64,000 nt of DNA. Origin: an uncultured Candidatus Saccharibacteria bacterium (lineage in GTDB: Bacteria; Patescibacteriota; Minisyncoccia; Phycocordibacterales; UBA9973). A program made the translations under genes and the position numbers. Shown here one piece after another: positions 1-64,000 of the stretch (positions within the stretch are counted from its first letter, which is position 1; the number at the start of each line of letters is the position of its first letter). Location: the NCBI GenBank assembly GCA_964361705.1, contig CAYIBP010000003.1:5606-69605 (forward strand). The letters are read 5' to 3'. The notes beneath the pieces were generated by a model. The model was not told the origin of the DNA and did not search any database. It was given only the letters and a program-made list of their open reading frames with translations.

Positions 1-290
1 ATATCCGGGAAAGTTTTCAGTATTTCGTCGTATGTTATAAACCCCCTCTTCTTGCCTTTTTCTATAAGCTCGTTGGAAAGACGTGTAAATTCCTCCGCTT
101 TTTTGTCTTTCTTGCCTTTTGGTTTTTTAACATCTTTCGCTTTACTAGTCTTTCTGATCTTAGGCAACTTTTTTACCGCTTTTATTTTCTTGTGATTCTT
201 TTTTACTGCTTTTTTAGCAGGCTTTCTCAATAGCTTCTTCGTTTTCTTTATCTTTGATTTTGCAATTTTTTTGTTTTTTGTTTTCTTCAT
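1..290 (-). CDS. rpoD: RNA polymerase sigma-70 factor, N-terminal part (gene continues past the window start)
   Basis: ATG at 290..288 on the minus strand, 12 nt after the dnaG stop. The minus-strand translation is MKKTKNKKIAKSKIKK...(Lys-rich tail)...LIEKGKKRGFITYDEILKTFPD, which matches sigma-70 region 1.1 (E. coli GKEQGYLTYAEVNDHLPED). This is the classic dnaG-rpoD order. It is absent from the ORF track because it is truncated. Confidence 0.8.
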   Translation of the reverse strand, partial: MKKTKNKKIAKSKIKKTKKLLRKPAKKAVKKNHKKIKAVKKLPKIRKTSKAKDVKKPKGKKDKKAEEFTRLSNELIEKGKKRGFITYDEILKTFPD

Positions 291-302
291 AAATTATTTG
301 TT

Positions 303-2060
303 TTAGCGACCGCTTTTAATATCTTCTATTTGTTTGTTAATTTCATTTATTTCTTTTAAAGTTTGCTCTGCGAGCGATACTTCTTTTTTTTCTTCCAGTT
401 CTTTAAGTTCTCGTATTTTCTTGGAAAGTTTCTCTTTTAAATCTTCTTCTTTCAGATTTCTTAGGAGCTCCATTGTATCTTTCTTCAAATCAGCTCCATC
501 TCCATAAAAAACCTCCGCTTCAAATATCAAATCTTCTTTATTGCTTTCCGCTTTATTAAAAATGGTTGATTCATCTTTGCCTAAAATGACTGTCAATTCT
601 CTCAACAGACTCTCAACATCAAAGCTTTGATTGTTCAAACTTTTTTGCCAAAAAACAATACCAAGCAATCTGTTCAAAATATAGTCTTTCCTGAAAAATG
701 CACTTCTACTGCTTTTGGCTTGTTCGATCTCATCTTTCTCTGTTTTTGATTCTTTTTCAATTTTTGACAGGTCTTCTCTTAAATCCTCCCCCCTTATCTG
801 CGATGCGTCGCTTATCTTGCGCAAAAAATCCGCTTTCTCTATTCTGCTTTCAAGCGCATTCACATAAGGCAACACTCTTTCTTTTATAGCTCTGCCCGCC
901 TTGCGAGTATCATTTTTATATTCGTTTAAAACTTTCTCTAAGAAAAATTCTATTATGTGTTTTGACTCTCTAATAGCAGAGCGCCAAGCATCAACTCCAT
1001 TCTTTGAGATCAAATCTGCCGGATCCACGCCTTCTTGCATGGAAGCAACTTTTACATCCATACCCAAAGACAAGGCGATCTTGCCAGCGCGAGCAGAAGC
1101 ATTCACCCCGGCTCGGTCAGCGTCAAATGCAAGTACGATGTTCTCTGAAAGTCGGCGAAGCAATCCTAAATTTGAAACTACATTTTCTTTTGAAACAAGA
1201 GCATCAGAAAGCGCTGTACCAGAAGTCGCTACTGTATTTTTAAACCCAGCCTGATGCGACAATACCAAATCCATCTGACCTTCAACCAAAATAGAAAAAT
1301 TATTCCTGCGAATTGAGTCTTTTGCTTTGTGAAGACCGTACAACACGGCAGATTTATTGAAAATGGGGGTATCCGGACTGTTGAGGTATTTAGCGGACTT
1401 ACCATCATCTTCAAAAATCCTGCCAGAAAAAGCAATAATGCGTCCGCTAGAGTCAGAGATAGGAAACATAATTCTTCCTCTAAATCTATCGTAGAATCCT
1501 TTTTCAGATTTCTTTGCAAGTCCCGCCTTTTCTATTTCCACATCCGTAAAACCCTTTTTCTGCAGATGAACGAGCAACAGCCTCCAATCGTTTTTTATAA
1601 AACCTATTCTAAAATCCTTGATTGTTTTTTCTTCTAGACCTCTTTTTTGCAAATATTCTAGAATTTCTTTGTTGTTTTCCAAACCCTGCTCAAAGAACAA
1701 ACACGCTTCTTCCATAGACTTGTACAACCTTTCTTTTTCGCTCTCTTTTTCTTTAGAGAATTCACCCAATACGACACCCGCTCTTTCTGCAAGCAACTTC
1801 AAAGCACCTTTAAAATCAAGGCCTTCGAATTCCTGCACAAAAGAAAAGATATCTCCTTTTGCGGCACAACCGAAACAATAATAACTACCTCGATCTGAAG
1901 ATACAAAAAAGGATGGTGTCTTTTCGTTGTGAAAAGGGCATCTGGCTTTGAAATTTATGCCTGATTTTTCAAGCTTTACATATGAAGATATAACCTCCTC
2001 AATAGAAAGTCTCTCTTTGATCTGCGAGACAGGAGAATTTGCTCCATTGTAAATTTTCAT
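303..2060 (-). CDS. dnaG: DNA primase
   Basis: 585 aa with the CHC2 zinc finger CPFHNEKTPSF...CFGC, a TOPRIM region (EGQMDLV, DADRAG), and rpoD downstream. Confidence 0.9.
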   Translation of the reverse strand: MKIYNGANSPVSQIKERLSIEEVISSYVKLEKSGINFKARCPFHNEKTPSFFVSSDRGSYYCFGCAAKGDIFSFVQEFEGLDFKGALKLLAERAGVVLGEFSKEKESEKERLYKSMEEACLFFEQGLENNKEILEYLQKRGLEEKTIKDFRIGFIKNDWRLLLVHLQKKGFTDVEIEKAGLAKKSEKGFYDRFRGRIMFPISDSSGRIIAFSGRIFEDDGKSAKYLNSPDTPIFNKSAVLYGLHKAKDSIRRNNFSILVEGQMDLVLSHQAGFKNTVATSGTALSDALVSKENVVSNLGLLRRLSENIVLAFDADRAGVNASARAGKIALSLGMDVKVASMQEGVDPADLISKNGVDAWRSAIRESKHIIEFFLEKVLNEYKNDTRKAGRAIKERVLPYVNALESRIEKADFLRKISDASQIRGEDLREDLSKIEKESKTEKDEIEQAKSSRSAFFRKDYILNRLLGIVFWQKSLNNQSFDVESLLRELTVILGKDESTIFNKAESNKEDLIFEAEVFYGDGADLKKDTMELLRNLKEEDLKEKLSKKIRELKELEEKKEVSLAEQTLKEINEINKQIEDIKSGR

Positions 2061-2108
2061 AAATTATTTTGAGTTACAAAGGCGAACTATTTCGTAATCC
2101 AAAGTATA

Positions 2109-5100
2109 TTATTCTTCTGTATTCCCTGTTTTAAAACCAGTACCCACCGGTATAAGTCGTCCGATGATAACGTTTTCCTTTAGTCCTCTCAAAGAATCTA
2201 TACCACCTTTTACAGCGTTCTCTATCAAAACACGGTTTGTGTTTTGGAAAGAAGCGGCAGAAAGCCAACTCTTGGTGCGAAGAGAAACTTCAGTTATACC
2301 AAGCACTATAATTTCTGCTTTTGCTTCTTTCAAACCTTCTTTTTCTACTCTTTGATTTTCTTCTATAAGAGCGGTATTTTCAATTATGTCTCCTATTGAG
2401 AAATTTGTTTCTCCTGCTTCTTTTACCTTTCTACGAGAAAACATTTGGCGCACGATGATCTCTGTGTGTTTTCTGGAAATAGAAGCACTTTGCAATTCGT
2501 ACACTTTGTTTATTTCACGAATAATGTATTCTTCTACCATTTCTTTTGTGCCAAGACTAAACATTTCAGCAATATCTGCGGAGCCATCAGTTAGGAGTTC
2601 ACCCTTCTTGACCTTCTGTCCAACCTTTACGATAGGAGTTCTACGAAAAGCGACGGTGTATTCTATTTCATTGGATTTGTTGCCCTTTACAGGATCGTCT
2701 GCCAAGATTTTGATAACTTTTTCTTTAGCGCTTAATTGCCCGTCCACCAAAACCTTTTCTTTAATTTCAAAGACTTCCCCGTCAACTTCAGAAATCACGG
2801 CAGAATTTTTAGGAGTTCTTCTTTCGAATATTTCCTCAACACGAGGCAAACCCGTGGTGATATCGGCACCCGCCACGCCTCCAGCGTGGAATGTACGCAA
2901 AGTAAGCTGTGTACCCGGCTCACCTATGGCTTGCGCGGCGATGATTCCCACAGCTTCACCAAGATTAACCATGTGGTTTCTTCCAAGATCAAGACCATAA
3001 CACATCTGACAAATTCCGTGCGTGGTTCTACAGGTCAAAGGAGATCTGACGAATACTTCCTCAAAACCAGCACCTTCGATATTACGAGCTTCTTCTTTGG
3101 TTACTAAGAAGCCCTTCTTGTAGATAGTCTTGCCGTCTGTGTCTTTCAAATCGCCGGCAAGTACTCTTCCGGAAATATTTTTAGCTAGTGGTATTTCAAT
3201 ACCGGAAATGTTTTCTTTTGTAACTACCTTGCCTTCTTTTGTACCGCAATCTTCTTCTGTGATCACAACATCTTGCGACACATCCACAAGTCTGCGAGTC
3301 AAATAACCCGCCTTTGCAGTGTTAAGAGCTGTGTCTGAAGCTCCTTTACGAGCACCGTGAGTGGTAACGAAATATTCAATAGGAGAAAGTCCTTCTTGAT
3401 AACATGGAATGATCGGAAACTCTAAAGTCTTACCCTGGTTATTCTGAATCAGACCTTTCATACCCGTCATCTGAATAAGTGAAGTCATCGTGCCTCTCGC
3501 GCCTGAAGTAAAAAGATCATAAGTAGAGCCATTCTTGTCTAGAGTCTTTGGCAAAACCTTTTCCAATTCTTTCTTGGATTGAGTCCAGATCTCTATAATC
3601 TTCTGATATCTTTCTTCTTCGGAAAGAAGACCGTCGTTCCATTCGTTGATTATTTTTGCTTCTAACTTTCTGCCATTTTCTATAATGCTTTCTTTCTCTA
3701 TTGGAACTTTCACATTATCAAGACCCCAAGTCGTGCCTGAAAATGTCGCGTACTTGAAACCGAAATTCTTTATCTTGTCCAATATTGGAGGAGTATTATC
3801 CACACCATAATGTACGATAAGCTCGTCAAGCAAAGCGGACAACCTCTTTTGTGTCATTTCATCACTGATATAAGGAAAGTCACTGGGCAATACACTATTG
3901 AATAACAATTTACCTACAGAGGTTTCAAACATTTGTTCATCAAACTTTTTATATTTAACATTTTTAGTAGCCAAAACTTTTATCTTTGCTCGAAAAGCCA
4001 CAATCCCATATTCGTATGCTGTAATAGCTGCATTTGGACTAGAAAAATATTTTCCTTCACCTTTTTCTCCTTCCACATTCTTGGTCATCCAATAAGAACC
4101 AAGCACCACATCTTTACTAGGATGCACTATAGGATCTCCGTTCTGTGGCTTCAAGAGATTTTTATTTGAAGCCATTAAATTTTTAGCTTCTGCTTGCGCT
4201 TCTTCTAAAAGAGGCACATATACAGCCATCTGGTCTCCGTCGAAGTCTGCATTGAACGCCTGACAAACAAGTGGATGCACTTGGATCGCATTGCCTTCTA
4301 TGAGGATAGGATTGAATGCTTGAATACCTAGTCTGTGCAAAGTAGGCGCGCGGTTCAACAAGACATACTTGCCTTTTATTACTTCTTCAAGCATAGCCCA
4401 GACTTCTGGAGTGCGTTCTTCGATAAGCTTGTTTGCGCCACGGATATTGAAAGCAAGCTCGGCCTGCAAAATTTTTGAAATTACAAAAGGTCTGAAAAGC
4501 TCCAAAGCCATATGTTTCGGAAGTCCGCATTGATTCAAAGCAAGTTCGGGACCGACAACAATCACAGAACGACCAGAATAATCAACACGTTTACCGAGAA
4601 GGTTCTGACGGAAAAGACCTTGTTTTGATTTCAAGTTGTCTGAAAGAGATTTCAACGGCCTTTTTTGAGACTGACTCATCGCCGCACTTTCGTTTTGTTT
4701 TGCTATTGAATTGTCTATCAAAGCATCTACCGCCTCCTGAATAATTCTTTTTTCATTTCTCAAAATAACATCCGGTGCATTTATTTCTTTGAGTTTTTTC
4801 AAACGATTATTTCTGTTTATTACTCTTCTGTAAAGATCGTTCAAATCTGAAGTGGCGTGTCGTCCTCCATCAAGAGCGACCATCGGGCGAAGCACTGGAG
4901 GAATGACAGGGATCGCAGTCAAGAACATCCATTCTGGTCTGATATCCGCATAGATCATGGCTCGTATTAGAGATAATCTTTTTTGAATTTTTTCTTTTTC
5001 TATGGAACTTGCCTTCTCGGATATCTTTTCTATATGGGATTTTAGTTTCTCCAAGTCCAAATTCTTGAATATGGAATAGATAGCTTCTGCGCCGATACTA

Positions 5101-5732
5101 GCTTCAAAACATGTGCCATATTTCAAAGAATAGTGATGAAAAGAAAATTCATTCAACACTTTGCCTTCATATATTTCTTGTATTTCTTTTTTTGTATTTG
5201 AGAATAGCTCTTTTAGTCTTTCACGAGTCTCATCGTCAGCAGAATTTTTAAACTTTGCCTTGTATTCTCTTTCTAGATTCTCTATAACAGAAGTTTTCTC
5301 TTCTTCATGAACTTTTGTAATGATGTATCCGGCAAAATATATAACCTTCTCTAAGTCCGAGACTGGAATATTTAAAAGAATACTCATCCTAGAAGGTACG
5401 CCTCGTAGGAACCAGATATGAGCCACAGGAGTAGCGAGTTCTATATGTCCCATCCTCTCTCGTCTGACTATGGAACGAGTCACTTCCACTCCGCATTTCT
5501 CACAGATGATATCCTTATATCGAATACGGCGATATTTTCCACAATAACATTCATAGTCTTTTTCTGGACCGAAGATCTTTTCATCAAAGAGACCTCCGCG
5601 TTCTGACCTACCAGTGCGATAGTTTATAGTTTCGGGCTTTGTTACTTCTCCATACGACCATTCTTTGATTTGGTCCGGAGATGCGAGACGGAGTGAGATG
5701 TGATCAAAGTCTGTTTTGTTTAATGTTTTCAT
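2109..5732 (-). CDS. rpoC: DNA-directed RNA polymerase beta' subunit
   Basis: 1207 aa. It carries NADFDGDQM, the catalytic motif, and zinc-binding Cys clusters, and sits immediately downstream of rpoB. Confidence 0.95.
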   Translation of the reverse strand: MKTLNKTDFDHISLRLASPDQIKEWSYGEVTKPETINYRTGRSERGGLFDEKIFGPEKDYECYCGKYRRIRYKDIICEKCGVEVTRSIVRRERMGHIELATPVAHIWFLRGVPSRMSILLNIPVSDLEKVIYFAGYIITKVHEEEKTSVIENLEREYKAKFKNSADDETRERLKELFSNTKKEIQEIYEGKVLNEFSFHHYSLKYGTCFEASIGAEAIYSIFKNLDLEKLKSHIEKISEKASSIEKEKIQKRLSLIRAMIYADIRPEWMFLTAIPVIPPVLRPMVALDGGRHATSDLNDLYRRVINRNNRLKKLKEINAPDVILRNEKRIIQEAVDALIDNSIAKQNESAAMSQSQKRPLKSLSDNLKSKQGLFRQNLLGKRVDYSGRSVIVVGPELALNQCGLPKHMALELFRPFVISKILQAELAFNIRGANKLIEERTPEVWAMLEEVIKGKYVLLNRAPTLHRLGIQAFNPILIEGNAIQVHPLVCQAFNADFDGDQMAVYVPLLEEAQAEAKNLMASNKNLLKPQNGDPIVHPSKDVVLGSYWMTKNVEGEKGEGKYFSSPNAAITAYEYGIVAFRAKIKVLATKNVKYKKFDEQMFETSVGKLLFNSVLPSDFPYISDEMTQKRLSALLDELIVHYGVDNTPPILDKIKNFGFKYATFSGTTWGLDNVKVPIEKESIIENGRKLEAKIINEWNDGLLSEEERYQKIIEIWTQSKKELEKVLPKTLDKNGSTYDLFTSGARGTMTSLIQMTGMKGLIQNNQGKTLEFPIIPCYQEGLSPIEYFVTTHGARKGASDTALNTAKAGYLTRRLVDVSQDVVITEEDCGTKEGKVVTKENISGIEIPLAKNISGRVLAGDLKDTDGKTIYKKGFLVTKEEARNIEGAGFEEVFVRSPLTCRTTHGICQMCYGLDLGRNHMVNLGEAVGIIAAQAIGEPGTQLTLRTFHAGGVAGADITTGLPRVEEIFERRTPKNSAVISEVDGEVFEIKEKVLVDGQLSAKEKVIKILADDPVKGNKSNEIEYTVAFRRTPIVKVGQKVKKGELLTDGSADIAEMFSLGTKEMVEEYIIREINKVYELQSASISRKHTEIIVRQMFSRRKVKEAGETNFSIGDIIENTALIEENQRVEKEGLKEAKAEIIVLGITEVSLRTKSWLSAASFQNTNRVLIENAVKGGIDSLRGLKENVIIGRLIPVGTGFKTGNTEE

Positions 5733-5771
5733 AATTTTTTAATTTATTTATTAATTCATTAATCTTACTTT

Positions 5772-8700
5772 TTATTTTTCTTCCGAGAACTTCTTCAAAT
5801 TCACATCAAGCGCAAGTCCTCGCAAGTAATTAAGCAAAACATTAAACGAAGCTGGCGAATTTGGCGCCTTGATCGCTTCGTTCTTGATAATAGAATCAAA
5901 AGTAGCGGATCGACCCATAATGTCATCTGATTTTATAGTTAGCATTTCACGCAACGTATAAGCAGCGCCGTATCCTTCGAGTGCCCAGACTTCCATTTCT
6001 CCAAATCTCTGTCCTCCGCCTTGAGCTTTTCCTCCAAGTGGTTGCTGAGTGATGAGCGAATACGGACCGATGGAACGCATGTGAATTTTGTCTTCTACCA
6101 TGTGGTGTAATTTGAGCATGTACATATATCCCACTGCCACATCTTGCGCAAAAGGTTCACCTGTACGTCCGTCGAAGAGTTTGAGTTTACCATTCTCTGG
6201 AAGTCCAGCTTTCTTAAGTTCTTCTTTGATCTCTTCGTGTTTCGCGCCTAGAAATGGAGGTACTATCGCTTGATAACCTAAAGCTTCTGCCGCCATTCCA
6301 AGGTGTATTTCCAAAATCTGTCCCAAGTTCATACGAGAAGGCACACCAAGTGGTGAAAGTATTATATCAACAGGAGTACCGTCAGCATCGTAAGGCATAT
6401 CTTCTTCTGGAAGGATTTTTGAAATAACACCCTTGTTGCCGTGTCTTCCAGAAAGTTTGTCTCCGACGGAAATATTTCTAATCTGCGCAACTTCAACCAC
6501 TATCTTTTTTATTATTCCCGCTTCAAGAGTATGTCCTAGATCACGAGAAAATATTTTGACTCCTATTATGCGTCCGCGCTTGCCGTGCTCCATGCGAAGT
6601 GATGTGTCCTTCACATCACGAGCTTTCTCGGCAAAGATTGATCTTAGAAGTCTTTCTTCTGGAGTGAGCTCTGTTTCGCCTTTGGGAGTGATTTTCCCAA
6701 TCAAAATATCATTTTCTCTTACCTCCGCGCCTATGCGCACTATTCCATCTTCATCAAGATCTTTCAATTTCAACTCTCCGACATTTGGTATGTCGCGAGT
6801 TGTAACTTCCGGACCAAGTTTTGTATCGCGTACAGTACAAACGAATTCTTCTACATAAATACTTGTGAACTTGCTCTTTTTTACAAGTCTTTCCGATAAA
6901 ATAATCGCGTCTTCATAGTTAAAACCAAACCAAGACAGAAACGCAACCCTTACATTTTGTCCTATTGCTATCTGCCCATCCACGGTGCTTGTGTTATCAG
7001 CTAAAACATCGCCTTTCTTTATTTTCTGTCCTACAGATACGATAGGTCTTTGATGCAAGGCGGAAAAATTGTTATTCCTCAAAAAGTTTACAAAATTATA
7101 TGTTTTTTCTTTATCTCCTTTTACTACTGCTTTTTTAGCATCTAGATAAGTCACCACACCGTCTTCTGTGGCGATGACCATTCTGCCTCCATCTCTTGAA
7201 GCGAGCGATTCGATACCTGTCGCGACCAAGGGTGCTTCAGGCAAAATACATGGTACAGCTTGTTTCTGCATGTTTGATCCCATCAGTGCGCGATTCGCAT
7301 CATTGTGTTCCAAGAAAGGAATCATGGAAGTACCTATCGAAAAGGCCTGATTCGCGGCTACATCTATGAAATCCACTTGATCTCGAGCGATAGTGCCTGC
7401 TTCTGTTTTAACTCTAGCCGCCACTCGATCTTCAGTAATTTTGCCATTTTCATCATAAATAACTCCCGCGTGAGCAATGTTGTATTTTTCTTCTTCTAGA
7501 GCGTTTAAGTATTGGACTTCTCCTGTAATTTTGCCGTTTTTGACTTTGACATAAGGGGTTTCGATGATTCCAAAATCATTTATTTTTGCGTATGTGGCAA
7601 GGTGAAGAATAAGACCGATGTTAGGACCTTCAGGAGTGTGTATAGGACATACTCTTCCATAGTGCGAAGGATGCACGTCGCGTACTTCAAGACCGGCTCG
7701 CTCTCGTGTCAAACCTCCGGGTCCCAAGGTAGAAAGTGTTCGCAGATGTTCCATTTCGCCGAGAACATTCTCCTGCATCATGAATTGCGAAAGCTGGTTG
7801 GTAGTGAAAAATTCTTTAATGCGAGCCTGAAGAGGACGCTGGTTTATGATGTGTATCGGCAAAGCAGTATCTACATCTATGATAGACATTCTGTCTTGAA
7901 TATTCCTTTTGATCTGCATCATACCAGTGCGAACCTTTTGCTGGAGCATTTCACCTACAAATCTGACTCGCCTTTGACCCAAATGGTCTATATCGTCAGC
8001 CTTTGCCCCTGGAGTGTTATTAAGAGAAATTACATGTTTGAGGATAACCGCCACATCATCTTTTGAGATAGTACGGCGAGCAAGTTCAGCTTCTTCTAAA
8101 GGCTTACTGAATCTTTGATTGAATCTATATCTACCTACTGGAGAAATATCATATCTTTCAGAAGTAAACAACGAATCTATAAACTCCTTTGCGTTTTCAG
8201 CAGTAGCCAAATCTCCGTCTCTTAGACGCTTATAAACTTCTATGTACGCGTCGTTCAAAGTCTTCGCTGTGTCTTTGGCAATACAAGCTTCTATCGCCTT
8301 TTTATAATCAATACCGTCAGTGGATTTCTCAAAGGCTTTCAACAGATTATCATCTGTATGATAACCCATGACTCTAAGAAGCGAAGTTGCAGAGAATTTT
8401 CTTTTTTTATCAATTCTTATATAAATGTTTCCATCACTGTCGGATTCTATTTCTATCCAAACTCCGCGAGCTGGAATAATCTTTGCTCCAAAATATTTCT
8501 TGCCTTTATTTTCAGATTCCGTAAAAAAAACTCCGAAAGAACGAGCAAGCTGTGGAACGATAATTCTCTCTACGCCATTTATAATGAAAGTGCCGTGAGG
8601 AGTCATAAGCGGAAGCTCTGACATGAATATTTCTTGTTCCTTTACTGTGCCCAATATTTTATTCTTAAGCTTTACACGAGCCTTCAACAAACCCTGATAT

Positions 8701-8948
8701 GAGAGTTTGTTGACCTTTGCATGAAGTTCATCACAATTCGGCTCACTCAAAGAGAAAGAAGTGAATTCAAGTTCAAACTTCTTGCCGAAATAATCAACAA
8801 TCGGCGAGAATTCTTTAAAAACTTCTTTTATTCCATCTTCCACGAGCCACTTGAAAGATTTTACTTGCGCTTCTATAAGATTAGGAAACTCTATCAAGGG
8901 TTTTTTATACCTTGAAAAATATTTCTTCGGACGCTTTTCTGTTTGCAT
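5772..8948 (-). CDS. rpoB: DNA-directed RNA polymerase beta subunit
   Basis: 1058 aa with conserved beta-subunit blocks (GEMEVWALEGYGAAYTLREMLTIKSDD, LGQRRVRFVGEML); rpoB-rpoC order. Confidence 0.95.
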   Translation of the reverse strand: MQTEKRPKKYFSRYKKPLIEFPNLIEAQVKSFKWLVEDGIKEVFKEFSPIVDYFGKKFELEFTSFSLSEPNCDELHAKVNKLSYQGLLKARVKLKNKILGTVKEQEIFMSELPLMTPHGTFIINGVERIIVPQLARSFGVFFTESENKGKKYFGAKIIPARGVWIEIESDSDGNIYIRIDKKRKFSATSLLRVMGYHTDDNLLKAFEKSTDGIDYKKAIEACIAKDTAKTLNDAYIEVYKRLRDGDLATAENAKEFIDSLFTSERYDISPVGRYRFNQRFSKPLEEAELARRTISKDDVAVILKHVISLNNTPGAKADDIDHLGQRRVRFVGEMLQQKVRTGMMQIKRNIQDRMSIIDVDTALPIHIINQRPLQARIKEFFTTNQLSQFMMQENVLGEMEHLRTLSTLGPGGLTRERAGLEVRDVHPSHYGRVCPIHTPEGPNIGLILHLATYAKINDFGIIETPYVKVKNGKITGEVQYLNALEEEKYNIAHAGVIYDENGKITEDRVAARVKTEAGTIARDQVDFIDVAANQAFSIGTSMIPFLEHNDANRALMGSNMQKQAVPCILPEAPLVATGIESLASRDGGRMVIATEDGVVTYLDAKKAVVKGDKEKTYNFVNFLRNNNFSALHQRPIVSVGQKIKKGDVLADNTSTVDGQIAIGQNVRVAFLSWFGFNYEDAIILSERLVKKSKFTSIYVEEFVCTVRDTKLGPEVTTRDIPNVGELKLKDLDEDGIVRIGAEVRENDILIGKITPKGETELTPEERLLRSIFAEKARDVKDTSLRMEHGKRGRIIGVKIFSRDLGHTLEAGIIKKIVVEVAQIRNISVGDKLSGRHGNKGVISKILPEEDMPYDADGTPVDIILSPLGVPSRMNLGQILEIHLGMAAEALGYQAIVPPFLGAKHEEIKEELKKAGLPENGKLKLFDGRTGEPFAQDVAVGYMYMLKLHHMVEDKIHMRSIGPYSLITQQPLGGKAQGGGQRFGEMEVWALEGYGAAYTLREMLTIKSDDIMGRSATFDSIIKNEAIKAPNSPASFNVLLNYLRGLALDVNLKKFSEEK

Positions 8949-9161
8949 ATTTTATGATTAAACCAGAAGAAAGCCAAAACAAAGAAAGCAAAGAAAAACA
9001 AAAAAGACATAGAAACTTGCTTTTCTTTAATTTCTTTTGTGGCTAACTTCGGATAATGTTATTTAATGCTTATTTTAAAGCTTATAATAATCTAGGATTG
9101 CATCCGATACTCAATCAATGAATCTCAAAATAGCCTACTCTTTTACAATCTTTTTGTCAAA

Positions 9162-9863
9162 TCAAGGCTGTGGATTGTCTCTTTTTTTCCACTCCTCTAT
9201 TTTTTTATGATTACCAGAAAGGAGGACTTTGGGAACTTTATGATTTTTGTTTTTATATCTTAAAACTTCTGGACGAGTATATACTTCGCTTGATGAAATA
9301 CGCTCTTCTTCAAGAGATTCAATCTTACCTAAAACTCCAGGCAACTGGCGAGAAACACAATCGAGCAGTATCATGGCGGGCAATTCACCACCTGTAACCA
9401 CATAGTCCCCTATCGAGATCTTTTTTGTTTTTAAAATTTTATCCACTCGCGCATCTATGCCTTCGTACCTGCCACAGATCAAAATAATATCTGTATATTT
9501 TTTTGAGATTTTTTTGGCAAAACTCGTAGTAAACTTTTCGGCGTTTGGAATGAAATTGATAGTTAAAATTTTTACTTGTTTTGTTCTGTTAGTAATATTT
9601 TTTAATTTTGAAATTTTTTTTAGAGCCTGCTCATAAGCCTTTATGATCGGTTCCGCACACATTACCATACCCGGACCTCCGCCATAAGGTTTGTCGTCCA
9701 CCGGCTTATACCCATTTTTACTCTTTGTCTTGTCCTTTACAAAATCTCTAGGGTTATAAAAAGACACAGAGATTGTTTTGTTTTTAATGGCGCGACCCAC
9801 AATAGACTCGTCCAAATACGAGCTAAAAATTTCGGGAAAGATTGTAATAATATGAAAATTCAT
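9162..9863 (-). CDS. trmD: tRNA (guanine37-N1)-methyltransferase
   Basis: 233 aa; N-terminus MNFHIITIFPEIF and SPOUT-fold motifs; downstream of rpsP and the KH protein. Confidence 0.9.
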   Translation of the reverse strand: MNFHIITIFPEIFSSYLDESIVGRAIKNKTISVSFYNPRDFVKDKTKSKNGYKPVDDKPYGGGPGMVMCAEPIIKAYEQALKKISKLKNITNRTKQVKILTINFIPNAEKFTTSFAKKISKKYTDIILICGRYEGIDARVDKILKTKKISIGDYVVTGGELPAMILLDCVSRQLPGVLGKIESLEEERISSSEVYTRPEVLRYKNKNHKVPKVLLSGNHKKIEEWKKRDNPQP

Positions 9864-9909
9864 AAAAAGAAAAACCGTGACATCAATATATCACGGTTTC
9901 TTCTTTTTA

Positions 9910-10245
9910 TTAAATACCTTTCAAGTCCTCCATCGCCTGATCAACAGTCTTCATGCTCATATCGTTTCCCATACTTGGGTTTTGAGGTCTCATGCCACCC
10001 TCTGGTTCGTTGATCTTTAGATTCACACGAGCGTTGTTCTTCATACCTATAATGCGAAGGAGTGTGCGAATAGCCTTTGCTGTATTGCCCATCCTTCCGA
10101 TGATCTTACCCATATCGGCTGGGTTGACTGTGAGACTGATGAGTACCCCCATCTCGTCTACTGTGCGATCCAACTTTACATCATTTGGATTATCTACCAA
10201 TGCCTTTACTATATATTCTAAAAATTCTTTATCAGCGTCATGCAT
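9910..10245 (-). CDS. KH-domain RNA-binding protein (KhpA/YlqC-like) with a C-terminal extension
   Basis: 111 aa with a KH GXXG loop (IIGRMGNTAKAIRTL); canonical position between rpsP and trmD. Confidence 0.75.
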   Translation of the reverse strand: MHDADKEFLEYIVKALVDNPNDVKLDRTVDEMGVLISLTVNPADMGKIIGRMGNTAKAIRTLLRIIGMKNNARVNLKINEPEGGMRPQNPSMGNDMSMKTVDQAMEDLKGI

Positions 10246-10357
10246 AGTGTTTCAGATTAATTAATTTTAAATTTTTAATGTTCGATCTACCAACGAAAAC
10301 AGTTTTGATACGACCCCAAAACATCACTTCCATTAGTATGAGTATAATTATATATTA

Positions 10358-10666
10358 TTACTTTTGAGCTTTCAACTCTTTTCTCTTTTTAGTTGGTTTC
10401 TTTTTAGATAACACATTTCTTTTCTTGCCTTCTATCACCTTTTGGCTAACCATAAAGTTATGCATAGTGTCAGAGAGTTGAGCGCCCTTTGAAACCCAAT
10501 ATTGTATTCTCTCGGCCTTAAAATTTGTCTCTCCTGCTTTCGGATTATAAGTACCGACTATCTCCAAGAATTTACCACTCTTGGTACTGTTTTTAGAATC
10601 AGTCAAAACAGCTCGAAAAGCTGGGTCGTTCTTCCTGCCTATCCTTTGTAATCTTATTTTTAACAT
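10358..10666 (-). CDS. rpsP: 30S ribosomal protein S16
   Basis: MLKIRLQRIGRKNDPAFR N-terminus; 102 aa with a Lys-rich tail. Confidence 0.9.
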   Translation of the reverse strand: MLKIRLQRIGRKNDPAFRAVLTDSKNSTKSGKFLEIVGTYNPKAGETNFKAERIQYWVSKGAQLSDTMHNFMVSQKVIEGKKRNVLSKKKPTKKRKELKAQK

Positions 10667-10697
10667 AGGAACAGTCTAACATAATTTATTAAAAAAG

Positions 10698-10732
10698 CAA
10701 TAAAATAAAAAGACGCGGAATGCGTCTTTTTA
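10698..10732. terminator. Bidirectional intrinsic terminator between the 118-aa gene and rpsP
   Basis: AAAGACGC-ggaat-GCGTCTTT hairpin flanked by A-run and T-run (ttattttatttatt). Confidence 0.5.
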
Positions 10733-10760
10733 TTTTATTTATTCTCTAGCTATTACAGAA

Positions 10761-11117
10761 CTAGATATTGTCTATAAACTCGTTTGCTAGACTTAGCACA
10801 AGAGCAGCTTGCGCGTCAGTTAGATACTTGTAGCCTTTCTTTTTTCCTAATTTCTTCTCCATATCATTAGCTACTCTTTCCATCTTCCTTTCTGCTTTAT
10901 CTAGTTTATTTTTCTTTCCTGCTAAAGCAATCATATTGTCTATTCTGTTTAAGAGCTTCTTCTCATCAGGGGTACTGCCTGGAAATGCTTCAACGGTTGC
11001 TCTCATAGAAAGCAAATGCGCCATAGGATCAAATGGACCACCATAGGCTGCAGCAGAACCAAAACCCAAAACCATCATCATCGTAACCAATAAACTCGCA
11101 CCTAAGAACTTTTTCAT
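10761..11117 (-). CDS. Small secreted hypothetical protein
   Basis: 118 aa; signal peptide MKKFLGASLLVTMMMVLGFGSAAAYG; Lys-rich; no recognisable domain. Confidence 0.5.
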   Translation of the reverse strand: MKKFLGASLLVTMMMVLGFGSAAAYGGPFDPMAHLLSMRATVEAFPGSTPDEKKLLNRIDNMIALAGKKNKLDKAERKMERVANDMEKKLGKKKGYKYLTDAQAALVLSLANEFIDNI

Positions 11118-11262
11118 AAAATATAATTAGTTAAATTAATAATAAAAACATTTCGGAATATTATTTATATAGCCGATAGCATCATTATACACAATCATAT
11201 ATAATATGAAAACAACTTTAGATGTGGATAACCCACAACAGAGCTACTTATGGAATTAATAT

Positions 11263-12784
11263 GGATTTAAAACAGCAAATAAAGCCTAAATATATATTTT
11301 TAATATTAGTATCCTTGCTTGTTTTAGGTGGATTTTTTAGATTTTACCAACTAGAAAAAGCCCCATACTGGATGGATGAAGGATACACCATCAATGCCGT
11401 ACTTTCTGTCGAAGAAAAAGGCTCAACAATACTGGATTCCGGAGAAAAATATCGTTGCCCTACATACTGCCATATCACAGCTTATATAGCTGAACGCTTC
11501 GGTAACAATGCTTTTTCTTTTAGGTTTCTTTCTGTAATTGCAGGGATACTTTCTATAGCGCTGATTTTCTACACCACCAAGAGATTTTTTGGGAATATTG
11601 TTGCTATCACCTCGACCTTTTTTATAACCTTTTCATATTGGCAAATAGCCTGGTCTAGACAAGCCAGATGGTACACGCTTTTTGCTTTATTTTTTTGGCT
11701 AGCTATTTTGTTCTTTGATAAGTTTTTGAAAAGCGACAAAAGCAACTTGGAGAAATATTTATTTTTGACAAGCTCGCTGGTATTTTCTTTTCTTGCGTCT
11801 ATAACCCACGGACTTGGATACTTGATGCCTTTTATTTTTATGATTTGGTATTTTGTTGAAAAAGTCATTATAGAAAAGAAGGCGTCTTGGAAAAGATATG
11901 TCCTTGGATTCATATTAATTACAGGGACAATCCTTATTCTTGATTCCCTGCTAGGAACACGGTTTTACAAAGGTCTGCTACGAGGAATTAATCTTGATTT
12001 CAATCCGCATTATTATATTTACTTTTTGATTAAGAACTATTGGCTGTTTATTCTGCCTATGATATATACTTTATATACATCAATCAGAAAAAAGAAATTC
12101 ATCGTGGGAATTTTATTTTTTATTTTTCTAGCCTATTTACTGCCACTTTCTTTTTTAACAAAACTTGTAAATTATAGATACATTTTTCATGTTACCCCTA
12201 TACTGATCATTTTAGGCTCTTTAGGAATATACGACATATACTTGTTGATAAACAAAAAATGGCAGAAAATAGCTTTTATTTTGTGCATCATAATATTGTT
12301 CTTTTCTTTTGGTAAAGGAGTACTTGCCCCTAAAAATTTTTATTTTTTGGAATCAGACACTCCAAAGACATGGGGCAAGGGGGCGCATTATTCATACACT
12401 CCGCAACCAGACTGGAACAAAGCCTATGACTTTATAAAAAGTAATATGGAAAACGAAGATCTGGTGATCAGCAGTTTGCCTCATTTTAATAAAATATTCC
12501 TCGGCATACCAGGGTATTGGATAAAATATAATTACTTGGGTATAACAGGCAAAGAATCTAAGACAAAAGACAACAAAGAATTCTATGTGGGAGCTGAAAC
12601 AATAAACAATTTATCTGAACTTAAAGAATTAGCTTCAAAGAATCATGGATACATCGTACTGGATTTTATGGCAATAGATGAAAAAATACAGCCCGATATA
12701 TTGGAATACATCACAAACAACTTTGCACAAGTGTTTTACGACAGGATAAACACATATTCGCGAGTTTGGATATATAGATTTTAA
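11263..12784 (+). CDS. GT39/GT-C family glycosyltransferase (ArnT/PMT-like), polytopic membrane protein
   Basis: About 506 aa from the ATG at 11263 (the ORF track starts at 11222). Multiple TM helices; the N-terminal loop YWMDEGYTINAV carries a DE-type motif typical of ArnT/PMT-family GT-C enzymes. Confidence 0.7.
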
Positions 12785-12821
12785 TGTTTACTTTGCATAT
12801 AGCTCGTGATATAAACGCTAT

Positions 12822-13910
12822 ATGCAAGAAAAGATAAAGAACTGGTTTAAATCTATAAATTTTAGAGAATTTGCAAAACAAGAAGCAAAAAATCCTATAT
12901 TTTGGGCACGATTTTTTGCTTATGCTATTCCCCTAACCTTTTTGCTCTATATACTTTATATAAATTTTCTGCCCTTTGGATATGATAAAACTTTCGTCAT
13001 AAATGCTGGTTCAAAAAACGATATTGTTGTCAGTGAATTTTACTTGGAACCATCGACAAATCTTTCAGAAGACAAAGTAGATGAAAATGGAAAAACATAT
13101 CGCGAATTAAATGGTAGCGCATATGCAATATTTAAACCCAAAGCGATACTAAAAAACGCGACAGTAGCCATCACGACGGAAGACGAAGGAATATTTATAA
13201 ACTCCTCTCTTTTAGATTTTGATAAAGATGAAATAGAATGGGAAAATTCTTTTGATTTCAATGAAGGAATACCAAAAGGATGGGGTGGAAACGCGTTGAT
13301 GGTTGATGATGAACTCACCTTCAATGGAGAAAATTCGCGCATTTATCTGCCCTACTCCAGAGATAGATTTGAGGACGGGCCTTTTAGTTTATATATGGAG
13401 TGGTCTCCGACAGATGAAGACTCAAATTCCCAGCAGATAGTGGGACATTATAACTGGGAACTTTGGCAAAACAAAAACAATGTAGAATTCAGAGTGGGAA
13501 GAATGAATGACAATCAGGGACCCGCTTATTCTATTAAATACACTTTTGACCCTGATCTTTTTTTCTATGACACACATTCAGCTATCGCGATCTATAACCC
13601 AAGCGACAACGGCTACATAGAACTATACATAGATGATGAATATGCGGGTAGAACATACATAGGTAAAGATAAAATTTATAAATATTATGGTGATCAAAAT
13701 CTGACCATCGGATGGAGTCCTCACAACAATGGCAATAATTCATATTTTTCTGGCACTATATATGATCTGAGATTTGCACTTAAAAACATAATTACGCCAA
13801 ACAAAACTGTGACACTAGAAATGGAAGATAACGCTCCTCTAAAAATAGAACTTTTTTCAAACGGTACGGCAAAGTTGAGACAAATCAAGCTAAATGCAGT
13901 CAAACAATAA
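12822..13910 (+). CDS. Membrane-anchored concanavalin-A-like (LamG) domain protein
   Basis: 362 aa; N-terminal TM (IFWARFFAYAIPLTFLLYILYI); C-terminal FSGTIYDLRFALKN is a LamG hallmark. Confidence 0.6.
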   Translation: MQEKIKNWFKSINFREFAKQEAKNPIFWARFFAYAIPLTFLLYILYINFLPFGYDKTFVINAGSKNDIVVSEFYLEPSTNLSEDKVDENGKTYRELNGSAYAIFKPKAILKNATVAITTEDEGIFINSSLLDFDKDEIEWENSFDFNEGIPKGWGGNALMVDDELTFNGENSRIYLPYSRDRFEDGPFSLYMEWSPTDEDSNSQQIVGHYNWELWQNKNNVEFRVGRMNDNQGPAYSIKYTFDPDLFFYDTHSAIAIYNPSDNGYIELYIDDEYAGRTYIGKDKIYKYYGDQNLTIGWSPHNNGNNSYFSGTIYDLRFALKNIITPNKTVTLEMEDNAPLKIELFSNGTAKLRQIKLNAVKQ

Positions 13911-16071
13911 GTTACAAAATATTTGGATTCTATTGGATAGCTATTTCTTCATGCCATTCTTTAGCGCTCTAGCTCTAGTTTTTTTGTGTTTTTACATCGC
14001 TCCACTGGAGTTGTTTTATTTTAGTAAAGTATCATCCATCTACACAGCTATCATTTCCGCATTCATTGCTTTTTTTCTTTGGTTTAGAAGACTAGGAGAA
14101 GAAAGTAGAATAAAAAATCTTTTGACTGAATTAAATAAACATTTCTTTCTTTCAGGTTTAATAACCATAATTATCTTGAATCTCACGCCCTTTGGGAATC
14201 TCTCTTTTCCGACGTACATAAAATTAGTTTTAAACTTTGCGACATTTTTCAGCGGATTTATAACGATCTATGTCAATAAAAATTTATTAGTAAACATAGA
14301 ATCGGAAAGAAATGATGAAATACTTGTGGAGCAGGAGAAAATAAACGAATTCAGAAACAAATTTCCAAAAATAAATAAAATTCCATTATTTAGAAATGTT
14401 GCCAGATTTATTTACATAGAAAAATGGTGGTACTCTCTTTCTATAATCTTACTTTTGGTTATAGGTTTTGTGATAAGACTCTACAATCTTGGTGAACTGA
14501 GTCTATGGTGGGATGAACTCTTAACAGGAACTTACGTCACGAGAATTCTGGAAACAGGTTTACCAATATCACCGTCCGGTTTTGAATATTACTGGAGGGG
14601 AATATCATACCATTATCTTGTTTCTGGCTTTACATTTATTTTCGGAAACACTGAATTTTGGCTTAGATTCCCTAGTGTACTATTAGGAATTGGAACCATA
14701 ATACTATCTTTCTTGATAACGAAAAGAATAAACAAGATTCTAGCTCTTTTTATAGTAATTATTTTAACTTTTTCGATTTACAACGTAGAATATTCTCAAT
14801 TCGCTCGTTTCTATATAATGAACGCCTTTCTTTTTTTACTAAACATAGAATTCTTTTGGCGAGGATTCTTTGAGCAAAAAAAGTGGTTTAAGGTGCTCTC
14901 TATCATTACTTTCTTAATAATGATATTAACCGTACAGTTAGGATCAATATTTATTTCAGTAATATTTTATTACTTAATATATAAAATATCTTTAATAAAA
15001 ATTAAGAAATCAAGAATCAGAGACTTATTTAGTTTAAAATTATTTATACCTATAATGCTTTTTTTGAGTTTATATATAACTGGAAACCCTTTTGATTTGA
15101 TTGGTATCTATAAAGATCATCCTTATGAAGTGGATTTAATTAGTCAGGTAGATGGCAATGTAAGATACATTTTACCTAAAATACCCTACCCAGAATTTAA
15201 AAATATCGTATTACCATTTTTTAATGACTTTTACTGGCCAACTATTTTTTTCATCTTAGCATCAATTATTTCTTTATTTTTAATTTTTAACAAACTAAAA
15301 TTAAACAAAGAACTAGGTTACTCAGAATATATTCTGGGGATATCTTTTATATCACTAATACTCTTTGAGTTCGCTAATCCATTTTCAAAAGAACCTAGAC
15401 TATACCTAATGTTTGAACCTCTTTATATCATCCTATCAATGATGACTATTTTCATCATTGTAAAAGAAATCTTACAACTAAAGCATAAAAAAACATTGAT
15501 TATTCTGTCTTTCATTCTCCTTGCTTTATTTTTTAGTTCAAAACCATCCCTTTATGATGTGATGAATATTAGATACGGTGACAATGTGTCAAACGATCCA
15601 TTTAGAACTACTTGGGCTCAAGCGTATCGTTCCGATTCAAAAACCACGCTTGAATATTTAAAGAAAAATATAGAAGACGAAGACATTTGGATCAATACTC
15701 TTGAACCAGCATATTTTTATTTACAAAGAAATCCAGATTTTATTTTGAATCAAAATTACAAATGGAAAAACATGTGGCGAGAAGAAATTTTTACCGATAA
15801 AGATAAAAACTATATAGAAATAAGATATAACAGTATACTTATAAACACAATGGAAGACTTACAAAAAATCTTAAACAATAATACTAATAAAAATGTATGG
15901 CTCTTAGCAAACGGGCAAAACCTCGAAACATTATATACAAAACAATTAAATAAGGATTTTGTGGACTTTTTATCCGAAAATACAGAAAACGTTGTATATT
16001 CTTCTCCAGACGAAAGAAGCAAGCTTTTGCTTTTCCAAAAATTAAATCAATCCTTCTTGTTAAAGAAATAA
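13894..16071 (+). CDS. GT39/GT-C family glycosyltransferase (ArnT/PMT-like), second paralog
   Basis: 725 aa; at least 12 TM segments; LWWDELLTGTYVTRILETGLP loop motif; overlaps the upstream gene by 17 nt. Confidence 0.7.
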   Translation: MQSNNKLQNIWILLDSYFFMPFFSALALVFLCFYIAPLELFYFSKVSSIYTAIISAFIAFFLWFRRLGEESRIKNLLTELNKHFFLSGLITIIILNLTPFGNLSFPTYIKLVLNFATFFSGFITIYVNKNLLVNIESERNDEILVEQEKINEFRNKFPKINKIPLFRNVARFIYIEKWWYSLSIILLLVIGFVIRLYNLGELSLWWDELLTGTYVTRILETGLPISPSGFEYYWRGISYHYLVSGFTFIFGNTEFWLRFPSVLLGIGTIILSFLITKRINKILALFIVIILTFSIYNVEYSQFARFYIMNAFLFLLNIEFFWRGFFEQKKWFKVLSIITFLIMILTVQLGSIFISVIFYYLIYKISLIKIKKSRIRDLFSLKLFIPIMLFLSLYITGNPFDLIGIYKDHPYEVDLISQVDGNVRYILPKIPYPEFKNIVLPFFNDFYWPTIFFILASIISLFLIFNKLKLNKELGYSEYILGISFISLILFEFANPFSKEPRLYLMFEPLYIILSMMTIFIIVKEILQLKHKKTLIILSFILLALFFSSKPSLYDVMNIRYGDNVSNDPFRTTWAQAYRSDSKTTLEYLKKNIEDEDIWINTLEPAYFYLQRNPDFILNQNYKWKNMWREEIFTDKDKNYIEIRYNSILINTMEDLQKILNNNTNKNVWLLANGQNLETLYTKQLNKDFVDFLSENTENVVYSSPDERSKLLLFQKLNQSFLLKK

Positions 16072-16964
16072 AATATTCCTCCAATTGATGTCTGAATCAA
16101 CATTATAAAACGTGATAACAAAGAAATACTAAGAGATGCCTCTGCCGAAATACCAATGAAAGACAACAGAGATATCAAAGATAATTCATATACACCAATA
16201 GCATTCACAGAAATAGGTACGATACTTATTAATTGTATTACCAGATAAAAACCTGTAACTAACAAATAATCAGTGTTATATCCAAACATTAAGAGATAAA
16301 TCCATAGGCTTAGCGATCCAAGCAAGGGGTATATTATTGAAATTGACACAACTCTAAACCAATTTAAATTCATCTCTTTTATATGATTTTTAATTTTTAG
16401 AACAATTCCTTTCAATTTACTTGAAAAAAAGTAGATAATCAGAGCAAAAAGAAAAATAACAATAAATAAAAAGATAATTGAAATCTTTTTTACTTCTAAA
16501 TAAAAAAACGGCAAGATTTTATAAGACAGGAAAATTAAAAGAAGTAGTGTGCCAGCGATCCCCGACAATCTGTCTAATAAAACGGAGGTGAGGACCTTGG
16601 TCTTGCCCAATTCTGGTCCTAACTTTACAACCTTATAAGCATCACCTCCTATCGTGGAAGGTAAAAAATTACTGAAGAAATTACTCATCCAGTAGATTCT
16701 GAATAGTTTCCAAAACGGGTATTTTATCATCCCCTCCCATTTCAGAGTAGATAAAAATAATCCAGGTAAATATAAGAAAAAAGGAACAAGAATCAAATAA
16801 TTAACATTTGAAAACAATTTTATAGATTCTTCTAAGTCTATTTGACTTAAAACTAACCAAATAAACAGAAACATAAAACAAAGTTTTATAAAAAACCTGT
16901 GTTTAATTAGTAGTATTTTATATGGTTGTAAAAAATCAATTAATTTTTTCATATATTTTAGCAA
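16047..16964 (-). CDS. Flippase-like / lysylphosphatidylglycerol-synthase-TM-like (UPF0104) membrane protein
   Basis: 305 aa; polytopic; GGDAYKVVKLGPELGKTKVLTSVLLDRLSG resembles the UPF0104 domain. Confidence 0.55.
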   Translation of the reverse strand: MLKYMKKLIDFLQPYKILLIKHRFFIKLCFMFLFIWLVLSQIDLEESIKLFSNVNYLILVPFFLYLPGLFLSTLKWEGMIKYPFWKLFRIYWMSNFFSNFLPSTIGGDAYKVVKLGPELGKTKVLTSVLLDRLSGIAGTLLLLIFLSYKILPFFYLEVKKISIIFLFIVIFLFALIIYFFSSKLKGIVLKIKNHIKEMNLNWFRVVSISIIYPLLGSLSLWIYLLMFGYNTDYLLVTGFYLVIQLISIVPISVNAIGVYELSLISLLSFIGISAEASLSISLLSRFIMLIQTSIGGIFYFFNKKD

Positions 16965-17991
16965 GAGAAGTAATGTAATTATTTAAATCTTTACCTTTTA
17001 CATTATCCTTACCGTTGTGAATAAGTTTCAAATAAAGTTCTCCGTCAGATAGTAGGTATTTTATTTTGTTTGCTAAATCAGCAGAATTCTTAGATTGAAA
17101 GGTCAACACATTCCTTTTATCTTGTACCAAACTAGCCAAACTTTCAATATCAGAAACAATAACAGGCACACCAAACATCCAAGATTCATTTAGAACTATT
17201 GGATTTGCTTCACTTAGAGAAGAGATCACTAGCAAATCGATCTCGTTGTAAACATGCTCTACATCAGAAACGAAACCAAGAAATTTTATTCTGGAATCCA
17301 GATCCAGATCTCTTGATAAAGTTTTTAAGTTTAATAATTCTGGACCATCACCCGCAATAATCGCCTTATAATTAGTAGGTAAAAAAGACAAAGATTCTAT
17401 TAAGAATTTACATCCTTTTACTTCACTCAACCTACCGATAAAACCTATTGTATAATTGTCCTTTGGATAAAAATCAATATTAATAATATCAGAAGAGGCA
17501 GAGCACCTAACAAAATTATTCAACACATACAATTTATCTTTCTTGATTGATATATTTTTAAGTAAAAAATCTCTTATGTAGTCAGATACACAGATGACAC
17601 CGTTTATCCTTTTTTTACAGATTTTAAATAAGTTATTGTACAGACGATTGTTTATTAAAATATCTCCATGTTCATGGTGTATAAATTTTAAATCTCGAAA
17701 AATAAGAGATAAGATAATTCCAAAGTAAAACCCCTTACGATGATGAGTGTGTATAATATCTATCTTTTTGTTTTTAATTATAAAAAAAATATCTATGAGA
17801 GGAAAAAGATTAAATTTTGAATAGTTTTTCACTATTACATTATTCTTTTGTATTACTGGTTTATCAACAGGTTTGCGAATAAAATAATAAGTAAGTTGAA
17901 TATTGGGTATATTAAAATTCTTAATTAAAGAATCTACGATGGACTCTACGCCACCGAAACCATATTTATCAACTATATGTAAAACGTTCAT
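16936..17991 (-). CDS. GT4 (GT-B fold) glycosyltransferase
   Basis: 351 aa; C-terminal sugar-donor motif SLSEANPIVLNESWMFGVPVIVSD (E-X7-E type). Confidence 0.8.
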   Translation of the reverse strand: MNVLHIVDKYGFGGVESIVDSLIKNFNIPNIQLTYYFIRKPVDKPVIQKNNVIVKNYSKFNLFPLIDIFFIIKNKKIDIIHTHHRKGFYFGIILSLIFRDLKFIHHEHGDILINNRLYNNLFKICKKRINGVICVSDYIRDFLLKNISIKKDKLYVLNNFVRCSASSDIINIDFYPKDNYTIGFIGRLSEVKGCKFLIESLSFLPTNYKAIIAGDGPELLNLKTLSRDLDLDSRIKFLGFVSDVEHVYNEIDLLVISSLSEANPIVLNESWMFGVPVIVSDIESLASLVQDKRNVLTFQSKNSADLANKIKYLLSDGELYLKLIHNGKDNVKGKDLNNYITSLAKIYEKIN

Positions 17992-17994
17992 AAT

Positions 17995-19095
17995 TTATAG
18001 ATTTGAATATGCCACTAATAAATCATTATTTTCATAATTACTAATTATATTATTCCTCGTACTGATCACACCATCTAATAAAGCATTATTATCTCGTTCA
18101 AGTCTAGAAAGGATATTTTGTAAATCACCTTTGTTTTTATAAAACAAACCATTAAAATTGTCACGTAGCAACTCATGGTTACATTCAATATCATTAGCTA
18201 TCGTGATTTTATCCATAAGCAGATAGTGTATCATTTTCATACTAGGTTGTCTGCCATATATTCTAGGTAAAACGCCCGCTATAGATTTTTTGATCAAAAA
18301 ATTAACATGGGGTACTGATAATTTACCAGGCAAGAAAACTTTTGCATTTAATTCGAGTGTATTTATCAAATCATTGATATTTTCTGAAATCTTCCCAACA
18401 ATGACTAATTTAAACTCGCTTTTAACTTGTGAAAAAAGATTTAAGAAGTTTTCAATACCTTGGTATGATTCAGAATTTCCAACATAAATAAGATATTTTT
18501 CATTTTTTTTATTATCAATAATATAATCTTCAATCTTCAAATCTAATTTATCATAAAAAAGTACAGTTTTTTTATCTTTAAAAACTGGATCCTTTGAATA
18601 AATCTGCCAATTCAAAATTATTAAATCGCAATTTTGGATAATCTTTCTTTCTAAAAAAAGAATAAAACTCCTAAAGGGAACTTCTTTTCTGGAAATTTCT
18701 AGATTATCTATAATGCGATTATGTAAGTCATAGATTAATTTAACTTTTTTTGATACAAAAAAAGAAAGGATATATCCAATAAAAGCAGCCTCAAAATCTT
18801 CACAGTGAACAAAACTATACTGTCTGGATAATATCAAATACAATCCTTTACAAAAAATCAAAAAATCTAGAATTATTCGAGATAAATTTATTTTTCCAAC
18901 ACCTATCGTGGGTTTAAAAAAACTAATAGTCCTGTATAATCTTGTATTTTTTAGCTCAATATCTTTCCCAAGATTATAAGTAAGTAAATCAATTTCATAT
19001 TTTTCACTTAATTTGCTAACCATCGAATACACACGAAGAGAAGAACCTTTTTCTTCGTAAAATGGTGTTGTGGCAATTACCAATACCCTCTTCAT
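17995..19095 (-). CDS. GT4-like glycosyltransferase
   Basis: 366 aa with GT-B architecture; adjacent to the GT4 gene and 4 nt-coupled to galE. Confidence 0.6.
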   Translation of the reverse strand: MKRVLVIATTPFYEEKGSSLRVYSMVSKLSEKYEIDLLTYNLGKDIELKNTRLYRTISFFKPTIGVGKINLSRIILDFLIFCKGLYLILSRQYSFVHCEDFEAAFIGYILSFFVSKKVKLIYDLHNRIIDNLEISRKEVPFRSFILFLERKIIQNCDLIILNWQIYSKDPVFKDKKTVLFYDKLDLKIEDYIIDNKKNEKYLIYVGNSESYQGIENFLNLFSQVKSEFKLVIVGKISENINDLINTLELNAKVFLPGKLSVPHVNFLIKKSIAGVLPRIYGRQPSMKMIHYLLMDKITIANDIECNHELLRDNFNGLFYKNKGDLQNILSRLERDNNALLDGVISTRNNIISNYENNDLLVAYSNL

Positions 19096-20042
19096 CTTTT
19101 TTTATTGTATGCTTTTAGGGTGCTTTCGACCATTTCTAGCAAGCCGAATTTTGGTTGCCAGTTTAATATTTTTTTTGCTTTATCAAAGGATGCCACTACG
19201 CTGGTAAGATCGCCCAATCTTTTCTTTATAAACCTGTATTTTACTTTTTTACCAGAGACTTTTTCAAACATATTCATTATTTCTAAAACAGAATAACCTT
19301 TTTCACTTCCTAGATTAAAAACACCAGAACCTTTCAGATTCATGGCTTTAATATGCGCATCGGCTATATCGGATACATGCACATAATCCCTGACACCTGT
19401 GCCATCTACTGTATCGTAATCATTGCCAAATATTTCAAGTTGTTTTTTATTACCAAAAAGCACATCGGCTATAACATTAAAAATATTTCTTACATTTGGA
19501 CCTATATAGTTCAATCCTTCATAACCTGCTACATTGAAATATCTCAGGGCGACATATCTCATGCCAGACAGATCAGCATGCCATTTCAATAAATCTTCGC
19601 CCATAAGCTTTGTAAAACCATAAAAATTAGCGGGGTTGCATTCGTGTGCTTCATTTATTTTTTTCACCTTTGGTTCGCCATATACTGCCGCAGAAGAAGA
19701 GAAAATAAATTGTTTGATCTTTAGTCTTGGTGCAATCTCCAAGAGATTCATCATGCCTTTAATATTCTCATCATACAAATCAGGTCTTTCCATAGATTCA
19801 CCAACATCCTTTCTAGCAGCGAAATGCATCAGCACATCAAATGCTTTATTTTTTAAATTCTTTTCAAAAGATGTAAAATTCAAAATATTTACTTTGTGAA
19901 AAACGGCTCTAGAATCCACATTTTCCTTTCTACCCCTTGAAAGATCATCCACCACTGTGACAGAATAACCGGCATCCACGAGCTTTTTCACCACTACGCT
20001 ACCAATATATCCGGCTCCCCCTGTGACAAGTATTTTCTTCAT
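19092..20042 (-). CDS. galE: UDP-glucose/UDP-hexose 4-epimerase (NAD-dependent SDR)
   Basis: KILVTGGAGYIGS Rossmann motif and catalytic YGFTK (YxxxK); 316 aa. Confidence 0.85.
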   Translation of the reverse strand: MKKILVTGGAGYIGSVVVKKLVDAGYSVTVVDDLSRGRKENVDSRAVFHKVNILNFTSFEKNLKNKAFDVLMHFAARKDVGESMERPDLYDENIKGMMNLLEIAPRLKIKQFIFSSSAAVYGEPKVKKINEAHECNPANFYGFTKLMGEDLLKWHADLSGMRYVALRYFNVAGYEGLNYIGPNVRNIFNVIADVLFGNKKQLEIFGNDYDTVDGTGVRDYVHVSDIADAHIKAMNLKGSGVFNLGSEKGYSVLEIMNMFEKVSGKKVKYRFIKKRLGDLTSVVASFDKAKKILNWQPKFGLLEMVESTLKAYNKKR

Positions 20043-20043
20043 T

Positions 20044-20997
20044 TTATACTTCTATTACCTCTCTTATATAATATCTTTTTTCATACGGGGAATTGTTTAG
20101 GTTGAGTTTAATCAAAAGATCGATGACAAGCCCAAAAGAAAAGAGCATTATGCCAGAAGTAAGGAAAAAGAAAGTCAGAAGACCCCAACCGTTTCTGTTG
20201 AGACTAAGTCCCAAGAAAAATTTGCCGTATAAAGTCCAAAGTCCAGAAAGAAAACCCAACAAAAGTAGAACAAAACTAATCGAACCAAAAAGATGCATCG
20301 GTCTTTGTGAGTATTTGTGTATAAACCATATAAAAATAAGATCAATCAATCCTTTTATTGATTTCTTCCAATTGTACTTGCTTTTGCCATACTCTCTCTT
20401 GCGATCATTTACAAACACCTCACCAATAGAAAAACCTTTCCAACGCAAAAGAGCGAGGATGTATCTGTGCATCTCGCCTCCTATATCCAGAGATTTTACC
20501 GCTTCCCTCTTGTAAACACGAAAAGAACATCCGGTGTCATGTACGATGTCCTTGATAAGTATCTTTCTAAACCATCTACCTATGCGAGTGAAGACTTTTA
20601 TCATATTTCTATCTTTGCGAACTTTTCTCCACCCAGCCACCACATCCAGATCTTCGTCGTGCATTTTTTTTAAAAGCAAATGAATATCACGCGGATCATT
20701 TTGCCCGTCACCATCCATGGAGATTACTATATCCCCCATTGCAACTTTAAAACCAGCATCAAAAGCTGTGGCTTGGCCATAATTGCGATTGAGATTTATT
20801 ATTTTTGCCTTATTTAAAGATTTAAGTTCTTCAAGTGATCTATCAGTACTGCCGTCATTTATGTAGATAATCTCGTATTTTGAACTTAAAGAGGCCAATT
20901 CACTGCTTATTTCTTGGTGCAGTGATAAGATGTTTCCTTCTTCGTTATATATAGGTACAACAACAGAAAAATTAAGGCCTTCTTTATCAGAATTCAT
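20044..20997 (-). CDS. GT2 polyprenyl-phosphate glycosyltransferase (ArnC/GtrB/DPM1-like) with C-terminal TM helices
   Basis: VVVPIYNEEGNI, INDGSTD and DGDGQNDP (DXD) motifs, plus two C-terminal TM helices. Confidence 0.85.
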   Translation of the reverse strand: MNSDKEGLNFSVVVPIYNEEGNILSLHQEISSELASLSSKYEIIYINDGSTDRSLEELKSLNKAKIINLNRNYGQATAFDAGFKVAMGDIVISMDGDGQNDPRDIHLLLKKMHDEDLDVVAGWRKVRKDRNMIKVFTRIGRWFRKILIKDIVHDTGCSFRVYKREAVKSLDIGGEMHRYILALLRWKGFSIGEVFVNDRKREYGKSKYNWKKSIKGLIDLIFIWFIHKYSQRPMHLFGSISFVLLLLGFLSGLWTLYGKFFLGLSLNRNGWGLLTFFFLTSGIMLFSFGLVIDLLIKLNLNNSPYEKRYYIREVIEV

Positions 20998-21005
20998 ATA
21001 CTGTA

Positions 21006-21014
21006 TTTATACCA
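21006..21014 (-). promoter_or_regulatory. Extended -10 (TGGTATAAA) 8 nt upstream of the GT2 ATG: leaderless-type promoter
   Basis: Minus strand reads TGGTATAAAT-ACAGTAT-ATG. Confidence 0.45.
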
Positions 21015-21072
21015 AAAAATAAATCTTTTTCAAGCCGTCTAATAATCGACACAAGACACATAATTCTTTTTT

Positions 21073-21081
21073 TGCTATATT
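21073..21081 (+). promoter_or_regulatory. Extended -10 (TGCTATATT) 7 nt upstream of the rnr ATG
   Basis: TGCTATATT-AAATAGA-ATG. Confidence 0.45.
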
Positions 21082-21088
21082 AAATAGA

Positions 21089-23056
21089 ATGAAAGAAAAA
21101 CATACAAAAAAGCCGATGAAGGTGTCGGGCATTATATCTGTTTCTTCAAAGGGTACTGGGTATGTCTCGGTAGAGGGTAAAGACAAAGACATAGAGATAG
21201 ATTTCGCTCGTTTGAATACTGCTCTCCATGGAGATACGGTAGAGATATGTATCCATTCTAAGGGCAAAGACAATACTAGGGGCGAAGTGATAAAAGTAAT
21301 TTCTCGCGCAAAGACAGGATTCTCTGGTGTTCTGCAAAGAGAAAAAGGCGTGTATTTTCTGAAACCTGATGACACAAAGATGTATGCCGACATATCAATA
21401 CCAGAAATGTTTTTAAATAAAGCAAAAGCTGGAGAAAAAGTGTATGCAGAAATAATGTCTTGGCAAGATTCTTCCAGATTACCCGAAGGCAAAGTATTAA
21501 AAATACTCGGCAAGCCGGGCAACAACGATACCGAAATGCACGCTATCGCCATAGAAAAAGGTTTCGATAACGATATGCCAGAGAGAGTCAAAGAAGAAGC
21601 AAAGAAAATAAAAACTCTCGGAATGCAAACAAAAGATTACGCAGACAGAAAAGACTTCAGAAAGATTCTGACATTTACTATCGATCCCGAAGATGCAAAA
21701 GATTTTGATGATGCGATATCCATTAGAGAGATAAAAGTAGGCGACCCTGCTCTACCCGAAGGAGGCTATGAGATAGGGGTACACATAGCAGATGTAACAC
21801 ATTTCGTACGAGAAGGTGGCACGATGGATGAAGAAGCCAAATCACGAGGTACTTCTGTGTATTTAGTGGACAGAACAATACCGATGTTACCAGAAGAGAT
21901 CTCCAACGATCTGTGTTCCCTGCTACCACACAAAGACAGGTTTGCAATGAGCGCAGTTTTTATGATGAACAAAAACGCAGAAGTAAAAGGAGAATGGTTC
22001 GGCCGCACGGTAATACATTCGCAAAAGAGATTTACATATGAGGAGGCGGAAAAATCTATAAATGATCAAAACGCACATCTGCACAGGGAACTACATATAC
22101 TAAACACTCTTGCAAAGAAATTAACCGAGGAGAGATTTAGATTAGGCGCGATGTCCCTAGAACAAGAAGAAGTGAAATTCGTACTAGATAAAAACGGTAA
22201 ACCTTTAAAGGTTATAAAAAAAATACGAGGAGATTCTAATAAACTCATCGAGGAATTTATGTTGCTCGCCAACAAAAAAGTCGCGGAATTATTTTCTGCC
22301 AAGGTAGATAAAACAGAAAAAGACAATGGGGTATTTATATACCGAATACACGATAGACCAGAGAAAGAAAAGGTTATTAATCTAGCTTTCTTTTTACGCA
22401 GTCTCGGACATAAAATCTCAATAATAAATGATCAAATTCCAAAGCAAGAGATAAACAAAATTTTACAAAAAATATCCGGGCAAAACGGAGAAGATACGAT
22501 TCGAAAGATGATCATAAGGTCTATGGCAAAAGCAATATATTCCACAAAAAATATTGGGCATTATGGTCTGGCATTTGATTATTACGCTCACTTTACTTCA
22601 CCTATCAGACGATATCCGGATATGGTAGCGCACAGACTCCTTGCTGATTTTCTGAAAACAGAAAGCAAACATCAGAAAGCAAACAAAGAAAAAGTAGCAG
22701 AGTTTCAGAAAATAGCAATGCGATCTTCTGAGCGCGAGAAATACGCTGCCGACGCAGAAAGAGCCTCGGTAAAATACAAACAAGTGGAATATATGTCTCT
22801 TAGAATTGGCAAAACTTTCTCCGGTACGATCAGCGGTGTCACCGAATGGGGAATGTTTGTAGAAGAACACGAAACTAAATGCGAAGGTTTGGTGCGTCTG
22901 CGCGAGATGAAAGATGATTTTTATATTTTCAATGAAAAAAAGATGGAGCTGGTAGGAGAAAAACACAAAAAGAAATACAGTCTGGGAGACAAAGTAAAAA
23001 TAAAAGTGAAAGACGCAAACCTAGAAAGAAAAACAATAGACTACGAACTCGTATGA
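21089..23056 (+). CDS. rnr: Ribonuclease R (RNB-family 3'-5' exoribonuclease with a C-terminal S1 domain)
   Basis: 655 aa with an RNB catalytic region (DPEDAKDFDDAIS, HIADVTHFV) and a C-terminal S1-like segment. Confidence 0.9.
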   Translation: MKEKHTKKPMKVSGIISVSSKGTGYVSVEGKDKDIEIDFARLNTALHGDTVEICIHSKGKDNTRGEVIKVISRAKTGFSGVLQREKGVYFLKPDDTKMYADISIPEMFLNKAKAGEKVYAEIMSWQDSSRLPEGKVLKILGKPGNNDTEMHAIAIEKGFDNDMPERVKEEAKKIKTLGMQTKDYADRKDFRKILTFTIDPEDAKDFDDAISIREIKVGDPALPEGGYEIGVHIADVTHFVREGGTMDEEAKSRGTSVYLVDRTIPMLPEEISNDLCSLLPHKDRFAMSAVFMMNKNAEVKGEWFGRTVIHSQKRFTYEEAEKSINDQNAHLHRELHILNTLAKKLTEERFRLGAMSLEQEEVKFVLDKNGKPLKVIKKIRGDSNKLIEEFMLLANKKVAELFSAKVDKTEKDNGVFIYRIHDRPEKEKVINLAFFLRSLGHKISIINDQIPKQEINKILQKISGQNGEDTIRKMIIRSMAKAIYSTKNIGHYGLAFDYYAHFTSPIRRYPDMVAHRLLADFLKTESKHQKANKEKVAEFQKIAMRSSEREKYAADAERASVKYKQVEYMSLRIGKTFSGTISGVTEWGMFVEEHETKCEGLVRLREMKDDFYIFNEKKMELVGEKHKKKYSLGDKVKIKVKDANLERKTIDYELV

Positions 23057-24924
23057 GGCATAATTTTAAACAAAAATTAAAAGTTGTTTTTTGGTTTATT
23101 ATCGCTATATTTCTCGGCATATCTGTCACCTCCTTTGCTTTTGAAAAACTATCTAAAGAAAAAGAATACCAATACAAAGAAACACAAGCTACAGCACTAG
23201 AGTCCATAGAGAAAGATACAACTCCAAAATATTTTTATGTTACAAAAGATGCGAGCTCAAAACCAAAAGTCGGAGCGAAAGCTTATCTTGTGGGAGATTT
23301 GGATACAGGTGAAATCATTCTTGAAGAAAATAAAGACGCAGAATTCCCCATAGCTTCAGTTTCAAAGCTCATGACAGCAACCCTTGCCAAAGAACTCATG
23401 TCTCCAGAGGATTTGGCAATCGTATCTAAAAAAGCCCTAAGCACACAAGGTACAAATGGAGATTTAAAAATTGGAGAAAAAATAAAAATAGAAGACCTTG
23501 TATATCCTCTACTTCTAGAATCCAGTAATGATGCCGCAGAGGTAATAGCTGAATATTTTGAAAGAGAATATTTTTTGAAAAAGATGAATCAATTGGCAGA
23601 GAAATTAAATCTTACCAAGACGGCATTTGACGATCCGAGCGGGCTTTCTGCAAAAAACAGATCCACAGTGTACGAGATATTTAAACTTACAGGATATATA
23701 AAAGAAAAAAATCCGGAAATACTTGATCTGACAAAAAACAAAAGTTTCAAAAACAAAAATCATCACTGGTTTAGCAACAATCAATTTTTAAGCGAAGATG
23801 GATACAATGGAGGAAAAAGCGGATACACAGACCCGGCAATGCAGACAGTAGTTTCCACTTTTGCGCTTCCTCTTTCGGAAACAGGAACACGCAATATAGC
23901 TATCACGTTACTTCAAAGCAAAGACCGTTTTAAAGATGTACAAAAAATATTAGAATATTTAAATCAAAATACATATTATGGAGGCAAAGCTGACGCAGAG
24001 AGCGCTTGGGTCAAACTACGCACAGATGTAGCTCCAGTTTACGAGAGGGATTTCGTATCGCTCACCTTCGGAGGAGACATGATGCTTGACCGCGGAGTAG
24101 AAACTTCCGTAAACAAAAATTTCGACGGAAATTTTTCCGCATTGTTTGAAAATTTGGGTATTTTGAAAAAAACAGACATATCATTTGCAAACTTGGAAGG
24201 CCCTGCATCAGACATAGGCAAAGACAGACAAAACTTATATTCGTTTAGAATGCACCCTTCCACTATACCCGCTTTGAAAGGCGCAGGGATCTCGGTGGTG
24301 TCAGTAGCGAACAACCATGTAGGAGATTGGGGACGAGATGCATATCTGGACACATTAGAAAGATTAAAAGAAAATGAAATATTTTACACTGGAGGCGGTG
24401 TGAACAGAATCGAAGCAGAACAACCAATCATAATAGAAAAATACGGGATCAAGATAGGATTTCTTGCCTTTTCAGATGTTGGACCAGATTGGATGCAAGC
24501 CGACGAAGACAAAGCAGGCCTCTTGATAGCACGCGATCCTCGTTTTGAAGAAATAATAACTAACGCCTCAAAACAAGTAGACCACCTAGTCGTCTCATTT
24601 CACTTTGGAGACGAATACAAGACAATACACAATGCTCGCCAAGAAGACCTGGCGCATAAAGCCATAGACTCCGGAGCAAAGATAGTGATAGGACATCACC
24701 CGCATGTAATACAAGACACAGAAATTTATAAAAATGGATTTATAGCCTATTCGCTGGGCAATTTTATATTTGACCAAAGCTGGTCCAAAGACACTATGAG
24801 AGGCATGCTCTTAGAAATAAAACTAGGAAGAGATGGAAATATGACTATAAAGAAAAACATCTCAAACTTGAGCAACTTTTTCCAACCAGAAAAAACGATT
24901 GCAGGTAAAGAGGAAAAATTATAA
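23053..24924 (+). CDS. Fusion of a D-alanyl-D-alanine carboxypeptidase (S11/PBP5-like) and a CapA/PgsA-type metallophosphoesterase
   Basis: The N-terminal half has SVSKLMT (SxxK), ESSND (SxN) and GKSGYT (KTG-like). The C-terminal half has FANLEGP, SVANNHVGDWG and GHHPHV CapA motifs. ATGA overlap with rnr. Confidence 0.8.
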   Translation: MRHNFKQKLKVVFWFIIAIFLGISVTSFAFEKLSKEKEYQYKETQATALESIEKDTTPKYFYVTKDASSKPKVGAKAYLVGDLDTGEIILEENKDAEFPIASVSKLMTATLAKELMSPEDLAIVSKKALSTQGTNGDLKIGEKIKIEDLVYPLLLESSNDAAEVIAEYFEREYFLKKMNQLAEKLNLTKTAFDDPSGLSAKNRSTVYEIFKLTGYIKEKNPEILDLTKNKSFKNKNHHWFSNNQFLSEDGYNGGKSGYTDPAMQTVVSTFALPLSETGTRNIAITLLQSKDRFKDVQKILEYLNQNTYYGGKADAESAWVKLRTDVAPVYERDFVSLTFGGDMMLDRGVETSVNKNFDGNFSALFENLGILKKTDISFANLEGPASDIGKDRQNLYSFRMHPSTIPALKGAGISVVSVANNHVGDWGRDAYLDTLERLKENEIFYTGGGVNRIEAEQPIIIEKYGIKIGFLAFSDVGPDWMQADEDKAGLLIARDPRFEEIITNASKQVDHLVVSFHFGDEYKTIHNARQEDLAHKAIDSGAKIVIGHHPHVIQDTEIYKNGFIAYSLGNFIFDQSWSKDTMRGMLLEIKLGRDGNMTIKKNISNLSNFFQPEKTIAGKEEKL

Positions 24925-24940
24925 ACTTTAAATAAAAAAC

Positions 24941-25708
24941 ATGAGCTTAGATAAAACAATCTCACAGGTGATGGATGTCCTACCAAAAAAATCCTCAGTT
25001 AAAAAAATAGGTAAAAGATTTATCCATAATCAAGAAGACAAACTGTATGTTGTAATACCATACTGGAAAGCTTCCCTATCGCAAGCACCAATGCGCGTAT
25101 TATCTGAAAGGATAGTAAAAGCAGGATATTCTTGCTTATCATACGAGTTTCCGACAAATATTCTTTCTCAAGATATATATAAAACTCGCGAAGCTTTTTT
25201 AAAAATCAAAAAAGATATAAGGAAAGAAATAAAAAGAATAAAAAAGTTTTACACTTTCAAAGAAATCACCATCATTGGTATTAGTCTTGGTTGTGTAAAC
25301 GCTACAATGATAGCCGATAACAATAAAGATATAGACAATATTTGTCTAGTAGTACCGGGTGATTCTCTGGCTTTTTGTCTCTGGAATGGCGTAGCAACGG
25401 TGGATATAAAAGAAAAGATTGAAAAACAAAATATCAGTTTAAAGACTCTTGAAAGGGTTTGGAAGAAACTCGCGCCAAAAAATAATTTATCTTATCAAAA
25501 AAATAAACACATAGAAATATACATATCGAGGACTGATGATGTCATACCTTATGAGAGTGGCAAACGTCTGGTAGAAGAAATGAAGAAAAAAGGTTTAAAT
25601 CCAGAAATATTCACAAACAACAAACTCGGACACTACCTGACACCGGTAAAGTTTATCCTATCTAAAAACTTTAATCAAAAGAAAATAAAAAAAGCTGAAA
25701 TAATTTAG
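24941..25708 (+). CDS. Alpha/beta-hydrolase-like protein (putative esterase)
   Basis: 255 aa; GxSxG nucleophile elbow IIGISLGCV. Confidence 0.5.
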   Translation: MSLDKTISQVMDVLPKKSSVKKIGKRFIHNQEDKLYVVIPYWKASLSQAPMRVLSERIVKAGYSCLSYEFPTNILSQDIYKTREAFLKIKKDIRKEIKRIKKFYTFKEITIIGISLGCVNATMIADNNKDIDNICLVVPGDSLAFCLWNGVATVDIKEKIEKQNISLKTLERVWKKLAPKNNLSYQKNKHIEIYISRTDDVIPYESGKRLVEEMKKKGLNPEIFTNNKLGHYLTPVKFILSKNFNQKKIKKAEII

Positions 25709-25752
25709 CGTAGTGTTGAGCATTGGGTGTTTGACACTGTGACACGAAAAGA

Positions 25753-28008
25753 TTATTTCGCGATAGCTTGTGCTTCGTTGAGTTTGACGGAGAGGAGTTT
25801 TGACGCGCCATCGGCGCCTATGGTCACACCGTAGAGTATACCTGCGCGAGACATAGTCTCTCTGTTGTGGGTTACCACTACGAGTTGTGAATGTTTTGAA
25901 AGTTTTTCAAGCATATCTCCGTACTTTCTGGAATTTGCTTCATCTAGAGCAGCATCAGTTTCGTCCAATACTAAAAAGGGTGGAGGATTTACTTGCGACA
26001 TTGCAAAAAGTAATGCTATAGAAGTGAGAGATCTTTCTCCTCCAGAGAGAGCATTTAATTCTTTGACTTTTTTCTGAGGTAAAGATACATCAATATCTAG
26101 GCCCTGTTCAAAAACTATTTCCTCCTCATCTTTTTCTGTTTCTTCATCTTCCTCCGGATTATTCTTCCTTGATTTTTTATTTTCAACCAAAAGAGACAAG
26201 TGCGCGGACCCGCCACCAAACATCAGATTGAAGAAATTATTGAATTCTACATTTATCTTTTTTACACCTTCTTTGAATTCTGTATCTATTTTTTCTTTAA
26301 GCTCCGCCATCAGCGTGCGGATAGATTCTATACTTTTTGCCAAATCTTCTATCTCCTTTGCTAAAAACGCATCTCTGCTTGTAACTTCTTCATATTCTTT
26401 TACAACTTCCAAACCCCTATCTAGCCCAGTGTCTTCAAGCCTTATTTTTATCTTTTCTATCTTTCTCTTCAATTCTTCATGTTCCATCTTATTTGATGTA
26501 TAAGAAACATTAAAATCTCTGTAAAGCAGAATATCTCCACCTATCAACACTGAACCTTCTTTTATCTCGTTATCAAAAGATTCAATTTGTCTGCGCAGGT
26601 TGTCTTCTTTGATTCGCACCATATCGAGCGATGACATGAGTTCTTGTTTTTTCATTCTTATATTGAATCTTTCTTTTTCTTTCAAGTGCAAAGATTCGCT
26701 TTCTCTGCGAGCTTCTTCTTTGAGCATCAATATCTTTTCAAAGATGTCTTTTTCTTCTTTTCTTATATTATCTAATTCCACTTCTATTTGTTTTTTTGTA
26801 TTTTTGAAATTTTCAAGCTCGTCTAAATTCTGATCTTCTCTATCACTCACAGAAATCTCAATTTTAAATTTCTTCAAAATCTCGTTCACAGAAGACAAAT
26901 AAGACTTTATTTCAGACAAGTCATCTTTTAATATCGCGTCATCTATAATGCTTTCGATTTCTTGCAAGAAAACAGACACTCTTTTTACTGGCACTGCGGT
27001 ATCTCTGTATTCTATGGACCTGTGTCGTGAGCTTACTTCTATCATAGCCTCTATGCGGCCAAGCTTTCTTTCAATCTCACTTTTAGCGCCACTCATTTCA
27101 AAACGCTTTTTCTCGAGAATTTTAATTTCTTTTTCTTTTTCACTTTCTTCTTTTTCTCTACCATCGCGTGATTCCATTTCTTTGAGTTCTTTTTCTGTAT
27201 TTTCAAGTTCCCAAGAAATCCTTTTTTTGTCAGAGCTGACGATAGTTTTTTCATTTTCAATATAAATACTTTCTTTTTTCAAATATTCCTGATAAAGCAA
27301 AGAAAGTTCAAAACGCATTTCTTTTGCTTTCTCGAGCCTTTCCATCTGCTTTTTCAAGAAATTAAGGTGCGGCGCATTTTCCCTGCGAAGCATGGTAACT
27401 TCTTTTATATTTATTTCCGTTCTTTCCAATTTTTTCGCGGATTCTTTTATCCTATACTGATATATTTTCAAACCCAAAGCTTCTTCTACCATTTCGCGTC
27501 TATCTTTTGGGTTTGCATTCAATATTCTGTCCGCTTCACCCTGTGAAATTATATGATGCTGTGAAGCGCCGATATTCACCGAGGACAGGAGGTTGTGAAT
27601 ATCTTTCAGCCTTGTCTCACTACCATTCAATATGTATTTATTTAATCCATCCGCGTAAACCTCACGAGAGATGGAAACAACATCGTAATTGAGATTTATA
27701 TTTTCACCTGCTTCATTTGAAAGTTTAAAAACATGGTCGGAATTGTCAAAATAAATGGCCACGCTAGCGCGTGTACCCTTAGACAAATTTTTAGAACCCT
27801 TGAATATCATATCCTCTCCTTTTGATCCACGCATAGATTTCATGGATTGTTCTCCAAGTACAAAACGAATAGCCTCAACCACATTTGATTTACCGGAACC
27901 ATTAGGACCTACAATGGAAACTATTGGATTTTGAAATTCTAAAACAGTTTTTTTAGAAAAAGATTTAAAACCATTTATTTCAAGACTCTTTAGGCGCGTC
28001 GAAAGCAT
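25753..28008 (-). CDS. smc: SMC-family ATPase, short hinge-poor form (mini-SMC)
   Basis: N-terminus FKSFSKKTVLEFQNPIVSIVGPNGSGKSNVVEAIRFVLGEQS (SMC Walker A). C-terminus LSGGERSLTSIALLFAM...FLVLDETDAALD (signature and Walker B). Only 751 aa; rnc-smc synteny. Confidence 0.8.
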   Translation of the reverse strand: MLSTRLKSLEINGFKSFSKKTVLEFQNPIVSIVGPNGSGKSNVVEAIRFVLGEQSMKSMRGSKGEDMIFKGSKNLSKGTRASVAIYFDNSDHVFKLSNEAGENINLNYDVVSISREVYADGLNKYILNGSETRLKDIHNLLSSVNIGASQHHIISQGEADRILNANPKDRREMVEEALGLKIYQYRIKESAKKLERTEINIKEVTMLRRENAPHLNFLKKQMERLEKAKEMRFELSLLYQEYLKKESIYIENEKTIVSSDKKRISWELENTEKELKEMESRDGREKEESEKEKEIKILEKKRFEMSGAKSEIERKLGRIEAMIEVSSRHRSIEYRDTAVPVKRVSVFLQEIESIIDDAILKDDLSEIKSYLSSVNEILKKFKIEISVSDREDQNLDELENFKNTKKQIEVELDNIRKEEKDIFEKILMLKEEARRESESLHLKEKERFNIRMKKQELMSSLDMVRIKEDNLRRQIESFDNEIKEGSVLIGGDILLYRDFNVSYTSNKMEHEELKRKIEKIKIRLEDTGLDRGLEVVKEYEEVTSRDAFLAKEIEDLAKSIESIRTLMAELKEKIDTEFKEGVKKINVEFNNFFNLMFGGGSAHLSLLVENKKSRKNNPEEDEETEKDEEEIVFEQGLDIDVSLPQKKVKELNALSGGERSLTSIALLFAMSQVNPPPFLVLDETDAALDEANSRKYGDMLEKLSKHSQLVVVTHNRETMSRAGILYGVTIGADGASKLLSVKLNEAQAIAK

Positions 28009-28017
28009 GCTCGTTTT

Positions 28018-28713
28018 TTAATCAGACCAATTTTTTATTCTTAATGCGGATTCGGCGGCTTTTTGTTCCGCTTCTTGTTTTGATTTACCTTTGCCTTCTG
28101 CCACTAATTCAGAACTGAAAAATACCCCAACAGTAAAGTGTTTGTCGTGATCAGGGCCTGACTCGCTTAGAATCTTGTAAGCAGGGGTTACTCCTATGTG
28201 CTCTTGCGCCTTTTCTTGGATCAGACTTTTTGAATCACGCCAGAGTTTTTTCTTTACTATTTCATCAGTGTATGGCAAGAGAGTATTTGTAACGAATTTA
28301 TTTGCCACATCATAACCCTGATCAAGATACACCGCCCCTAAATAAGCCTCGTATGTATTCGCCAATATATATTGCCTAGCTTTACCGGTATCTTTGGCTT
28401 CGCCTTTAGATAGAAGTAGATAATCGTTCATGCCAATTTTTAAAGCAACTTCGGAAATAGTAATAGCATTTACAAGAGCCGACCTGATAGCGGTAAGTTC
28501 ACCTTCGGTGTAACCTTTATATTTTTTATAAAGAAAGTCAGTCACGATGAGCTCGAGCACAGCATCTCCTAGAAATTCAAGCCGTTCGTTATGTAAAAGA
28601 TTTGAGCCTGGATTTTCGTTTATATAAGAACGGTGAACAAATGCCTGTTTGAGCAGAATTTTATCCTTAAAAGTTATTTTAGTGGTTTTTTCAAAATCTG
28701 AGAATTGGATCAT
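28018..28713 (-). CDS. rnc: Ribonuclease III
   Basis: ERLEFLGDAVL signature; C-terminal dsRBD; 231 aa. Confidence 0.9.
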   Translation of the reverse strand: MIQFSDFEKTTKITFKDKILLKQAFVHRSYINENPGSNLLHNERLEFLGDAVLELIVTDFLYKKYKGYTEGELTAIRSALVNAITISEVALKIGMNDYLLLSKGEAKDTGKARQYILANTYEAYLGAVYLDQGYDVANKFVTNTLLPYTDEIVKKKLWRDSKSLIQEKAQEHIGVTPAYKILSESGPDHDKHFTVGVFFSSELVAEGKGKSKQEAEQKAAESALRIKNWSD

Positions 28714-28720
28714 GGGGGTT

Positions 28721-28726
28721 TTTATA
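28721..28726 (-). promoter_or_regulatory. -10 box TATAAA 7 nt upstream of the rnc ATG
   Basis: Minus strand reads TATAAA-AACCCCC-ATG. Confidence 0.35.
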
Positions 28727-28735
28727 TTAATAAAT

Positions 28736-29662
28736 TTAACTTATTTTCTTGCTTATAATATCTATCGCCTTGGTAATAAGCGGAATAATGTCATTGTAAA
28801 TGCGAAGCTGTGGGATTTCAGAAAGCTGAAACCATCTCGCATCATCAAGACCACCAGACTTTTCTAACACAAGTTCTTTGTACTCGCTCTCTGCTAAAAA
28901 ATAAACCACTTTTTTCAAAGTCTTGCCATTTTCCGGATGAGTTGCAACATATTCATTCACGCCTATTTTTTCTTTGATTTCTACATCAAGACCTATTTCT
29001 TCTTTTATTTCCCTTTTTGTGCCTGTCTCTATTTCTTCTCCTGACTCTACTTTACCTTTTGATAAAGTCCAATACCCAAAAACATCGTGTACAAAAGCAA
29101 ATAAAACATCACTGTCCTTCTTTGCATAAACTAATGCTCCACCCAGATTCTCAACGGGAAGTTTGCTGATATCTACAGACTCTTCTTTCTTTTTCGTTTT
29201 GCTTATCTGTTCTTTGCCCGGCTCGCCTATCTCTTTGTACACAGCACCCAACACGCCATTGATAAACTTGCTTGAATTTTCTCCACCGAAAGTTTTTGCA
29301 AGCTCTATGGCTTCGTTTATAGCAACTTTCGGAGGCACTTCATTTCTATCGCCGAAAAGGAGTTCGGTGAGACCAATCCTTAATATATTTCTATCAACAA
29401 CCGAGATTTTCTCAAGAGGCCAGTCTGGAGCTGCCTTTTTGATTATCTCATCAATAATGCTAGTTTTTTTTAATACAAGTTCAGCGAGAATAAAAACAAA
29501 CGGATCATCTTCAAAACTGGGAGTGAATTCTTTCAGGTTTCTTTTTAGAGCATTTTTCACTTTCTCTTCATCCCAAGAAACACCACCTTCATGAGTAGAC
29601 ATAAAATCCCATTCAAAGAGGGTTTGGAGAACTATTGATCTTGAAAGGTGCCTGTTTGCCAT
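28736..29662 (-). CDS. nusB: NusB antitermination factor fused to a C-terminal Nudix hydrolase domain
   Basis: The N-terminal 140 aa are NusB-like (RSIVLQTLFEWDF...VDRNILRIGLTELLF...INEAIELAKTFG). The C-terminus carries a Nudix box GYWTLSKGKVESGEEIETGTKREIKEEIG. Confidence 0.8.
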   Translation of the reverse strand: MANRHLSRSIVLQTLFEWDFMSTHEGGVSWDEEKVKNALKRNLKEFTPSFEDDPFVFILAELVLKKTSIIDEIIKKAAPDWPLEKISVVDRNILRIGLTELLFGDRNEVPPKVAINEAIELAKTFGGENSSKFINGVLGAVYKEIGEPGKEQISKTKKKEESVDISKLPVENLGGALVYAKKDSDVLFAFVHDVFGYWTLSKGKVESGEEIETGTKREIKEEIGLDVEIKEKIGVNEYVATHPENGKTLKKVVYFLAESEYKELVLEKSGGLDDARWFQLSEIPQLRIYNDIIPLITKAIDIISKKIS

Positions 29663-29723
29663 AGCAAAGATTAATGAACAAAAGCGGACAAAAAACCAAA
29701 ACTCGTGCGCAGAACAAGAAGTA

Positions 29724-29951
29724 TTATTTTTCTTCTGCTTTCTTCGCTTTTTCTTTCTTTTGCTTCTTTTCTATCTTTTTGATTAAATCCAATACTTTCT
29801 TGCCGTTGTAATATCCACAAGACAAGCAGACTGTGTGGCCTTTCTTTGGAAGTTTACAGTTTTCACACTTCACAAAAACGGTCTTCTCCAGTGCGTGGTG
29901 AGATCGTCTGTTTTTCGTATGCGATTTTGTATGCCTCATTCGTACTACCAT
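29724..29951 (-). CDS. rpmF: 50S ribosomal protein L32
   Basis: MVVRMRHTKSHTKNRRSHHAL N-terminus; CxxC...CxxC zinc ribbon; Lys-rich tail. Confidence 0.85.
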   Translation of the reverse strand: MVVRMRHTKSHTKNRRSHHALEKTVFVKCENCKLPKKGHTVCLSCGYYNGKKVLDLIKKIEKKQKKEKAKKAEEK

Positions 29952-29958
29952 AATACCG

Positions 29959-29964
29959 ATTATA
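29959..29964 (-). promoter_or_regulatory. -10 box TATAAT 7 nt upstream of the rpmF ATG
   Basis: Minus strand reads TAGTATAAT-CGGTATT-ATG. Confidence 0.45.
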
Positions 29965-30007
29965 CTAGCATATAAAAGATAAAAAGCAAAATTTTAACTC
30001 TGCCTTG

Positions 30008-30035
30008 TTGACAATAAATATATCCGCGCTATCAT
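30008..30035 (+). promoter_or_regulatory. Sigma-70-type promoter of the thrS leader (TTGACA-16-TATCAT)
   Basis: TTGACA at 30008-30013, a 16-nt spacer, TATCAT at 30030-30035. Confidence 0.5.
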
Positions 30036-30041
30036 ACTCTT

Positions 30042-30224
30042 ATATAGAGATTGTCACGGCTACCAACCGTAATCCGATTAAAACGGACTCTTAAGAGAGC
30101 TAATCTATGAAAGAGCGCTCGGGAAAATTCTCGAGAAACTAGGTGGAACCACGAGGACTTTAACTTCCCCGCCCTAGTAAGGATGTAGAACTTTTGCATC
30201 TTTACTAGGGCGGGGATTTTTTGT
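30042..30224 (+). ncRNA. T-box riboswitch leader (Thr-specific candidate) ending in an intrinsic terminator
   Basis: The T-box-like sequence AACTAGGTGGAACCACGAG (30137-30156) matches AGGGUGGNACCGCG at 11 of 13 positions. The UGGA bulge could pair with the tRNA NCCA end. ACC Thr codons followed by a purine lie in the upstream stem region (GGCTACCAACCG). A 14-bp GC-rich terminator CCCCGCCCTAGTAA...TTACTAGGGCGGGG plus a T-run sits at 30167-30224. About 230 nt separate the promoter from the thrS ATG. Confidence 0.55.
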
Positions 30225-30270
30225 TTTATATTATTAAAATTAATCAATTAACCTATTTGAAATAGTTTTT

Positions 30271-32019
30271 ATGGAAAAAGAAAATTTAGAACACAAAAGA
30301 CATTCGTTAGCGCATTTGTTATCAGCAGCAGTTTTGGAACTTTACCCCGATACAAAAAACACTATCGGTCCTGCTATTGATGATGGTTTCTATTATGATT
30401 TTGAATTCTCTGAACCTATATCAGACAAAGATCTGCCAAATATAGAGAAAAAAATGCGCGCGCTTTTGAAATCTTGGAAAGAATTTAAAAGTGAAGAAAA
30501 AACAAAAGAAGAAGCGCAAGAATATTTCAAAAATAATCCATACAAACTAGAACTAATAAACGAGATAAAAGATAAGAGTGAAAAAATTACTTTTTATACT
30601 TGTGGCAATTTTACTGATTTATGCCGAGGTGGACACAGTGAAAACCCTAGCAGAGATATCGCCCCAGACTCTTTCAAACTTGATCGCGTAGCAGGCGCAT
30701 ACTGGCGTGGAGATGAAAAAAACAAAATGCTCACTCGCATATATGGATTAGCTTTTGAAACGAAAGACGAGCTTGAAAAATATATTTATCAAAGAGAAGA
30801 AGCAAAGAAAAGAGACCATAGAAAGCTCGGCAAAGAACTTGAACTCTTTACAAACATAGAAGAAATCGGCCCTGGGCTTCCCCTCTTTTATCCAAATGGC
30901 ACAATATTGCGTAGAACGATTGAGAACTTTATACAAGAAACTCAGGAAGCGCTGGGCTACGTTCCTATCTGGATACCTCATATAACAAAAGAAAATTTGT
31001 ATAAAATCTCTGGGCACTTGGATAAATATGATGCCATGTATTCACCTATGAAAATAGATGATGATAATTATTATCTAAAACCCATGAATTGTCCGCATTT
31101 CATGATGCTATACAAGACAAAACCACATTCATACAAAGAAATGCCTGTGCGATACACTTGCACGACGACAAATTACCGTTACGAAAAATCAGGTGAACTA
31201 TCTGGTCTCACTCGAGTGCGCGCGCTGACTCAGGACGACTGTCATGTATTTTGCGAACCAGAAAAAATAAAAGAGGAAATAAATTTAATTCTAAAAATGA
31301 TAGAAAAAGTTTATTCTGCATTTGGACTCAAAGATTTCTATGTACGCATATCGCTCCGTGATTCAAAAGACAAAAGCAAATATTTGGGTTCCGATAAAGT
31401 ATGGGAAACGGCAGAAAACGCTCTCCGTGAGATAGTGAAAGCTACAGGTTGGAAATACGAAGAAGCCGAAAATGAGGCCGCTTTCTACGGACCAAAATTA
31501 GACTTTATGTTCAAGGACGCCATAGGTCGTGAGTGGCAACTCTCCACCGTACAACTAGACTTTAATCTGCCAGAAAGATTTGAATTGGAGTATACAAACA
31601 ACAACGGAGAAAAGGTTCGTCCTGTAGTGATACATCGTGCAATTCTCGGATCCACAGAAAGATTTATGGGTATAATGATCGAACATTTTGCTGGTAATTT
31701 CCCTCTTTGGCTTTCGCCTACCCAAGTCGCCATAGTACCTGTACGCGAAAACCACGACGAAGAAGCACTCAAACTTGCAGACAGCTTGAAAGCAGAAAAT
31801 TTGCGCGTAGAAATATATCAATCCGCATCAGATAGTCTTGGCAAGCGCATCCATAAAGCAAAAGATATGTTGATACCTTATGTCATAGTCCTTGGTGACA
31901 AAGAAGTCTCCTCCCAAAAACTCACAATAGAAAAGAGAGATGGCACAAAGATAGAAAATATTTCTGCTTTAGAATTTATAGAGAGTTTAAAGAGGGGAAC
32001 AGAAAAAAAAGACCTTTGA
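30271..32019 (+). CDS. thrS: Threonyl-tRNA synthetase (lacks the N-terminal TGS/N1 region)
   Basis: 582 aa. It begins in the second additional domain (HxxxH ... CxxxxxxCRGGH zinc motif), followed by the class II catalytic core and the anticodon-binding domain. Confidence 0.9.
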   Translation: MEKENLEHKRHSLAHLLSAAVLELYPDTKNTIGPAIDDGFYYDFEFSEPISDKDLPNIEKKMRALLKSWKEFKSEEKTKEEAQEYFKNNPYKLELINEIKDKSEKITFYTCGNFTDLCRGGHSENPSRDIAPDSFKLDRVAGAYWRGDEKNKMLTRIYGLAFETKDELEKYIYQREEAKKRDHRKLGKELELFTNIEEIGPGLPLFYPNGTILRRTIENFIQETQEALGYVPIWIPHITKENLYKISGHLDKYDAMYSPMKIDDDNYYLKPMNCPHFMMLYKTKPHSYKEMPVRYTCTTTNYRYEKSGELSGLTRVRALTQDDCHVFCEPEKIKEEINLILKMIEKVYSAFGLKDFYVRISLRDSKDKSKYLGSDKVWETAENALREIVKATGWKYEEAENEAAFYGPKLDFMFKDAIGREWQLSTVQLDFNLPERFELEYTNNNGEKVRPVVIHRAILGSTERFMGIMIEHFAGNFPLWLSPTQVAIVPVRENHDEEALKLADSLKAENLRVEIYQSASDSLGKRIHKAKDMLIPYVIVLGDKEVSSQKLTIEKRDGTKIENISALEFIESLKRGTEKKDL

Positions 32020-32055
32020 TTCATATGTTTTCAACATCTCGTAATTTAAAATACT

Positions 32056-32199
32056 CTAGTTTGTATTTTCTCTTGCGTCTTTTTCGGCTTTTTCCCTTAA
32101 CATATCCTCATATGCTTTTTGTTTTGCTGCTGCATCTTCCTCGGCCTTTTTTAACGCCTCATCATCTTCTGCTGGTGTTGTTGCATGTTCTCTATTCAT
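32056..32199 (-). CDS. Small acidic/charged hypothetical protein (47 aa), 18 nt downstream of gyrB
   Basis: MNREHATTPAEDDEALKKAEEDAAAKQKAYEDMLREKAEKDARENTN; below the ORF-track size cut-off; tightly spaced after gyrB. Confidence 0.3.
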   Translation of the reverse strand: MNREHATTPAEDDEALKKAEEDAAAKQKAYEDMLREKAEKDARENTN

Positions 32200-32217
32200 A
32201 AATGGATTGACTCTTAT

Positions 32218-34272
32218 TTATATATCTATCTCCGCAAGTTTTGCATTGGACTGGATGAAAGACTTGCGGGGAGGGACTTCGCTACCCATCAATATCTCGA
32301 AGACTTTGTTGGCTTCTTCGGCATCTTCGATCTTGACCTTTTTTAATACACGATTCTTCGGGTCCATCGTGGTCTCCCAGAGTTCTTCGGGATTCATTTC
32401 TCCGAGACCTTTGTAACGTTGGATGTGGAATTTGTTTGATTTTGCTTTGGCTTCTTCCTGTTCTTCTTTTCCTTCATTACTCTCTTGAGATACATCAGTC
32501 TCTACTTCTTGGATCTCTGCGACGTCCATGTCTTTGCCAATAATTTTTATTTTTTCTTCATCGGAATACGCATAGTTTATCTCTTTGCCTTTCTTGATCT
32601 TGTACAATGGTGGCTGGGCTATGTATATGTAGCCGGCTTCTATCACTGCTCTAAAATATCTGTAAAAGAGGGTAAGTAAAAGCGTGCGTATATGAGCGCC
32701 GTCCACATCGGCATCTGTCGCTATGATGATCTTGTGATAACGTATTTTAGAAATATCAAAAGTATCTCCAATAGATGTGCCCATGGCTATCACCAATGCG
32801 CGGATTTCTTTTGAATCAAGCATCTTGTCTATGCGAGCTCGTTCAACATTTAAAATTTTTCCGCGAAGTGGCAGTATGGCCTGCGTCCTGCGATCGCGAC
32901 CTTGCTTGGCAGAGCCTCCTGCGCTATCTCCTTCCACAAGAAATATTTCTGATTCTTCAGCACTCTTGCTCTGACAATCTGCGAGCTTGCCGGGTAATGT
33001 CATACCCTCGAGCGCGCCTTTACGGAGCACGGAATCTTTGGCGGCTTTAGCGGCTTTGCGAGCTTTGAGAGCGAGTATGGATTTATTTATTATCGCTTTT
33101 GCTTCATCTGGATTTTCTTCCAAGAAACTGGCAAAAGCTTCACCAAAAACTGTCGCCACTGCGCCTTGGGCTTCTACGGAGCCGAGCTTAGCTTTGGTCT
33201 GACCTTCAAATTGTATCTCACGGAGTTTTACAGACACTACAGCTGTAAGACCTTCTAGAACATCGTCTCCGGTGAATCCTCCCTCGGACTCCTTCATCAT
33301 TTCATTTTTCTTGCAATAAGTATTGAGAGTGCGAGTGAGCGCAGTCTTGAATCCGGTGATATGTGTACCACCCTCTGCTGTATGAATATTGTTTGCAAAA
33401 GGAACTATTCTATCTGCTATGTCATCCACATATTGGAGTGCCACTTCGACGCCAACTCCATCAACTTCTTTTTCGACATAAAAAATATTTTTATGGAGTG
33501 GTTTTTGGAATTTATTGTAATATTTGATGAGAGATACAAGCCCCCCCTCGAAATAAAAAGAGATAGAAGGCAATTCGAGCTCTAATTCTCTAAAATAAAA
33601 AAAATCACCATCACCTATTTTGTCTTCATAACCACGAGCATCTATAATTAAAATCTTCAAACCCTTTACTAAATACGCCTGCTGACGAATATGACTCACA
33701 ACTGTATTCCATTCAAATTTAATATCTTTAAAAATTTCTATGTCTGGCTCAAATGTAACTATGGTGCCATGAAATTTAGAAGAACCGACTTTTTTCACTG
33801 CACCCTTTTTCTTGCCCTGAGAATATTCTTGCGCATATTTTCCGCCATCTCTATGAACCTCTACTTTACAATAAATAGAAAGGGCATTCACAACAGATGC
33901 ACCCACACCGTGTAGCCCCCCAGAAACTTTATAACCACTCTCTTCTCCGCCAAATTTTCCTCCAGCGTGAAGCGTGGTCATCACTGTCTCAAGCGCGGAG
34001 ACTTTTGTTTTCTTATGAATATCTACAGGAATACCTCGGCCATTGTCAGCCACACGGATACGATTGCCAGGTAAAAGTACAATCTCAATATCATTACAAA
34101 AACCTCCCATTGCTTCATCGCGTGAATTATCAAAAATCTCCCATATCAGGTGATGCAAGCCATCTATGCCCGTAGTACCGATATACATCCCAGGACGCTT
34201 TCTGACAGGCTCTAGGCCCTCTAAAACCGATATACTTTCAGCTCCGTATTTAGACTCTTTTTCCTTTGACAT
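32218..34272 (-). CDS. gyrB: DNA gyrase subunit B
   Basis: N-terminal GHKL ATPase (LEGLEPVRKRPGMYIG), a TOPRIM (EGDSAGG) and a C-terminal tail; 684 aa. Confidence 0.95.
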   Translation of the reverse strand: MSKEKESKYGAESISVLEGLEPVRKRPGMYIGTTGIDGLHHLIWEIFDNSRDEAMGGFCNDIEIVLLPGNRIRVADNGRGIPVDIHKKTKVSALETVMTTLHAGGKFGGEESGYKVSGGLHGVGASVVNALSIYCKVEVHRDGGKYAQEYSQGKKKGAVKKVGSSKFHGTIVTFEPDIEIFKDIKFEWNTVVSHIRQQAYLVKGLKILIIDARGYEDKIGDGDFFYFRELELELPSISFYFEGGLVSLIKYYNKFQKPLHKNIFYVEKEVDGVGVEVALQYVDDIADRIVPFANNIHTAEGGTHITGFKTALTRTLNTYCKKNEMMKESEGGFTGDDVLEGLTAVVSVKLREIQFEGQTKAKLGSVEAQGAVATVFGEAFASFLEENPDEAKAIINKSILALKARKAAKAAKDSVLRKGALEGMTLPGKLADCQSKSAEESEIFLVEGDSAGGSAKQGRDRRTQAILPLRGKILNVERARIDKMLDSKEIRALVIAMGTSIGDTFDISKIRYHKIIIATDADVDGAHIRTLLLTLFYRYFRAVIEAGYIYIAQPPLYKIKKGKEINYAYSDEEKIKIIGKDMDVAEIQEVETDVSQESNEGKEEQEEAKAKSNKFHIQRYKGLGEMNPEELWETTMDPKNRVLKKVKIEDAEEANKVFEILMGSEVPPRKSFIQSNAKLAEIDI

Positions 34273-34279
34273 ACAGGGT

Positions 34280-34288
34280 ATTATAGCA
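34280..34288 (-). promoter_or_regulatory. Extended -10 (TGCTATAAT) 7 nt upstream of the gyrB ATG: leaderless-type promoter
   Basis: Minus strand reads TGCTATAAT-ACCCTGT-ATG. Confidence 0.5.
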
Positions 34289-34337
34289 GAAAAATAAACC
34301 GTTTGCTAGTGAAAAAATTTTGAAATATGAGATATAA

Positions 34338-34372
34338 TAAAAAAAATAGTCTGCGAATGAAAATTCGCAGAC
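34338..34372 (-). terminator. Intrinsic terminator downstream of the tRNA
   Basis: Minus strand reads GTCTGCGAAT-TTTC-ATTCGCAGAC followed by a T8 run. Confidence 0.7.
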
Positions 34373-34377
34373 TTTCG

Positions 34378-34453
34378 TGACGGTGACGGGATTCGAACCC
34401 GTGGACACTGCTTCTCAGGCAGTTGGCGATCCTATCGCCTCGTCTCCACCGTC
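34378..34453 (-). tRNA. tRNA with an atypical cloverleaf and an apparent GAG anticodon
   Basis: On the minus strand there is a perfect 7-bp acceptor (GACGGTG/CACCGTC), a T-arm ACGGG-TTCGAAT-CCCGT, an anticodon arm ACTGC-CTGAGAA-GCAGT and a D-arm GGCG-ATAGGAT-CGCC. Seven nt, not two, separate the acceptor from the D-stem, and the variable loop is 4 nt. A GAG (Leu) anticodon should come with a long variable arm, which is absent, so the identity is uncertain. Confidence 0.55.
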
Positions 34454-35014
34454 ATGAACATCGCATTTGATACGACAAAGTCATATGAAATGCGATATCC
34501 ACGATAGATAAAGACAAAAAAATTGGGGGTGGATTGAAAAAATTTTCGCGCCAACCCCCTCATTTTCTCTATCCTTATTTGCCTTTTCGTTTAACCAACT
34601 CCCTTCTAAAGAGGAATTGGGGGGAAGGCATTCAGATAGAGAGCAGAAAACACAAAACCTTTTATTTATGTCAATTGCTCTCTATCCGAAAATCTTTGCC
34701 AAAGAACAAAATCTAGTAAAAACTAAACTAGCCCTATCCTTGCGGAGAGGGCTAGTGTTTGAGTTGTATATTTTCCCTTATTTCCTTCTTAGTTATACAG
34801 CGCAAGCATCAGACCTCTCCTTCCCGTGTTGGGTGAGGATAGTAATAAAGAGGACGACGTATTTGCTTGCAAACTGTAAAGTTTTCACAGCTACAAATAT
34901 ACCAAAATCGAAAAAAACCTGCAAGCGCAAGTGTGGATAACTCCCAAATTTTAAGGAGCAAAGCGACTATAAAACTTGAGGATCCCGCCAAAGGCGGGAT
35001 AAAAATAGAGATTT

Positions 35015-35054
35015 GGGCAAAATTTGGCCCTCAGCATGAAGCTTGCTGAGGGCC
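35015..35054 (-). terminator. Candidate pheT terminator: 11-bp GC-rich hairpin
   Basis: GGCCCTCAGCA-tgaagct-TGCTGAGGGCC, followed on the minus strand by CAAATTTTG, about 95 nt after the pheT stop. Confidence 0.45.
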
Positions 35055-35146
35055 ACGATAACTCCGGCTAGGCTATCCCACATAGGGACCTCCGAGATTA
35101 AGTTATTTTCATCTTCCAAGATTATAACATTTACAGACAAATTAGT

Positions 35147-36952
35147 CTACCTCACAGACCAGCTGGACTGTGAATTCAACTTTTCGGTGATTTTGTTTAT
35201 TATGGTGTTTATTTCTTCGTCAGATAAAGTGCGTTCGTAAGATTGGAAAATGACCTTGAAAGCATAGGATACTTTGCCGTCTTTCTTAAATTCATCAAAA
35301 AGTTTCGGGCCCAACACTACCATATCTCCTATATTTTCTTTTATAATCTTTTCCACATCTGCACTCGAAATAATCTCAGGCACCCACACTGCTATATCAC
35401 GCGCAATGAATGGGTAGAGTGACCACATTTTAAATTTAGAATTCTCACCTATATTCTTTTCTGAAGAGACTTGAAAAAAAGTACCAGGCGAAGTTTCTGG
35501 CATACTTTTACAAAACTCTTCCAAGCTCATTTCTTTCACTTCTTTTTTATCTGCAATACAAACATGTATCTCCTCACCTTCTTTTTTAAATACTGTTCCT
35601 ATTTCAAATATTTTTATTTCGTCCATTTCTAGAAGCGGAGAATTAAGCTGATTTAGTTTTAGGCTTTCTTTCACGCCATCAGAAAGATTGACCCTCAAGA
35701 ATTTCTTATCCGAAGCAGAAGCTAAAACTTCTACATCCCCTTTATTTCTAAAAACATAAGTCATCACCTCGCTGTAACCATCATTTAAAAGTTTTTCTCT
35801 AGACCAAGATATTTTTGAGAATATATCATTCGCTTGTGGCTTGAAATCAATCTTGGGTAATTTCGGCACAATCTTGTCATAACCCATAATTCGAGCTACT
35901 TCTTCAGCTATATCTTCCTCCATTGAAAAATCGAGACGCATAGGGGGAACATTAATCTCAATTATCCCATCTTCCTTTTCCTCAAAATGTATATTGTACC
36001 TGTCTAAAATGCTTTTCATTTCTTCGCTAGTCACATCCACACCCAACACCTTAGAAACTTTATGCAAAGAAAAAGAAAGTTTACGATCTTCTTGTTTTAC
36101 GGGATACTCATCCACAATATCTTCAAAAACTGCTTCTGGACATATCTCCATTATGAGACCCGAGAGTTCTTTCATACCATAAGATACGAGCTCGGGTGAT
36201 AAATCATTTTCAAATCTTTTCTTTGAATCAGTCTGAATATTTGCAGATTGAGCGGTCTTACGCACAGATACTGGATCAAAATTTGCTACTTCGATGATTA
36301 TATTTTTTGTATTACTGTCCACTTCTGCGGATTTACCACCTTTTACACCAGCTATGGCTAAAATATTAGTATTGTCCGCTATTACCATGTCTTTGGCAGA
36401 AAGTTTGACTTCTTTATTATCCAAAGCGGTCATCTGTTCGCCATCTCTCGCCTGTCTGACTATGATTCCTCCATCTACTTTATCTAAATCAAAAGCGTGA
36501 GTAGGCTGACCACTGTCGTACATCACAGTATTTGTAGCATCTACTATGTTGTTGATACTTCTCTGTCCTATTGATTCTAAATGTTCTACAACCCAAGCAG
36601 GCGAAGATCCTATTTTTATATTTTTTATTATTCTTCCAGCGTACCTGCGACATTTATCCGTATCTATCTTTATTTTAAGATTAGTTGGATTTGAATTTGG
36701 AATTTTATATAAAGGTTCTGGATTCTTGAATTCTATTTCCAAAAGAGAAGCGAGCTCGCGTGCCACACCCTGATGAGAAAGCAGATCGTGAGCTCTGTTC
36801 GGTAGAATTTTTATATCCAAAACTACATCTCCACCTTCGAGTTTTTCCATGCTTTCAACCTCAGCTAGATGGTATGTAACAATATCAGCGAGTTTGTCTA
36901 CTTCTGGAATCTGTGGAACGTACCATTTTAACCAATTGTAAGATATCTTCAT
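35147..36952 (-). CDS. pheT: Phenylalanyl-tRNA synthetase beta subunit (short form)
   Basis: 601 aa with B3/B4 and B5 regions and a C-terminal anticodon-binding-like domain; immediately downstream of pheS. Confidence 0.85.
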   Translation of the reverse strand: MKISYNWLKWYVPQIPEVDKLADIVTYHLAEVESMEKLEGGDVVLDIKILPNRAHDLLSHQGVARELASLLEIEFKNPEPLYKIPNSNPTNLKIKIDTDKCRRYAGRIIKNIKIGSSPAWVVEHLESIGQRSINNIVDATNTVMYDSGQPTHAFDLDKVDGGIIVRQARDGEQMTALDNKEVKLSAKDMVIADNTNILAIAGVKGGKSAEVDSNTKNIIIEVANFDPVSVRKTAQSANIQTDSKKRFENDLSPELVSYGMKELSGLIMEICPEAVFEDIVDEYPVKQEDRKLSFSLHKVSKVLGVDVTSEEMKSILDRYNIHFEEKEDGIIEINVPPMRLDFSMEEDIAEEVARIMGYDKIVPKLPKIDFKPQANDIFSKISWSREKLLNDGYSEVMTYVFRNKGDVEVLASASDKKFLRVNLSDGVKESLKLNQLNSPLLEMDEIKIFEIGTVFKKEGEEIHVCIADKKEVKEMSLEEFCKSMPETSPGTFFQVSSEKNIGENSKFKMWSLYPFIARDIAVWVPEIISSADVEKIIKENIGDMVVLGPKLFDEFKKDGKVSYAFKVIFQSYERTLSDEEINTIINKITEKLNSQSSWSVR

Positions 36953-36955
36953 AAA

Positions 36956-37699
36956 TTAAAATTGATTAAATCTCAAATCACCTTGATAAAAAAGTCTTAC
37001 ATCGGGTATACCCCATTTGATCATCGCGATTCTTTCAAGTCCCCCACCAAAAGCAAAACCTTGAACTTTTTTCGGATCAAGTCCACAATTTTTTATGACA
37101 TTTGGGTGAAGCATCCCTGCGCCCATCATCTCTAACCAGCGACCTTTCCACTTGGCGAAGACTTCTATTGAGGGTTCAGTAAAAGGAAAAAAGCTTGGAC
37201 GAAATTCTACCTCTACATCGTCGCCCAAGATTTTTTTATAAAAAGTAGAGAGCACTCCCTTTAGATCAGCAATAGAAATATTTTCACCTACCATAGTGCC
37301 GTCTATCTGGAAAAATTGCATTTCATGTGTGGCATCCGTGGCTTCATTTCTGAAAACTTTACCGACAGAAATAAACGCGCAAGGTAATCTGCCTTTCTTT
37401 CCAGCTTGTTCGACAGCACGAGCAGTGACATTGGTGGTATGTGTGCGTAAAACTTTTCTGTCTTCTTTATTTTCACCTTCTTTTGATTTTATCCAAAAAG
37501 TATCCTGCATATCGCGAGCTGGATGGTCTTTGGGAACATTTAATACATCAAAATTGTACCACTCGCTCTCGAGTTCAGGTCCCATAGCTATTTCAAAACC
37601 AAGCTCAGAAAACACGCTATAAGCCTGATTTGCAAGCAAAGAGAGAGGATGAATAGTGGCTTTTTTGTTTTGTTCCATAAAAATCAAATTATTCTTCAA
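36956..37699 (-). CDS. pheS: Phenylalanyl-tRNA synthetase alpha subunit (catalytic core only)
   Basis: Class II motifs (FRNE, GAGMLHPNV, GLERIAMI). The ORF-track start at 37699 is TTG; an in-frame ATG (MEQNKK) at 37678 is the more likely start. Confidence 0.85.
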   Translation of the reverse strand: MKNNLIFMEQNKKATIHPLSLLANQAYSVFSELGFEIAMGPELESEWYNFDVLNVPKDHPARDMQDTFWIKSKEGENKEDRKVLRTHTTNVTARAVEQAGKKGRLPCAFISVGKVFRNEATDATHEMQFFQIDGTMVGENISIADLKGVLSTFYKKILGDDVEVEFRPSFFPFTEPSIEVFAKWKGRWLEMMGAGMLHPNVIKNCGLDPKKVQGFAFGGGLERIAMIKWGIPDVRLFYQGDLRFNQF

Positions 37700-37711
37700 G
37701 CATGAAGGCCA

Positions 37712-38680
37712 TTATACCAAATTTGCTTCGACCGGGCTAATCTTACGTCCGTGACGAGATAGCACGCAACCACCAGCACAAAATGCTTTGCCATCATTTC
37801 TTTCCAAACATTTCTCGCAGTTTATAAAATGCCTGTGGCAAACTGGATTTGAACAATTTACATAATTCTCAGAAGTATTTCCACAACTATCACATCGTCC
37901 AACAACTTCGTGTTTCTCATCATTAGTATAAAAACCCATCGCCACTCTGCCATCAAAAACATATAGCTTGCCTTTGAAATCTTCATTTGGATATTTTTCC
38001 ATATAGCTCACTATCCCGCCGTCGAGCTGATACACATCTGTAAAGCCTTGCGAAATCAAAAAACCAGATGCTTTTTCACAGCGTACCCCGCCAGTGCAGA
38101 CAGTGAGCACTGTTTTATTTTTCAGATGTGTGATTTGTTCTACAACTCTCGGCAAATCTCTAAAGTTCTCTATTGAAGGTAAAATAGAACCAGCAAAATG
38201 TCCGACTTTATGTTCGTAAGCATTTCGCATATCTACTATATAAAACTCTTTTTTATCTTTTATCCATTCATGCAATTCTTCTGGTTTTAGATGTATGCCC
38301 GTGATCTGATTTGGATCGATATCGCACACTCCATCATCAGCTAAATGGAGAGACACTATTTCTTTACGCACTTTTATGGAAAGTTTTGGAAAAGCATTTC
38401 CCGTGCCAGAACTTAGTTTGAAATGAATATTTAAAAACATAGAATCTTTTTCAAGTTCTTTTATGTATTTTTGGATATTTTCTTTCGTGCCTTCATATGT
38501 GGCATTTATGCCCTCAAAGGCGATGATACACCTGCCTTTCAAGCCCAGGCCTTCGCAAACTGCGCGTTCTTTTTCAGCTGTTTTTTCAGGGTCTTCTATA
38601 TGAATATATTTGTAGAAAAGGATTATTTGAAAATTCTCTTGCATAATTTTTATACTAAATAAATCTTGCTCATTTTGCAA
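37712..38680 (-). CDS. trhO: Rhodanese-domain tRNA uridine(34) hydroxylase (YceA/UPF0176 family)
   Basis: 322 aa with an N-terminal UPF0176 region, a rhodanese active-site loop VCTGGVRCEK and a C-terminal Cys-rich tail. It overlaps the upstream helicase end by 31 nt, so the true start may be the internal Met at about 38644. Confidence 0.7.
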   Translation of the reverse strand: MQNEQDLFSIKIMQENFQIILFYKYIHIEDPEKTAEKERAVCEGLGLKGRCIIAFEGINATYEGTKENIQKYIKELEKDSMFLNIHFKLSSGTGNAFPKLSIKVRKEIVSLHLADDGVCDIDPNQITGIHLKPEELHEWIKDKKEFYIVDMRNAYEHKVGHFAGSILPSIENFRDLPRVVEQITHLKNKTVLTVCTGGVRCEKASGFLISQGFTDVYQLDGGIVSYMEKYPNEDFKGKLYVFDGRVAMGFYTNDEKHEVVGRCDSCGNTSENYVNCSNPVCHRHFINCEKCLERNDGKAFCAGGCVLSRHGRKISPVEANLV

Positions 38681-41634
38681 TATTTACAGGAAGCATTTTG
38701 TTTGCCATATGATTTGAAATGACAAGGTCTCTCGTTCCACTCGCCTGTCTTAATCAGGCGATCATAATCGGTGATATCTCTCCGAAGCAGATCAATCTTT
38801 TCTTCATCTACAAATATCTCATAAAAATATTCTTTTGGATCGGTGGCTTCCAGAAATTCCAACCGAGACATAGCAACATCTTTTTTCCATTTCCCTTCTT
38901 TACCCAAGAGATATGAATACATAGCCAGTTGGCGCATATAATCGCTCATTCTGCCTTCCTCATCTGTCTTTTCTATATCGCTCTTTTTTCTTGGATTACC
39001 AGTTTTGAAATCCGTAACTTCGGCTCTATTTTCTTTGTGCATTTCCACAAGGTCTATCTTGCCGTAAATCTTGAGATGGGAAAATCTTTTATCGGAAATA
39101 GATACATCAAGCTCGCTCTCTCGCTGTTTGGAAATATTTGGTAATCTTTCTTTTGCCCATCTTGATACTATATCTGTGACATTTTTTATCATTACCTCTT
39201 TTTGTTTTTCTTCAAAAATATTTATACTTTGCGCTTTTCTTTCTACTATGATTTTCACTTCTTTCTCACTCACAGACATATTCATATCAATCAATTCAGA
39301 TATAACACCATGTACTAGACTTCCGAATTCCAGACTCTCTGTTTTTGGCTCGGGTAATTCTAGCAAATTCCTAAAATACCATTTCCAAGGACATTCAAAG
39401 AAATTATTTAAAAGTGAAACTGAAACTCTTTTATCTTCATATTCATCTTCTATTATTTTATTCAAATCTTTCAGGTTCACATTCTCACCTCCAATCTCTT
39501 TTTTCTGTATAAAAGCCTTTGGATCTGATGCTAAAATATTCTTTTCCGTTTCGATAGCATTTTGTTTTTCTAGATCAGACAAAAGAGAAACGACTATATT
39601 TGCAAGTTCCAGCTCTCCTCCTGTATAAGAGAACAGTGAATAAGACAGCGTGCAAAATCTCTTTGCGCGAGTGATAGCGACATATAATTTTCTCTTTTTT
39701 TCATCTTCATCTTTTTCTCTATCTTTTACATCTAATTCTTGTGGCAAGGCAAAGCCTGAACGACCAGACCCAGATACGGATTTCTCATCTAGATGCGCGA
39801 TCCATACAAAATCAAACTCTAAACCTTTAGCCCCATGAAAAGTCAGCACGCGCACTCCTTCATTTTTACCAAACACCGACATGGAGATATGTTCACCATA
39901 GGATTCAAGTCTTCTAATAAAAGAAATAAACTCTTTTAAAGTGAGCTTTTTATTTTTTTCCATTTCAAACAGAGCTAGATGCAAAAATGTGCGCATTATT
40001 TCTATCCGAGAAATCATCTTCTCATGATCTTTTGCATTCTCCAAAAGCAAATCAGAACCTATGTATTGCAGAAAAGAATAAACATTCTGTTTTGTAGATA
40101 CTTCTATGAAACTTTTAATCTTTTTTATCCAAGACTCCACCGGATCAGATTCTTCAAATAATGTCTGACCAGAAGACCTATCGTCAAATATAGAGAAATC
40201 GCGCATTTTGTTTTTTCTCAAGAATTTATGAGCAGAAATAGGTGGTACCAAAGAAAGAGGATTGAAAAAAGTAGTTGAAACCAAAGCCGAATCATGCGAA
40301 TCCGATATTGCTTCCAATATTTCCAAAAATGCTTGGGCTTCTTGTGAATCAAAAATATTCATTTTTTCTCCTGACGCCACAGATAGACCCAAATCCCGCA
40401 GAAGCATCATCGCATTTCTGGCTTGTCTGTTGTTTGGCACCAATACTGCTATCTCTTCTGGTCTTATTCCCTCTTTTATCTTTTTCTTTATTTCAATTGA
40501 AGCCGATAATATTTCATCTCTCTCGTATTCAGCCTCGATTAGTTTTATTGGGTGATTCTCTTTGTGATTACTTTTGATTTTTTCATCAGTCAATGAACTT
40601 TGCAAGAGAGAATGAGCAAGATTTAAAATATTTTCAGTTGAACGATAATTCTCTATCAGATTTATCAGTTTAGCTTGACCAAAGAGATGTTTGAAATTAT
40701 CAAAATACTCGAGCTTTGCTCCAGAGAATCCATAAATAAGCTGTCTGTCATCTCCCACCACAAAAATATTCGGCTTCTCGACTTGTAACCTACCCCATAC
40801 TGCTTCCAAAAATTCATTTTGTACCAGAGAAGAGTCTTGATGTTCGTCTACAAGTATATATTGATACTGTTCTCTGATATCAGAGGCTGCTCCTTCTGAT
40901 ACCTCCACAATCTTCACCAAACCTTCTAGAAAATCATCATAGTCAAAAAGATTTTTTTCTTTTTTCTTTTTTTCATAAAGACTGAAAAACTTTACTGCTT
41001 CAAGGGTGCGCGACAAGGATTCTATCTTGCGCAAAGCGTCTTTCTTCATCTCACCTTTCGTGCTGCCACGACTTGAAATATTGTCTGGGTCTTTTTTTAT
41101 TTTTTCTATTTCTTGCAAGATTGATTGTTCAAAAATTTCTGGACTCTGACGCTCTCTTTTCAATATAGAAATCAGGCTTTTCAAATCTCTGAAATATCTC
41201 GCTGTATCAGAGCGAGGTTTAATATAATCCCATTCGTTTTCTTCCAAGATACTATCGCACAGAGTCACAGAATCTCTGTCGTCTATTATTTTTGGCGGAG
41301 ACGACACAGAAAGCGCGTCAAAATACTTTTCCACTATCTCTACGGCAAAACTGTGAAAAGTAGAAACCCGCACATTTACATATTCCGCGCCGATGTATTT
41401 TGCCAGTCTTTCTCGCATCGCTTTTACTCCGGATTTGGTAAAAGTCAGGCATAAAACACTATCCGCTTTTGTGTCGGTTTTTGTAAGTATGTTTGCTATA
41501 CGTAAAGCTAAAATCTGCGTTTTACCCGTGCCTGGACCTGCTACTACCATCACAGGACCCTCTGTAGTGTCTACTGCTTCCTTTTGGGCTTTATTTAGCT
41601 TTCCATATTCTTCTTGAAAAATCTTTACAGACAT
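38650..41634 (-). CDS. UvrD/PcrA-type SF1 helicase fused to a C-terminal PD-(D/E)XK nuclease with a Cas4/AddB-like Cys cluster
   Basis: Walker A VVAGPGTGKTQ and UvrD motifs (VDEHQDS, YRST). The C-terminus carries CPWKWYF, GKIDLVE, TDFKTG, QLAMYSY and CHFKSYGKQNASCKYC. Confidence 0.85.
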   Translation of the reverse strand: MSVKIFQEEYGKLNKAQKEAVDTTEGPVMVVAGPGTGKTQILALRIANILTKTDTKADSVLCLTFTKSGVKAMRERLAKYIGAEYVNVRVSTFHSFAVEIVEKYFDALSVSSPPKIIDDRDSVTLCDSILEENEWDYIKPRSDTARYFRDLKSLISILKRERQSPEIFEQSILQEIEKIKKDPDNISSRGSTKGEMKKDALRKIESLSRTLEAVKFFSLYEKKKKEKNLFDYDDFLEGLVKIVEVSEGAASDIREQYQYILVDEHQDSSLVQNEFLEAVWGRLQVEKPNIFVVGDDRQLIYGFSGAKLEYFDNFKHLFGQAKLINLIENYRSTENILNLAHSLLQSSLTDEKIKSNHKENHPIKLIEAEYERDEILSASIEIKKKIKEGIRPEEIAVLVPNNRQARNAMMLLRDLGLSVASGEKMNIFDSQEAQAFLEILEAISDSHDSALVSTTFFNPLSLVPPISAHKFLRKNKMRDFSIFDDRSSGQTLFEESDPVESWIKKIKSFIEVSTKQNVYSFLQYIGSDLLLENAKDHEKMISRIEIMRTFLHLALFEMEKNKKLTLKEFISFIRRLESYGEHISMSVFGKNEGVRVLTFHGAKGLEFDFVWIAHLDEKSVSGSGRSGFALPQELDVKDREKDEDEKKRKLYVAITRAKRFCTLSYSLFSYTGGELELANIVVSLLSDLEKQNAIETEKNILASDPKAFIQKKEIGGENVNLKDLNKIIEDEYEDKRVSVSLLNNFFECPWKWYFRNLLELPEPKTESLEFGSLVHGVISELIDMNMSVSEKEVKIIVERKAQSINIFEEKQKEVMIKNVTDIVSRWAKERLPNISKQRESELDVSISDKRFSHLKIYGKIDLVEMHKENRAEVTDFKTGNPRKKSDIEKTDEEGRMSDYMRQLAMYSYLLGKEGKWKKDVAMSRLEFLEATDPKEYFYEIFVDEEKIDLLRRDITDYDRLIKTGEWNERPCHFKSYGKQNASCKYCKMSKIYLV

Positions 41635-42386
41635 TATATGTATATTCTAGTCCTCTTTATTTTAAAAGCGAGGGCAGGCAAATTAATATTTTTCCCCAAA
41701 TCGTTTGCGATACTACGAACATAAGTGCCACTGCTACATCTAATCTTAAAATTCGCAATAAAATACTTATCCTTGTTTTTGCTCAATTCTTTATTCCAGA
41801 TATTTAAAATCTCTTTCTGTCTAAAATCACCTTTCACTTTCTTGATTCTCCTTTCAATATTTTCCAGTAGCTTTTTCGTACCGACACTTTTCAAACCCAA
41901 AAATTTCAAACTTTTCACTTTTACTTTATTTTCCGGCAACATCACACTCACCCCCTCTCTACCGTATTCAAAGAGAGGTTTACCCTTCACTGTCTTTGAA
42001 GAAAAAATAGGATATTTTTGAATTATATCGCCTATGAAAAATCTTAGATTCTTTAATATTTCCTTTTTTAGGCCTATCGTTAGGCCTTGCCTAACGATAT
42101 TTTCTTTTTTTAGAATTTTCCCCAATATATCAAAAGTGTCTGTCGCAAAGCCAAACAAAACTTCAAACTCGTATTCTTTATCAAGTTTCAGATACTTTTC
42201 TTTATTCTTTACTTCATCCCCTGCGAGAATAAGCAATACACCGGAGGCCATAGGGTCCAACCTGCCAGCGTAAGTCATCAGCAGATCTTTGTATTCTTTA
42301 TGTTTTGCCCGAAAATGTTCAAGAGCTTGAAGAGGAGTCTCACCTTCTTTTTTATTCAGCACTATGACCTTTTTAGCTTTATTCAT
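41634..42386 (-). CDS. truB: tRNA pseudouridine(55) synthase
   Basis: AGRLDPMASGVLLI catalytic-Asp motif. The start is set at the internal Met (MNKAKKVIVL), which lies 9 nt downstream of a TATAAT. The ORF-track extension to 42458 is probably spurious. Confidence 0.85.
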   Translation of the reverse strand: MNKAKKVIVLNKKEGETPLQALEHFRAKHKEYKDLLMTYAGRLDPMASGVLLILAGDEVKNKEKYLKLDKEYEFEVLFGFATDTFDILGKILKKENIVRQGLTIGLKKEILKNLRFFIGDIIQKYPIFSSKTVKGKPLFEYGREGVSVMLPENKVKVKSLKFLGLKSVGTKKLLENIERRIKKVKGDFRQKEILNIWNKELSKNKDKYFIANFKIRCSSGTYVRSIANDLGKNINLPALAFKIKRTRIYI

Positions 42387-42395
42387 CACCGAATG

Positions 42396-42401
42396 ATTAT
42401 A
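42396..42401 (-). promoter_or_regulatory. -10 box TATAAT 9 nt upstream of the truB ATG
   Basis: Minus strand reads GTATATAAT-CATTCGGTG-ATG. Confidence 0.4.
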
Positions 42402-42445
42402 TACGACTTTCTTTTTTATAGAAATAAGGTAAATTAGATATAGCC

Positions 42446-42532
42446 GGAGGCGTCGCATAGTGGTCTAGTGCACCACCTTGGAAAGGTGGCAGGCTCGAAA
42501 GGGTCTCGTGAGTTCAAATCTCACCGCCTCCG
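42446..42532 (+). tRNA. tRNA-Ser (anticodon GGA)
   Basis: Acceptor GGAGGCG/CGCCTCC; 3-bp D-stem; anticodon arm CCACC-TTGGAAA-GGTGG; long variable arm; T-arm GTGAG-TTCAAAT-CTCAC; discriminator G. Confidence 0.85.
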
Positions 42533-42551
42533 CACGAATTTGAAAGAATTT

Positions 42552-43712
42552 ATGTCCCATAATAATTTAAACTCAAAAAACAAATTGATAAGCGAAAGTC
42601 TAACGGTCCGACTAAACACGCTGGCAAATCAACTCAAATCTGAAGGCAAGAAGATAATAAACCTCACTGCAGGAGAACTCGATTTCCCTACTCCGTCTTA
42701 TATACAACAAGAAGTAAAGAACAAACTGTCTCTGAACAAATACACTCCCACCACAGGGTTTCTGGATTTGCGTCAAGCTTTGGCAAGACAGGTATTCAAA
42801 GAATATAAATGGCAAGTCACACATCAAAATGTGGCAGTAACATCAGGATGCAAACAAGCGCTCTTTGAGAGTTTGTTCGCAATACTCAAAAAGGACGATG
42901 AAGTCATAGTCCCATCACCTGATTGGGTGACATACAGATACCAGATCATTTTAAATGATGCTGTGCCTGTGATCGTGCCACTCGATAAAGATTTCGATCT
43001 GGATGTGGAAAAAATAAAAAAAGCGATCACTAAAAAAACAAAAGCAATAATACTAAATAGTCCCAATAACCCCACCGGCTCTATATATAGTACAAAAAAA
43101 CTTCTGGAATTAAAGAAAATTTTAAAAGAAAAAGATATATATGTAATAGTAGATGACACTTACAGCAAAATCGTGTATGACGCGTCTTATAAATCTCCGG
43201 CGCTTTTTATGCCAGATGAAAGATATCTGATCTTGGTAAACAGTTTTTCTAAAAGCCAAGCACTGACTGGCTGGAGGATAGGATATGTAATAGCCGACAA
43301 AGAAATCATAAATGCAATATCTTCTTATCAGAGCCACACCACAGGCAATGCTCCAATACTGTCGCAGATCGCTGCGCAAAAAATATTGGAAAAAGGAGAC
43401 AAGACTGAAAGATTTGTAAAAGTACTAAAGAAACAAAGAGACCTAGCTGATAAAATATTAAAAAATATATCTGGGATTTCCTACACAGTTCCAAAAGGCG
43501 CTTTTTATTATTTCATAGATGTGTCTAAGATCGAAAAAAACACAGAAAAGTTTTGCGAAGAACTTCTGAAATCGGGATTGGCGTTGGTTCCCGGTGAAGC
43601 TTTTGGTTATCCCGGATTTGTGAGATTGTCATTTTCAACTTCGACAAAAAATCTGATCGAGGGTATTAAAATATTTAAAAAGTTCTGCGAAAACTATAAA
43701 AACCATGATTAA
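42552..43712 (+). CDS. Class I/II PLP-dependent aminotransferase (aspartate aminotransferase-like)
   Basis: PLP-lysine motif SFSKSQALTGWRIGY. The start is moved to the ATG at 42552 because the ORF-track start at 42468 overlaps tRNA-Ser. The stop overlaps the ppcA ATG. Confidence 0.85.
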   Translation: MSHNNLNSKNKLISESLTVRLNTLANQLKSEGKKIINLTAGELDFPTPSYIQQEVKNKLSLNKYTPTTGFLDLRQALARQVFKEYKWQVTHQNVAVTSGCKQALFESLFAILKKDDEVIVPSPDWVTYRYQIILNDAVPVIVPLDKDFDLDVEKIKKAITKKTKAIILNSPNNPTGSIYSTKKLLELKKILKEKDIYVIVDDTYSKIVYDASYKSPALFMPDERYLILVNSFSKSQALTGWRIGYVIADKEIINAISSYQSHTTGNAPILSQIAAQKILEKGDKTERFVKVLKKQRDLADKILKNISGISYTVPKGAFYYFIDVSKIEKNTEKFCEELLKSGLALVPGEAFGYPGFVRLSFSTSTKNLIEGIKIFKKFCENYKNHD

Positions 43713-45207
43713 AATTCCAAGAACAATGGCAACACAGCATCCTGATAATGCCAAAGCTCCGTATTGGGAACAAGATGGCGACACTTTTGTGAGCGCAAAA
43801 GAAGAACCAGCAGAATGCGTAGATGCATTTCAAAATCTAAATGTAGAAGAATTTATGTGGGACTGGGAAGGCAAATTTGCAGAAGAAGCGGTGATAGACA
43901 GGTTGTTTCATAAATATTTTGATTACTTCAAAGAAAACCAGCTTGGACTAAAGAAAAGACTCACTTTTCGCATACCAAACATTTGGCAGGAAAAAGGCTA
44001 CAGTCTGATCCGCGCATTGATGGTAATATTGACCAGTGAAGATTTTGCGCGAGATTTGAAATTTCATTCACCTCCCTTGTTTGAAGTCATTTTGCCGATG
44101 ACAGAGAATGCAAAACAACTTATCTTTATTCAGAAATCATTCCAAGAATTGGCAAAGATAAAATCAAAGATATTCAACCAGTCTGAAAAAAATGCTCAAT
44201 ATATAAATATAATTCCCCTTTTTGAAGATGTACACACGCAAATAAATGCAAAGAGAATTCTGATAGAGTACATAAAACTCCATAAAAGAACTTTTGGCTT
44301 CAAGCCAAAATATTTGCGCGTATTTATAGCTCGCAGTGACCCAGCCATGTCTTCAGGCATGGTATCCACAGTGCTTGCCAACAAGATAATCCTCTCTGAT
44401 CTTTGCGAATTAGAAAAAGAATCCGGCATACCCATATACCCTATCTTGGGCGCAGGCTCTCTGCCTTTTCGCGGAGGACTTTCACCTTTGACCATGAAAG
44501 AATTTGATGAAGAGTACAGAGGAATACATACCATAACAATCCAATCAGCTTTCAGATACGACTACAAACTCTCTTCAGTCAAAAAAGCCATAAAATATTA
44601 CAATCAGCAAACTATCCGCAAGCCAGAAATCATTTCTAGCGAAGAGCGAAGCAAGTTACTGAGAATAATAAACTTGTTTGAAAAAGAATATAAGGCGAAT
44701 CTAAAAAAGATCTTGCCTGATGTTTCTTTTGTATTCAATTCTTTCCCAAGAAGAAGGGAGAGGCACCTGCATATAGGGCTCCTCTCTTATGGTAGGAAAA
44801 TACATGGTGTAAATATGCCACGCGCTATCACATTTACCGGATCTTTTTATTCATTGGGTATTCCGCCAGAGTTTTTAGACGTAGGAGCTATTTTATCACT
44901 CACAGACAAGGAAGTAGCCTTGGTAAATAAATTTTATAAAAATACCAAAGGTGCCCTTTCGCATGCTGGACGATTTTTAAATCGAAACAATCTGCGCAAA
45001 CTAGGTAAAAAATCAAAAAGTTGGGCAAAAATTGAAAAAGATATAGAACAAACCGAGAATTTTCTAAAGATTAAATTCAAAACTCAAAGTAAAGACGACA
45101 TAGCTCACCTTAAACTCACAGGCATGCTTCTGAAATCAAAGAAAAATCCGAAAAAGATAAAGCAAATCATAAATAAAACCGGAATCCTGAGAAAAAGTCT
45201 AGGATAA
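43705..45207 (+). CDS. ppcA: Archaeal-type phosphoenolpyruvate carboxylase
   Basis: N-terminus MIKIPRTMATQHPDN is the hallmark start of atPEPC; about 500 aa is typical for the archaeal-type enzyme. Confidence 0.8.
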   Translation: MIKIPRTMATQHPDNAKAPYWEQDGDTFVSAKEEPAECVDAFQNLNVEEFMWDWEGKFAEEAVIDRLFHKYFDYFKENQLGLKKRLTFRIPNIWQEKGYSLIRALMVILTSEDFARDLKFHSPPLFEVILPMTENAKQLIFIQKSFQELAKIKSKIFNQSEKNAQYINIIPLFEDVHTQINAKRILIEYIKLHKRTFGFKPKYLRVFIARSDPAMSSGMVSTVLANKIILSDLCELEKESGIPIYPILGAGSLPFRGGLSPLTMKEFDEEYRGIHTITIQSAFRYDYKLSSVKKAIKYYNQQTIRKPEIISSEERSKLLRIINLFEKEYKANLKKILPDVSFVFNSFPRRRERHLHIGLLSYGRKIHGVNMPRAITFTGSFYSLGIPPEFLDVGAILSLTDKEVALVNKFYKNTKGALSHAGRFLNRNNLRKLGKKSKSWAKIEKDIEQTENFLKIKFKTQSKDDIAHLKLTGMLLKSKKNPKKIKQIINKTGILRKSLG

Positions 45208-45231
45208 AATAGATATTTCCCATCCAAAAAT

Positions 45232-45272
45232 ACAAAAGCCCCATATAGATACAATATCTATACAGGGGAGAT
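45232..45272. terminator. Bidirectional intrinsic terminator between convergent ppcA and the GC-rich gene
   Basis: CCCC-a-TATAGATA-caa-TATCTATA-ca-GGGG followed by ATTTTTA on the plus strand and by a T-rich run on the minus strand. Confidence 0.55.
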
Positions 45273-45310
45273 TTTTACGATAATCTCAAAAACGTAAAAT
45301 GAAAACTTGC

Positions 45311-46060
45311 TCAGCTTGCGACGGGCTCTGCAGCAATCTCTTCGGGCCTGCAAGCAACAATTGCCACGAATAACTTCTTCGTTGGCGAAGAAAGTGGTAA
45401 AATTTCGCTTGTGATTTTGCCCAAATGAGAGCGTAGCAATGTAAAATTGCTAGCTCCAGTATCTGTCCCAAAAAATGCCAGAGGAGACCCATTCAGAGCC
45501 TCCTTAAAATCATTGACATCAAAAGACGCGATATTTCGAGCCGTAGTTGCTCCAGCAAGGCAAAATCCTAAACCGCGCCTGCGAAAAGATTTGGCAATTT
45601 CACCTGCCGTTCTCCCTTCGCCACTGACAGCCACAACCGCAAGTTTTTCGTCGTCCAGAAGAAAAGCCGGATTTTCCCTGAAGAGCTTCAGGGCATTGAG
45701 AGCTTGCGCGTAATCGTCTTTGATTTCGGCCTCAGCCAAAATCGACGCGGCCTGCGTCCCCGTGACGGCTTGAAGGTTGAGAGGTTGCCTAGCGCGCGGA
45801 TCAAAAGCGGTCCTAGTGCCAATAGGAACCGGCGAAAGTTCTTCGTCCGGCAACTTTGTTGACGAAAATTCTTCTTGTTCTTGAGATAACAATCCGTGGA
45901 TAAAAGCCTCGAACTTTGCCTTGAACGCATAAGGACTGCTGATAATCCAATCGTTCAGGGTTTCGAATTCTTCCTCCGAGAGTTCCATCATCTTAAGCCT
46001 CTCAGCGAAGCTTCTAATAATATCTCTTCTGAGATCCCAAATGATCAGTTTTTTTAGCAT
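45311..46060 (-). CDS. Hypothetical protein encoded in a compositionally foreign GC-rich segment
   Basis: 249 aa from the ATG at 46060, which sits 11 nt after a perfect AAGGAG Shine-Dalgarno. The GTG start at 46099 in the ORF track is less likely. Local GC is about 55-60% against about 30% around it. No confident domain assignment. A possible Rossmann-like segment (LAVVAVSGEGRTAGEIAKSF...GFCLAGATTARNIA) is a weak call. Confidence 0.6.
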   Translation of the reverse strand: MLKKLIIWDLRRDIIRSFAERLKMMELSEEEFETLNDWIISSPYAFKAKFEAFIHGLLSQEQEEFSSTKLPDEELSPVPIGTRTAFDPRARQPLNLQAVTGTQAASILAEAEIKDDYAQALNALKLFRENPAFLLDDEKLAVVAVSGEGRTAGEIAKSFRRRGLGFCLAGATTARNIASFDVNDFKEALNGSPLAFFGTDTGASNFTLLRSHLGKITSEILPLSSPTKKLFVAIVACRPEEIAAEPVAS

Positions 46061-46116
46061 GGCTCTTTTCTCCTTAGAGTTTAGCCATTTTACTAACACT
46101 ACGCGGGATTGGGTGC

Positions 46117-46170
46117 GTAGTCATAGCTCCAAAAACCCAATATTTATTGGGTACTTAAAGCTATGACTAC
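46117..46170. repeat. Nested inverted repeat upstream of the GC-rich gene
   Basis: A 12-bp perfect IR GTAGTCATAGCT / AGCTATGACTAC flanks a 30-nt spacer that contains the palindrome CCCAATAttTATTGGG. Confidence 0.6.
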
Positions 46171-46248
46171 TTGAGCAAGTAATTTTTAAAGAGCTTTATA
46201 CTTTTATATTATAGCATACTGGACACCTATGTGTCAAACAGACCTGAC

Positions 46249-46273
46249 ATGATGTCAAAGAGACTCTTTGACA
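46249..46273. repeat. Perfect 25-nt palindrome at the 3' end of ligA
   Basis: GATGTCAAAGAG-a-CTCTTTGACATC, followed on the plus strand by TAGAGCATTTTTAAAAATT. Confidence 0.55.
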
Positions 46274-46274
46274 T

Positions 46275-48805
<2,531 letters not shown>

Positions 48806-48809
48806 TTTA

Positions 48810-49421
48810 TTATTCTATCCAGTTATATAAATACTCTGTAAGTACGATGCTGTGTGTACCTGACTGTTGACTCCAAGACACCCTTGAATACACTTTTACT
48901 CTATCCACAACTGAAGTATCCGCCCATGTAGTACGAATAAATCCAGAATCAACGCCATTGGCAGGATTCGTGCTGTAATTGCCATTATTAAAATACAAAT
49001 GACAATTGCTTGGATTTTCAGCACACTTAAACACAGAGATCGCATTGGTCTGGTTTACTATCGCAATATTGAAACCACAAAGTCCAGTTTCATTTGAGCT
49101 TGGGGGCTGACTTCCACTGCATTTGGTATTTGAAATACCTGTAAAATTAAACCTAAAATCATTCCAATCTGTTGGATTGCTGGAAAATAGCATATAAGCG
49201 TTTCTTTTGTTCAAGAAGTATTCTATACCTTCTTGAGCCAAATATGTGGCAGTAATTTTTTTCTTTGCGTATTCTATATCAGAAAGTCCATTGCCCAACA
49301 CAGACATCAAAGACACAATGGATAAAGAAAATATCGCAACAGCAACAAGCGTTTCAATCAAAGTAAAACCTTGTTTGGTATTTTTGATATTTATATTTTT
49401 TTGCGTAGAAAAATTATTCAT
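48810..49421 (-). CDS. Minor pilin/pseudopilin (GspI/PilV-like)
   Basis: QGFTLIETLVAVAIFSLSIVSLM prepilin N-terminus. Confidence 0.7.
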   Translation of the reverse strand: MNNFSTQKNINIKNTKQGFTLIETLVAVAIFSLSIVSLMSVLGNGLSDIEYAKKKITATYLAQEGIEYFLNKRNAYMLFSSNPTDWNDFRFNFTGISNTKCSGSQPPSSNETGLCGFNIAIVNQTNAISVFKCAENPSNCHLYFNNGNYSTNPANGVDSGFIRTTWADTSVVDRVKVYSRVSWSQQSGTHSIVLTEYLYNWIE

Positions 49422-49427
49422 GGTTTT

Positions 49428-50039
49428 TTATTGTATATCTACTAACCGTTGTGATATGGTGGTTTGCAAGGCAAAAGGCGTCTTAATATTTTTATAAAAA
49501 ATATCTCCCATGAGTCTGATCCTCACCATGGGTTGCGCATCGTCTCCAGCTTCGGCGCCACTGACTATGAATTTAGATCCACTACCTATCAACACATCGC
49601 TTGTATTTAATGTTGCCCACGTAATTCCTCCATCTGTTGACTTCTCTATGTTAGGAGGAACGATCTTGTATATCCATTGATTACTAGTGTCATCATACAC
49701 AAATTCTTCCGGTTCAAATACAATCTGCGCACTTCCATTCAAACAACTCACAGGATCTTCACTTGCGGCTTCTCCAGCAAGACCACAATGATAGAAGAAT
49801 CCTGTTCTTAAGTTCCTAGACATATCTTCCATTATAAAACTCAAACTATCCATAATAGAACGCATATCTTCCGATTTCCTATGAACTAAATTTGCATTTA
49901 GAAGCGAATCCATGCCCACCATAGTAACCACCAGAAAAATAGAAACGGCAATCATGGTTTCTATAATAGTATATCCGCTAGTTTTTAGTTTCTTTCTTTT
50001 TTCTTTCATATTTTGTTTTTTAAAAAATATTTTCATCAC
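49428..50039 (-). CDS. Minor pilin/pseudopilin (GspJ/PilW-like)
   Basis: SGYTIIETMIAVSIFLVVTMV prepilin N-terminus. Confidence 0.7.
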   Translation of the reverse strand: MMKIFFKKQNMKEKRKKLKTSGYTIIETMIAVSIFLVVTMVGMDSLLNANLVHRKSEDMRSIMDSLSFIMEDMSRNLRTGFFYHCGLAGEAASEDPVSCLNGSAQIVFEPEEFVYDDTSNQWIYKIVPPNIEKSTDGGITWATLNTSDVLIGSGSKFIVSGAEAGDDAQPMVRIRLMGDIFYKNIKTPFALQTTISQRLVDIQ

Positions 50040-50052
50040 AATAAAATATAAT

Positions 50053-50709
50053 TTAATCTATATCTATCCTGCCGGAAGAATACACCTTTATCGTGGAGCC
50101 AAGAGCGTTTGGCGATACCACATCTATGGCTACATATTCTATCTTACACGAAGGGCCAAGTGAAGGAGTGGCTTTTATATTGGCAAGCGAACTCGGTCTT
50201 TTAAAAGTAATGGTTATATTGTTTGTCGTAGCCGGACATCCCGTGCCAGAAATTCTAAGAGAAGAAATAAAATTACCTTTTGTGATGTCTATTTTATCAA
50301 GACATTCTTGATTGCAAGTGGAATTACCTATAGTGGGACCAGTATAAGAACCGTTGTTATCAAGATCCACAAAATATACAAATCTTTTGTTGTTATTATT
50401 ATCGAGATTGAAACGCAAACCATAAGAAGGTTTCCATGTTGTCCCTGCGGCCAGGTTTAGCTTGCCAGACATCGAAGATCTCTGTGCTTCTACGATTTGG
50501 AGAGCAATATCATTTGCTAATACCTTGACATCTACCCTGCCCTGAAACCCTCTGTAATCAAAAAGCACCACAGAAGTCATAACAGAAAAAATACTGAGCA
50601 CTATTATGAGTTCGACATAGGTCATGCCTGCTTTGAGGTTTTTAAATTTCCCAAGATGACAGCAACCTTGCCATTTGTTTCTTGTGTTTTTTATAGATGA
50701 TGTTTCCAT
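50053..50709 (-). CDS. Minor pilin/pseudopilin (GspH/FimT-like)
   Basis: KAGMTYVELIIVLSIFSVMTSVVL prepilin signal with E+5. Confidence 0.7.
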   Translation of the reverse strand: METSSIKNTRNKWQGCCHLGKFKNLKAGMTYVELIIVLSIFSVMTSVVLFDYRGFQGRVDVKVLANDIALQIVEAQRSSMSGKLNLAAGTTWKPSYGLRFNLDNNNNKRFVYFVDLDNNGSYTGPTIGNSTCNQECLDKIDITKGNFISSLRISGTGCPATTNNITITFKRPSSLANIKATPSLGPSCKIEYVAIDVVSPNALGSTIKVYSSGRIDID

Positions 50710-50734
50710 ATACTGAAACTCTTTTCAATCAAAA

Positions 50735-51535
50735 TTAAAAGCCAGATGGCAAAGCACTAAATATTCCAGACTGAAGCATAAAAGCAATAAAAGCTCCAAG
50801 GGCTAAAAACGGCGCAAACGGTAACTCACTTTTTGCTTTGTATTTTTTAGAAAATAAAAGTAGTAAAATCCCAACGATCGCTCCTGACCAGAATGCCATA
50901 ACTGCGCCAGTGGCTATCTTTGCAAAGCCAATGACCCAACCTATACCGATGGCAAGCTTTGCATCTCCTAACCCCATCCATTCACCGCGTGACAGGAGCC
51001 AGAGTAAAGCAAAAGGCAACGCAAGCACAACTCCAGAAATAAACTCTGTGAGAGGCGGTATGTTCGGATCGAGGTGATATCCAGAAAAGAAAAACAGGCC
51101 CAAGAAAGCAAAAACCCCAAAGAACAAAACCAAGGAGTCGGGGATGATCTTGTGTCTTAAATCATACACCGCCATTACAAGAAGCAAAGAAAACATCGTC
51201 ACATAATATGCGTAAGATACAGAAAAATCCAAGGTACTCAAATAAAAAGTATCCTGAAACTTTAGAAACACTAAAGCAAACATGCCTCCAGTGACAAATT
51301 CAACTAAAGGATATTGCCAAGAAATTCGTGTCTTGCAATGTCTGCACCTCCCTTTCAAAAACAGAAAACTAAGCACGGGAATAAGCTCACGCCATCCGAG
51401 AATATGCCTGCAAGAAAGACAACCGCTCCGCCCGCCAAAAGTGCAATTAGTGTTGAACCTTAGTATCACCACATTCAAAAAGCTTCCAATAATCAATCCA
51501 AGGCCGAAAAAAATAATCGTGAGTAATAAAGTCAT
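50735..51535 (-). CDS. pilD: Prepilin peptidase (A24 family)
   Basis: N-terminal tetra-Cys (CLSCRH...CRHCKTRISWQYPLVE) and a polytopic membrane core; 266 aa. Confidence 0.8.
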   Translation of the reverse strand: MTLLLTIIFFGLGLIIGSFLNVVILRFNTNCTFGGRSGCLSCRHILGWRELIPVLSFLFLKGRCRHCKTRISWQYPLVEFVTGGMFALVFLKFQDTFYLSTLDFSVSYAYYVTMFSLLLVMAVYDLRHKIIPDSLVLFFGVFAFLGLFFFSGYHLDPNIPPLTEFISGVVLALPFALLWLLSRGEWMGLGDAKLAIGIGWVIGFAKIATGAVMAFWSGAIVGILLLLFSKKYKAKSELPFAPFLALGAFIAFMLQSGIFSALPSGF

Positions 51536-51592
51536 ATTTAATAACTTTATTATAACAAATATAGAGCTTGAAGACCAACAGATACGTCCCGC

Positions 51593-54500
51593 CTACTGGT
51601 TAGTATTTACAGCATTTTTCAGCACCTCTTTGAATTTCAAGCCTTTTACATCCAAACTAGCATTTGCATCTACGGTAAACAATTTGCTTTTAGAAAACTT
51701 TGACATCACTGTATTGGAATCGGTAACATCGTTGCCCACTTGCCTATCTACATCCATCACCACATCTTCTGTCGGATCTATTTTCAAAGTATAGGCTAAA
51801 CCATCCGGCACGGAAATGAATTTCGTACTACCTATCTCTGTGTATCTGGTCTGTGGTATCTCTTGCTTCACTTTTCCGGTCGTAAAGTCTACACCAGTAT
51901 ATCTGCCTTTTGCATCCACTATACCCACCCTACCCTCAGTAAAGAGATGATAATGTATGCGTGGAGCAAATACGGTCGTAGGATAATGTTTGACCACCAC
52001 ATCTTCTGAATCAGAAAACGGAACACCTGTGATTTTTGATTTTATAAAATCACGCAGGTTAGAAACCTCCATTATGTCTTTGTGATTTCTCTCTACAGCA
52101 AACCAAGTATCATACTTGATCAGATCAACCCACCATTTTTCCACATTTAGATTTGAGTCTGACATCCACAACGCAGAGGAAGTAACTACAGTATTGTCCC
52201 CTTCGGAAATATATTTTGGTTTGTAAGTTACATCTTCTTGCCCGCTTTTTACAAATGTTTTGTACTCTATACCTGACACAGTCTCTTTACCCCAGCCCGC
52301 CAACTGCACGACTTTTGTACTTGATGAAGGTTGCCAAGAATCCAATACATTATGTACGGACTCCGCCTTTGGAAAAAGTATCGAATTGCCTTTTGCGGGC
52401 TTTTTCACTTCATCAAATAGAGGCTCTGCCCTGCCGTCGCCACCGAGCACATAATCTTTTAATTCTGAAAAATTATTCACTTGCAAACCATATTTTGAAA
52501 TCTGTGGATTAAACAATGCATGATTCTGAAAAGTCACGATCTGATCCGGAGCTATCACTGGATCATTAATGCTAAAATAACTCACCGAAGGCAAGAGATT
52601 GTAAGCTGTGGGCATATTTTTTGCCAGCCATCTATTTCTCTTTGCCGTCATCACGAAACCCACTGGACCCATAGACTCTCCATGCAACATATTGATCAGA
52701 GCTTGCGGAGTACCTATCTGAGGTACACCCACAAAGATTACCTGATCAATCTTGTCATATAGAGGATCGTTTGTTTCCTTTAGCTTTTGTATCAAAGCTT
52801 TGATAACCAAGCCGCCATTTGAATGACCTATGAGAGTGACCCTGCCAGTCCTAGATGTAGCCTGCAACTCTTTTAATTTTTTCAAAATAAAGGACTCGGA
52901 GAAGGTTTGATTATTGTTATAAAAAAGTTTTCCATTCACATTCAAGTCACCTTTTACGACAATATCCTCCAATGCCACGCGCCAGTCGTAAGGTATAAAA
53001 TGATAATCATTGATTGTGCCTTCTTTTTTCCAATCCTTCAAATCAAAAAGAAATGAATTGTAAATATTAAAACCCGAAATCTCATCCACGATACCTGTTT
53101 CCCTTTCATATCCATCGCTGATTTTCTGCGTATCATTCTTTGTGTAAACATTTGAATTTTTGCCATTTGTATTCAAAGTTAGCTTGGATTGCAAAGCGTC
53201 ATCAGCCGAAACCCATAGTTCTTTTTCACCATTAGATTCTTGCAAATACAACCGAGAACCCATTATTCCCGGGAAAAACATCACATTTGAAAAACAATTT
53301 ATTTTGCATATTTCCTTAGTAAGCCAAGGAGTAAAATTTACATTATCAGAAACCTTGTCACCTTTACCATTTGGATTCTTGGTCAGATGATAAGGTCCAG
53401 ATGAATCTCCCCAATAGTTATCTTTGGCATTTACCAGTACTTTTGAATAAACACCAGTTTGATGACCAAATATATCACTATTCGTTATATTCAGAGACCC
53501 ACGCTCTACATAAATACCATAAGATTGATTATTTTTTATCTGTGAAGAACTAATATTTAAAGAACCATAGTACTGTCTAATACCATACATTTCATTATCT
53601 TCGATAGAACTATTAACGAGAGACACATTGCCACCACTGTTATATATAACACCATTATTTGATCCACTATAGGAGTAATACCAACGACCTCCGTACTTCA
53701 TAGCAACATGAGAAAGCTGACTTACACTTTTATCTCCAAAAAATAAATGATTCCAGTCACCTGCGCTAGGAGCGATATCACTTTGATCATTATTTGTATC
53801 GCCACCTACAGTATCATCATTAATAGATGTAAAATATACTTTCTGCTCATTGGTACCATTAATTATCAGGTTACCTTTAACACTCACACTCATGTTTCTT
53901 TTAAACTTTACAATAACTCCAGGATCAATATTCAGAGTTACACCCAAAGGAACAGAAAAAACATAATCGGATGAATTGTAATTCGTTGTACCAGAACCAT
54001 TAATAATATAGGGCATATTATCCTTGGTCCATGTTTGATTTTGAGATAATTTACCAGATATATAAATACCATCCGACTTAGTGGAAGTGTTACCGGAATG
54101 TAAGAAATTACGAACACCATTTAAGTTTATATATATTCCTCCATCAAAAACATTATTTGTTAGTGTAATTAAATCTTCAATTTTATTCTGTCCACCTCCA
54201 CCGTAAAAACCCCAATAATCTCGAAGAACTGTTCCTGAAATATTCGTGGTGCCAGCATAGGTCTTCACCCCATAAAGCACATTATTCTCAACCAAACTGT
54301 CTGTCACAGAAATATTACCACCGTGATTAGAAATAGATCCAACAGTCTCAGCATAATAGCTATAGTAATAACTACCTCCATATCTGATAACAGTATTATT
54401 AAATACACCCGTACTCCCTTGATGAAAAAGAATATTTGCCCAATCTCCTACTTGTGGTGCGGTATCCAAACCGTCATTGTTTGTGTCACCACCTATAGTA

Positions 54501-54850
54501 TCATCATTATAAGAAGTAAAATATACCTTCTGTTCTGAAGTGCCATTTACTCTTAAATTACCATTTATGGAAATACCATATTTACCAAAAATCTTAACAA
54601 TTACACCGGGCTCAATCGTCAAAGTCACGCCAGACGAGACAAGCGGAACATGAGTAAAACCTCGCAATATATCATAGCTATAAATAACATAAGGGCTGTT
54701 TTCTAGCGTCCATGTCGTATCAGTATCGATTGGCGCAGAGATAGTTGTGCTGGCATCTGCATAATTTATATTCCAGAGAAAAAGAAAACTGAAAAATAAA
54801 ACCATCAACGCAAGTTTAATCTCGTTTTTTAAAAAAGTCATAATAGTCAA
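51593..54850 (-). CDS. Large secreted protein: two tandem right-handed beta-helix modules followed by a C-terminal lipase-like alpha/beta-hydrolase domain
   Basis: 1085 aa with a signal peptide. An approximately 270-aa unit is duplicated (TW..N.PY.I...GVTL.I.PGVIVK...NGT.EQKVYFTS.NDDT.GGDTNND...GDW). Pectate-lyase-like repeats follow (NVSLVNSSIEDNEMYGI, NISSSQIKNNQSYGIYVERGSLNITNSDI). The C-terminus has FPGIMGSRLY and the lipase nucleophile elbow VTLIGHSNGGLV. Confidence 0.7.
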   Translation of the reverse strand: MTIMTFLKNEIKLALMVLFFSFLFLWNINYADASTTISAPIDTDTTWTLENSPYVIYSYDILRGFTHVPLVSSGVTLTIEPGVIVKIFGKYGISINGNLRVNGTSEQKVYFTSYNDDTIGGDTNNDGLDTAPQVGDWANILFHQGSTGVFNNTVIRYGGSYYYSYYAETVGSISNHGGNISVTDSLVENNVLYGVKTYAGTTNISGTVLRDYWGFYGGGGQNKIEDLITLTNNVFDGGIYINLNGVRNFLHSGNTSTKSDGIYISGKLSQNQTWTKDNMPYIINGSGTTNYNSSDYVFSVPLGVTLNIDPGVIVKFKRNMSVSVKGNLIINGTNEQKVYFTSINDDTVGGDTNNDQSDIAPSAGDWNHLFFGDKSVSQLSHVAMKYGGRWYYSYSGSNNGVIYNSGGNVSLVNSSIEDNEMYGIRQYYGSLNISSSQIKNNQSYGIYVERGSLNITNSDIFGHQTGVYSKVLVNAKDNYWGDSSGPYHLTKNPNGKGDKVSDNVNFTPWLTKEICKINCFSNVMFFPGIMGSRLYLQESNGEKELWVSADDALQSKLTLNTNGKNSNVYTKNDTQKISDGYERETGIVDEISGFNIYNSFLFDLKDWKKEGTINDYHFIPYDWRVALEDIVVKGDLNVNGKLFYNNNQTFSESFILKKLKELQATSRTGRVTLIGHSNGGLVIKALIQKLKETNDPLYDKIDQVIFVGVPQIGTPQALINMLHGESMGPVGFVMTAKRNRWLAKNMPTAYNLLPSVSYFSINDPVIAPDQIVTFQNHALFNPQISKYGLQVNNFSELKDYVLGGDGRAEPLFDEVKKPAKGNSILFPKAESVHNVLDSWQPSSSTKVVQLAGWGKETVSGIEYKTFVKSGQEDVTYKPKYISEGDNTVVTSSALWMSDSNLNVEKWWVDLIKYDTWFAVERNHKDIMEVSNLRDFIKSKITGVPFSDSEDVVVKHYPTTVFAPRIHYHLFTEGRVGIVDAKGRYTGVDFTTGKVKQEIPQTRYTEIGSTKFISVPDGLAYTLKIDPTEDVVMDVDRQVGNDVTDSNTVMSKFSKSKLFTVDANASLDVKGLKFKEVLKNAVNTNQ

Positions 54851-54895
54851 TATTATACAATAATTAGAGAAAAGTCAAATTTTATATTTGGTCTT

Positions 54896-55378
54896 CTATA
54901 ACGAGTTCACAGCAAGACTACAATCCATTCCAGAAACCAGACTTGCAAAAGCTATCTTTTTCGAATTTCCGTGATTATCAACACACCAAGCATTTGAAGA
55001 ATCGGACTTTAATGGTATTGCTAAAACATAATTATTACCATTTGCTTGACATTTTGCATCCAATCCGCCATTTGCGTCTATCGCAGCCTCAATTTGTTCT
55101 TGAACAGTAGCATCATTAAAGACATTTGTTGCTGGGGTAACAGCTATTATAGTTCCACAATTAGTTATAAAAGACCGATTACCATAACTGCCCGATAAAT
55201 TACCATAAATAATTTCTGCTTGTGTTTTTAAATTCGCTAAATTAGATTGAATACTGGCATCACTTCCACTTTTCTTTGCGCTATTTAGCGACCCTAAAAC
55301 CACAGACGCCAATATACCAATAATGGCGACAACTACCAAGAGTTCAATCAATGTAAAACCTTTCTTTAGATTCTTCAT
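54896..55378 (-). CDS. Type IV major pilin paralog
   Basis: True start MKNLKKGFTLIELLVVVAIIGILASVVLGSL at 55378; the 53-aa N-terminal extension in the ORF track is probably spurious. Confidence 0.75.
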   Translation of the reverse strand: MKNLKKGFTLIELLVVVAIIGILASVVLGSLNSAKKSGSDASIQSNLANLKTQAEIIYGNLSGSYGNRSFITNCGTIIAVTPATNVFNDATVQEQIEAAIDANGGLDAKCQANGNNYVLAIPLKSDSSNAWCVDNHGNSKKIAFASLVSGMDCSLAVNSL

Positions 55379-55496
55379 AAAAATTTTAAGTAAAAAATAC
55401 TTTCTAATTAATGAAGAAATTATACCAAATACAAAAAACAAAAACCACCCTATAGAGATGGTTTTTGTAAGAAACACTGTAAACAAAGAGTAGTAA

Positions 55497-55976
55497 CTAT
55501 GAAGCTGGACAAGCAGCTGATGAGCCAGCAAGAACACTTACTCTACCTGCAGAAGTCCCAAGACTATCCACGCACCAATATAAATTACCATTATCTGCGG
55601 CTTTTAGAGGAACTGATATAGCCCAAGCTGATGATGTTGCATGACAGTTTGAAGTTGTTGCTGTTTGTGCCGTTGCGTACGTAAGAACTATACCACCACT
55701 AACACCACTAGCCGAATGCGCTGCTGTAAGAGCTTTTGAAATCGTTCCATCCTGTACACCATTACAAACAGTATCATAACTATTTGGATTTGCTCCATCA
55801 TAGACTATCTCTGCTTGAGCGCGAATATTTGCAAGATTTGCCTTTATCGCGGCATTATTACCTTTACTTCTCGCTGTATTCAAAGACCCCAAGACTACAG
55901 ACGCCAAGATACCGATGATGGCGACGACGACCAAGAGTTCAATTAATGTAAAACCTTTTTTAAGATTATTCTTCAT
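55497..55976 (-). CDS. Type IV major pilin paralog
   Basis: MKNNLKKGFTLIELLVVVAIIGILASVVLGSLN has an N-terminus nearly identical to the neighbouring pilin; 159 aa. Confidence 0.8.
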   Translation of the reverse strand: MKNNLKKGFTLIELLVVVAIIGILASVVLGSLNTARSKGNNAAIKANLANIRAQAEIVYDGANPNSYDTVCNGVQDGTISKALTAAHSASGVSGGIVLTYATAQTATTSNCHATSSAWAISVPLKAADNGNLYWCVDSLGTSAGRVSVLAGSSAACPAS

Positions 55977-56145
55977 AATTTATTTTATAAAAGTTAATAA
56001 ATACTTTAACGAAATTTCGACTCGTTTTAATATATGTATTATAACTTCTATTATGAAGAGGTTGCAACAAGGTTATCCACACCAAAATTTTGGCGTTTAA
56101 AAAAATATGAGAAAAATTATGTTAAGAAAAAGTTTTTATGCGATA

Positions 56146-57243
56146 TTATTCACCCACAAAGGTAAAATGAGCTCCCTCGGGCGACCATTTGCCGGCCGCG
56201 TCCGCATTGTCCCAAAGTCTTATTACCCATTCATACTCAACGCCAGATTTCAAAGCAGGACCACTATATTCTACTGGTATTATCAATCTTTGTCCGCTAA
56301 AGGTCTCCATGATAGGATAGCCCGGTACTTCTTTTACACCAGAGTCCCATTGGCTTTTATCTCCACCCTTGATTATCAAACGATACTTTTTGACCATATC
56401 TCCTGTATCAGGATCGTTGAAAATTACAGAGAATTCAGGAGTTGGATCAGTCACTTCTTTTGGATTTATTTTATCTTCCACTAGAGGCTCTGTAGGAAAA
56501 GTCGGGGCGTTATTATTCACATTATCAAGGACAGCAGAGACAGTTTTTGAACTCATATTGCCGGCGTTGTCCTTTGCTTCAATATGCAAATAGAAAACTC
56601 CATTACCTTCCGATACGGTCGTATAGCAATATTTTCTGCTAAAAGCCCCCGTTGGCTTACCTATCGGATTTTGATCAACGATAAATCTATAAGTAGAATC
56701 ATCATCTGGGGAAGCACACCAATTCCAATATTTTGTCTTCTTGGCTACTGTATCGTCCACTAAGTCTGGATCACTTAAATCTGGCGGAGTCGTATCTGCC
56801 ACCGAATTTACTAATAAACCGTTCACAAGAGTAAAGGCAAAACTGCTGTGTGTTTGCTTGCAATCATTTCCTCCATAAGCTTTAAAGACCACAGCGTAAG
56901 TGCCGTTGGCTCCTGGAGCTTTCATCTGAAAAGATTCAGTGCCGGTGGTGCCTGCCTTGTGGTTTGCGGTGTCTACACACACCCAAGGAGCTTTACCTAT
57001 TTTATACATAGTAGAAGCCCAGTTACCAAGGTTCTTTGACTCTACGGTAACGCTCGCATTCACCATTTCACTCTTCTTTACAGATGCGCTGCTGACACCA
57101 TTAAGTGTAGCACTTATAATATCTCTCGCTGCAGAAACTTGCGAAAAAGGCACAAAAAAAGCGCTAACTAGGAGCGCGATCATGGCAACATTACCAAGTA
57201 CATATTTAATGAAAACCCTATAATATAAAAATCGTTTTTTCAT
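56146..57243 (-). CDS. Secreted Ig/FN3-like repeat protein in the pilus locus
   Basis: 365 aa; signal peptide; beta-rich, Thr/Asp/Pro-rich repeats; no enzymatic motif. Confidence 0.5.
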   Translation of the reverse strand: MKKRFLYYRVFIKYVLGNVAMIALLVSAFFVPFSQVSAARDIISATLNGVSSASVKKSEMVNASVTVESKNLGNWASTMYKIGKAPWVCVDTANHKAGTTGTESFQMKAPGANGTYAVVFKAYGGNDCKQTHSSFAFTLVNGLLVNSVADTTPPDLSDPDLVDDTVAKKTKYWNWCASPDDDSTYRFIVDQNPIGKPTGAFSRKYCYTTVSEGNGVFYLHIEAKDNAGNMSSKTVSAVLDNVNNNAPTFPTEPLVEDKINPKEVTDPTPEFSVIFNDPDTGDMVKKYRLIIKGGDKSQWDSGVKEVPGYPIMETFSGQRLIIPVEYSGPALKSGVEYEWVIRLWDNADAAGKWSPEGAHFTFVGE

Positions 57244-57330
57244 AGGCTTTATTAATTTGTTAAAACCCTATTAATGCCATTATTAGACTCTATAAGACTA
57301 ATACTGTCAAAGATTGACTGTGGATAACTT

Positions 57331-58539
57331 TTATTGTATTCCGCCTGTCAAATTATATATAGGAATGAGTACAGACACCAAAAGTACACCGACTCCCAGA
57401 CCTAAGACCACTATCATGACCGGCTCTATGAGTCCAACCAGAGTATCTATGGCATCATCAACTTCTCTTTTATAGAAATCAGTAAGGGTTTTCAATATTT
57501 GACCAAGCGAACCTGTCTCCTCACCTATCTTTATCATTTGAGTCATTATGCTAGGAACATAATCCTTGTGTCTTTCAAACGTTGCAGAAAAAGCAAGGCC
57601 GGACTTCACGCCGTCTTGAACATCTTGCATTATTTTTTTGTATATCTGACTGTCCACTACCTCGGATGTGATCTCTATAGCTCGGACAATAGGCACACCA
57701 GAAGTTAACATTGTATCCATATTGTCGGCTATGCGAGAAAGGTAGAATTTTTTGTAAAGATTCCCGACTGCAGGCGTAGAAAGACGCATCTTGTCCAGAT
57801 ATATCCTACCCTTTTCAGTAACAGAAAGTCTCCAAAGCCATATGCCCAAAAGTATAAAGAAAATAATTACTAGGAAACCATAATCAACAAAAAAATTCGA
57901 AAGAGCAATGACAAATTTGGTGTACAAAGGCGGTTCTTGTCCTGAATCAAGTATTATAGCTGAAAGCTTTGGTATCACCACCACAAACATCAGAGCCATC
58001 ACCACAAAAAAAGTGAAAATAACAAAGACGGGATAAATCAAAGCATTCTTGGTCTTTGAAGTCAGAGCATATTGGCGATTTAAATAATTTGCCAGATGAT
58101 CAAAAGTTTCATTGAGTTTACCTGTTTCTTCTCCGACACGAACCATATTCACATAAAAATTTGAAAAGATATCAGAATGTTTTGCTAAAGCACCAGAAAT
58201 AGAAAATCCGGCTTGCAGATCATCTGCTATCTCTGTCAATTTCTTGCTTAAAGTTTTATTTTCAGTGTTCGTGGCAAGTATGGTAAAAGCCTTTAAAGCA
58301 GAAACCTGCGCTTCAAAGAGAGTTGATATCTGACGAGAAAGAATCACTACTTCTTTTGGAGAAACTCTCTTCTCAAGAGAAAACGATAGAAAAGATTTTC
58401 TCTTTCCTTCCTCAACAATAGAAACGATTATCAAACCGCGCCTCTGCAAACCATTGATGGCCATATCGCGACTCTGCGCGTCTATCTCGCCTTCTTTGTT
58501 TAGTCCCCTTTCATCTACCGCTTTGTATTTAAATAGCAT
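57331..58539 (-). CDS. pilC: Type IV pilus / T2SS platform protein (GspF/PilC family)
   Basis: 402 aa with two T2SS_F repeats and 3 TM segments. Confidence 0.85.
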   Translation of the reverse strand: MLFKYKAVDERGLNKEGEIDAQSRDMAINGLQRRGLIIVSIVEEGKRKSFLSFSLEKRVSPKEVVILSRQISTLFEAQVSALKAFTILATNTENKTLSKKLTEIADDLQAGFSISGALAKHSDIFSNFYVNMVRVGEETGKLNETFDHLANYLNRQYALTSKTKNALIYPVFVIFTFFVVMALMFVVVIPKLSAIILDSGQEPPLYTKFVIALSNFFVDYGFLVIIFFILLGIWLWRLSVTEKGRIYLDKMRLSTPAVGNLYKKFYLSRIADNMDTMLTSGVPIVRAIEITSEVVDSQIYKKIMQDVQDGVKSGLAFSATFERHKDYVPSIMTQMIKIGEETGSLGQILKTLTDFYKREVDDAIDTLVGLIEPVMIVVLGLGVGVLLVSVLIPIYNLTGGIQ

Positions 58540-58545
58540 GGAAAA

Positions 58546-59604
58546 TTAAATCATTCGCTCAAGACCTTTAGGATTAAATGAATACAAATAAGCATTCTCT
58601 ATTGTTATTTCTCCGGCACGTACAAGCTCGATCAAAGAGTGGTTCAAATCTATCATGCCGGATTCTGAACCAGTCTCTATAACTACATTGATCTCTTGTG
58701 TTCTTTTTTCGCGAATCAAGTTTGCAACAGCGTTGTTGTTCAAAAGCAACTCGCAAGCAGGCACGAGGCCTCCAGCGATTCTGGGAATAAGTCTTTGTGA
58801 TAATATTCCGAGTAAACTTCCCGCGAGCTGTATGCGTATTTGGTCTTGTTGTTCTCCCGGGAATGAATCAATGATGCGGTCTATAGTTTGCGCGGCATTG
58901 TTGGTATGCAGAGTAGAAAGCACGAGGTGTCCTGTCTCTGCCGCAGTCACAGCAGTAGAAATGGTTTCGGTATTTCTCATCTCGCCTACCATTATTATAT
59001 TCACATCTTCGCGAAAGACGGATTTGAGCGCGGTGTGAAAATCTTTGGTATCAATGCCGACTTCACGCTGATTGATGATGGATTTATTTGGAGTAAACAT
59101 ATATTCGATAGGATCTTCGATGGTCACTATATGGCGAGCTTGTTCACTATTGATCAGGTTTACCATAGCCGAAAGCGTGGTGGATTTGCCTTGACCTACC
59201 GGCCCCACTACCAAAAAGAAACCTTGTTTCTTACGAGCAATATCTGCAAGGACAGCAGGCAAATGTAGATCAGTCAAAGTCTTTACTTTTGGCACCAAGC
59301 GAAATGCCACGCTGATCAGATTTTTCTGAAAAAAAGCATTACCCCTTAAACGCATTTCCCCACGAAAGTCGTAGGAAAAATCAACTTCTTTATCTTTAAA
59401 AAATTTTTCAAGTTTTTTCTCATCTAAAACCTCACTCAAAATACCAACCACATCTTCTTTGGACATTTCGGGATGTTTAGCAAGAAAAATAAGCTCGCCC
59501 GCTACGCGTATAGCCGGTACTTTCAAAGCACCTATGTGCAAATCCGAAGCGCCTTCGCGCATGAGCGTCAAAATAAGTTCTTCAAATTCTTTTTTATAAT
59601 CCAT
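58546..59604 (-). CDS. pilT: PilT-like retraction ATPase
   Basis: 352 aa; Walker A GPVGQGKSTT; PilT-size AAA+ secretion ATPase without the N-terminal GSPII_E_N domain. Confidence 0.75.
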   Translation of the reverse strand: MDYKKEFEELILTLMREGASDLHIGALKVPAIRVAGELIFLAKHPEMSKEDVVGILSEVLDEKKLEKFFKDKEVDFSYDFRGEMRLRGNAFFQKNLISVAFRLVPKVKTLTDLHLPAVLADIARKKQGFFLVVGPVGQGKSTTLSAMVNLINSEQARHIVTIEDPIEYMFTPNKSIINQREVGIDTKDFHTALKSVFREDVNIIMVGEMRNTETISTAVTAAETGHLVLSTLHTNNAAQTIDRIIDSFPGEQQDQIRIQLAGSLLGILSQRLIPRIAGGLVPACELLLNNNAVANLIREKRTQEINVVIETGSESGMIDLNHSLIELVRAGEITIENAYLYSFNPKGLERMI

Positions 59605-59675
59605 ATTACAAGTATATTACAAAAGAACGACAAGAAAAAGAGGGCACTCTGAAATTTGTGGACAACCGCGTGAAG

Positions 59676-61427
59676 TTAGCCTTCGGCAGTGAAATTAAAG
59701 ACTTCTTTGTATGGAATGATACCATTTATAGCTTTGAGCATCGCGTCTTCTTTCATAGAAAGCATACCGTCTTTTCTGGCGACTTTATATATTTCGTCGT
59801 TTACTGGATTTTTAAGAATGACAGACTGCATTTCTCTATTAATTTTGAACATTTCAAATATCGCTATACGACCACGAGTACCAGAAGGACAGTCTGGCGA
59901 TGGCACAGTATCGTACATTTCGTTTTTTATTTCTATAGTCTTTTTGAATTCCTCTGGTAAATCTTTCAAACTGCCCTCTATTTGAAGCTTGATGCTTTCA
60001 TCCATAGGTACTTTCTTTCTTGAAGATTCACAAGTAAGTTTTGAGAGTCTTTGAGCGACAGATAATATGAGTGTAGGCGCTATAAGATAAGGATCGACTC
60101 CCATATCCACAAGTCTTGGCACAGCTCCTATCGCATCATTTGTGTGCAAAGTAGAAAGCACAAGGTGTCCAGTAAGCGCAGCTTGAATGGCAAGTTGCGC
60201 AGTTTCTTTATCGCGAATCTCACCCACCATAATAACATCAGGATCTTGACGAAGAATAGATCGAAGACCTGAAGCAAAAGTGTATCCTATCTCGGGCATC
60301 ATCTGAGACTGGTTTATATCCGGCATGTGATATTCCACAGGATCTTCCAAAGAGACGATATTCGTACCTTCCTTGTCGAGTTCATTCATCATAGAGTAAA
60401 GTGTGGTGGATTTACCTGAACCCGTAGGACCTGTGATTAAAATAAGTCCATATGGCTTTTTCAAACTTTCGCGCAGAAGTTCCAGATTTCTTTCTGAAAG
60501 TCCAAGCTGATCAAGTGGCTTGACCCCTTTCTCTGAATCAAGAATACGCATCACGACTTTTTCGCCATAATACGCCGGCATAGTAGAAACGCGAAAATCA
60601 ATCTTTCTACTATTTAATGTAGTAGTGAAAGATCCGTCCTGTGGTTTTCTTTTTTCGTCCAAGCGAAGCTTTGCAAGTATTTTGATACGAGCTACGACTC
60701 CATTGTAAACACTAAGTGGTAAAACCGTAGTTGTGCCAAGCGTACCATCTATACGGACGCGAACTTTTACTTTTTCTCCCGTATTTTCTATGTGTATATC
60801 TGAAGCATTGCTTTCTATGGCGTTACGCAAAATCACCGCGACGATCTTGATCACAGGAGCGTCTTCAACTATTTTTGTATTTTCTTTTCCTTCTGCGTTT
60901 TTTAATTCAGCGTTCAAACTACTGAATTCATTGGCTGTTTTTATATCGTCTGATTTTCCTTCTTTGATTTCACTCAATGCATCTTCAACTTGCACAGAAA
61001 GACCTTTATAACTCTCCATCACCTCTTTGTAATCACTGTTTGATATCAAAAAAAGCTTAAAGGATATACCTGTCTTTGCCGCGATGAACTGTAACGCGTC
61101 GAGGGCTTCTGTGTTCTCTCCGTCTGTAATACCCACCTCCAGCACGCCGTCTTTGAAGTCTATCGGCACAAATCTATAATGCGATACGGCTTCTTCGGGT
61201 ATATATTTCAAAGCGTCAAAAAGCGTGGTCTCTTTTATGTCTACTTTTTTCGTCGGCATCTTGAGATAAGAGCCTTTCGCTTCTAAGATTTTATCTTCTG
61301 GAACGCCAAAAGACATCAACGCCAGATCTATGTCACCTGCGTATTTTTCTTTTGCTAAATCTTTTATCTCATCTATCTGGTCATGATTGATGACATCTTT
61401 TTTTGCTAATTCTTCTAAAAAACTCAT
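59676..61427 (-). CDS. pilB: PilB/GspE assembly ATPase
   Basis: 583 aa; N-terminal GSPII_E_N-like region; Walker A GPTGSGKSTT; Asp and His boxes. Confidence 0.85.
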   Translation of the reverse strand: MSFLEELAKKDVINHDQIDEIKDLAKEKYAGDIDLALMSFGVPEDKILEAKGSYLKMPTKKVDIKETTLFDALKYIPEEAVSHYRFVPIDFKDGVLEVGITDGENTEALDALQFIAAKTGISFKLFLISNSDYKEVMESYKGLSVQVEDALSEIKEGKSDDIKTANEFSSLNAELKNAEGKENTKIVEDAPVIKIVAVILRNAIESNASDIHIENTGEKVKVRVRIDGTLGTTTVLPLSVYNGVVARIKILAKLRLDEKRKPQDGSFTTTLNSRKIDFRVSTMPAYYGEKVVMRILDSEKGVKPLDQLGLSERNLELLRESLKKPYGLILITGPTGSGKSTTLYSMMNELDKEGTNIVSLEDPVEYHMPDINQSQMMPEIGYTFASGLRSILRQDPDVIMVGEIRDKETAQLAIQAALTGHLVLSTLHTNDAIGAVPRLVDMGVDPYLIAPTLILSVAQRLSKLTCESSRKKVPMDESIKLQIEGSLKDLPEEFKKTIEIKNEMYDTVPSPDCPSGTRGRIAIFEMFKINREMQSVILKNPVNDEIYKVARKDGMLSMKEDAMLKAINGIIPYKEVFNFTAEG

Positions 61428-61433
61428 AGGTAA

Positions 61434-61829
61434 TTATGGTCTAGCCCCAGTCCTTCCGCCACTTGTCGATCCGGGAGTGGTATTCGTGGTAGAAATAGGA
61501 GCAAAAGGATTTGGTCTTCCTTCATCACCGGTAGGAACCAAAAGAATACTTGAATCATTCAAACCGGCAAAAACTTTGTCTGAAAAAATAGAATCATCTA
61601 ATTTGATGTTTTTTACGCTAAGCAATACCGAAAGGAAATCCTGCGTTACTCTATTCATCTCACTAGTTGTGGGTGAAACTGGAGGGATGTTAGGATCATA
61701 AGAAAATTCCCCTGACGTAGATGACAAATTCGCCTCTTCCCCTTTACTCCCTATAAAAAAAATATAAGCTAAGACCACCAAAGCTCCTATCACGACAAAG
61801 AGTATTATGTTTTTGACAGTTGTGTTCAT
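61434..61829 (-). CDS. Small bitopic membrane protein (PilP-like position)
   Basis: 131 aa; single N-terminal TM; Ser/Thr/Pro-rich. Confidence 0.45.
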   Translation of the reverse strand: MNTTVKNIILFVVIGALVVLAYIFFIGSKGEEANLSSTSGEFSYDPNIPPVSPTTSEMNRVTQDFLSVLLSVKNIKLDDSIFSDKVFAGLNDSSILLVPTGDEGRPNPFAPISTTNTTPGSTSGGRTGARP

Positions 61830-61830
61830 T

Positions 61831-62421
61831 TTAGTTTTTTAGCCAATAAGTCTTAATTTTAAAATCATAAGTGTAAACTTCGGACAAAGAGGATCCTGCA
61901 CCCAAGTTTGTATTTGAAGAAAATTGTATTGAAGATATATCTACGATACGTAGGTTACTTTCTAGGTCTTTTATAAAATTTATAAAATTACTATACGAGC
62001 CAGAGGTTGAAAACTCAAGATTCCAAGTATCATAATCTTTAACCATGATTTCTTCCTCTGCTGGCACAGATTCTTCGCCCTCTGTCAGAACAACATTCTC
62101 TCCCGCATCGTATTTGACATCTTTGAGCGCCATGCCATATGGAGAAGCTATTTTTTCTATCTCAAGTATGAGGCGTATATTGTCTACATTATCAGGCAAA
62201 AGCTTCTGCAGTTTAGATAAATTGTCTGGATTAAAAGAATTATATTTTTGAGTGAGCTTGTCGCGTTCAGCTTCAAATGCTTTCGCGTTATCAAGCGCCT
62301 TATTGTAATCTGAAACCTGACTTCTCTTCAAAGAAACATCTTGGTAAAGAGGACTTGTAAATAGGAAAAAGGCTGTGAGCGCTATTCCTATTAATATACC
62401 TGGTAAAATAAATTTAAACAT
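61831..62421 (-). CDS. pilO: PilO-like pilus assembly protein
   Basis: 196 aa; N-terminal TM then coiled coil; PilN-PilO pairing position. Confidence 0.55.
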   Translation of the reverse strand: MFKFILPGILIGIALTAFFLFTSPLYQDVSLKRSQVSDYNKALDNAKAFEAERDKLTQKYNSFNPDNLSKLQKLLPDNVDNIRLILEIEKIASPYGMALKDVKYDAGENVVLTEGEESVPAEEEIMVKDYDTWNLEFSTSGSYSNFINFIKDLESNLRIVDISSIQFSSNTNLGAGSSLSEVYTYDFKIKTYWLKN

Positions 62422-62436
62422 AAATATCTGCTAGAA

Positions 62437-63135
62437 TCACAAGTTTAATAAATCCTCTTCGCTTAAAACATCTTCTTCTGCTTCCAAATCGTTTTCAAGA
62501 TTGATATCGGCAAAATCATCTTGGGCGCCAGTGTTAGCTTCGGTAACTTCTATTAATTTTTTGTAATTTACAAAATTTGCATCTACGCCGAATTCCAGTT
62601 CAAAAAGTACGTTACCCTTGTCATCCAGCGATAGGTTGGAAAAAATCGGGTCAATAAAATTTTTATTTTTAGCAAAAAGATCTGACTGGAGAGCAACAGA
62701 CCTGTAACCCACAGCCACACCATCAAGCTTGATCATCACCAAGCCGTTCTTGCTGTTGGTTAAATCATAAGTGAACTTGGTATAGCCAATAGTCTGCATT
62801 GTAACAGTCTGAAGCTCTTTGAAAATCGGAGAAATAGCTATGTGTTTGGCAAGAATTTCATCGGAAGCTCTAAGTCTCTTGTCTAGAACCTGTAGCTGGA
62901 CTATTTTTGATGGTTCAAAACGGTTCTTGGAAAGATTCAAATCGCTTTCCATCTGGATTATGTTCTTTGCTAAAACTCCGTTGTAAAAATACAGAGCTCC
63001 TGTCGCAAGAATAATAGTAAAGAAAATGAAGACAGAAAAAACTGTCAGGTAGCTTGCCCGACTTCCACTTACAACCCTAGCTTCAATCATCGGTTTTTTG
63101 GGAATGAAAGATGTTTGAAAATTTTGACCGTCCAT
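62437..63135 (-). CDS. pilN: PilN-like pilus assembly protein
   Basis: 232 aa; N-terminal cytoplasmic segment then TM; downstream of pilM. Confidence 0.55.
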   Translation of the reverse strand: MDGQNFQTSFIPKKPMIEARVVSGSRASYLTVFSVFIFFTIILATGALYFYNGVLAKNIIQMESDLNLSKNRFEPSKIVQLQVLDKRLRASDEILAKHIAISPIFKELQTVTMQTIGYTKFTYDLTNSKNGLVMIKLDGVAVGYRSVALQSDLFAKNKNFIDPIFSNLSLDDKGNVLFELEFGVDANFVNYKKLIEVTEANTGAQDDFADINLENDLEAEEDVLSEEDLLNL

Positions 63136-63167
63136 TTTGTTTATAACCCTGTATCTATTATCTCAAC

Positions 63168-63992
63168 TTATTGTAATTTACGCAAGGCAAGACCGATGGA
63201 AACAGCAAATTCTGGACCAATACTTTCCAATACTTTGTTTAAAAATTCAGGTGCGTTGGTTTTAGAGAACGGTTGACCGATCTCAAGCTCTGCTCGGAAG
63301 TTATTAATTGCTATTTCCTTAAAACCTTTCATAAGTGAACCTCCGCCAGTTAGAATAACCTTGGTGACGGTTCTGTCGTACTTTTTCTCATATCCCAAAA
63401 GAACACTATTTGCCTCTGAAAAGATATAATCTGTGTGAACTTTTATAATATCCGCGATGTTTTGTTTTAAGGGATTTTCAAAAAGACCATATTCTTTCTT
63501 CATTTCTTCAGCTTGAGGAAAAGGAATTCCTAAAGACTGCGCTATAGAATTAGATATCTCTGCGCCACCTCGATTTATAGTGTGATGACCTTTTACCATG
63601 CCGAATTCAACAAGCGTAAGTTTGGTACTTGAAGCGCCTAAATCCATAACGAGCACCAAAGAAAGCTCATGTTCAAAATTTGACCTTATATACGAAAAAA
63701 CTTCTATCTCAAAAAAACTCGCCTCGAGGCCACATTCGGATACTATGGATCTATATCTTGAAATAGCTTCATTTTGTATTGCAACAGCTAGAACTTCTTT
63801 TTTCTCTTGAGATGCGTCTGGTAAAACAGTCGCGTTTGCTTCTTCAAAGGACATTTCTCTTTTGGGAAGCATAAAATAATCTAGCGTGACTTCAGTGATA
63901 GGAAGAGGTATGTATTTACGCGCTTCTATTGACACTACAGAAGCTATGTCGCCTTCTTTTACTTGGGGAGGCAACGCAAGCGTAAATATCAA
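63168..63992 (-). CDS. pilM: PilM actin-like ATPase, C-terminal part (gene continues past the window end)
   Basis: ASKHA-fold motifs (VMDLGASSTKLTLVE, ILTGGGSLMKGF), C-terminus AVSIGLALRKLQ, and the N-terminus lies off the window. Confidence 0.75.
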   Translation of the reverse strand: MIFTLALPPQVKEGDIASVVSIEARKYIPLPITEVTLDYFMLPKREMSFEEANATVLPDASQEKKEVLAVAIQNEAISRYRSIVSECGLEASFFEIEVFSYIRSNFEHELSLVLVMDLGASSTKLTLVEFGMVKGHHTINRGGAEISNSIAQSLGIPFPQAEEMKKEYGLFENPLKQNIADIIKVHTDYIFSEANSVLLGYEKKYDRTVTKVILTGGGSLMKGFKEIAINNFRAELEIGQPFSKTNAPEFLNKVLESIGPEFAVSIGLALRKLQ

Positions 63993-64000
63993 ACTTGACT

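Follow-up and report, generated by a model that had tools for sequence, protein, structure and literature searches.

A composite regulatory spacer between pheT and a tRNA-like gene of a Patescibacteria genome carries a probable leaderless leader-peptide attenuator from a multi-copy family

The window analysed here, a stretch of 64,000 nucleotides from contig CAYIBP010000003.1 of an uncultured Candidatus Saccharibacteria bacterium, contains a tract of 690 bases running from pheT to a tRNA-like gene. All the features of this tract are on the minus strand, in the same orientation as pheST and gyrB, and from pheT onwards they are:

35147-36952, minus strand: pheT, with the Pfam domains B3_4, B5 and FDX-ACB
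35121-35149, minus strand: promoter-like site right after the pheT stop, TAGACT, 17 nt, then TG-n-TATAAT (10/12 in a consensus scan, with an extended -10)
34967-35083, minus strand: candidate small ORF of 38 codons, MWDSLAGVIVALSKLHAEGQILPKSLFLSRLWRDPQVL, with GGAGG (35093-35089) 5 nt upstream
34932-34940, minus strand: exact match to the DnaA-box consensus TTATCCACA, 7 nt upstream of the -35 element
34896-34924, minus strand: predicted promoter of the leader unit, -35 TTGCAG (34924-34919), 17-nt spacer, -10 TATATT (34901-34896)
34793-34888, minus strand: leader ORF of 31 codons, MKTLQFASKYVVLFITILTQHGKERSDACAV, from GTG at 34888 to TAA at 34795-34793
34631-34690, minus strand: hairpin H2, arms GGAUAGAGAGCA and UGCUCUCUAUCU, -31.0 kcal/mol
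34516-34559, minus strand: intrinsic-terminator-like hairpin T2, GGGGGUUGG...CCACCCCC followed by U7, -15.6 kcal/mol
34456-34500, minus strand: hairpin H3, 13+7 bp, 2 nt before the tRNA-like gene, -22.0 kcal/mol
34378-34444/34453, minus strand: atypical tRNA-like gene, 34.4 bits with the Rfam tRNA model against a gathering score of 29
34348-34373, minus strand: terminator T3 after the tRNA-like gene, 11-bp stem and U8, from a terminator scan

A first-pass annotation had described this region as an unusually large, hairpin-dense and GC-rich gap between pheT and an atypical tRNA, without plausible ORFs, and had proposed a structured non-coding RNA. The position and the size of the gap are borne out, the tract being among the three largest gaps in the window without ORFs of at least 200 aa. 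All five of the hairpins and pairings listed there (34525-34559, 34728-34755, 34803-34870, 34982-35000 and 35026-35054) are present, and the minimum free energy (MFE) of the tract, -239.4 kcal/mol against -172.4 ± 8.2 in dinucleotide shuffles (z = -8.1, with 0 of 20 shuffles equalling it), is far below chance expectation. The GC content of 0.399 does exceed that of the window (0.369) and of pheT (0.364), but gyrB reaches 0.421, so the rise is marginal. The supposed lack of ORFs is contradicted by two of them: the 38-codon ORF at 35083-34967 with its GGAGG Shine-Dalgarno (SD) sequence, and the 31-codon ORF at 34888-34793, which starts 7 nt past a -10 box and whose frame is open in all 46 homologues considered below.

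The tract is not an assembly artefact because it is identical in at least five independent assemblies of the same groundwater organism, with contigs from the Hainich wells H51/H52; every 100%-identical contig has it. The closest further pheT, at 70% identity, belongs to the organism of locus L087, the sole syntenic relative. There the conserved part corresponds to 34509-34942, and conservation does not extend to the tract's first 200 nt or to its last 60 nt. In most relatives pheT adjoins gyrB directly, without an insert, and in different lineages the same spot holds unrelated inserts. These two observations, together with the aberrant form of the adjacent tRNA-like gene and its short internal repeat (GACGGUGGA / GACGA), would suit a decayed gene remnant, as the first-pass annotation had also considered, or the scar of a mobile element beside a tRNA gene, without present function. 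We find such a reading barely credible: the conserved core belongs to a large, constrained family of about 55 copies and is intact in its ORF, its helices and its 64-bit covariance-model score, H2 shows compensatory changes relative to L087, and neither integrase or transposase genes nor repeats flanking the tract were seen. A phage origin was likewise discarded, since IMG/VR gave zero matches to the block-2 pattern (see below) and to the 3' half of the tRNA-like gene.

Searches with cmscan against Rfam 15, covering the whole window at the gathering score and the tract at E ≤ 10, returned only tRNA. They gave no match to OLE, ROOL, GOLLD, HEARO, raiA, 6S, RNase P RNA, tmRNA or SRP RNA, in line with the earlier motif scans for RNase P, tmRNA and SRP, and the loci of relatives matched only tRNA and chance miRNA-like hairpins. 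A tmRNA-like reading, prompted by a GGCUGAU motif, a tag-like '...AL*' end and the nearby tRNA-like domain, was dropped: ARAGORN found no tmRNA in the window, Rfam was negative, the acceptor-like helix has no T-arm beside it, and the 'tag' frame is not constant. One could still take the whole tract for one large structured ncRNA, divergent or of a new class (6S-like or OLE/ROOL-like), in view of its folding z-score, its lack of a long ORF and its position between housekeeping genes, which is conserved in L087. We regard this as extremely improbable, given the absence of an Rfam match even at E ≤ 10, the restriction of conservation in L087 to the inner part, the absence of the pheT-gyrB insert from most relatives, the internal promoter and three internal terminator-like hairpins with U-tracts, and the occurrence of the core on its own in other genomes. 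What stands of the proposed ncRNA is a conserved, structured and lineage-specific RNA element without an Rfam match, and what falls is a single stable RNA of 690 nt akin to 6S, RNase P or tmRNA. The tract is best read as a composite regulatory spacer on the minus strand.

The head of the tract (35146-34946) forms a module of its own, about 200 nt long and poorly conserved, with the promoter-like site, the SD-preceded candidate 38-codon ORF and, within that ORF, two perfect hairpins (35054-35026 and 35000-34982). The promoter-like site is not conserved in L087. The SD and ATG align with an SD and ATG in L087, where gene finders call a 45-aa ORF; homology of the two ORFs was rejected, as BLASTP detects no similarity between their products. 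Between pheT and its two nearest hairpins lie the promoter-like site and this SD and ATG.

The core (34945-34719) appears from its sequence to be an autonomous transcription unit with its own predicted promoter. It is one of at least 55 homologous copies on Nomurabacteria/Paceibacteria-like contigs (Parcubacteria), and the unit is common to four pheT-gyrB loci. An exact-pattern scan of metagenomes yielded 67 loci, about 50 of them true, of which 46 copies were used in the alignments and statistics; a covariance model, R1, recovered further diverged and tandem copies. By cmscan, seven typical homologues have no match to any Rfam leader at E ≤ 0.5, and the window tract has none at E ≤ 10. An extended -10 (TGnTAnnnT) was found by automated scan 5-8 nt, mostly 6, before the start codon in 41 of the 46 homologues, and three of the remaining five have a variant -10 located by visual inspection. 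The leader ORF starts at the predicted transcription start and, its GUG being the predicted start of the mRNA, is predicted to be leaderless; against this, model bacteria use leaderless GUG starts inefficiently. Upstream of the promoter, TT(A/T)TCCACA recurs in the place of the DnaA box at about 19 of the 46 loci. An oriC near gyrB was considered and rejected: the tract has one perfect box, the boxes do not cluster, and the GC skew is monotonic across the window, without a switch, so the box does not mark a replication origin.

The promoter-proximal frame is open in 46 of 46 aligned copies, as against 1 and 5 of 46 for the other two frames, and is maintained despite length variation among the homologues. 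The leader peptides, of which the L087 orthologue is MKTLQHTSKYVVLFITLIQDEGERSRACAV, share the N-terminus MNKNIQAN and a hydrophobic centre. The nucleotides that encode their C-terminus are invariant, yet its residues depend on the frame (RRLIFAL*, LEG* or shorter), which argues for selection on the RNA and not on the peptide in this part. The stop always falls within a conserved block that offers UAG, UGA and UAA in its three frames. With respect to the codon runs, we counted 26 Phe-type, 7 Leu-type, 6 Val/Ile-type, 1-2 Pro-type and 12 mixed leaders. That of the window is mixed rather than homopolymeric, with the run VVLFITIL and two CUC codons.

The region from the leader ORF to the end of the core can adopt competing folds, built from the following elements:

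34796-34878, minus strand: helix P1 of the 'off' fold, in which codons 4-9 (34878-34864) pair with block 1 (34809-34796)
34741-34823, minus strand: antiterminator of the 'on' fold, in which X' and block 1 (34822-34793) pair with block 2 and X2 (34774-34745)
34719-34756, minus strand: putative attenuator terminator T1, CUAGCCCUCUCC-GCAA-GGAUAGGGCUAG followed by UUUAGUUUUU, -20.4 kcal/mol

P1 is the long-range GCAAGCA/TGCTTGC pairing of the first-pass annotation, whose CTAGCCCT/AGGGCTAG hairpin likewise corresponds to the putative terminator of the conserved element. P1 encloses a further helix (1:2), formed by the hydrophobic-codon run (about 34857-34826) and X' (34822-34811). In the window the 'off' fold of P1 plus 1:2 has an MFE of -27.0 kcal/mol and the antiterminator an energy of -21.3 kcal/mol. 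Block 1 and X' are common to the 'off' and 'on' folds, and the 1:2, 2:3 and 3:4 helices are predicted to be mutually exclusive, as an attenuator requires. The pyrimidine-rich Phe/Leu codons face the purine-rich X', and the Phe/Leu bias of the runs could thus come in part from this pairing need and not from a sensing role.

The antiterminator is paired in 92.8% of cells across the 46 sequences, with compensatory changes in 6 pairs (29 cells). None of 500 shuffles reaches this value, by statistics that ignore phylogeny, and slid controls attain 32-53%; since block 2 and 5 nt of X2 were set in the pattern by which copies were retrieved, these are invariant by construction. The 'off' fold on the MAFFT alignment is 73% paired, with weak support and weak covariation. 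In an alignment-free test, cognate P1 duplexes average -10.2 kcal/mol against -9.4 kcal/mol for non-cognate ones (p < 1e-4). By the same test the 2:3 (p < 1e-4) and 3:4 (p = 1e-4) pairings are cognate-specific, the 1:2 helix gives p = 0.019, and three control pairings are not significant. T1 hairpins of the homologues average -16 kcal/mol, and in 35 of 46 the following 9 nt contain 5 or more U. R1 scores 64.1 bits on the window (E = 2.6e-14), the sole same-strand match with E < 0.1. A further scaffold copy elsewhere in the window was accordingly rejected, H2 reaching only 16 bits as a generic hairpin, and the reverse-strand matches of R1 are a palindromic echo of the same helix rather than a separate antisense gene. 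Covariation, which the first-pass annotation had named as a check, is present in the antiterminator helix and, as compensatory changes against L087, in H2; conservation in L087 covers 34509-34942 only.

In most copies an SD-preceded ORF begins 60-260 nt downstream on the same strand, and in other genomes the core is found by itself, in many different surroundings, with SD-preceded genes immediately downstream of it. At five loci the downstream gene belongs to the pathway of the amino acid presumed to be sensed. First, three Pro codons occur in the L011 leader, which is followed by proB (AA_kinase, 1e-38) and proC (P5CR). Second, an HMGL/LeuA-type gene lies behind two Leu-run leaders arranged in tandem. 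Third, Phe-run leaders precede a chorismate mutase (CM_2, 1e-16) and, at two loci, a class IV aminotransferase (IlvE-like, 2e-48). CPR bacteria largely lack amino-acid biosynthesis, and most copies precede tiny uncharacterised ORFs, among them a Cys-rich family and an SDHSDV..DWxGQ family, with the cassettes often in tandem. The window copy has no protein gene downstream.

The conserved ORF, with its constant N-terminus and hydrophobic centre, and its multi-copy and often tandem occurrence might also be expected of a functional small hydrophobic peptide, such as a type I toxin or a membrane peptide, with hairpins that only stabilise or terminate its mRNA. Several features make this very unlikely. 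The C-terminus changes with the frame over invariant nucleotides and is not conserved as protein, the N-terminal codons form the 5' strand of P1, and the hydrophobic stretch, at 6-9 residues, is too short to span a membrane, so that the unit does not resemble a type I toxin-antitoxin peptide; nor do the reverse-strand echoes of R1 indicate a separate antisense gene. Moreover, whether the central run consists of Phe, Leu, Val/Ile or Pro varies together with the biosynthetic genes downstream.

Downstream of T1 in the window lies a conserved noncoding extension of 190 nt, from H2 to T2, with a covarying hairpin and a strong terminator. Relative to L087, H2 shows two compensatory base-pair changes (G-C to A-U and A-U to U-A). 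A coding role for the H2 region was rejected: a short GTG frame has its start in common with L087, but a 5-nt indel just downstream of H2 breaks it, and the region is accordingly taken as noncoding. T2 is near-identical in L087, and H3 is not conserved there. The tRNA-like gene has the acceptor GACGGUG/CACCGUC, the perfect 7-bp stem of which requires an acceptor-to-D connector of 7 nt in place of the canonical 2 nt, an anticodon loop CUGAGAA (GAG), a short variable loop and A73, with no encoded CCA. ARAGORN misses it at default settings, and alternative models obtained with lowered thresholds were set aside as poor, mismatched class II models. Neither the other family loci nor IMG/VR contain a copy, and L087 has a 54-aa ORF in its place.

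This arrangement raises the question of whether the unit mainly makes a trans-acting sRNA, of about 170 nt (ending at T1) or about 370 nt (ending at T2), with the ORF secondary or in a dual role, like rnTrpL/peTrpL of Sinorhizobium. In both the window and L087, T1 is followed by the conserved noncoding segment with its covarying hairpin and strong terminator instead of an SD-preceded gene. Block 2 (ACAACUCAAACAC) is invariant, A/C-rich, single-stranded in the 'off' fold and seed-like, and attenuator-derived sRNAs are documented (PMC6614838). On the other hand, most homologues do have an SD-preceded ORF downstream, block 2 owes part of its invariance to the pattern used in the search, it has block 1 as its partner in the covarying antiterminator, and a pure sRNA does not need a frame conserved in 46 of 46 copies. 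A trans-acting sRNA with an A/C-rich seed was our first reading of the conserved unit; it was demoted by the conserved ORF and the downstream SD-preceded genes, and we now think it unlikely.

The core is instead most probably (at about 0.7) a ribosome-mediated, leaderless leader-peptide attenuator. The internal promoter, the hairpins with U-tracts, the short ORF and the placement of the core directly upstream of genes argue for a cis-acting leader rather than a housekeeping ncRNA. The conserved ORF, the covarying pairing, the terminator-like hairpins and the gene associations are direct observations, and from them we infer the transcription start, the translation of the ORF, stalling, termination and the regulatory outcome. 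A sigma-70-type promoter would yield an mRNA starting at the GUG of the 31-codon leader ORF. In the 'off' state, codons 4-9 would pair with block 1 (P1) and the run V-V-L-F-I-T-I-L with X', leaving X2 free to form the GC-rich hairpin and U-tract at 34756-34719, at which transcription would end. When charged tRNAs are scarce, a ribosome stalled on the hydrophobic codons would block P1 and 1:2, and X' and block 1 would pair with block 2 and X2 in a 22-bp antiterminator, which would preclude the terminator and allow read-through. In the window, read-through would enter the 190-nt noncoding segment and may, beyond it, reach the tRNA-like gene; a strong T2 would halt it before that gene, which counts against the attenuator reading.

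The proposed mechanism has clear counterparts in the classical attenuators of E. coli (trpL, pheL/pheM, leuL, ilvL/ivbL, thrL and hisL). Like these, the family combines a short leader ORF, with many codons for the amino acid that it would sense, with overlapping 1:2, 2:3 and 3:4 pairings and an intrinsic terminator before the gene presumed to be regulated; default termination would be lifted by ribosome stalling. In several members a matching codon run stands ahead of proBC, leuA-type, chorismate mutase or ilvE-type genes. Unlike them, it has no homology in sequence or structure and no Rfam leader match, and its ORF is predicted to be leaderless rather than SD-driven. Whereas in proteobacteria the leader of each operon is unrelated to the others, here a single scaffold, with stops in all three frames, serves for several kinds of codon run. 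Tiny ORFs make up most of the cargo, often in tandem cassettes, and the window copy has only noncoding RNA and a tRNA-like gene downstream. The Rfam Phe_leader, Leu_leader and Lactococcus leu/phe leaders also join Phe/Leu codon runs to a terminator/antiterminator switch; membership in these or in the Trp, His or Thr leader families was rejected by cmscan of the window and seven homologues. Terminator-type riboswitches share with the family a conserved 5' leader, competing terminator and antiterminator helices and varied downstream genes. In contrast to these, its 'sensor' is a conserved reading frame, constant only in frame, codon runs and stop position, and no conserved junction resembling a ligand pocket was identified.

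Leaderless leader peptides comparable to those of Deinococcus deserti occur in Corynebacterium and Mycobacterium. In D. deserti itself, leaderless leader peptides are predicted to attenuate aminoacyl-tRNA synthetase and biosynthesis genes, upstream of which their ORFs lie (PMC4007540). As is predicted for the present family, transcription there starts at the AUG or GUG that opens a short ORF enriched in a single amino acid, and attenuation was inferred from sequence. The family differs in its phylum (CPR/Patescibacteria), in its longer ORF of 18-34 codons, in being known from sequence alone, and in a scaffold kept across dozens of genomes and amino-acid specificities.

A more far-reaching version, which we hold to be improbable, would see in these copies a regulon of 'plug-in' cassettes, whose swapped codon runs couple dozens of tiny uncharacterised genes to the charging of particular tRNAs, with the CUC codons of the window leader gating a noncoding RNA and a tRNA-like gene whose GAG anticodon reads CUC/CUU. 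If true, this would be an amino-acid-starvation sensing network in organisms unable to make amino acids, and a tRNA-like RNA would be made in response to stalling at its own codons; we know of no tRNA gene described as being controlled by attenuation.

CPR/Patescibacteria are ultra-small, mostly uncultured and host-dependent bacteria thought to have very little regulation. The switch family, which has no Rfam 15 match and of which we found no account in the literature searched, appears to be previously undescribed. If a widespread family of attenuators with a conserved sequence is confirmed, it would be direct evidence that CPR bacteria monitor tRNA charging and switch genes accordingly, and it suggests that leaderless translation operates in this lineage. 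The tiny cargo ORFs would become candidates for a response to amino-acid limitation, and hence for a part in host dependence, and the family would provide an evolutionary example of an RNA scaffold re-targeted by the swap of a codon run alone. For annotation, long 'empty' spacers in such genomes can conceal micro-ORFs and cis-regulators that gene callers miss.

On the minus strand, the tract (34460–35146) stands in the order pheS, pheT, tract, atypical tRNA-like gene, terminator, gyrB, in a Nomurabacteria/Paceibacteria-like CPR bacterium whose PheT is matched exactly by a 'Patescibacteria group bacterium' MAG protein from several Hainich groundwater contigs. The tract is the same in five or more independent assemblies. 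In most of 51 related genomes gyrB directly follows pheT; an insert at this junction is confined to a few lineages, and the inserts are not all related. Unrelated, GC-rich and structured-looking inserts occur at the pheT–gyrB junctions of L002 (~6590–7120) and L012 (~7800–8260).

The first-pass annotation had presented the tract as a 690-bp ORF-free, GC-elevated and hairpin-dense candidate structured ncRNA. Every hairpin that it listed lies where it was placed, and the hairpin density is real, since the minus-strand minimum free energy of −239.4 kcal/mol lies far below that of dinucleotide shuffles (−172.4 ± 8.2; z = −8.1). The GC elevation is small: the tract has 0.399, the window 0.369, its non-ORF DNA 0.351, pheT 0.364 and gyrB 0.421. 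A search of the tract against Rfam, even at E ≤ 10, matched only the tRNA. A conserved structured RNA is indeed present; however, we consider it probable (roughly 0.7) that the tract is a composite spacer holding a leaderless leader-peptide transcription attenuator, and on this cis-regulatory reading, with a micro-ORF within the conserved RNA, a single stable ncRNA of 690 nt is rejected. The features are:

37699–36956, minus: pheS
36952–35147, minus: pheT (Pfam B3_4, B5, FDX-ACB)
Within 35146–34946, minus: promoter-like TAGACT-17-TGTTATAAT
35083–34967, minus: candidate 38-codon ORF (ATG 35083; GGAGG at 35093–35089, 5 nt before)
34888–34793, minus: leader ORF, GTG 34888 to TAA 34793, peptide MKTLQFASKYVVLFITILTQHGKERSDACAV
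About 34857–34826, minus: X (region 1), overlapping the hydrophobic codons
34822–34811, minus: X' (region 2)
34756–34745, minus: X2 (region 3)
34740–34729, minus: X2' (region 4), then a U-tract
34690–34631, minus: hairpin H2, −31 kcal/mol; two of its pairs differ from those of L087 by compensatory changes
34559–34525, minus: T2, a strong terminator followed by U7, ending the 34712–34516 segment
34500–34456, minus: H3, a strong hairpin just before the tRNA-like gene
34453/34444–34378, minus: atypical tRNA-like gene (Rfam, 34.4 bits)
34373–34348, minus: terminator after the tRNA-like gene
34272–32218, minus: gyrB

Comparison with pheT loci by BLAST and nhmmer limited the relatives of the tract to about 34728–34914, in L006 and L008, and comparison by eye added the same leader unit in L007. 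These four copies share a promoter, a 5' GUGAA..., two invariant blocks (block 1, GAUAUUUGCGCUGUAAAA; block 2, UACAACUCAAACAC) and a hairpin with a U-tract. We then scanned metagenome contigs with the exact pattern TACAACTCAAACACYAGCC, which fixes block 2 and part of X2, so that their invariance is not independent; it matched 67 loci, some 50 of them clear homologues and the others chance matches. The block-2 pattern returned zero loci from IMG/VR. The sole syntenic relative, in a pheT–gyrB context, is L087, which aligns with 34509–34942 at about 71%; neither the tract's first 200 nt nor the tRNA-like gene aligns with it. Diverged members in L011 (215–352 and 395–1934) and L023 (2155–2310) were recovered by the covariance model alone.

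The assertion that the tract has no plausible ORF fails on the leader ORF, a conserved micro-ORF whose start codon lies at the predicted transcription start, suggesting that it is leaderless. An automated scan placed a GTG or ATG 5–8 nt, mostly 6 nt, past an extended −10 (TGnTAnnnT) in 41 of 46 aligned copies; the other five lack such a box by scan, three of them showing a variant −10 by eye at the same spacing, and L052 and L056_2 having a less clear start. The frame from the start codon is open up to X' in all 46 copies, against 1/46 for the +1 and 5/46 for the +2 frame, and is maintained while the leader varies from 18 to 34 codons. The consensus peptide is MNKNIQAN-S-YFFFSF-x3-LRRLIFAL (that of L087 is MKTLQHTSKYVVLFITLIQDEGERSRACAV), with mid-peptide runs of Phe (26 copies), Leu (7), Val/Ile (6) or Pro (1–2); in 12 copies, including the window, this stretch is mixed hydrophobic rather than homopolymeric. 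Pairing with X' may partly explain the pyrimidine-rich codons. The C-terminus lacks protein-level conservation. The stop is the UAA in GCGCUGUAA in thirty copies, the UGA in GGCUGA in six and an upstream UAG in two, while the window clade uses a UAA two nucleotides further on. The conserved nucleotide block thus holds a stop in each of the three reading frames; here the RNA and the point where translation ends, not the peptide, are under selection.

Four segments resemble regions 1–4 of a trp-type attenuator in their behaviour. Block 1 has two partners, namely block 2 or codons 4–9; the latter helix, P1, is the long-range GCAAGCA/TGCTTGC pairing already picked out in the first-pass annotation. 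In an alignment-free test with 10,000 permutations, cognate duplexes were more stable than non-cognate ones (kcal/mol) for 2:3 (−14.3 vs −12.6; p < 1e-4), 3:4 (−8.9 vs −8.3; p = 1e-4), P1 (−10.2 vs −9.4; p < 1e-4), block 1 with block 2 (−6.3 vs −5.9; p = 6e-4) and 1:2 (−6.9 vs −6.5; p = 0.019), and three control pairings were not significant. The 22-bp antiterminator (X':X2 plus block 1:block 2) is 92.8% paired across the 46-sequence alignment and covaries, with double changes at six pairs (29 cells; e.g., U-A/C-G/G-C and G-C/A-U); slid controls reached 32–53%, and none of 500 shuffles, which ignore phylogeny, attained this level. The window clade itself shows compensatory changes, with UGUAUA/UAUACA in place of UGUAAA/UUUACA and GGAGAG/CUCUCC in place of UUAGAG/CUCUAA. 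For the 'off' fold, pairing on the MAFFT alignment reaches only 73% and the statistics are weak; we ascribe this partly to the variable region being poorly aligned, but it is a weakness. The mean energy of the 3:4 hairpins is −16 kcal/mol, and in 35/46 the next 9 nt contain at least five U. R1, the covariance model built on the antiterminator, has one significant window locus, 34823–34741(−), at 64.1 bits; its reverse-strand match there is a palindromic echo of the antiterminator helix. Five further long window stretches lacking an ORF of at least 200 aa (9864–11221, 61428–62436, 29663–30270, 55538–56145 and 48291–48809) gave only weak, chance-level R1 matches.

The sequence data establish the ORF, the competing and covarying helices, the terminator features and the gene associations; from this architecture we infer transcription start, translation, stalling and regulatory outcome as follows. 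With the ribosome absent or already beyond region 1, P1 and 1:2 would form, allowing the 3:4 hairpin to form and transcription to terminate. A ribosome stalled at the regulatory codons would mask region 1, leaving X' and block 1 to pair with block 2 and X2; the polymerase would then read through. In the window, P1 plus 1:2 (−27.0 kcal/mol) outweighs the antiterminator (−21.3; terminator, −20.4), and termination would therefore be the default state.

The flanks of the leader unit differ in conservation. L087 shares the conserved 34712–34516 segment, but the one frame common to both is interrupted by a 5-nt indel, so that the segment appears to be noncoding; it may be the regulated RNA, or else a second attenuator that has degenerated. 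A weak lead is CUGAAUGC, which also occurs in the second attenuator of L007 and in that of L057. In L087 a 54-aa basic ORF takes the place of H3. The poorly conserved 35146–34946 may be a small gene, the pheT terminator region, or both. Two perfect GC-rich hairpins, both listed in the first-pass annotation, fall inside the 38-codon ORF, whose Shine–Dalgarno and ATG align in L087, where the 45-aa product is unrelated. The tRNA-like gene, negative by ARAGORN, has a perfect 7-bp acceptor stem, A73, no encoded CCA, a short variable loop and a 7-nt connector (GAGACGA), against 2 nt in normal tRNAs; it was not found in L087, any other locus or IMG/VR. Its anticodon is GAG (Leu codons CUC/CUU), and the leader ORF upstream includes two CUC codons. 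The window copy has no downstream protein gene, and T2 would block read-through from it.

Perfect TTATCCACA, the DnaA-box consensus, or TTTTCCACA occurs in intergenic DNA, 10–45 nt upstream of promoter-like −35/−10 elements, at window positions 11223(−), 34932(−), 56073(+) and 57319(−) and just after pheT in L006, L007, L008, L025 and L031. In about 19/46 homologous loci such a box also precedes the promoter of the leader. Neither clustering nor a skew switch was found, so that the boxes look like sites for a promoter-associated transcription factor rather than a replication origin.

Past the hairpin, most copies have on the same strand an ORF that begins within 60–260 nt and is preceded by a strong Shine–Dalgarno. 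Most other cargo, beyond the recognisable genes given below, consists of small proteins without a Pfam match, including a Cys-rich family (…LPCGC.R…, 60–130 aa; L068, L072, L079, L102, L115, L117) and one with SDHS(D/E)V and (R/K)DWxGQxF (55–63 aa; L067, L107, L111); members of both that were scanned gave no Pfam match. Leader and small-ORF cassettes frequently lie in tandem at a spacing of about 500 nt (L056, L104, L117, L103, L065, L109, L118, L081, L057, L007), and in L007, L057, L109 and L081 a single gene is preceded by two successive Leu-type attenuators. Three loci, L008 (~7990–8150), L100 (~1960–2190, minus) and L078, carry a second conserved structured module after the leader, in the order AAUACGCCAA..AUUGGAGGGUU..GCGGAAACC..UUACUGGCGUA..GGUUUCCACAC, then a hairpin GAGCCCUCC/GGAGGGCUU; this module matches no Rfam family and may have its own terminator/antiterminator alternatives.

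For Deinococcus deserti, too, leaderless leader peptides have been predicted to act in attenuation (PMC4007540); our literature search turned up no paper describing attenuation in CPR bacteria. The recognisable downstream genes match the leader codon run. The leader MLIERKINSSPVPPSKGWVVGFCA of L011 lies directly upstream of proB (AA_kinase, 1e-38) and proC (P5CR), and a similar leader in L023 (…NSSPVPSS…) precedes an unknown gene; in L057, two Leu-run leaders in tandem (...SALLLSL..., ...NLNLLLLTQ...) stand before an HMGL/LeuA-type gene; and Phe-run leaders precede chorismate mutase (CM_2, 1e-16) in L058 and a class IV (IlvE-like) aminotransferase (2e-48) in L061 and L085.

What the first reader, a model, noticed from the sequence alone, without database searches (positions are those of the whole stretch)
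42552..45207. Aminotransferase-archaeal-type PEP carboxylase operon: a two-gene route from PEP and CO2 to aspartate
ppcA opens with the diagnostic MIKIPRTMATQHPDN of the archaeal-type PEPC, a family rare in bacteria. Its ATG overlaps the stop of a class I aminotransferase. Coupling oxaloacetate formation directly to transamination suggests that an anaplerotic aspartate-producing module is kept in an otherwise reduced metabolism. A tRNA-Ser precedes the pair and a clean bidirectional terminator follows it.
Basis: partly seen in the sequence, partly recalled or inferred. Interest (0 to 1): 0.5.

Follow-up and report, generated by a model that had tools for sequence, protein, structure and literature searches.

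The report
Aspartate aminotransferase–archaeal-type PEP carboxylase operon
A tiny groundwater bacterium of the Patescibacteria (CPR) carries two overlapping genes that most likely turn phosphoenolpyruvate plus bicarbonate into aspartate; both enzymes are of known kinds, but the pair is widely conserved as a unit across this bacterial group.

Summary
A tRNA-Ser(GGA) lies at 42446-42533. A class-I aminotransferase lies at 42552-43712 and a 500-aa archaeal-type PEP carboxylase (atPEPC) at 43705-45207. The PEPC start codon overlaps the aminotransferase stop by 8 nt (ATGATTAA), and a hairpin terminator follows at 45239-45267.

The PEPC passes the curated cut-offs of PF14010 and TIGR02751 and is not a bacterial-type PEPC. 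The aminotransferase is closest to solved class-Ib aspartate aminotransferases (Thermotoga, Thermus). It keeps all pyridoxal-phosphate (PLP) residues and the Lys that binds the distal carboxylate, but it scores below NCBIfam's equivalog cut-off.

The contig comes from a Hainich groundwater Patescibacteria genome. Among 55 CPR-type species-representative loci, 31 have an aminotransferase directly adjacent on the same strand, usually with a 4-nt ATGA overlap. All 18 in the Saccharimonadia clade do. The flanks differ between loci, and distances in the two genes co-vary (r=0.91).

The two-step PEP to oxaloacetate to aspartate reading is therefore well supported comparatively, but it is biochemically untested. 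"Rare in bacteria" is outdated, and the tRNA linkage is incidental. This is an ordinary metabolic module of moderate interest.

The parts
42387..42445 (.). 59-nt divergent intergenic region between the truB start (42386, - strand) and tRNA-Ser. It is the presumed promoter region for tRNA-Ser, the aminotransferase and PEPC (inferred).
   Evidence: Only 18 nt separate the tRNA 3' end from the aminotransferase ATG, so there is no room for a separate promoter. The scan found no sigma-70 consensus match here. Co-transcription with the tRNA is an inference and was not shown.
42446..42533 (+). tRNA-Ser (anticodon GGA), immediately upstream of the pair
   Evidence: ARAGORN. Rfam RF00005, 56 bits, E=1.7e-10. 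The linkage to the pair is not conserved in relatives.
42552..43712 (+). Class-I (fold type I) PLP aminotransferase of 386 aa, resembling a subgroup-Ib aspartate aminotransferase
   Evidence: PF00155 at 7e-68. The best NCBIfam model is NF041091, archaeal AspAT, at 389.9 bits, below the 550 cut-off. The best PDB matches are 1O4S (T. maritima AspAT, 2.9e-77) and 1BKG/1BJW (T. thermophilus AspAT, ~2e-70). K234, D202, Y204, N173, R242 and R358 are conserved, and K101 in GCKQAL aligns with the GGKQAL Lys of Thermus AspAT.
43705..43712 (+). 8-nt overlap ATGATTAA between the PEPC start and the aminotransferase stop (translational coupling)
   Evidence: Sequence read. Across 31 adjacent CPR-type pairs, one Apilactobacillus pair (L079) and the window, the gap is -4 in 16, -8 in 3 and -11 in 1.
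43705..45207 (+). Archaeal-type phosphoenolpyruvate carboxylase (atPEPC, PpcA/PepcA family), 500 aa
   Evidence: PF14010 at 471.5 bits, full length 4-500. TIGR02751 equivalog at 514.5 bits against a cut-off of 146. PDB 3ODM at 1.1e-51, with QHPDN, RIPN, ARSD, GSLPFRG, QSA-RYD and PRAI-FTG-Y-LG-PPE aligned. It keeps all 99 invariant columns of a 14-sequence family alignment.
45239..45267 (.). Hairpin between the convergent genes; an intrinsic-terminator-like element usable from both strands
   Evidence: The terminator scan hits on the - strand with 13 pairs. The RNA fold of 45205-45300 gives -16.7 kcal/mol, z=-4.28. A T-run (AGATTTTT) follows on the + strand and CTTTTG follows on the - strand.

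Best explanation
The two genes form a translationally coupled operon that makes L-aspartate from a glycolytic intermediate.

1. The atPEPC irreversibly carboxylates phosphoenolpyruvate with bicarbonate, giving oxaloacetate and phosphate.
2. The AspAT-like class-Ib aminotransferase immediately transaminates the unstable oxaloacetate to L-aspartate. The donor is most likely L-glutamate, which releases 2-oxoglutarate.
3. Aspartate probably feeds back on the PEPC. The characterised Clostridium atPEPC is competitively inhibited by aspartate.

In a Patescibacteria cell with little other central metabolism, this supplies aspartate and whatever is derived from it. It also incorporates inorganic carbon heterotrophically.

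Shown here: family membership of the PEPC, the AspAT-like active-site signature, the overlap, the deep conservation and the co-evolution of the pair. Inferred: substrate specificity, the amino donor, co-transcription with the upstream tRNA, feedback inhibition and the fate of aspartate.
For: PEPC identity:
- PF14010 and TIGR02751 score above their curated cut-offs.
- Homology to 3ODM has the core motifs aligned.
- All family-invariant residues are retained.
- PEPC chemistry is irreversible, so oxaloacetate is the product (review PMC8100219).

Aminotransferase identity:
- The top solved relatives are all aspartate aminotransferases of subgroup Ib.
- PLP Lys, Asp, Tyr, Asn and both Arg are conserved.
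- The Lys aligned with the Thermus AspAT GGKQAL Lys is present in the window and in all 26 window-type aminotransferases directly upstream of a PEPC.

Coupling:
- The window has an 8-nt stop/start overlap.
- 31 of 55 CPR-type loci have a same-strand adjacent aminotransferase. In 19 of these the two genes overlap by 4-11 nt.
- All 18 loci in the Saccharimonadia clade have the pair.
- The next most frequent neighbour cluster occurs in only 13 loci, so the flanks vary.
- Pairwise identities of the aminotransferase and the PEPC correlate at r=0.91, with 0 of 2000 Mantel permutations reaching that value.
- A different aminotransferase family (NF005744/PRK07568) is adjacent to atPEPC in L007, L063, L074 and L077. 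This suggests independent recruitment of a transaminase next to the enzyme.

Other:
- GC and GC3 of both genes match the window, so there is no sign of recent transfer.
- Aspartate inhibits atPEPC competitively.
- No other central-metabolism gene lies in the 64-kb window.
Against: - The aminotransferase scores 389.9 bits against a cut-off of 550 for the only AspAT equivalog model it hits best. Subgroup-Ib enzymes can also use aromatic substrates or prephenate (PDB neighbours 5WMH, 6F77 and 1DJU).
- 24 of 55 CPR-type loci, including three close relatives of the window's PEPC (L001, L026, L076), lack an adjacent aminotransferase.
- Aminotransferase homologues at about 50% identity occur in other contexts (L104, L105).
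- No aspartate-consuming enzyme, glutamate source or 2-oxoglutarate sink was seen in this genome, because only 64 kb is available.
- CPR bacteria are generally thought to scavenge amino acids.
- No expression or activity data exist.
Confidence: 0.7

Rival explanations
1. The PEPC mainly feeds a redox or fermentation branch: PEP to oxaloacetate to malate, then to pyruvate or succinate (a 'malate shunt'). On this view the neighbouring aminotransferase is a general-purpose enzyme, and aspartate is only a side product.
For: A malic enzyme lies convergent to the PEPC in the close relative L005, with a short 6PGDH-like dehydrogenase upstream. An HMGL-like gene follows the PEPC in L076. 6-phosphogluconate dehydrogenase and lactonase genes flank the pair in Saccharimonadia. 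The malate shunt is an established route at this node.
Against: No malate dehydrogenase or malic enzyme lies in the window. The malic-enzyme neighbour is unique to one locus. The only neighbour that is consistently conserved and translationally coupled is the aminotransferase.
Confidence: 0.15
2. The aminotransferase works on a different substrate pair, for example pyruvate/alanine, aromatic keto acids or prephenate. The linkage would then reflect co-regulation of two PEP/pyruvate-node enzymes rather than a two-step pathway.
For: The score is below the AspAT equivalog cut-off. Related solved enzymes include an aromatic aminotransferase (1DJU) and bifunctional aspartate/prephenate aminotransferases (5WMH). 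A 52%-identical homologue sits in a sugar-modification cluster next to a 2-hydroxyacid dehydrogenase.
Against: The Lys at the distal-carboxylate position is conserved in every window-type PEPC-linked copy. All top solved matches are AspATs. A second aminotransferase family was independently placed next to atPEPC. Oxaloacetate is the only keto acid that the partner enzyme produces.
Confidence: 0.1
3. The adjacency is a chance or neutral gene-order relic with no functional coupling, or one of the genes is decaying.
For: Gene order in small genomes can persist by inertia. The pair is absent in about 44% of the CPR-type loci sampled.
Against: Both ORFs are intact and keep all catalytic residues. 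The pair persists across lineages in which the aminotransferase has diverged to 34-40% identity, while the flanks are reshuffled. The ATGA-type overlap is maintained in 16 of 33 adjacent pairs.
Confidence: 0.03

Closest known systems
Archaeal-type PEP carboxylase (PpcA/PepcA: Methanothermobacter thermautotrophicus, Sulfolobus solfataricus, Clostridium perfringens PDB 3ODM; Pfam PF14010, TIGR02751)
   Same: About 500 aa, against 883 aa for E. coli Ppc. It has the N-terminal IPxTMxTQHPDN motif and the conserved RIPN, ILPM, ARSDPA, GSLPFRGG, QSAFRYD and PRAItFTgxfYSlGxPPE motifs. The HMM match is full-length and above curated cut-offs.
   Different: The host is a Patescibacteria (CPR) bacterium. 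The gene is translationally coupled to an aminotransferase. Within the sampled loci it belongs to a CPR clade separate from the Lactobacillaceae and Armatimonadota sequences. Its activity and regulation are untested.
Subgroup-Ib aspartate aminotransferases (Thermus thermophilus AspAT 1BJW/1BKG; Thermotoga maritima 1O4S)
   Same: It has fold type I and all PLP-binding and alpha-carboxylate residues. The Lys in the G-x-K-Q-A-L motif is present. From my own knowledge of the Thermus enzyme, this Lys (Lys109 in pig numbering) binds the distal carboxylate of aspartate and glutamate.
   Different: The score is below the NCBIfam equivalog cut-off (389.9 against 550). The motif is AGELDF rather than the usual GEPDF. 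Specificity has not been measured.
Bacterial Ppc plus AspC route to aspartate (E. coli), and the PEPC-AspAT step of aspartate-forming C4 photosynthesis
   Same: The chemistry has the same two steps: PEP plus bicarbonate to oxaloacetate, then oxaloacetate to aspartate (established biochemistry; for the node).
   Different: The PEPC belongs to a different family (BLASTP E=0.051 against E. coli Ppc). In E. coli, ppc sits between eptC and argE, not beside an aminotransferase. Here the two genes overlap and are co-inherited.
Cyanobacterial 2-oxoglutarate decarboxylase / succinic semialdehyde dehydrogenase bypass (OgdA/SsaD)
   Same: This applies only to the Nomurabacteria relative (L102, L103). There an acetolactate-synthase-like ThDP enzyme and an SSADH-like aldehyde dehydrogenase follow the aminotransferase and PEPC on the same strand.
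   Different: These genes are not present in this window or in the other sampled loci. The assignment of the ThDP enzyme as a 2-oxoglutarate decarboxylase was not tested. Its best PDB hits are acetolactate synthases.

Membership tests
Archaeal-type PEP carboxylase (PF14010 / TIGR02751) | Full-length match to the family models above their curated cut-offs | tested here: met
   PF14010 scores 471.5 bits (cut-off 25) over residues 4-500. TIGR02751 scores 514.5 bits (cut-off 146.05).
Archaeal-type PEP carboxylase (PF14010 / TIGR02751) | Not a member of the bacterial/plant PEPC family (PF00311); only remote core similarity | tested here: met
   No PF00311 hit at E<=0.001. BLASTP against E. coli Ppc gives E=0.051. 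hhalign aligns only the core, 167-412 against Ppc 499-758, with probability 5.9%.
Archaeal-type PEP carboxylase (PF14010 / TIGR02751) | Small subunit (55-60 kDa), against 90-110 kDa for the bacterial/plant type | tested here: met
   The protein is 500 aa. The size criterion comes from review PMC8100219.
Archaeal-type PEP carboxylase (PF14010 / TIGR02751) | Conserved N-terminal (I/V)PxxMxTQHPDN motif and conserved catalytic-core motifs shared with the solved enzyme | tested here: met
   The MIKIPRTMATQHPDN motif and all 99 invariant columns of alignment A1 are present. The motifs align with 3ODM. The N-terminus is conserved in 81 sequences.
Archaeal-type PEP carboxylase (PF14010 / TIGR02751) | Catalyses PEP + HCO3- -> oxaloacetate + Pi; competitively inhibited by aspartate; homotetramer | not testable with these tools
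   This needs purified protein. The property is known for the C. perfringens enzyme.
Aspartate aminotransferase, subgroup Ib (class I PLP aminotransferase) | Fold-type-I aminotransferase domain with the PLP Schiff-base Lys and the Asp/Tyr/Asn/Arg set | tested here: met
   PF00155 at 7e-68. In the aminotransferases next to PEPC, K234, Y204, N173 and R242 are invariant in all 38; position 202 is Asp or Glu in 37 of 38 and Cys in L078; R358 is present in 37 of 38, with a gap in L038.
Aspartate aminotransferase, subgroup Ib (class I PLP aminotransferase) | Lys at the position of Thermus AspAT 'Lys109' (GGKQAL), which replaces Arg292 for the distal carboxylate | tested here: met
   Window K101 in GCKQAL aligns with GGKQAL of 1BKG. 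The Lys is present in 28 of 38 PEPC-linked aminotransferases, including every window-type copy. The functional role of this Lys is taken from my own knowledge of the Thermus enzyme, not from a paper read here.
Aspartate aminotransferase, subgroup Ib (class I PLP aminotransferase) | Reaches the curated score of an AspAT equivalog model | tested here: not met
   NF041091 scores 389.9 bits against a cut-off of 550. NF004769 scores 270.8 against 617. It is therefore filed as 'AspAT-like class-I aminotransferase', not as a proven AspAT.
Aspartate aminotransferase, subgroup Ib (class I PLP aminotransferase) | Measured preference for aspartate/oxaloacetate with glutamate/2-oxoglutarate | not testable with these tools
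   This needs an enzyme assay.
Functionally coupled operon | Same strand, overlapping or nearly abutting reading frames | tested here: met
   The window has an 8-nt overlap. Among 33 adjacent pairs the gap is -4 in 16, -8 in 3 and -11 in 1.
Functionally coupled operon | Adjacency conserved across divergent genomes while the flanking genes change | tested here: met
   31 of 55 CPR-type loci have the pair, including 18 of 18 in the Saccharimonadia clade. The flanks are heterogeneous. The aminotransferase and PEPC distances correlate at r=0.91.
Functionally coupled operon | Single transcript covering both genes | not testable with these tools
   No transcript data are available. The 18-nt spacer after the tRNA and the downstream hairpin are consistent with one transcript.
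Intrinsic (rho-independent) terminator | G+C-rich stem-loop followed by a T tract downstream of the stop codon | tested here: inconclusive
   The hairpin at 45239-45267 has z=-4.3. The scan accepts it on the - strand only. On the + strand the stem has a 2x2 internal mismatch, although AGATTTTT follows it.

The most novel reading that the evidence does not exclude
The AspAT-atPEPC pair may be an ancient, vertically co-inherited CPR module. It would be the main, perhaps the only, de novo route to a C4 amino acid in many of these ultra-small bacteria, and their main route of inorganic-carbon incorporation. If so, heterotrophic CO2 fixation into aspartate would be a general and measurable trait of groundwater Patescibacteria. 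In some lineages (Nomurabacteria L102, L103) the module appears extended by a ThDP decarboxylase and a succinic-semialdehyde-dehydrogenase-like enzyme. These would remove the 2-oxoglutarate co-product, giving a four-gene route from glutamate plus PEP plus CO2 to aspartate plus succinate.
Probability: 0.25. Interest if true: 0.5.

Novelty: new member of a known kind. Interest (0 to 1): 0.3.

Why it matters
CPR/Patescibacteria are described as lacking most amino-acid biosynthesis and as depending on hosts. A deeply conserved, translationally coupled two-gene route from a glycolytic intermediate and bicarbonate to aspartate would be one of the few biosynthetic capacities they keep. It also gives a concrete, testable explanation for any inorganic-carbon labelling of these cells in groundwater. 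It corrects the older view that archaeal-type PEPC is rare in bacteria. Both enzymes and the chemistry are textbook, and the genes are already annotated as such in public MAGs. The finding therefore refines CPR metabolic maps rather than revealing a new mechanism.

Tried and rejected
- Reverse test by metagenome scan. I scanned metagenome contigs with the aminotransferase to see how often its orthologues are followed by a PEPC. The back-translated patterns were too specific, and only 16 distant aminotransferases (26-35% identity) came back. I replaced this with a protein search plus contig look-ups.
- Labelled phylogeny against archaeal atPEPCs. This was not possible. The 80 genome loci returned were all bacterial, and the protein libraries carry no taxonomy. 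The family question was settled with curated HMMs and a direct comparison with E. coli Ppc.
- Primary atPEPC papers (PMC524890, PMC3092815). These are not held, so I used the review PMC8100219.
- First LigA look-up. It failed because I gave wrong minus-strand coordinates. The repeat worked.
- tRNA-Ser as part of the module. Rejected, because no tRNA directly precedes the pair in the 27 pair-bearing related loci scanned.
- Recent horizontal acquisition of the pair. Rejected on composition (GC 0.363 and 0.369 against 0.369 for the window).
- Malic enzyme, ThDP enzyme or aldehyde dehydrogenase as regular members of the cluster. Rejected, because each occurs in one lineage only and none is in the window.
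- Literature searches for the operon in CPR. These found only passing mentions of PEPC. One search was swamped by clinical 'AST' papers.
- Downstream high-GC ORF. It has no match in Pfam, NCBIfam, PHROGs or PADLOC.
Full report
**What is in the sequence**

The window carries these features, in order on the + strand.
- tRNA-Ser(GGA) at 42446-42533. ARAGORN finds it and Rfam confirms it at 56 bits, E=1.7e-10.
- An ATG at 42552, 18 nt after the tRNA, that opens a 386-aa ORF ending at 43712.
- A 500-aa ORF at 43705-45207 that begins MIKIPRTMATQHPDN. Its ATG overlaps the upstream TAA within ATGATTAA, an 8-nt overlap.
- A hairpin at 45239-45267, 31 nt after the second stop. It has an A-rich 5' side and AGATTTTT on its 3' side. 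It folds at -16.7 kcal/mol, z=-4.3.

The consensus scan accepts the hairpin as a terminator only for the - strand, where the convergent ORF 45311-46099 ends. On the + strand the stem has a 2x2 internal mismatch. 'Clean bidirectional' is slightly generous.

**Start codons**

Public gene calls for the same DNA give a 375-aa aminotransferase (TTG at 42585) and a 493-aa PEPC (Met8; P0001). Both look too short.
- In 81 PEPC sequences the N-terminus M-x-x-I-P-x-T-M-A-T-QHPDN is conserved. In L028, L045 and L066 the internal Met is Ile, so the upstream start must be used there.
- The aminotransferase orthologues begin M-x-L-N-x-K-x-K-(L/I)-I-S-E-S, aligned to residues 4-16 of the window protein.

The overlap between the two genes is therefore real.

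**Identity of the carboxylase**

- The 500-aa protein matches PF14010 (PEPcase_2) over its whole length at 471.5 bits. It matches the NCBIfam equivalog TIGR02751 at 514.5 bits against a cut-off of 146. It does not hit the bacterial/plant family PF00311.
- It aligns with the only solved archaeal-type enzyme, Clostridium perfringens PepcA (3ODM), at E=1e-51. The QHPDN, RIPN, ARSD, GSLPFRG, QSA-RYD and PRAI-FTG-Y-LG-PPE motifs are matched.
- It keeps all 99 invariant columns of a 14-sequence family alignment.
- Against E. coli Ppc, taken from NC_000913.3, BLASTP gives only E=0.051. A profile comparison aligns just the catalytic core.
- Its size fits the 55-60 kDa of archaeal-type enzymes rather than the 90-110 kDa of bacterial/plant ones.

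**Identity of the aminotransferase**

- The 386-aa protein is a fold-type-I enzyme (PF00155, 7e-68).
- Its best NCBIfam model is the archaeal aspartate aminotransferase NF041091. The score is 389.9 bits, below the 550 cut-off. Histidinol-phosphate and aromatic models are not among the leading hits.
- Its best solved relatives are Thermotoga maritima AspAT 1O4S (2.9e-77) and Thermus thermophilus AspAT 1BKG/1BJW (about 2e-70).
- The PLP Lys (K234), D202, Y204, N173, R242 and the alpha-carboxylate Arg (R358) are conserved.
- K101 in GCKQAL aligns with the Lys of GGKQAL in the Thermus enzyme. From my own knowledge, that Lys ('Lys109') binds the distal carboxylate of aspartate and glutamate in subgroup Ib.

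The second refutation criterion is not met either. Because the equivalog cut-off is missed, I call the protein AspAT-like rather than a proven AspAT.

**Source and context**

- Identical genes lie on an 87.8-kb contig from a 0.1-um-filtered Hainich (well H51) groundwater metagenome.
- The closest named relatives are 'Patescibacteria group', 'Candidatus Paceibacterota', Nomurabacteria and Vogelbacteria MAGs.
- The rest of the window is housekeeping:
  - transcription, replication and repair genes: RpoB/C, DnaG, GyrB, LigA, an AddA-like helicase-nuclease and an SMC-like ATPase;
  - RNA-processing and translation genes: TrmD, TruB, RNase R, RNase III, NusB, S16, L32, ThrRS and PheS/T;
  - envelope genes: glycosyltransferases, a penicillin-binding protein and a type-IV pilus cluster.
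- The pair is the only central-metabolism locus in 64 kb.
- Its GC and GC3 (0.363/0.354 and 0.369/0.353) match the window (0.369), so recent transfer is unlikely.

**Conservation of the pair**

A scan of species-representative genomes found at least 590 loci encoding relatives of the PEPC. The best 80 were fetched with 4-kb flanks. On a PEPC distance tree, 20 loci are Lactobacillales, 5 are Armatimonadota and 55 group with CPR genomes. Some MAGs in the CPR group carry labels such as 'uncultured Gammaproteobacteria', which I take to be mislabels.

After ORF clustering, the aminotransferase family is by far the most frequent neighbour. It occurs in 39 of 81 loci, and the next cluster occurs in 13.

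Among the 55 CPR-type loci:
- 28 have an aminotransferase directly upstream on the same strand;
- 3 have one directly downstream;
- 3 loci have too little upstream sequence to judge.

All 18 members of the Saccharimonadia clade have the pair. In the window's own clade it is present in the window, L003 and L005, and absent in L001, L026 and L076. Only 1 of the 25 Lactobacillales and Armatimonadota loci has it (L079).

Among 33 adjacent pairs, the stop-to-start gap is -4 in 16, -8 in 3 and -11 in 1. The genes flanking the pair differ from lineage to lineage.

Pairwise identities of the two proteins across 27 pairs correlate at r=0.91, and 0 of 2000 Mantel permutations reach that value. The pair has therefore been inherited as a unit while the aminotransferase diverged to as little as 34% identity.

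Four CPR loci (L007, L063, L074, L077) carry a different aminotransferase family next to the PEPC. It is NF005744/PRK07568, which lacks the Lys. This suggests that a transaminase was recruited beside this enzyme more than once.

In the reverse direction, among aminotransferase homologues of at least 65% identity on contigs of 3.6 kb or more, at least 11 of 14 share a contig with a PEPC homologue. This rests on matching contig lengths, plus one direct look-up. More distant homologues (47-52%) occur elsewhere.

**Mechanism**

PEPC chemistry is irreversible, so oxaloacetate is the product. The only conserved, translationally coupled partner is an AspAT-like enzyme. The best-supported reading is therefore PEP + HCO3- to oxaloacetate, then to aspartate.
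- Glutamate is the likely amino donor.
- Feedback by aspartate on the PEPC is likely, because aspartate inhibition of atPEPC is competitive.
- The 18-nt spacer after the tRNA leaves no room for a promoter. Transcription probably starts in the 59-nt divergent region upstream of the tRNA, although no sigma-70 consensus was found there. This step is inferred.

Still unknown are the donor, the fate of 2-oxoglutarate and the consumers of aspartate.

**Rivals**

- A redox 'malate shunt' role for the oxaloacetate is suggested by a malic enzyme next to the pair in L005 and by pentose-phosphate genes in Saccharimonadia. These neighbours are sporadic and absent from the window.
- A different substrate for the aminotransferase cannot be excluded, given the sub-threshold HMM score and the broad specificity of subgroup Ib. 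The conserved Lys and the second recruited aminotransferase family argue against it.
- Chance adjacency is excluded by the comparative data.

**Comparison with what is known, and novelty**

Both enzymes belong to known families, and the two-step chemistry is textbook. Public MAG annotations already call the genes 'phosphoenolpyruvate carboxylase' and, in JGI, 'aspartate aminotransferase'.

In the searchable literature, PEPC in CPR is mentioned only in passing. It appears once as part of a supposed reverse TCA cycle (PMC12114108) and once in a metabolic cartoon (PMC9530719). I found no description of the conserved operon, but absence from this library is weak evidence.

'Rare in bacteria' was true in 2012, when PF14010 held 29 non-archaeal sequences. 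It no longer holds. The family does remain small in sequence diversity, with 508 clusters at 50% identity among 1.84 billion representatives.

I rate this a new member of a known kind, of moderate interest.

Noticed in passing
L103:1676-7395 and L102:5001-10720 (Nomurabacteria relatives): Four same-strand genes lie in a row: aminotransferase, atPEPC, a 551-aa ThDP enzyme and a 454-aa aldehyde dehydrogenase. The ThDP enzyme hits NF006187 'acetolactate synthase large subunit' at 713 bits, above its cut-off. The dehydrogenase is closest to NADP succinic-semialdehyde dehydrogenase, at 560 bits against a cut-off of 730. The last two resemble the cyanobacterial OgdA/SsaD bypass and could remove the 2-oxoglutarate made by the transamination.
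   Followed up: partly
window 45311-46099 (- strand; 249-262 aa): This convergent ORF lies just downstream of the terminator. It has no Pfam, NCBIfam, PHROGs or PADLOC match. Its GC is clearly higher than its neighbours' (0.476, GC3 0.46, against about 0.37 and 0.33-0.35). It may be foreign or lineage-specific.
   Followed up: partly
L005:893-5555: In a close relative (PEPC 70% identical), a short 6PGDH-like NAD-binding dehydrogenase of 280 aa directly precedes the aminotransferase. A malic enzyme lies convergent just after the PEPC. Together they form a small PEP/oxaloacetate/malate-node cluster.
   Followed up: partly
Saccharimonadia loci, e.g. L020:5512-6978, L030:5506-7767: A 6-phosphogluconate dehydrogenase of about 488 aa lies convergent immediately after the PEPC in most Saccharimonadia loci. 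A 6-phosphogluconolactonase often lies next to it.
   Followed up: no
L026:3910-4001: In a close relative that lacks the aminotransferase, a tRNA-Ser(GCT) ends exactly where the PEPC starts. This echoes the tRNA-Ser next to the pair in the window. Otherwise the tRNA linkage is not conserved.
   Followed up: partly
window 42552/42585 and 43705/43726: Public gene calls for this DNA use a later TTG for the aminotransferase (375 aa) and Met8 for the PEPC (493 aa). The N-termini of homologues support the longer forms, and hence the overlap.
   Followed up: yes
L011, L013, L021, L025, L032-L034, L074, L075: Several MAGs are labelled 'uncultured Gammaproteobacteria' or 'Rickettsiales' in their record titles. 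Their PEPCs and neighbourhoods group with Patescibacteria, so the taxonomic labels are probably wrong.
   Followed up: no
window 48293-61427: A large type-IV pilus cluster lies downstream of ligA. It includes a prepilin peptidase, several N-methyl pseudopilins, a PilC-like protein and a 1085-aa beta-helix protein. ORFs from 58546 onward that are probably ATPases were not scanned against any family library. The cluster is typical of episymbiotic CPR.
   Followed up: no
L105:5001-7543: An aminotransferase homologue (47% identical) is not next to a PEPC. It is convergent with a 462-aa DAO/Mqo-family oxidoreductase. That enzyme may be a malate:quinone oxidoreductase or a 2-hydroxyglutarate oxidase, either of which would produce an AspAT substrate.
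   Followed up: no

Follow-up and report, generated by a model that had tools for sequence, protein, structure and literature searches.

The GC-rich gene between ppcA and ligA in a 64-kb stretch of Patescibacteria DNA (hereafter the window) stands out from its surroundings in composition and in translation signals, and raises the question of what kind of gene it is and how it came to occupy this position. The host is a Nomurabacteria-like Patescibacteria (Paceibacteria) population in Hainich groundwater, and the gene, here called ORFX, is lineage-restricted. The genes concerned are:

43705..45207, plus strand: ppcA, archaeal-type PEP carboxylase (PF14010), flanking gene, convergent with ORFX
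45311..46060, minus strand: ORFX, orphan protein-coding gene of 249 aa, with an ORF length beyond all 2000 shuffles and present in public gene calls
46275..48290, minus strand: ligA, NAD-dependent DNA ligase LigA, flanking gene, upstream of ORFX on the same strand

ORFX is a genuine protein gene and no assembly artefact. The minus-strand ORF of about 249 aa between ppcA and ligA that was reported in a preliminary description of this locus is present, with 249 codons and both flanks identified. Its frame contains 269 stop-free codons, whereas 2000 dinucleotide shuffles averaged 95 and never exceeded 235 (p < 1/2000), and gene callers predict the identical 249-aa product in public assemblies. 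The GC content at the three codon positions (GC1 > GC2 ~ GC3) matches that of the native genes. In AT-rich genomes, GC-rich islands often turn out to be structured RNAs, and the ORFX leader is strongly structured while its protein lacks any homologue, which would suit an island that is non-coding, either a structured RNA or foreign DNA in decay, with an incidental ORF. This is nevertheless highly improbable, given the ORF length, the codon-position pattern typical of coding sequence, and a canonical Shine-Dalgarno (SD) motif at the correct spacing from the start. In addition, folding of the CDS body is unremarkable (z mostly +0.9 to -2, minimum -3.6), and Rfam, searched at gathering and permissive thresholds, returned no family for either the leader or the GC-rich body, the best matches being miRNA models that scored ~23 bits where gathering requires 79-100.

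The preliminary description had also allowed for an assembly chimera, in which DNA of a higher-GC organism was joined into the contig. The local GC jump at ORFX would fit such an error, as would the behaviour of three low-coverage contigs (3-4x), which break or diverge at 45836-45850, in the GC-richest stretch; these breaks, however, fall within ORFX and away from its borders. They may stem from a GC-related dip in coverage or from a structural variant, and the first 106 nt of contig L007 fall under the same two alternatives. Both ligA-ORFX-ppcA junctions are present in seven fetched contigs (11 on record) with at least 99.95% identity; six fetched contigs span the two junctions with 0-1 mismatches, and three of these, L001-L003 (11-88 kb), showed 0 mismatches over the compared region. 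The junction-bearing contigs derive from several samples of Hainich groundwater, covering different wells, filter fractions and replicates, and from two Logan runs. No polymorphism was found inside ORFX except for three mismatches at the end of a single contig of 3x coverage. Furthermore, the SD motif and the terminator that flank ORFX are collinear with those of a related genome (described below). The chance of a chimera is negligible.

The GC content of ORFX is 47.6%, compared to 36.9% for the window. It is the GC-richest of the 49 ORFs, and also the GC-richest 750-nt stretch of the window, although the contrast is smaller than the 55-60% against ~30% first proposed: a value of 59% is confined to the central part of the gene, at about 45700-45850 (codons 67-105). 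With native codon usage, the expected GC content of ORFX is 42.9%, against 47.7% observed, and amino-acid composition accounts for about half of the excess (the Ala content is 12.4%, against 5.6%). The synonymous codon usage is the most atypical among the 49 ORFs, with the lowest score (z = -3.7). The over-used codons are CTG, CGC, AGG, TCG and ACG; CTG and CGC had been singled out earlier, together with GCC, but the commonest Ala codon is in fact GCT.

A second peculiarity of ORFX is its ribosome-binding site:

46070..46075, minus strand: Shine-Dalgarno motif AAGGAG, separated by 9 nt from the ATG at 46060

The motif had been described with a spacing of 11 nt, which is to be corrected to 9 nt. 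Within the window, ORFX alone has an SD motif at its gene start (0/48 for the other ORFs, taking the first start). A TATAAT-like box lies 3-14 nt upstream of the start in 13/49 ORFs, and its closeness to the start suggests leaderless mRNAs. These sequence features suggest that the genome is SD-less and partly leaderless, in agreement with the earlier impression of leaderless native genes, and with its top GC content, most atypical synonymous codons and sole SD motif in the window, ORFX does look foreign in composition, as initially characterized, and in translation. A literature search on SD usage in Patescibacteria returned nothing directly usable. Bacteroidia otherwise avoid SD motifs, and rpsU is a rare SD-led gene there. 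ORFX resembles such genes in that a strong SD motif is carried by one or very few genes, and differs from rpsU in that it encodes no ribosomal protein and shows no sign of autoregulation.

Upstream of the SD motif, the following elements were recognized:

46251..46275: perfect palindrome (12+1+12), GATGTCAAAGAG-A-CTCTTTGACATC, overlapping the ligA stop codon
46231..46243, minus strand: third copy of the half-site (GTCTGTTTGACAC), overlapping the -35 box
46208..46237, minus strand: predicted sigma-70 promoter, with TTGACA at 46237-46232, an 18-nt spacer and TGc-TATAAT at 46216-46208
46117..46170, minus strand: leader hairpin with 26-nt arms, 85% complementary
46061..46201, minus strand: predicted 5' leader of about 140 nt, strongly structured

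The predicted promoter has 12/12 consensus matches plus the TG of an extended -10 element, and an exact TTGACA-N16-18-TATAAT occurs once in the window, at ORFX, with a chance expectation of 0.02. We infer that RNA polymerase would start at this full-consensus promoter (46237-46208), with a predicted transcription start near 46201, and that the resulting leader of about 140 nt would fold to form the long hairpin. The predicted fold of the leader has an energy of -53.2 kcal/mol (z = -6.6), and z-scores of -5 to -6 are found over the leader only. The inner stem of the hairpin, ACCCAAU/AUUGGGU, is followed by U5, and the 3' arm has an alternative pairing with 46093-46104. A regulatory role of the leader, for example as a riboswitch or attenuator, may be envisaged. 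An upstream ORF of 16 codons (46124-46074, minus strand) ends on the SD motif of ORFX. AAGGAG-N9-AUG would then recruit ribosomes to ORFX, a mode of initiation predicted for no other gene of the window.

The nested inverted repeat noted earlier at 46117-46170 is thus present, with 26-nt arms, and the perfect 25-nt palindrome exists too, at 46251-46275 instead of 46249-46273. The palindrome immediately precedes the -35 box, and the third half-site is 21 nt from its proximal arm. The palindrome is a candidate operator or else a hairpin, without a U-tract, at the end of ligA; most likely, the palindrome and the third half-site over the -35 box would bind a dimeric regulator that gates a very strong promoter.

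Downstream of ORFX, the intergenic region with ppcA is occupied by:

45222..45293, minus strand: two-hairpin terminator block, consisting of hairpins A (45287-45268) and B (45267-45239) and then CUUUUGUAUUUUU

The block has the sequence of an intrinsic terminator, with a 13-pair stem followed by CUUUUGUAUU downstream of the ORFX stop. The earlier proposal of a bidirectional terminator agrees with the location of the hairpin at 45239-45267 between ORFX and ppcA, and on the plus strand the block could terminate ppcA also. Transcription of ORFX and of the convergent ppcA would accordingly end at a common two-hairpin element.

The block is conserved in a related genome, L052 (P0004), where a 79% identical copy (L052:10559-10631, E = 1e-12) keeps both hairpins with one compensatory pair change and sits behind a gene unrelated to ORFX. 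L052 is the one syntenic relative on which the comparison of the ligA-ppcA slot rests, and 13 genes around the slot are conserved there at 51-80% amino-acid identity. Searching for relatives via ppcA gave 44 genome loci, none with ligA adjacent and none with an ORFX match, and searching via ligA gave L052 as the only syntenic locus; in P0005 and P0006, ligA is followed by a gene for an ECF transporter. A third candidate relative, L056, was rejected as a chimeric contig, its GC content changing from 0.36 to 0.50 inside ppcA.

ORFX is missing from the syntenic position in L052. The slot there holds an unrelated 132-aa orphan ORF and a gene for a 35-aa hydrophobic peptide, with GC contents of 46.1% and 44.4%, compared to 36.2%, and these two are the only SD-led genes in L052. 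It is the 132-aa ORF behind which the homologous terminator lies. The slot coding regions of the two genomes exhibit no DNA similarity (z = 0.05, shuffled local alignment), and tblastx between ORFX and the L052 slot ORFs detected nothing at the translated level, whichever frame was considered. Weak similarity (z = 2.9) is seen over the 25 nt next to the SD motif, and the long leader hairpin was not found in the shorter, unrelated leader of L052. The content of the slot is therefore variable between relatives, while its flanks are syntenic.

The ORFX product has 249 aa, a mass of 27.4 kDa, a pI of 5.2 and no transmembrane segment. It is predicted to be a soluble, acidic protein consisting of a helical N-terminal part (residues 1-66, three-helix, 40% GC), a disordered linker (residues 67-105, rich in Pro, Ala, Arg and Thr, 59% GC) and an alternating alpha/beta C-terminal part (residues 106-249, 48% GC) that contains the motif GEGRTA. 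The two terminal parts were delineated in low-confidence models: AlphaFold2 run without an alignment gave a pLDDT of 41 for the full protein and 42 for the C-terminal 146 aa, both unreliable.

No homologue was recovered for this protein. An exhaustive phmmer search of 1.84 billion cluster representatives (~15 billion proteins) returned ORFX self-matches only, and a homologous-protein search of 5.8 billion clusters gave nothing beyond self-matches. One candidate, P0002, was rejected as an artefact, being a four-fold tandem repeat that has the word 'DWVISSP' in common with ORFX. Pfam, NCBIfam, PADLOC and PHROGs contained nothing significant for the whole protein or per domain, consistent with the first impression that no domain can be named. 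A plasmid search and a viral-contig scan gave zero matches, tblastn against phages gave only a chance-level endolysin match (E = 0.03), and phmmer against the PDB gave only matches with E > 0.3.

The central segment had been tentatively described as Rossmann-like. A predicted strand-GxGxxA-helix-strand (LAVVAVSGEGRTAGEIAKSF) in the C-terminal part does resemble the Rossmann domain of a D-2-hydroxyacid dehydrogenase (PDB 3gvx), and its GEGRTA motif aligns with the GxGxxG loop of that protein, but only at E = 0.3-0.4; this is the best PDB match, and Pfam gave none. Unlike a full six-stranded Rossmann fold, the ORFX domain is too short, and unlike Rossmann NAD(P)-binding domains, it lacks the acidic residue ending strand 2. 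The same C-terminal residues have a weak alternative match to the helix-turn-helix-like EutK_C (E = 0.005-0.013).

Taken together, we consider ORFX to be an orphan of the accessory gene pool, predicted to be transcribed separately, which occupies a replaceable ligA-ppcA slot and was probably obtained by horizontal transfer, and assign this reading a probability of roughly 0.6. The coding segment would have entered the slot, as a gain or a replacement, after divergence from L052, while the terminator, and perhaps also the ribosome-binding site, stayed in place, and the source would most probably be an unsampled phage, mobile element or higher-GC partner. With no donor or homologue at hand, the case for horizontal transfer consists of composition and absence from L052. 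The earlier suggestion of a recent transfer from a higher-GC host thus retains the foreign appearance of the gene and its absence from the relative, but no donor was found among the representatives of ~15 billion proteins.

The kept terminator, and perhaps the SD motif, could just as well derive from an ancestral gene, since overwritten or diverged in place. A vertical origin, in which an ancestral slot gene passed on its SD motif and terminator while the CDS either diverged until no longer recognizable or arose de novo in each lineage from GC-rich spacer DNA at this position, would explain why the terminator block of L052 retains its structure and 79% identity, why the SD-proximal region retains weak similarity, and why orientation, SD use and raised GC are common to the slots of both genomes. 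It also suits the failure to find a donor homologue anywhere, and long ORFs arise more easily in GC-rich DNA. We nonetheless regard it as rather unlikely: the CDS bodies have no residual similarity at the DNA or translated level, although even the least conserved neighbour is still at 51%; the slot ORFs are of unequal length (249 and 132 aa); the codon usage of ORFX (z = -3.7) is unexpected in an old resident gene; and the ORF is longer than shuffles of equal composition give.

If acquired horizontally, ORFX might have arrived as cargo of a small mobile element (a transposon, a MITE-like element or an integron-type cassette), with the inverted repeats serving as its ends or recombination sites, a role also raised in the preliminary description. 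Several palindromes flank the gene, the limits of the variable segment nearly coincide with those of the CDS, with a ribosome-binding site of weak conservation on one side and the conserved hairpin block on the other, and this hairpin-bounded segment is loosely reminiscent of an ORF-plus-hairpin cassette. The repeats themselves argue otherwise. The palindromes on the two sides bear no relation to one another, each is single-copy, and neither terminal inverted repeats nor direct duplications bracketing ORFX were found. The flanks contain no integrase or transposase, att site, target-site duplication or tRNA target, the nearest tRNA (42446-42533) being 2.7 kb off. No other copies of the hairpins were found in the window or in viral contigs, and a metagenome scan for the terminator motif gave 76 matches, all by chance except the L052 contig already known. 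Such an origin is thus very unlikely. The repeats are best read as a terminator on the left, which L052 keeps behind a different gene, and on the right as a leader hairpin and a promoter-proximal palindrome acting as operator or terminator, and not as transposon ends.

A further possibility, which we consider quite unlikely, is that the ligA-ppcA slot is a conserved 'expression dock', in which a native promoter and a kept ribosome-binding site and terminator serve unrelated foreign ORFs that are swapped almost exactly CDS-for-CDS, SD-led genes forming a special translational class in organisms whose other genes are normally SD-less or leaderless. An example would be genes that were taken from an SD-using host or phage, or that are aimed at one, and whose translation is restricted to certain ribosome states.

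As a slot between two conserved housekeeping genes, with content that differs between relatives and flanks that are syntenic, the ORFX locus resembles the replacement-type flexible genomic islets that carry ORFan genes, and ORFX itself resembles ORFan accessory genes in its atypical composition and codon usage and its lack of homologues. It differs from multi-gene islands in that the slot holds one gene, and from flexible islets in that the exchanged stretch matches the CDS almost precisely, the downstream terminator being kept, and in that the slot genes alone are SD-led in SD-less genomes. Foreign DNA is more often AT-richer than its host, whereas the slot genes are GC-richer. An ORF-sized variable unit followed by a conserved block of imperfect hairpins also recalls integron gene cassettes (ORF plus attC hairpin), and different ORFs precede homologous hairpins in the ORFX locus and L052, but this is a resemblance only and not membership: the ORFX locus lacks an integrase, attI, an array and R/L core sites, and, unlike attC, its hairpin block carries a U-tract, reads as an ordinary intrinsic terminator and was found at one locus only.

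The genomes of Patescibacteria are small and rich in unknown genes, and which of these genes are recent, exchangeable accessories is mostly unclear. At present, ORFX is one more orphan gene, and the main value of the analysis lies in correcting the first reading with regard to a chimera, a transposon and the size of the GC contrast. It does tie one orphan to a defined replaceable slot and to unusually explicit expression signals, and a sister genome shows a corresponding pattern. If SD-led GC-rich orphans recur in SD-less Paceibacteria, they would provide a simple marker of recently acquired or specially translated genes, and would be candidates for host-interaction or phage-interaction functions.

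ORFX, the 249-codon open reading frame between ppcA and ligA, is arranged with its flanks as follows:

43705–45207, plus strand: archaeal-type PEP carboxylase gene (ppcA; PF14010), convergent with ORFX
45287–45268 and 45267–45239, minus strand: ORFX terminator, two hairpins 3' of the stop, then a U-rich tract
45311–46060, minus strand: ORFX, 249 codons, ATG start, TGA stop
46117–46170, minus strand: core hairpin of the ORFX leader, first described as a nested inverted repeat
46251–46275: perfect palindrome overlapping the ligA stop codon and abutting the ORFX -35 box
46275–48290, minus strand: NAD-dependent ligA, in the same orientation as ORFX

The stop-free run in this 1067-nt interval spans 269 codons, longer than in any of 2000 dinucleotide-preserving shuffles of the interval (mean 95, maximum 235), and the GC content of ORFX by codon position (0.53/0.44/0.46) follows the native-type pattern GC1 > GC2 ~ GC3. 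For these two reasons ORFX was treated as protein-coding. Starting from an in-frame GTG (46099) would lengthen ORFX by 13 codons, but this GTG has no ribosome-binding site. The predicted product is a 27-kDa, acidic (pI 5.2), soluble protein without a transmembrane segment. That the region is instead a non-coding RNA is very improbable, since a sliding-window fold scan found strong structure limited to the leader and an unremarkable coding body.

The GC content of ORFX is 47.6%, compared to a window average of 36.9%, making it the GC-richest 750-nt stretch in the window and the highest of the 49 ORFs compared (about 2.9 standard deviations over the mean); no other window gene showed such a shift. 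The GC-rich anomaly of the preliminary description is thus upheld, while its 55–60% is true only of codons 67–105 (59%), the N-terminal 66 codons being at 40% and the C-terminal 144 at 48%. Amino acid composition accounts for roughly half of the excess (Ala 12.4% versus 5.6%; Arg and Pro up; Lys, Asn, Ile and Tyr down); native synonymous usage would give 42.9%, compared to the observed 47.7%, and synonymous usage in ORFX is the least native-like of the 49 ORFs (z = -3.7). A KhpA-type KH-domain gene ranks next in GC3. A second compositionally deviant region departs in the opposite direction: an AT-rich island at 13894–19095 (27–29% GC versus 37%) codes for two GT1/GT4 glycosyltransferases, an LPG-synthase-TM-like protein and a 725-aa protein without a Pfam match, with a PMT_2-like glycosyltransferase gene (11222–12784) just upstream. 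Codon usage is second most atypical in a 107-aa ORF without a Pfam match (34617–34940), the single long ORF of a gene-poor 870-nt spacer (34273–35146). This spacer also contains a tRNA-like element (34378–34444, minus strand; Rfam 34 bits, not called by ARAGORN), and may hold an unrecognised RNA gene.

The feature of ORFX that we consider most distinctive is its Shine-Dalgarno (SD) motif, AAGGAG 9 nt 5' of the ATG. None of the 48 other window ORFs carries an SD core, even of 4 nt, at its first start, and about a quarter of all ORFs (13/49) have a TATAAT-like box ending 3–14 nt upstream of the start codon, suggesting leaderless mRNAs. The earlier observation that native genes appear leaderless and ORFX SD-led is borne out by these counts. 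Related Paceibacteria loci (the syntenic relative L052, and L008–L015) present the same SD-poor picture, which suggests that leaderless or SD-independent initiation is widespread in this clade. A 68-codon ORF in another frame (45286–45492, minus strand), whose product begins with a hydrophobic stretch, overlaps the ORFX 3' end and is preceded by a perfect AAGGAGG-N6-ATG. It may be due to chance, because the motif comes from the Phe-Lys-Glu-Ala codons of ORFX, but is notable because the L052 slot likewise encodes an SD-led 35-aa hydrophobic peptide.

The only exact TTGACA-N16–18-TATAAT in the 64 kb lies at 46237–46208 (chance expectation 0.02); this predicted promoter has an extended -10 (TGc) and a predicted start near 46201. 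The resulting leader of about 140 nt has a folding energy of -53 kcal/mol (z = -6.6). Its core hairpin has U5 after the inner stem and a 3' arm able to pair with 46093–46104 instead; no Rfam family matched the leader, and no homologous leaders were found. Within it, a 16-codon upstream ORF (46074–46124, minus strand; MTTHPIPRSVSKMAKL), whose TAA stop overlaps the first AAGGAG bases, could be a translational coupling or attenuation device, or a coincidence. A third copy of the palindrome half-site lies 21 nt off, over the -35 box, and together they suggest an operator; alternatively, the palindrome is a U-tract-less hairpin ending ligA. Our working guess, at low confidence, is that the promoter is strong and probably repressible. 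Elsewhere, a T-box leader match at 29970–30179 (plus strand) scores below threshold (35 bits versus a gathering score of 93; E = 4e-6, applying to a 721-nt search). It lies directly 5' of a threonyl-tRNA synthetase-like gene (30271–32019; tRNA-synt_2b, HGTP_anticodon, tRNA_SAD); a plausible reading is that this Patescibacteria genome has a divergent T-box riboswitch here.

The organism is Nomurabacteria-like, with ppcA relatives 66–73% identical and ligA relatives at most 76%. The sole syntenic relative was L052 (JGI Ga0247727_10005239), in which synteny runs through pilins, ligA, the slot between ligA and ppcA, ppcA, an aminotransferase gene, truB and uvrD. All 13 neighbouring genes compared, including function-unknown pilus-associated proteins, are 51–80% identical in protein sequence. 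The L052 slot is occupied by a 132-aa ORF unrelated to ORFX, followed farther along by the 35-aa peptide gene; ORFX showed no similarity to these ORFs in protein, any translated frame or DNA (z = 0.05). Directly behind the stop codons of ORFX and the 132-aa ORF, a 73-nt block shows 79% identity (E = 1e-12), with both terminator hairpins kept and one compensatory pair change; similarity in the 25 nt surrounding the SD is weak (z = 2.9). When metagenomes were scanned for the terminator motif, L052 was the only relative recovered. The L052 slot ORFs have GC contents of 46.1% and 44.4% (locus, 36.2%), and they are the only SD-led genes among 15 at that locus. About 450 extra bases between its terminator and ppcA (10640–11074) hold a long hairpin (GGTTTAGCAAAA...TTTTGCTAAACC) and the SD-led peptide gene (10882–10989, MEIILCFLGALVILGCTLFVLMGKIVRVHQQPSGD), whose product recalls type I toxin-like small membrane peptides.

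A word-indexed search (5.8 billion clusters) and an exhaustive phmmer scan (1.84 billion representatives, standing for about 15 billion proteins) recovered only the population carrying ORFX, apart from one match rejected as a spurious repeat protein. Nothing significant was found in Pfam, NCBIfam, PADLOC, PHROGs or PDB, in phages and plasmids (tblastn), or in a viral-contig scan. A GxGxxA-type loop (GEGRTA) aligns with the NAD loop of 3gvx (weak E = 0.3–0.4), and the same residues give a weak EutK_C-like match (E = 0.005–0.013). AlphaFold2 without an alignment gave a pLDDT of 41–42, and fold comparison was therefore not warranted. We tentatively regard the product, at low confidence, as a small cytoplasmic protein with a regulatory or nucleotide-binding role.

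The exact ORFX protein is recorded on 11 contigs. The seven that were fetched for comparison derive from a number of Hainich groundwater assemblies (wells H51 and H52; 0.1 and 0.2 µm fractions; replicates) and from two Logan runs; six of them span both junctions with 0–1 mismatches, so that the assembly chimera raised in the preliminary description can practically be dismissed. In the NCBI MAG GCA_038055755.1 ('Patescibacteria group bacterium'), ORFX is present as two partial pieces. Three contigs at 3–4x coverage (L007, 1–106; L057, end; L134, start) break or diverge at 45836–45850, within the GC-richest stretch of ORFX; L007 continues with 106 nt matching nothing else fetched. The simplest account is a coverage effect, in which a GC-related dip would be accompanied by a chimeric contig end; a minor structural variant at the N-terminal domain/linker boundary is the alternative. 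A public metagenome contig, L056 (JGI Ga0562387_15749), is itself chimeric, switching inside ppcA from a Paceibacteria aminotransferase–ppcA segment (31–36% GC) to roughly 47–54% GC DNA with aldolase-, methyltransferase- and UvrA-like genes.

Cassette-type mobility of ORFX is improbable: neither inverted nor direct terminal repeats flank it, and no integrase or transposase is nearby. Nor are the left and right palindromes borne out as the att or transposon ends once proposed, for they are unrelated to each other, single-copy in the window and were not found in viral contigs. What stands from the preliminary description is the anatomy (ORF, SD, palindromes, flanks) and a foreign-looking gene with no known function; magnitudes and some coordinates did not hold.

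The data are best fitted by an orphan accessory gene that stands alone in a slot open to replacement. After the window and L052 lineages separated, its coding segment would have been swapped or gained, with the terminator kept in place and perhaps the ribosome-binding site as well. The most economical origin is horizontal transfer from a source not yet sampled. Such a transfer would account for the foreign codon usage, the elevated GC and an SD in a genome otherwise without them; we infer it only, as donor and mobility signature are both absent. The main rival, in which the gene arose in place or an ancestral slot gene diverged to an extreme degree, is unlikely but deserves consideration. Orphan accessory genes in variable islets are common in Patescibacteria; less ordinary are two genomes with SD-led, GC-rich, mutually unrelated ORFs in one slot, with a homologous terminator behind.

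Follow-up and report, generated by a model that had tools for sequence, protein, structure and literature searches.

A predicted LCAT/LPLA2-type lipid esterase encoded within a type IV pilus locus of an ultrasmall groundwater bacterium

Patescibacteria, which represent a large share of bacterial diversity, are enriched in lysolipids and are unable to synthesize their own membrane lipids. Lysosomal phospholipase A2 (LPLA2) and LCAT produce lysolipids and can transfer acyl chains. Among type IV pilus (T4P) systems, tip proteins of the PilY1 type have a Sec leader and are encoded beside minor-pilin genes, and the soluble proteins TcpF and CofJ, which are exported via the pilus system, provide a precedent for operon-encoded cargo that depends on the pilus. 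Secreted phospholipases, namely Vamp_34_196 of Vampirococcus and one of Gracilibacteria HHAS10, were proposed for CPR predators and epibionts (PMC8080830; PMC9530719).

Here, we focus on a gene (the target gene) located in a 64-kb stretch of DNA (the window) of an ultrasmall groundwater bacterium belonging to the Patescibacteria. A preliminary description had reported an ORF placed between pilD and the pilin genes, and both the frame and its position proved to be correct. The locus is organized as follows:

48293..50709, minus strand: four minor-pilin-like genes, the last of them PilX-like, then ligA
50735..51535, minus strand: prepilin peptidase gene pilD (A24_N_bact, E 1.2e-29, and Peptidase_A24), 57 bp downstream of the target gene
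51593..54850, minus strand: target ORF, 1085 codons counted from TTG at 54850, stop codon at 51593-51595
54852..54878, minus strand: promoter-like element TTGACT-N15-TATAAT, ending 10 nt ahead of the ATG
54896..55378, minus strand: second pilin gene, 45 bp upstream of the target gene, with its actual start MKNLKKGFTLIELL at 55378
55438-55468: terminator-like hairpin with a 13-bp stem, after the probable major pilin gene
55497..55976, minus strand: probable major pilin gene, followed by the hairpin
56146..57243, minus strand: second accessory gene, encoding a secreted Ig-like protein (Ig_Rha78A_N)
57331..63992, minus strand: core T4P genes pilC, pilT, pilB, a small ORF, and pilO/pilN/pilM-like genes, upstream of the target gene

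Only pilD lies between the target gene and the four minor-pilin-like genes. The true start of the target is probably the ATG at 54839-54841 (codon 4), which would give a protein of 1082 aa; the ATG at 54841 was preferred because the TTG falls within the conserved -10-like element and is missing at the same place in a second lineage with a pilus-embedded copy, L087. A scan for consensus promoters and terminators, with 52 found versus 36 expected in the AT-rich window, was uninformative alone, so the promoter-like element gains weight only through its conservation across lineages: it is identical base for base in the sister locus L087, where the DNA on either side has diverged. The target gene is thus preceded by a conserved putative promoter of its own. 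Since the GC content of the gene (0.368) matches that of the window (0.369), recent horizontal acquisition was rejected on composition. The 64-kb window contained no paralogs of the target, and NCBIfam had no model for the protein.

The following regions were distinguished in the encoded protein:

54752..54850, minus strand: Sec-type signal peptide, residues 1-33, with an A-D-A cleavage motif; not a prepilin leader
54041..54748, minus strand: beta-helix repeat 1, residues 35-270, loop motif DDTIGGDTNNDG
53306..54040, minus strand: beta-helix repeat 2, residues 271-470, together with the cap motif and CxxxC junction
51986..53305, minus strand: LCAT/LPLA2-type alpha/beta-hydrolase domain, residues 516-955
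52820..52822, minus strand: codon of Ser677, the predicted nucleophile, aligning with LPLA2 Ser165
52196..52198, minus strand: codon of Asp885 (EGDNTV), aligning with the LPLA2 DGDGTV motif that contains Asp327
52082..52084, minus strand: codon of His923, the predicted catalytic histidine
51596..51985, minus strand: C-terminal beta-sandwich (about residues 963-1062) and disordered tail

The N-terminus (MTIMTFLKNEIKLALMVLFFSFLFLWNINYADA, followed by ST after the cleavage site) combines a basic n-region with a hydrophobic helix (helix 6-24 in the model) and an A-x-A site, which, judged by eye, fit the Sec-type signal peptide that had been proposed. The prepilin-motif scan picked four of the pilin genes of the window and not the target, in which no class III (G/FTLxE) prepilin leader was found; Pfam gave neither a pilin domain nor, at E<=0.01, a PilY1/Neisseria_PilC match. 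The proposal of two tandem beta-helix units of about 270 aa held for the duplication, with 43% identity over 207 aa between residues 44-240 and 271-470 (E 3e-47), and failed for the length, the period being about 227 aa. What had been taken for a further block of pectate-lyase-like coils is the second repeat itself, followed not by a third block but by a conserved cap (NYWGxxxGP...PW, at about 475-510; DNYWGDSSGP...FTPWL in the target), after which comes the CxxxC junction (C515, C519). A search with the Pfam Beta_helix model (PF13229), suggested earlier as a check, passed the gathering score at residues 396-468 (30.3 versus 25.9 bits), and the HMM match and the fold together identify the module as a right-handed parallel beta-helix. 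PF28492 is listed for many homologs; the N-terminal module of the target is named here as Beta_helix only.

The LCAT-like alpha/beta hydrolase with the elbow GHSNGG (675-680), also proposed earlier, was recovered by the Pfam model LCAT (PF02450) at residues 618-787, with 42.6 bits versus a cutoff of 21 (E 5.9e-11). Three motifs are invariant in the lipase domain, namely FxPG (525-528), YDWR (621-624), and HSxGG (676-680). In the family alignment, S677 is conserved in 45/45 sequences, and D885 and H923 in 44/45 each. The alignment thus places a predicted Ser-Asp-His triad at positions equivalent to those of LPLA2; His923, which follows the Asp by 38 residues versus 32 in LPLA2, was assigned from conservation and spacing only. 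In the predicted model, pLDDT values near Ser677, Asp885, and His923 are 86-97. The domain has an alpha/beta-hydrolase core with cap and membrane-binding subdomains of the LPLA2 type. A single-sequence phmmer search of residues 515-1085 against PDB sequences gave no match, and the PDB match of the lipase came from the family profile only. The C-terminal beta-sandwich has a generic Ig-like fold without a Pfam family.

Searches with the lipase domain revealed a very large, uncharacterised family of 1,821 representatives (E<=1e-30), which is largely confined to Patescibacteria; PF02450 is present in nearly all full-length homologs. The usual context is a two-gene cassette of the lipase and a small protein with four transmembrane segments (4-TM), observed at 31 of 51 loci (61%). 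This partner is missing from both pilus-embedded copies, and in the window neither tblastn nor an iterated HMM gave a match to it, even at E<=10. Linkage to pili was explored at 56 loci by BLAST with all Pil proteins of the window and a prepilin-motif scan, with a positive control. A T4P gene was found within 10 kb of the lipase at only 4 of the 56 loci, and at none of the loci of seven close homologs. The recurrent association with pilin genes that the preliminary description would lead one to expect was therefore not observed, and pilus linkage was ruled out as a family trait. The loci of P0005, P0009, and P0015, which had high identity with partial coverage and were considered as further pilus-embedded copies, lacked pilus linkage, and in three closer-to-typical relatives the pilin adjoins pilD directly, with no lipase in between. 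Neither the beta-helix-LCAT family nor its size, the 4-TM partner, or the copy in the pilus operon was described in the literature that we searched; no publication linking LCAT with Parcubacteria was found, and the literature on lipases, phospholipases, and pili of Patescibacteria contained generic proposals only.

The pilus-embedded arrangement is common only to L086, which represents the same population, and L087. The lipases of the target and L087 are sisters (bootstrap 86), with 51-56% identity, and the PilD proteins of L087 and the window are 70% identical. The gene of the secreted Ig-like protein occurs together with the lipase only in these two lineages, the L087 ortholog being 62% identical. 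In L087, the N-terminal half of the lipase protein is swapped for an unrelated module, and these 549 residues have no Pfam match. Any docking surface would therefore be confined to the lipase and C-terminal domains. Location in the pilus operon does not characterize the family but reflects a rare, lineage-specific relocation; its retention in two lineages, together with the loss of the partner, may indicate more than co-location.

In our opinion, the target is best explained as a Sec-exported lipid esterase of the LCAT/LPLA2 type, from a family serving the attack on host-membrane lipids, that was relocated once into the pilus locus (probability about 0.6). The protein would act outside the cell as a serine lipid esterase; phospholipase A activity is the most likely, perhaps combined with acyl transfer. 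The N-terminal double beta-helix would be a rigid stalk and/or a glycan-binding targeting module. Members of the family would attack the membranes of hosts or neighbours, so that lysolipids and fatty acids are freed for uptake and the host envelope is weakened. Since a lipase released freely would become diluted in the groundwater, some means of retention would be needed, whether the partner, the pilus, or a host glycan. The gene may have moved once, in the ancestor that the target organism shares with one other lineage, from its cassette to the place between the pilins and pilD. There, it would have retained or acquired a promoter of its own, and the 4-TM partner would have been lost.

A pilus-associated adhesin or effector, as the preliminary description had it, is supported in part, by the operon location; the rarity of pilus linkage in the family and the missing prepilin leader and PilY1 domain speak against it. 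Such an effector would dock, after Sec export, on the minor-pilin tip complex or be handled by the T4P in another way, and the pilus would display both beta-helix and lipase at the host surface, like PilY1 in T4aP or the exported TcpF and CofJ in T4bP. We consider this unlikely. The immediate neighbourhood of pilD and four minor pilins, kept in L087 despite the divergence of both PilD and lipase, is in its favour, as are the co-occurrence of the Ig-like gene in exactly these two operons and the absence from both copies of the 4-TM partner, as if another dock had taken over. The operon type also accepts large host-interaction modules (L088), and a Sec leader is shared with tip proteins of the PilY1 type. 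However, the target lacks a pilin domain, its gene has a conserved promoter of its own, the N-terminal half is an unrelated module in L087, and the one clear pilus mounting in relatives is a fusion to a PilX-like pilin.

Quite unlikely is the more specific proposal that the T4P of this Paceibacteria sub-lineage is a delivery or positioning device, in which the lipase docks on the minor-pilin tip and is brought to the host envelope by retraction. Docking could involve the co-acquired Ig-like protein, after loss of the 4-TM membrane partner; the retracted lipase would free lysolipids from the host envelope, and the epibiont would incorporate them.

We regard as very unlikely that the target is an antibacterial toxin that kills or lyses neighbouring bacteria like the T6SS phospholipase Tle4/TplE, with the 4-TM protein as its immunity protein. 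The lipase domains are homologous; nevertheless, T6SS components (VgrG, Hcp, PAAR) were absent from the window ORFs scanned, and the target carries a Sec leader instead of a T6SS-associated domain. The putative immunity gene is missing from the window and L087, a dangerous situation for a true toxin if immunity is not encoded elsewhere, and those Tli proteins that are known are either periplasmic or lipoproteins rather than 4-TM proteins. The toxin and the preferred esterase overlap as explanations and differ mainly in emphasis, on killing or on harvest. A glycan- or polyester-directed esterase, whose beta-helix would bind or cleave host polysaccharide and whose hydrolase would deacylate or deacetylate a glycan, lipoglycan, or polyester and not a phospholipid, is equally improbable. 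For the preferred lipid esterase, the substrate is not readable from the fold: PHB depolymerase and cell-wall esterases are among the related alpha/beta hydrolases, although they match the target far less well.

Returning to the lipid esterase as the preferred explanation, the lipase family could be a route by which lipid-dependent Patescibacteria take lipids from their hosts. It is a concrete candidate for the missing step in their lipid acquisition, because LPLA2 and LCAT make lysolipids and can transfer acyl chains. The copy in the window, where the lipase and the Ig-like protein were relocated a single time to the host-contact (pilus) locus and the normal membrane partner was lost, is the best available place to ask whether lipid harvest couples to pilus-mediated attachment. 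If the pilus does serve as such a device, host attachment and lipid acquisition would be coupled within one operon; if the target is an ordinary secreted esterase without a pilus link, the finding amounts to no more than newly annotating a large family of "hypothetical" proteins.

Comparison with known systems showed that, at the level of predicted fold and aligned motifs, the target lipase closely resembles the animal lysosomal phospholipase A2, set on a stalk of the sugar-binding type. In contrast to LPLA2 (PLA2G15) and LCAT (PF02450), to which it is only 19% identical, the domain is bacterial (Patescibacteria) and is flanked, in a protein of about 1,080 aa, by a double beta-helix on its N-terminal side and an Ig-like domain on its C-terminal side; its elbow reads HSNGG instead of HSMG/HSLG, and the disulfide of the lid loop is not evident, since C515 and C519 are the sole cysteines. 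Tle4/TplE of Pseudomonas aeruginosa (PA1510, PDB 4r1d) is delivered by the T6SS and neutralised by periplasmic Tli4, whereas the target has features of Sec export, the next gene downstream is pilD, and the usual 4-TM neighbour is absent from the window.

Like the target, PilY1/PilC of T4aP is a large (about 1,000-1,200 aa) non-pilin with a Sec leader, encoded beside minor-pilin genes; however, it has a beta-propeller domain, while the C-terminus of the target is a small beta-sandwich without homology to it, and the location in a minor-pilin cluster is limited to the target lineage and L087. TcpF (Vibrio cholerae TCP) and CofJ (ETEC CFA/III) are likewise non-pilins with Sec leaders encoded within a T4P operon, but have no sequence or fold relation to the target, and their systems are diderm T4b pili. 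The PilX-like pilin of L088, with a 1,300-aa Flg_new_2/Laminin_G extension, shares with the target the conserved backbone of the Paceibacteria T4P operon, and its N-terminus is 45% identical to the fourth minor pilin of the window (E 7e-33), whereas the target has no pilin part. The phospholipases of Vampirococcus (Vamp_34_196) and Gracilibacteria HHAS10 are single genes named by annotation (PMC8080830; PMC9530719). The proposed logic is the same as that for the target: the host membrane would be breached, and lipids would become available to a bacterium that does not synthesize them (PMC8080830; PMC9530719).

The open reading frame reported in the preliminary description was recovered on the minus strand, with 1085 codons counted from TTG. 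It is embedded in a type IV pilus (T4P) cluster whose genes all point in the same direction, in the following order:

pilM/N/O-like genes, first in the listed order
59676-61427, pilB
58546-59604, pilT
57331-58539, pilC
56146-57243 (minus strand), gene of a secreted Ig-like protein (Ig_Rha78A_N, E 7.6e-11), between pilC and the major pilin
55497-55976, first pilin gene
54896-55378, second pilin gene, directly before the target
51593-54850 (minus strand), target gene
50735-51535, pilD, directly after the target
48293-50709, four minor-pilin-like genes, followed by ligA

The gaps flanking the target measure 45 and 57 bp, and neither contains a hairpin. The element TTGACT-N15-TATAAT ends 10 nt before ATG 54841. 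Because it is conserved base for base in L087, the one other lineage with a lipase in its pilus operon, amid intergenic DNA that has diverged, the sequence suggests that the target has its own, near-leaderless promoter. The position of this putative element argues for ATG 54841 rather than TTG as the start. Although the gene lies within the cluster, it need not be co-transcribed with the pilins. Since its GC content equals the genome mean, the target is not a recent import from a foreign source. A partial protein 100% identical to it is on record for a “Patescibacteria group bacterium” from Hainich groundwater, and the nearest named relatives of the window PilD belong to Nomurabacteria/Paceibacterota.

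Between the first and second pilin genes lies a hairpin with a 13-bp stem and a T-run (55438-55468, minus strand), and it resembles the attenuator or terminator that often follows a major pilin gene. The second pilin ORF as listed, with a GTG start (55537), overlaps this hairpin; its true start is probably ATG 55378. A 131-aa ORF between pilO and pilB (61434-61829, minus strand), with an N-terminal TM segment and no Pfam match, fills the slot of an unnamed gene kept in all related T4P operons. The remainder of the window carries housekeeping genes (dnaG, rpoB/C, gyrB, pheT, SMC). Near ligA, it encodes an archaeal-type phosphoenolpyruvate carboxylase (43705-45207, plus strand; PEPcase_2, E 3.7e-141), syntenic in L087 and a notable anaplerotic enzyme for so reduced a genome; a 262-aa ORF between this gene and ligA (45311-46099, minus strand) had no Pfam match. 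A low-GC island (11222-20997; 0.28-0.31 vs. ~0.37) is a surface-glycosylation cluster with a PMT_2 mannosyltransferase-like protein, a Laminin_G-like protein, LPG_synthase_TM, two GT1, an NAD-epimerase, and a GT2; its 725-aa protein (13894-16071) had no Pfam match.

The assignment of the target to lipase/LCAT-like hydrolases was borne out by Pfam (LCAT, 42.6 against a gathering score of 21). An AlphaFold2 model built on 45 sequences had a mean pLDDT of 86.1, and Foldseek matched it to lysosomal phospholipase A2 (LPLA2, 4x90_A; E 8.5e-10, TM 0.70), the T6SS phospholipase effector Tle4 (E 5.7e-7), and LCAT (E ~1e-6). The family profile compared with PDB sequences likewise recovered LPLA2 (4x90_A, E 1e-4) and Tle4 (E 3e-7). 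LPLA2 aligned over many more residues than generic lipases, and therefore family-specific subdomains appear to be matched besides the core. When the profile was aligned with LPLA2, HSxGG of the target family fell on AHSMG and DGDGTV on DGDGTV, both shifted by the same +1 index relative to Ser165 and Asp327, published triad residues of LPLA2 (PMC6027918). F525/P527/G528, Y621-D-W-R624, and H676-S677-x-G-G were invariant in 45/45 homologs, and D885 and H923 were each conserved in 44. The refuting outcome named in the preliminary description, a triad that is not reconstituted, was therefore not encountered in the sequence and fold comparisons. The catalytic domain is thus, as judged from sequence and model, of the LPLA2/LCAT type.

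The hydrolase domain (residues 516-955) is preceded by a long stalk. Residues 1-33, with a basic n-region, a hydrophobic helix, and A-D-A, resemble a Sec signal peptide; a prepilin leader was rejected. The tandem beta-helix duplication was also found (residues ~35-270 and 271-470; 43% identity over 207 aa, E 3e-47), but with a period of ~227 aa instead of ~270 aa. Each unit comprises an N-terminal cap, a DDxxGGDTNxDG loop, and several beta-helix coils, and Pfam Beta_helix matched at 396-468, inside the second copy. Both repeats keep an acidic loop, (N/S)xxDDTxGGDTNNDxxDxAP, that the model shows as well ordered (pLDDT ~87-96):

54461-54523 (minus strand), loop of the first repeat, residues 110-130
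53780-53842 (minus strand), loop of the second repeat, residues 337-357

The loop is similar to calcium-binding loops of the DxDxDG type, and the stalk may depend on metal. After the repeats come a conserved cap motif, NYWGxxxGP...PW, and a CxxxC junction. The hydrolase is followed by a beta-sandwich (residues ~963-1062), and the target has neither an LPXTG motif nor a C-terminal TM segment. Giant proteins of Chloroflexota, Planctomycetota, Ignavibacteria, and others also contain the N-terminal module, and elsewhere it is joined to M23 or M10 peptidases.

Among the scored candidates, a full-length search returned 911 relatives at E<=1e-3, most with PF02450 and with PF13229 present or absent; their annotations go no further than “right-handed parallel beta-helix repeat-containing protein,” “hypothetical,” or generic carboxylesterase. 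The catalytic-domain profile matched 1,821 representatives (50%-identity clusters) at E<=1e-30 and 4,151 at 1e-10. Because the lipase domain in these matches starts anywhere from residue 1 to ~743, variable N-terminal modules are the rule. Lipase-bearing loci belonged to named Patescibacteria lineages in 48/56 cases (Nomura-, Zambryski-, Kaiser-, Moran-, Taylor-, Falkowbacteria, Paceibacterota, and others); seven were unclassified “bacterium,” and one was a 2.9-kb contig in a cyanobacterial bin.

In 31/51 loci (iterated HMM), a gene for a small protein (~126-139 aa, four predicted TM segments, conserved THG(M/L)DFxPI motif, no Pfam family) lies directly 3' of the LCAT-family gene on the same strand. 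Docking at the membrane, immunity, or a part in product uptake are conceivable roles for this protein, which has no counterpart in the window or L087, both pilus-embedded loci. A Y1_Tnp gene (IS200/IS605-type or REP-associated tyrosine transposase-like) often adjoins family genes, in several unrelated loci, with homologous ORFs in 8/56, and is a possible vehicle for cassette movement; rplJ-rplL, ftsK, or recA also recur nearby. Examples from loci of other genomes are:

L003:4788-5207, 4-TM partner gene
L083:14376-14756, 4-TM partner gene
L084:9520-9939, 4-TM partner gene
L085:14071-14466, 4-TM partner gene
L091:7218-7637, 4-TM partner gene
L092:7387-7797, 4-TM partner gene
L083:9089-9715, Y1_Tnp gene
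L085:9229-9972, Y1_Tnp gene
L092:2710-3378, Y1_Tnp gene
L003:5796-6587, Y1_Tnp gene

Pilus linkage was explored over 56 loci using the window's Pil proteins as BLAST queries and a prepilin-motif scan, which recovered 4/6 window pilin-like genes as a positive control. Only 4/56 loci had any T4P gene within 10 kb of the lipase (pilB 5-7 kb off in two, a lone pilin in the other two), and none of the seven closest homologs examined lay in a pilus operon. The lipase gene lies in a T4P cluster in the window and in L087, but the family as a whole is not pilus-linked. Physical carriage of the target on the pilus is a minority reading that we consider unlikely.

Four relatives share the conserved T4P backbone pilMNO-pilB-pilT-pilC-pilin(s)-pilD-four minor pilins-ligA. 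Three of them, with PilD 65-66% identical, have the pilin gene immediately next to pilD, and their T4P operons lack both the lipase and the Ig-like gene. The closest relative, L087 (PilD 70%), has both at the same positions as the window, its Ig-like ortholog (L087:3265-4356) being 62% identical. Thus, the two accessory genes co-occur. Three related operons also carry a single-domain response regulator gene between pilB and pilT, which is absent from the window and L087:

L088:5116-5514
L089:5465-5866
L090:5192-5587

The lipase and C-terminal domains of the L087 protein are 51-56% identical to those of the target, whereas its N-terminal 550 residues are unrelated. On the neighbour-joining tree, the two embedded lipases were sisters (bootstrap 86/100), nested among non-embedded homologs bearing the target-type beta-helix. 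The most parsimonious account is that the gene moved into the pilus locus once and lost its partner, and that the N-terminal part was later exchanged in L087.

In conclusion, the earlier observation held up, and its interpretation was partly supported. The target is an exported putative serine lipase of the LCAT/LPLA2-like kind, with its active site on a beta-helical stalk, an undescribed multidomain architecture, and a rare pilus-operon context within a large, uncharacterised family found mainly in Patescibacteria. The enzyme would hydrolyse phospholipids of a host or neighbour, or transfer acyl chains from them; lysolipids and fatty acids would be released and the envelope weakened, while the beta-helix would provide reach and/or glycan targeting. 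Lying in the pilus locus, the gene is plausibly expressed, or its product located, in step with host contact. This mechanism fits the literature: CPR bacteria lack lipid synthesis and are enriched in lysolipids, with phospholipase A suggested as the supplier (PMC7242380), and earlier single-gene proposals agree with phospholipid attack (PMC8080830, PMC9530719). A 2024 perspective described the mechanisms of lipid uptake and breakdown as unidentified (PMC11665869); the family is a concrete candidate for this lipid-acquisition step in Patescibacteria, which weighs more than the pilus idea.

The conserved T4P operon is a hotspot for large host-interaction modules. The related operon of a Hainich groundwater Paceibacterium encodes a 1478-aa modular minor pilin (L088:11499-15935), with a PilX-like N-terminus 45% identical to the window's fourth minor pilin (E 7e-33) and a C-terminal extension of ~1,300 aa with Flg_new_2 and Laminin_G_3 domains. 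That protein begins with a pilin part, whereas the target and its L087 sister begin with plain Sec leaders.
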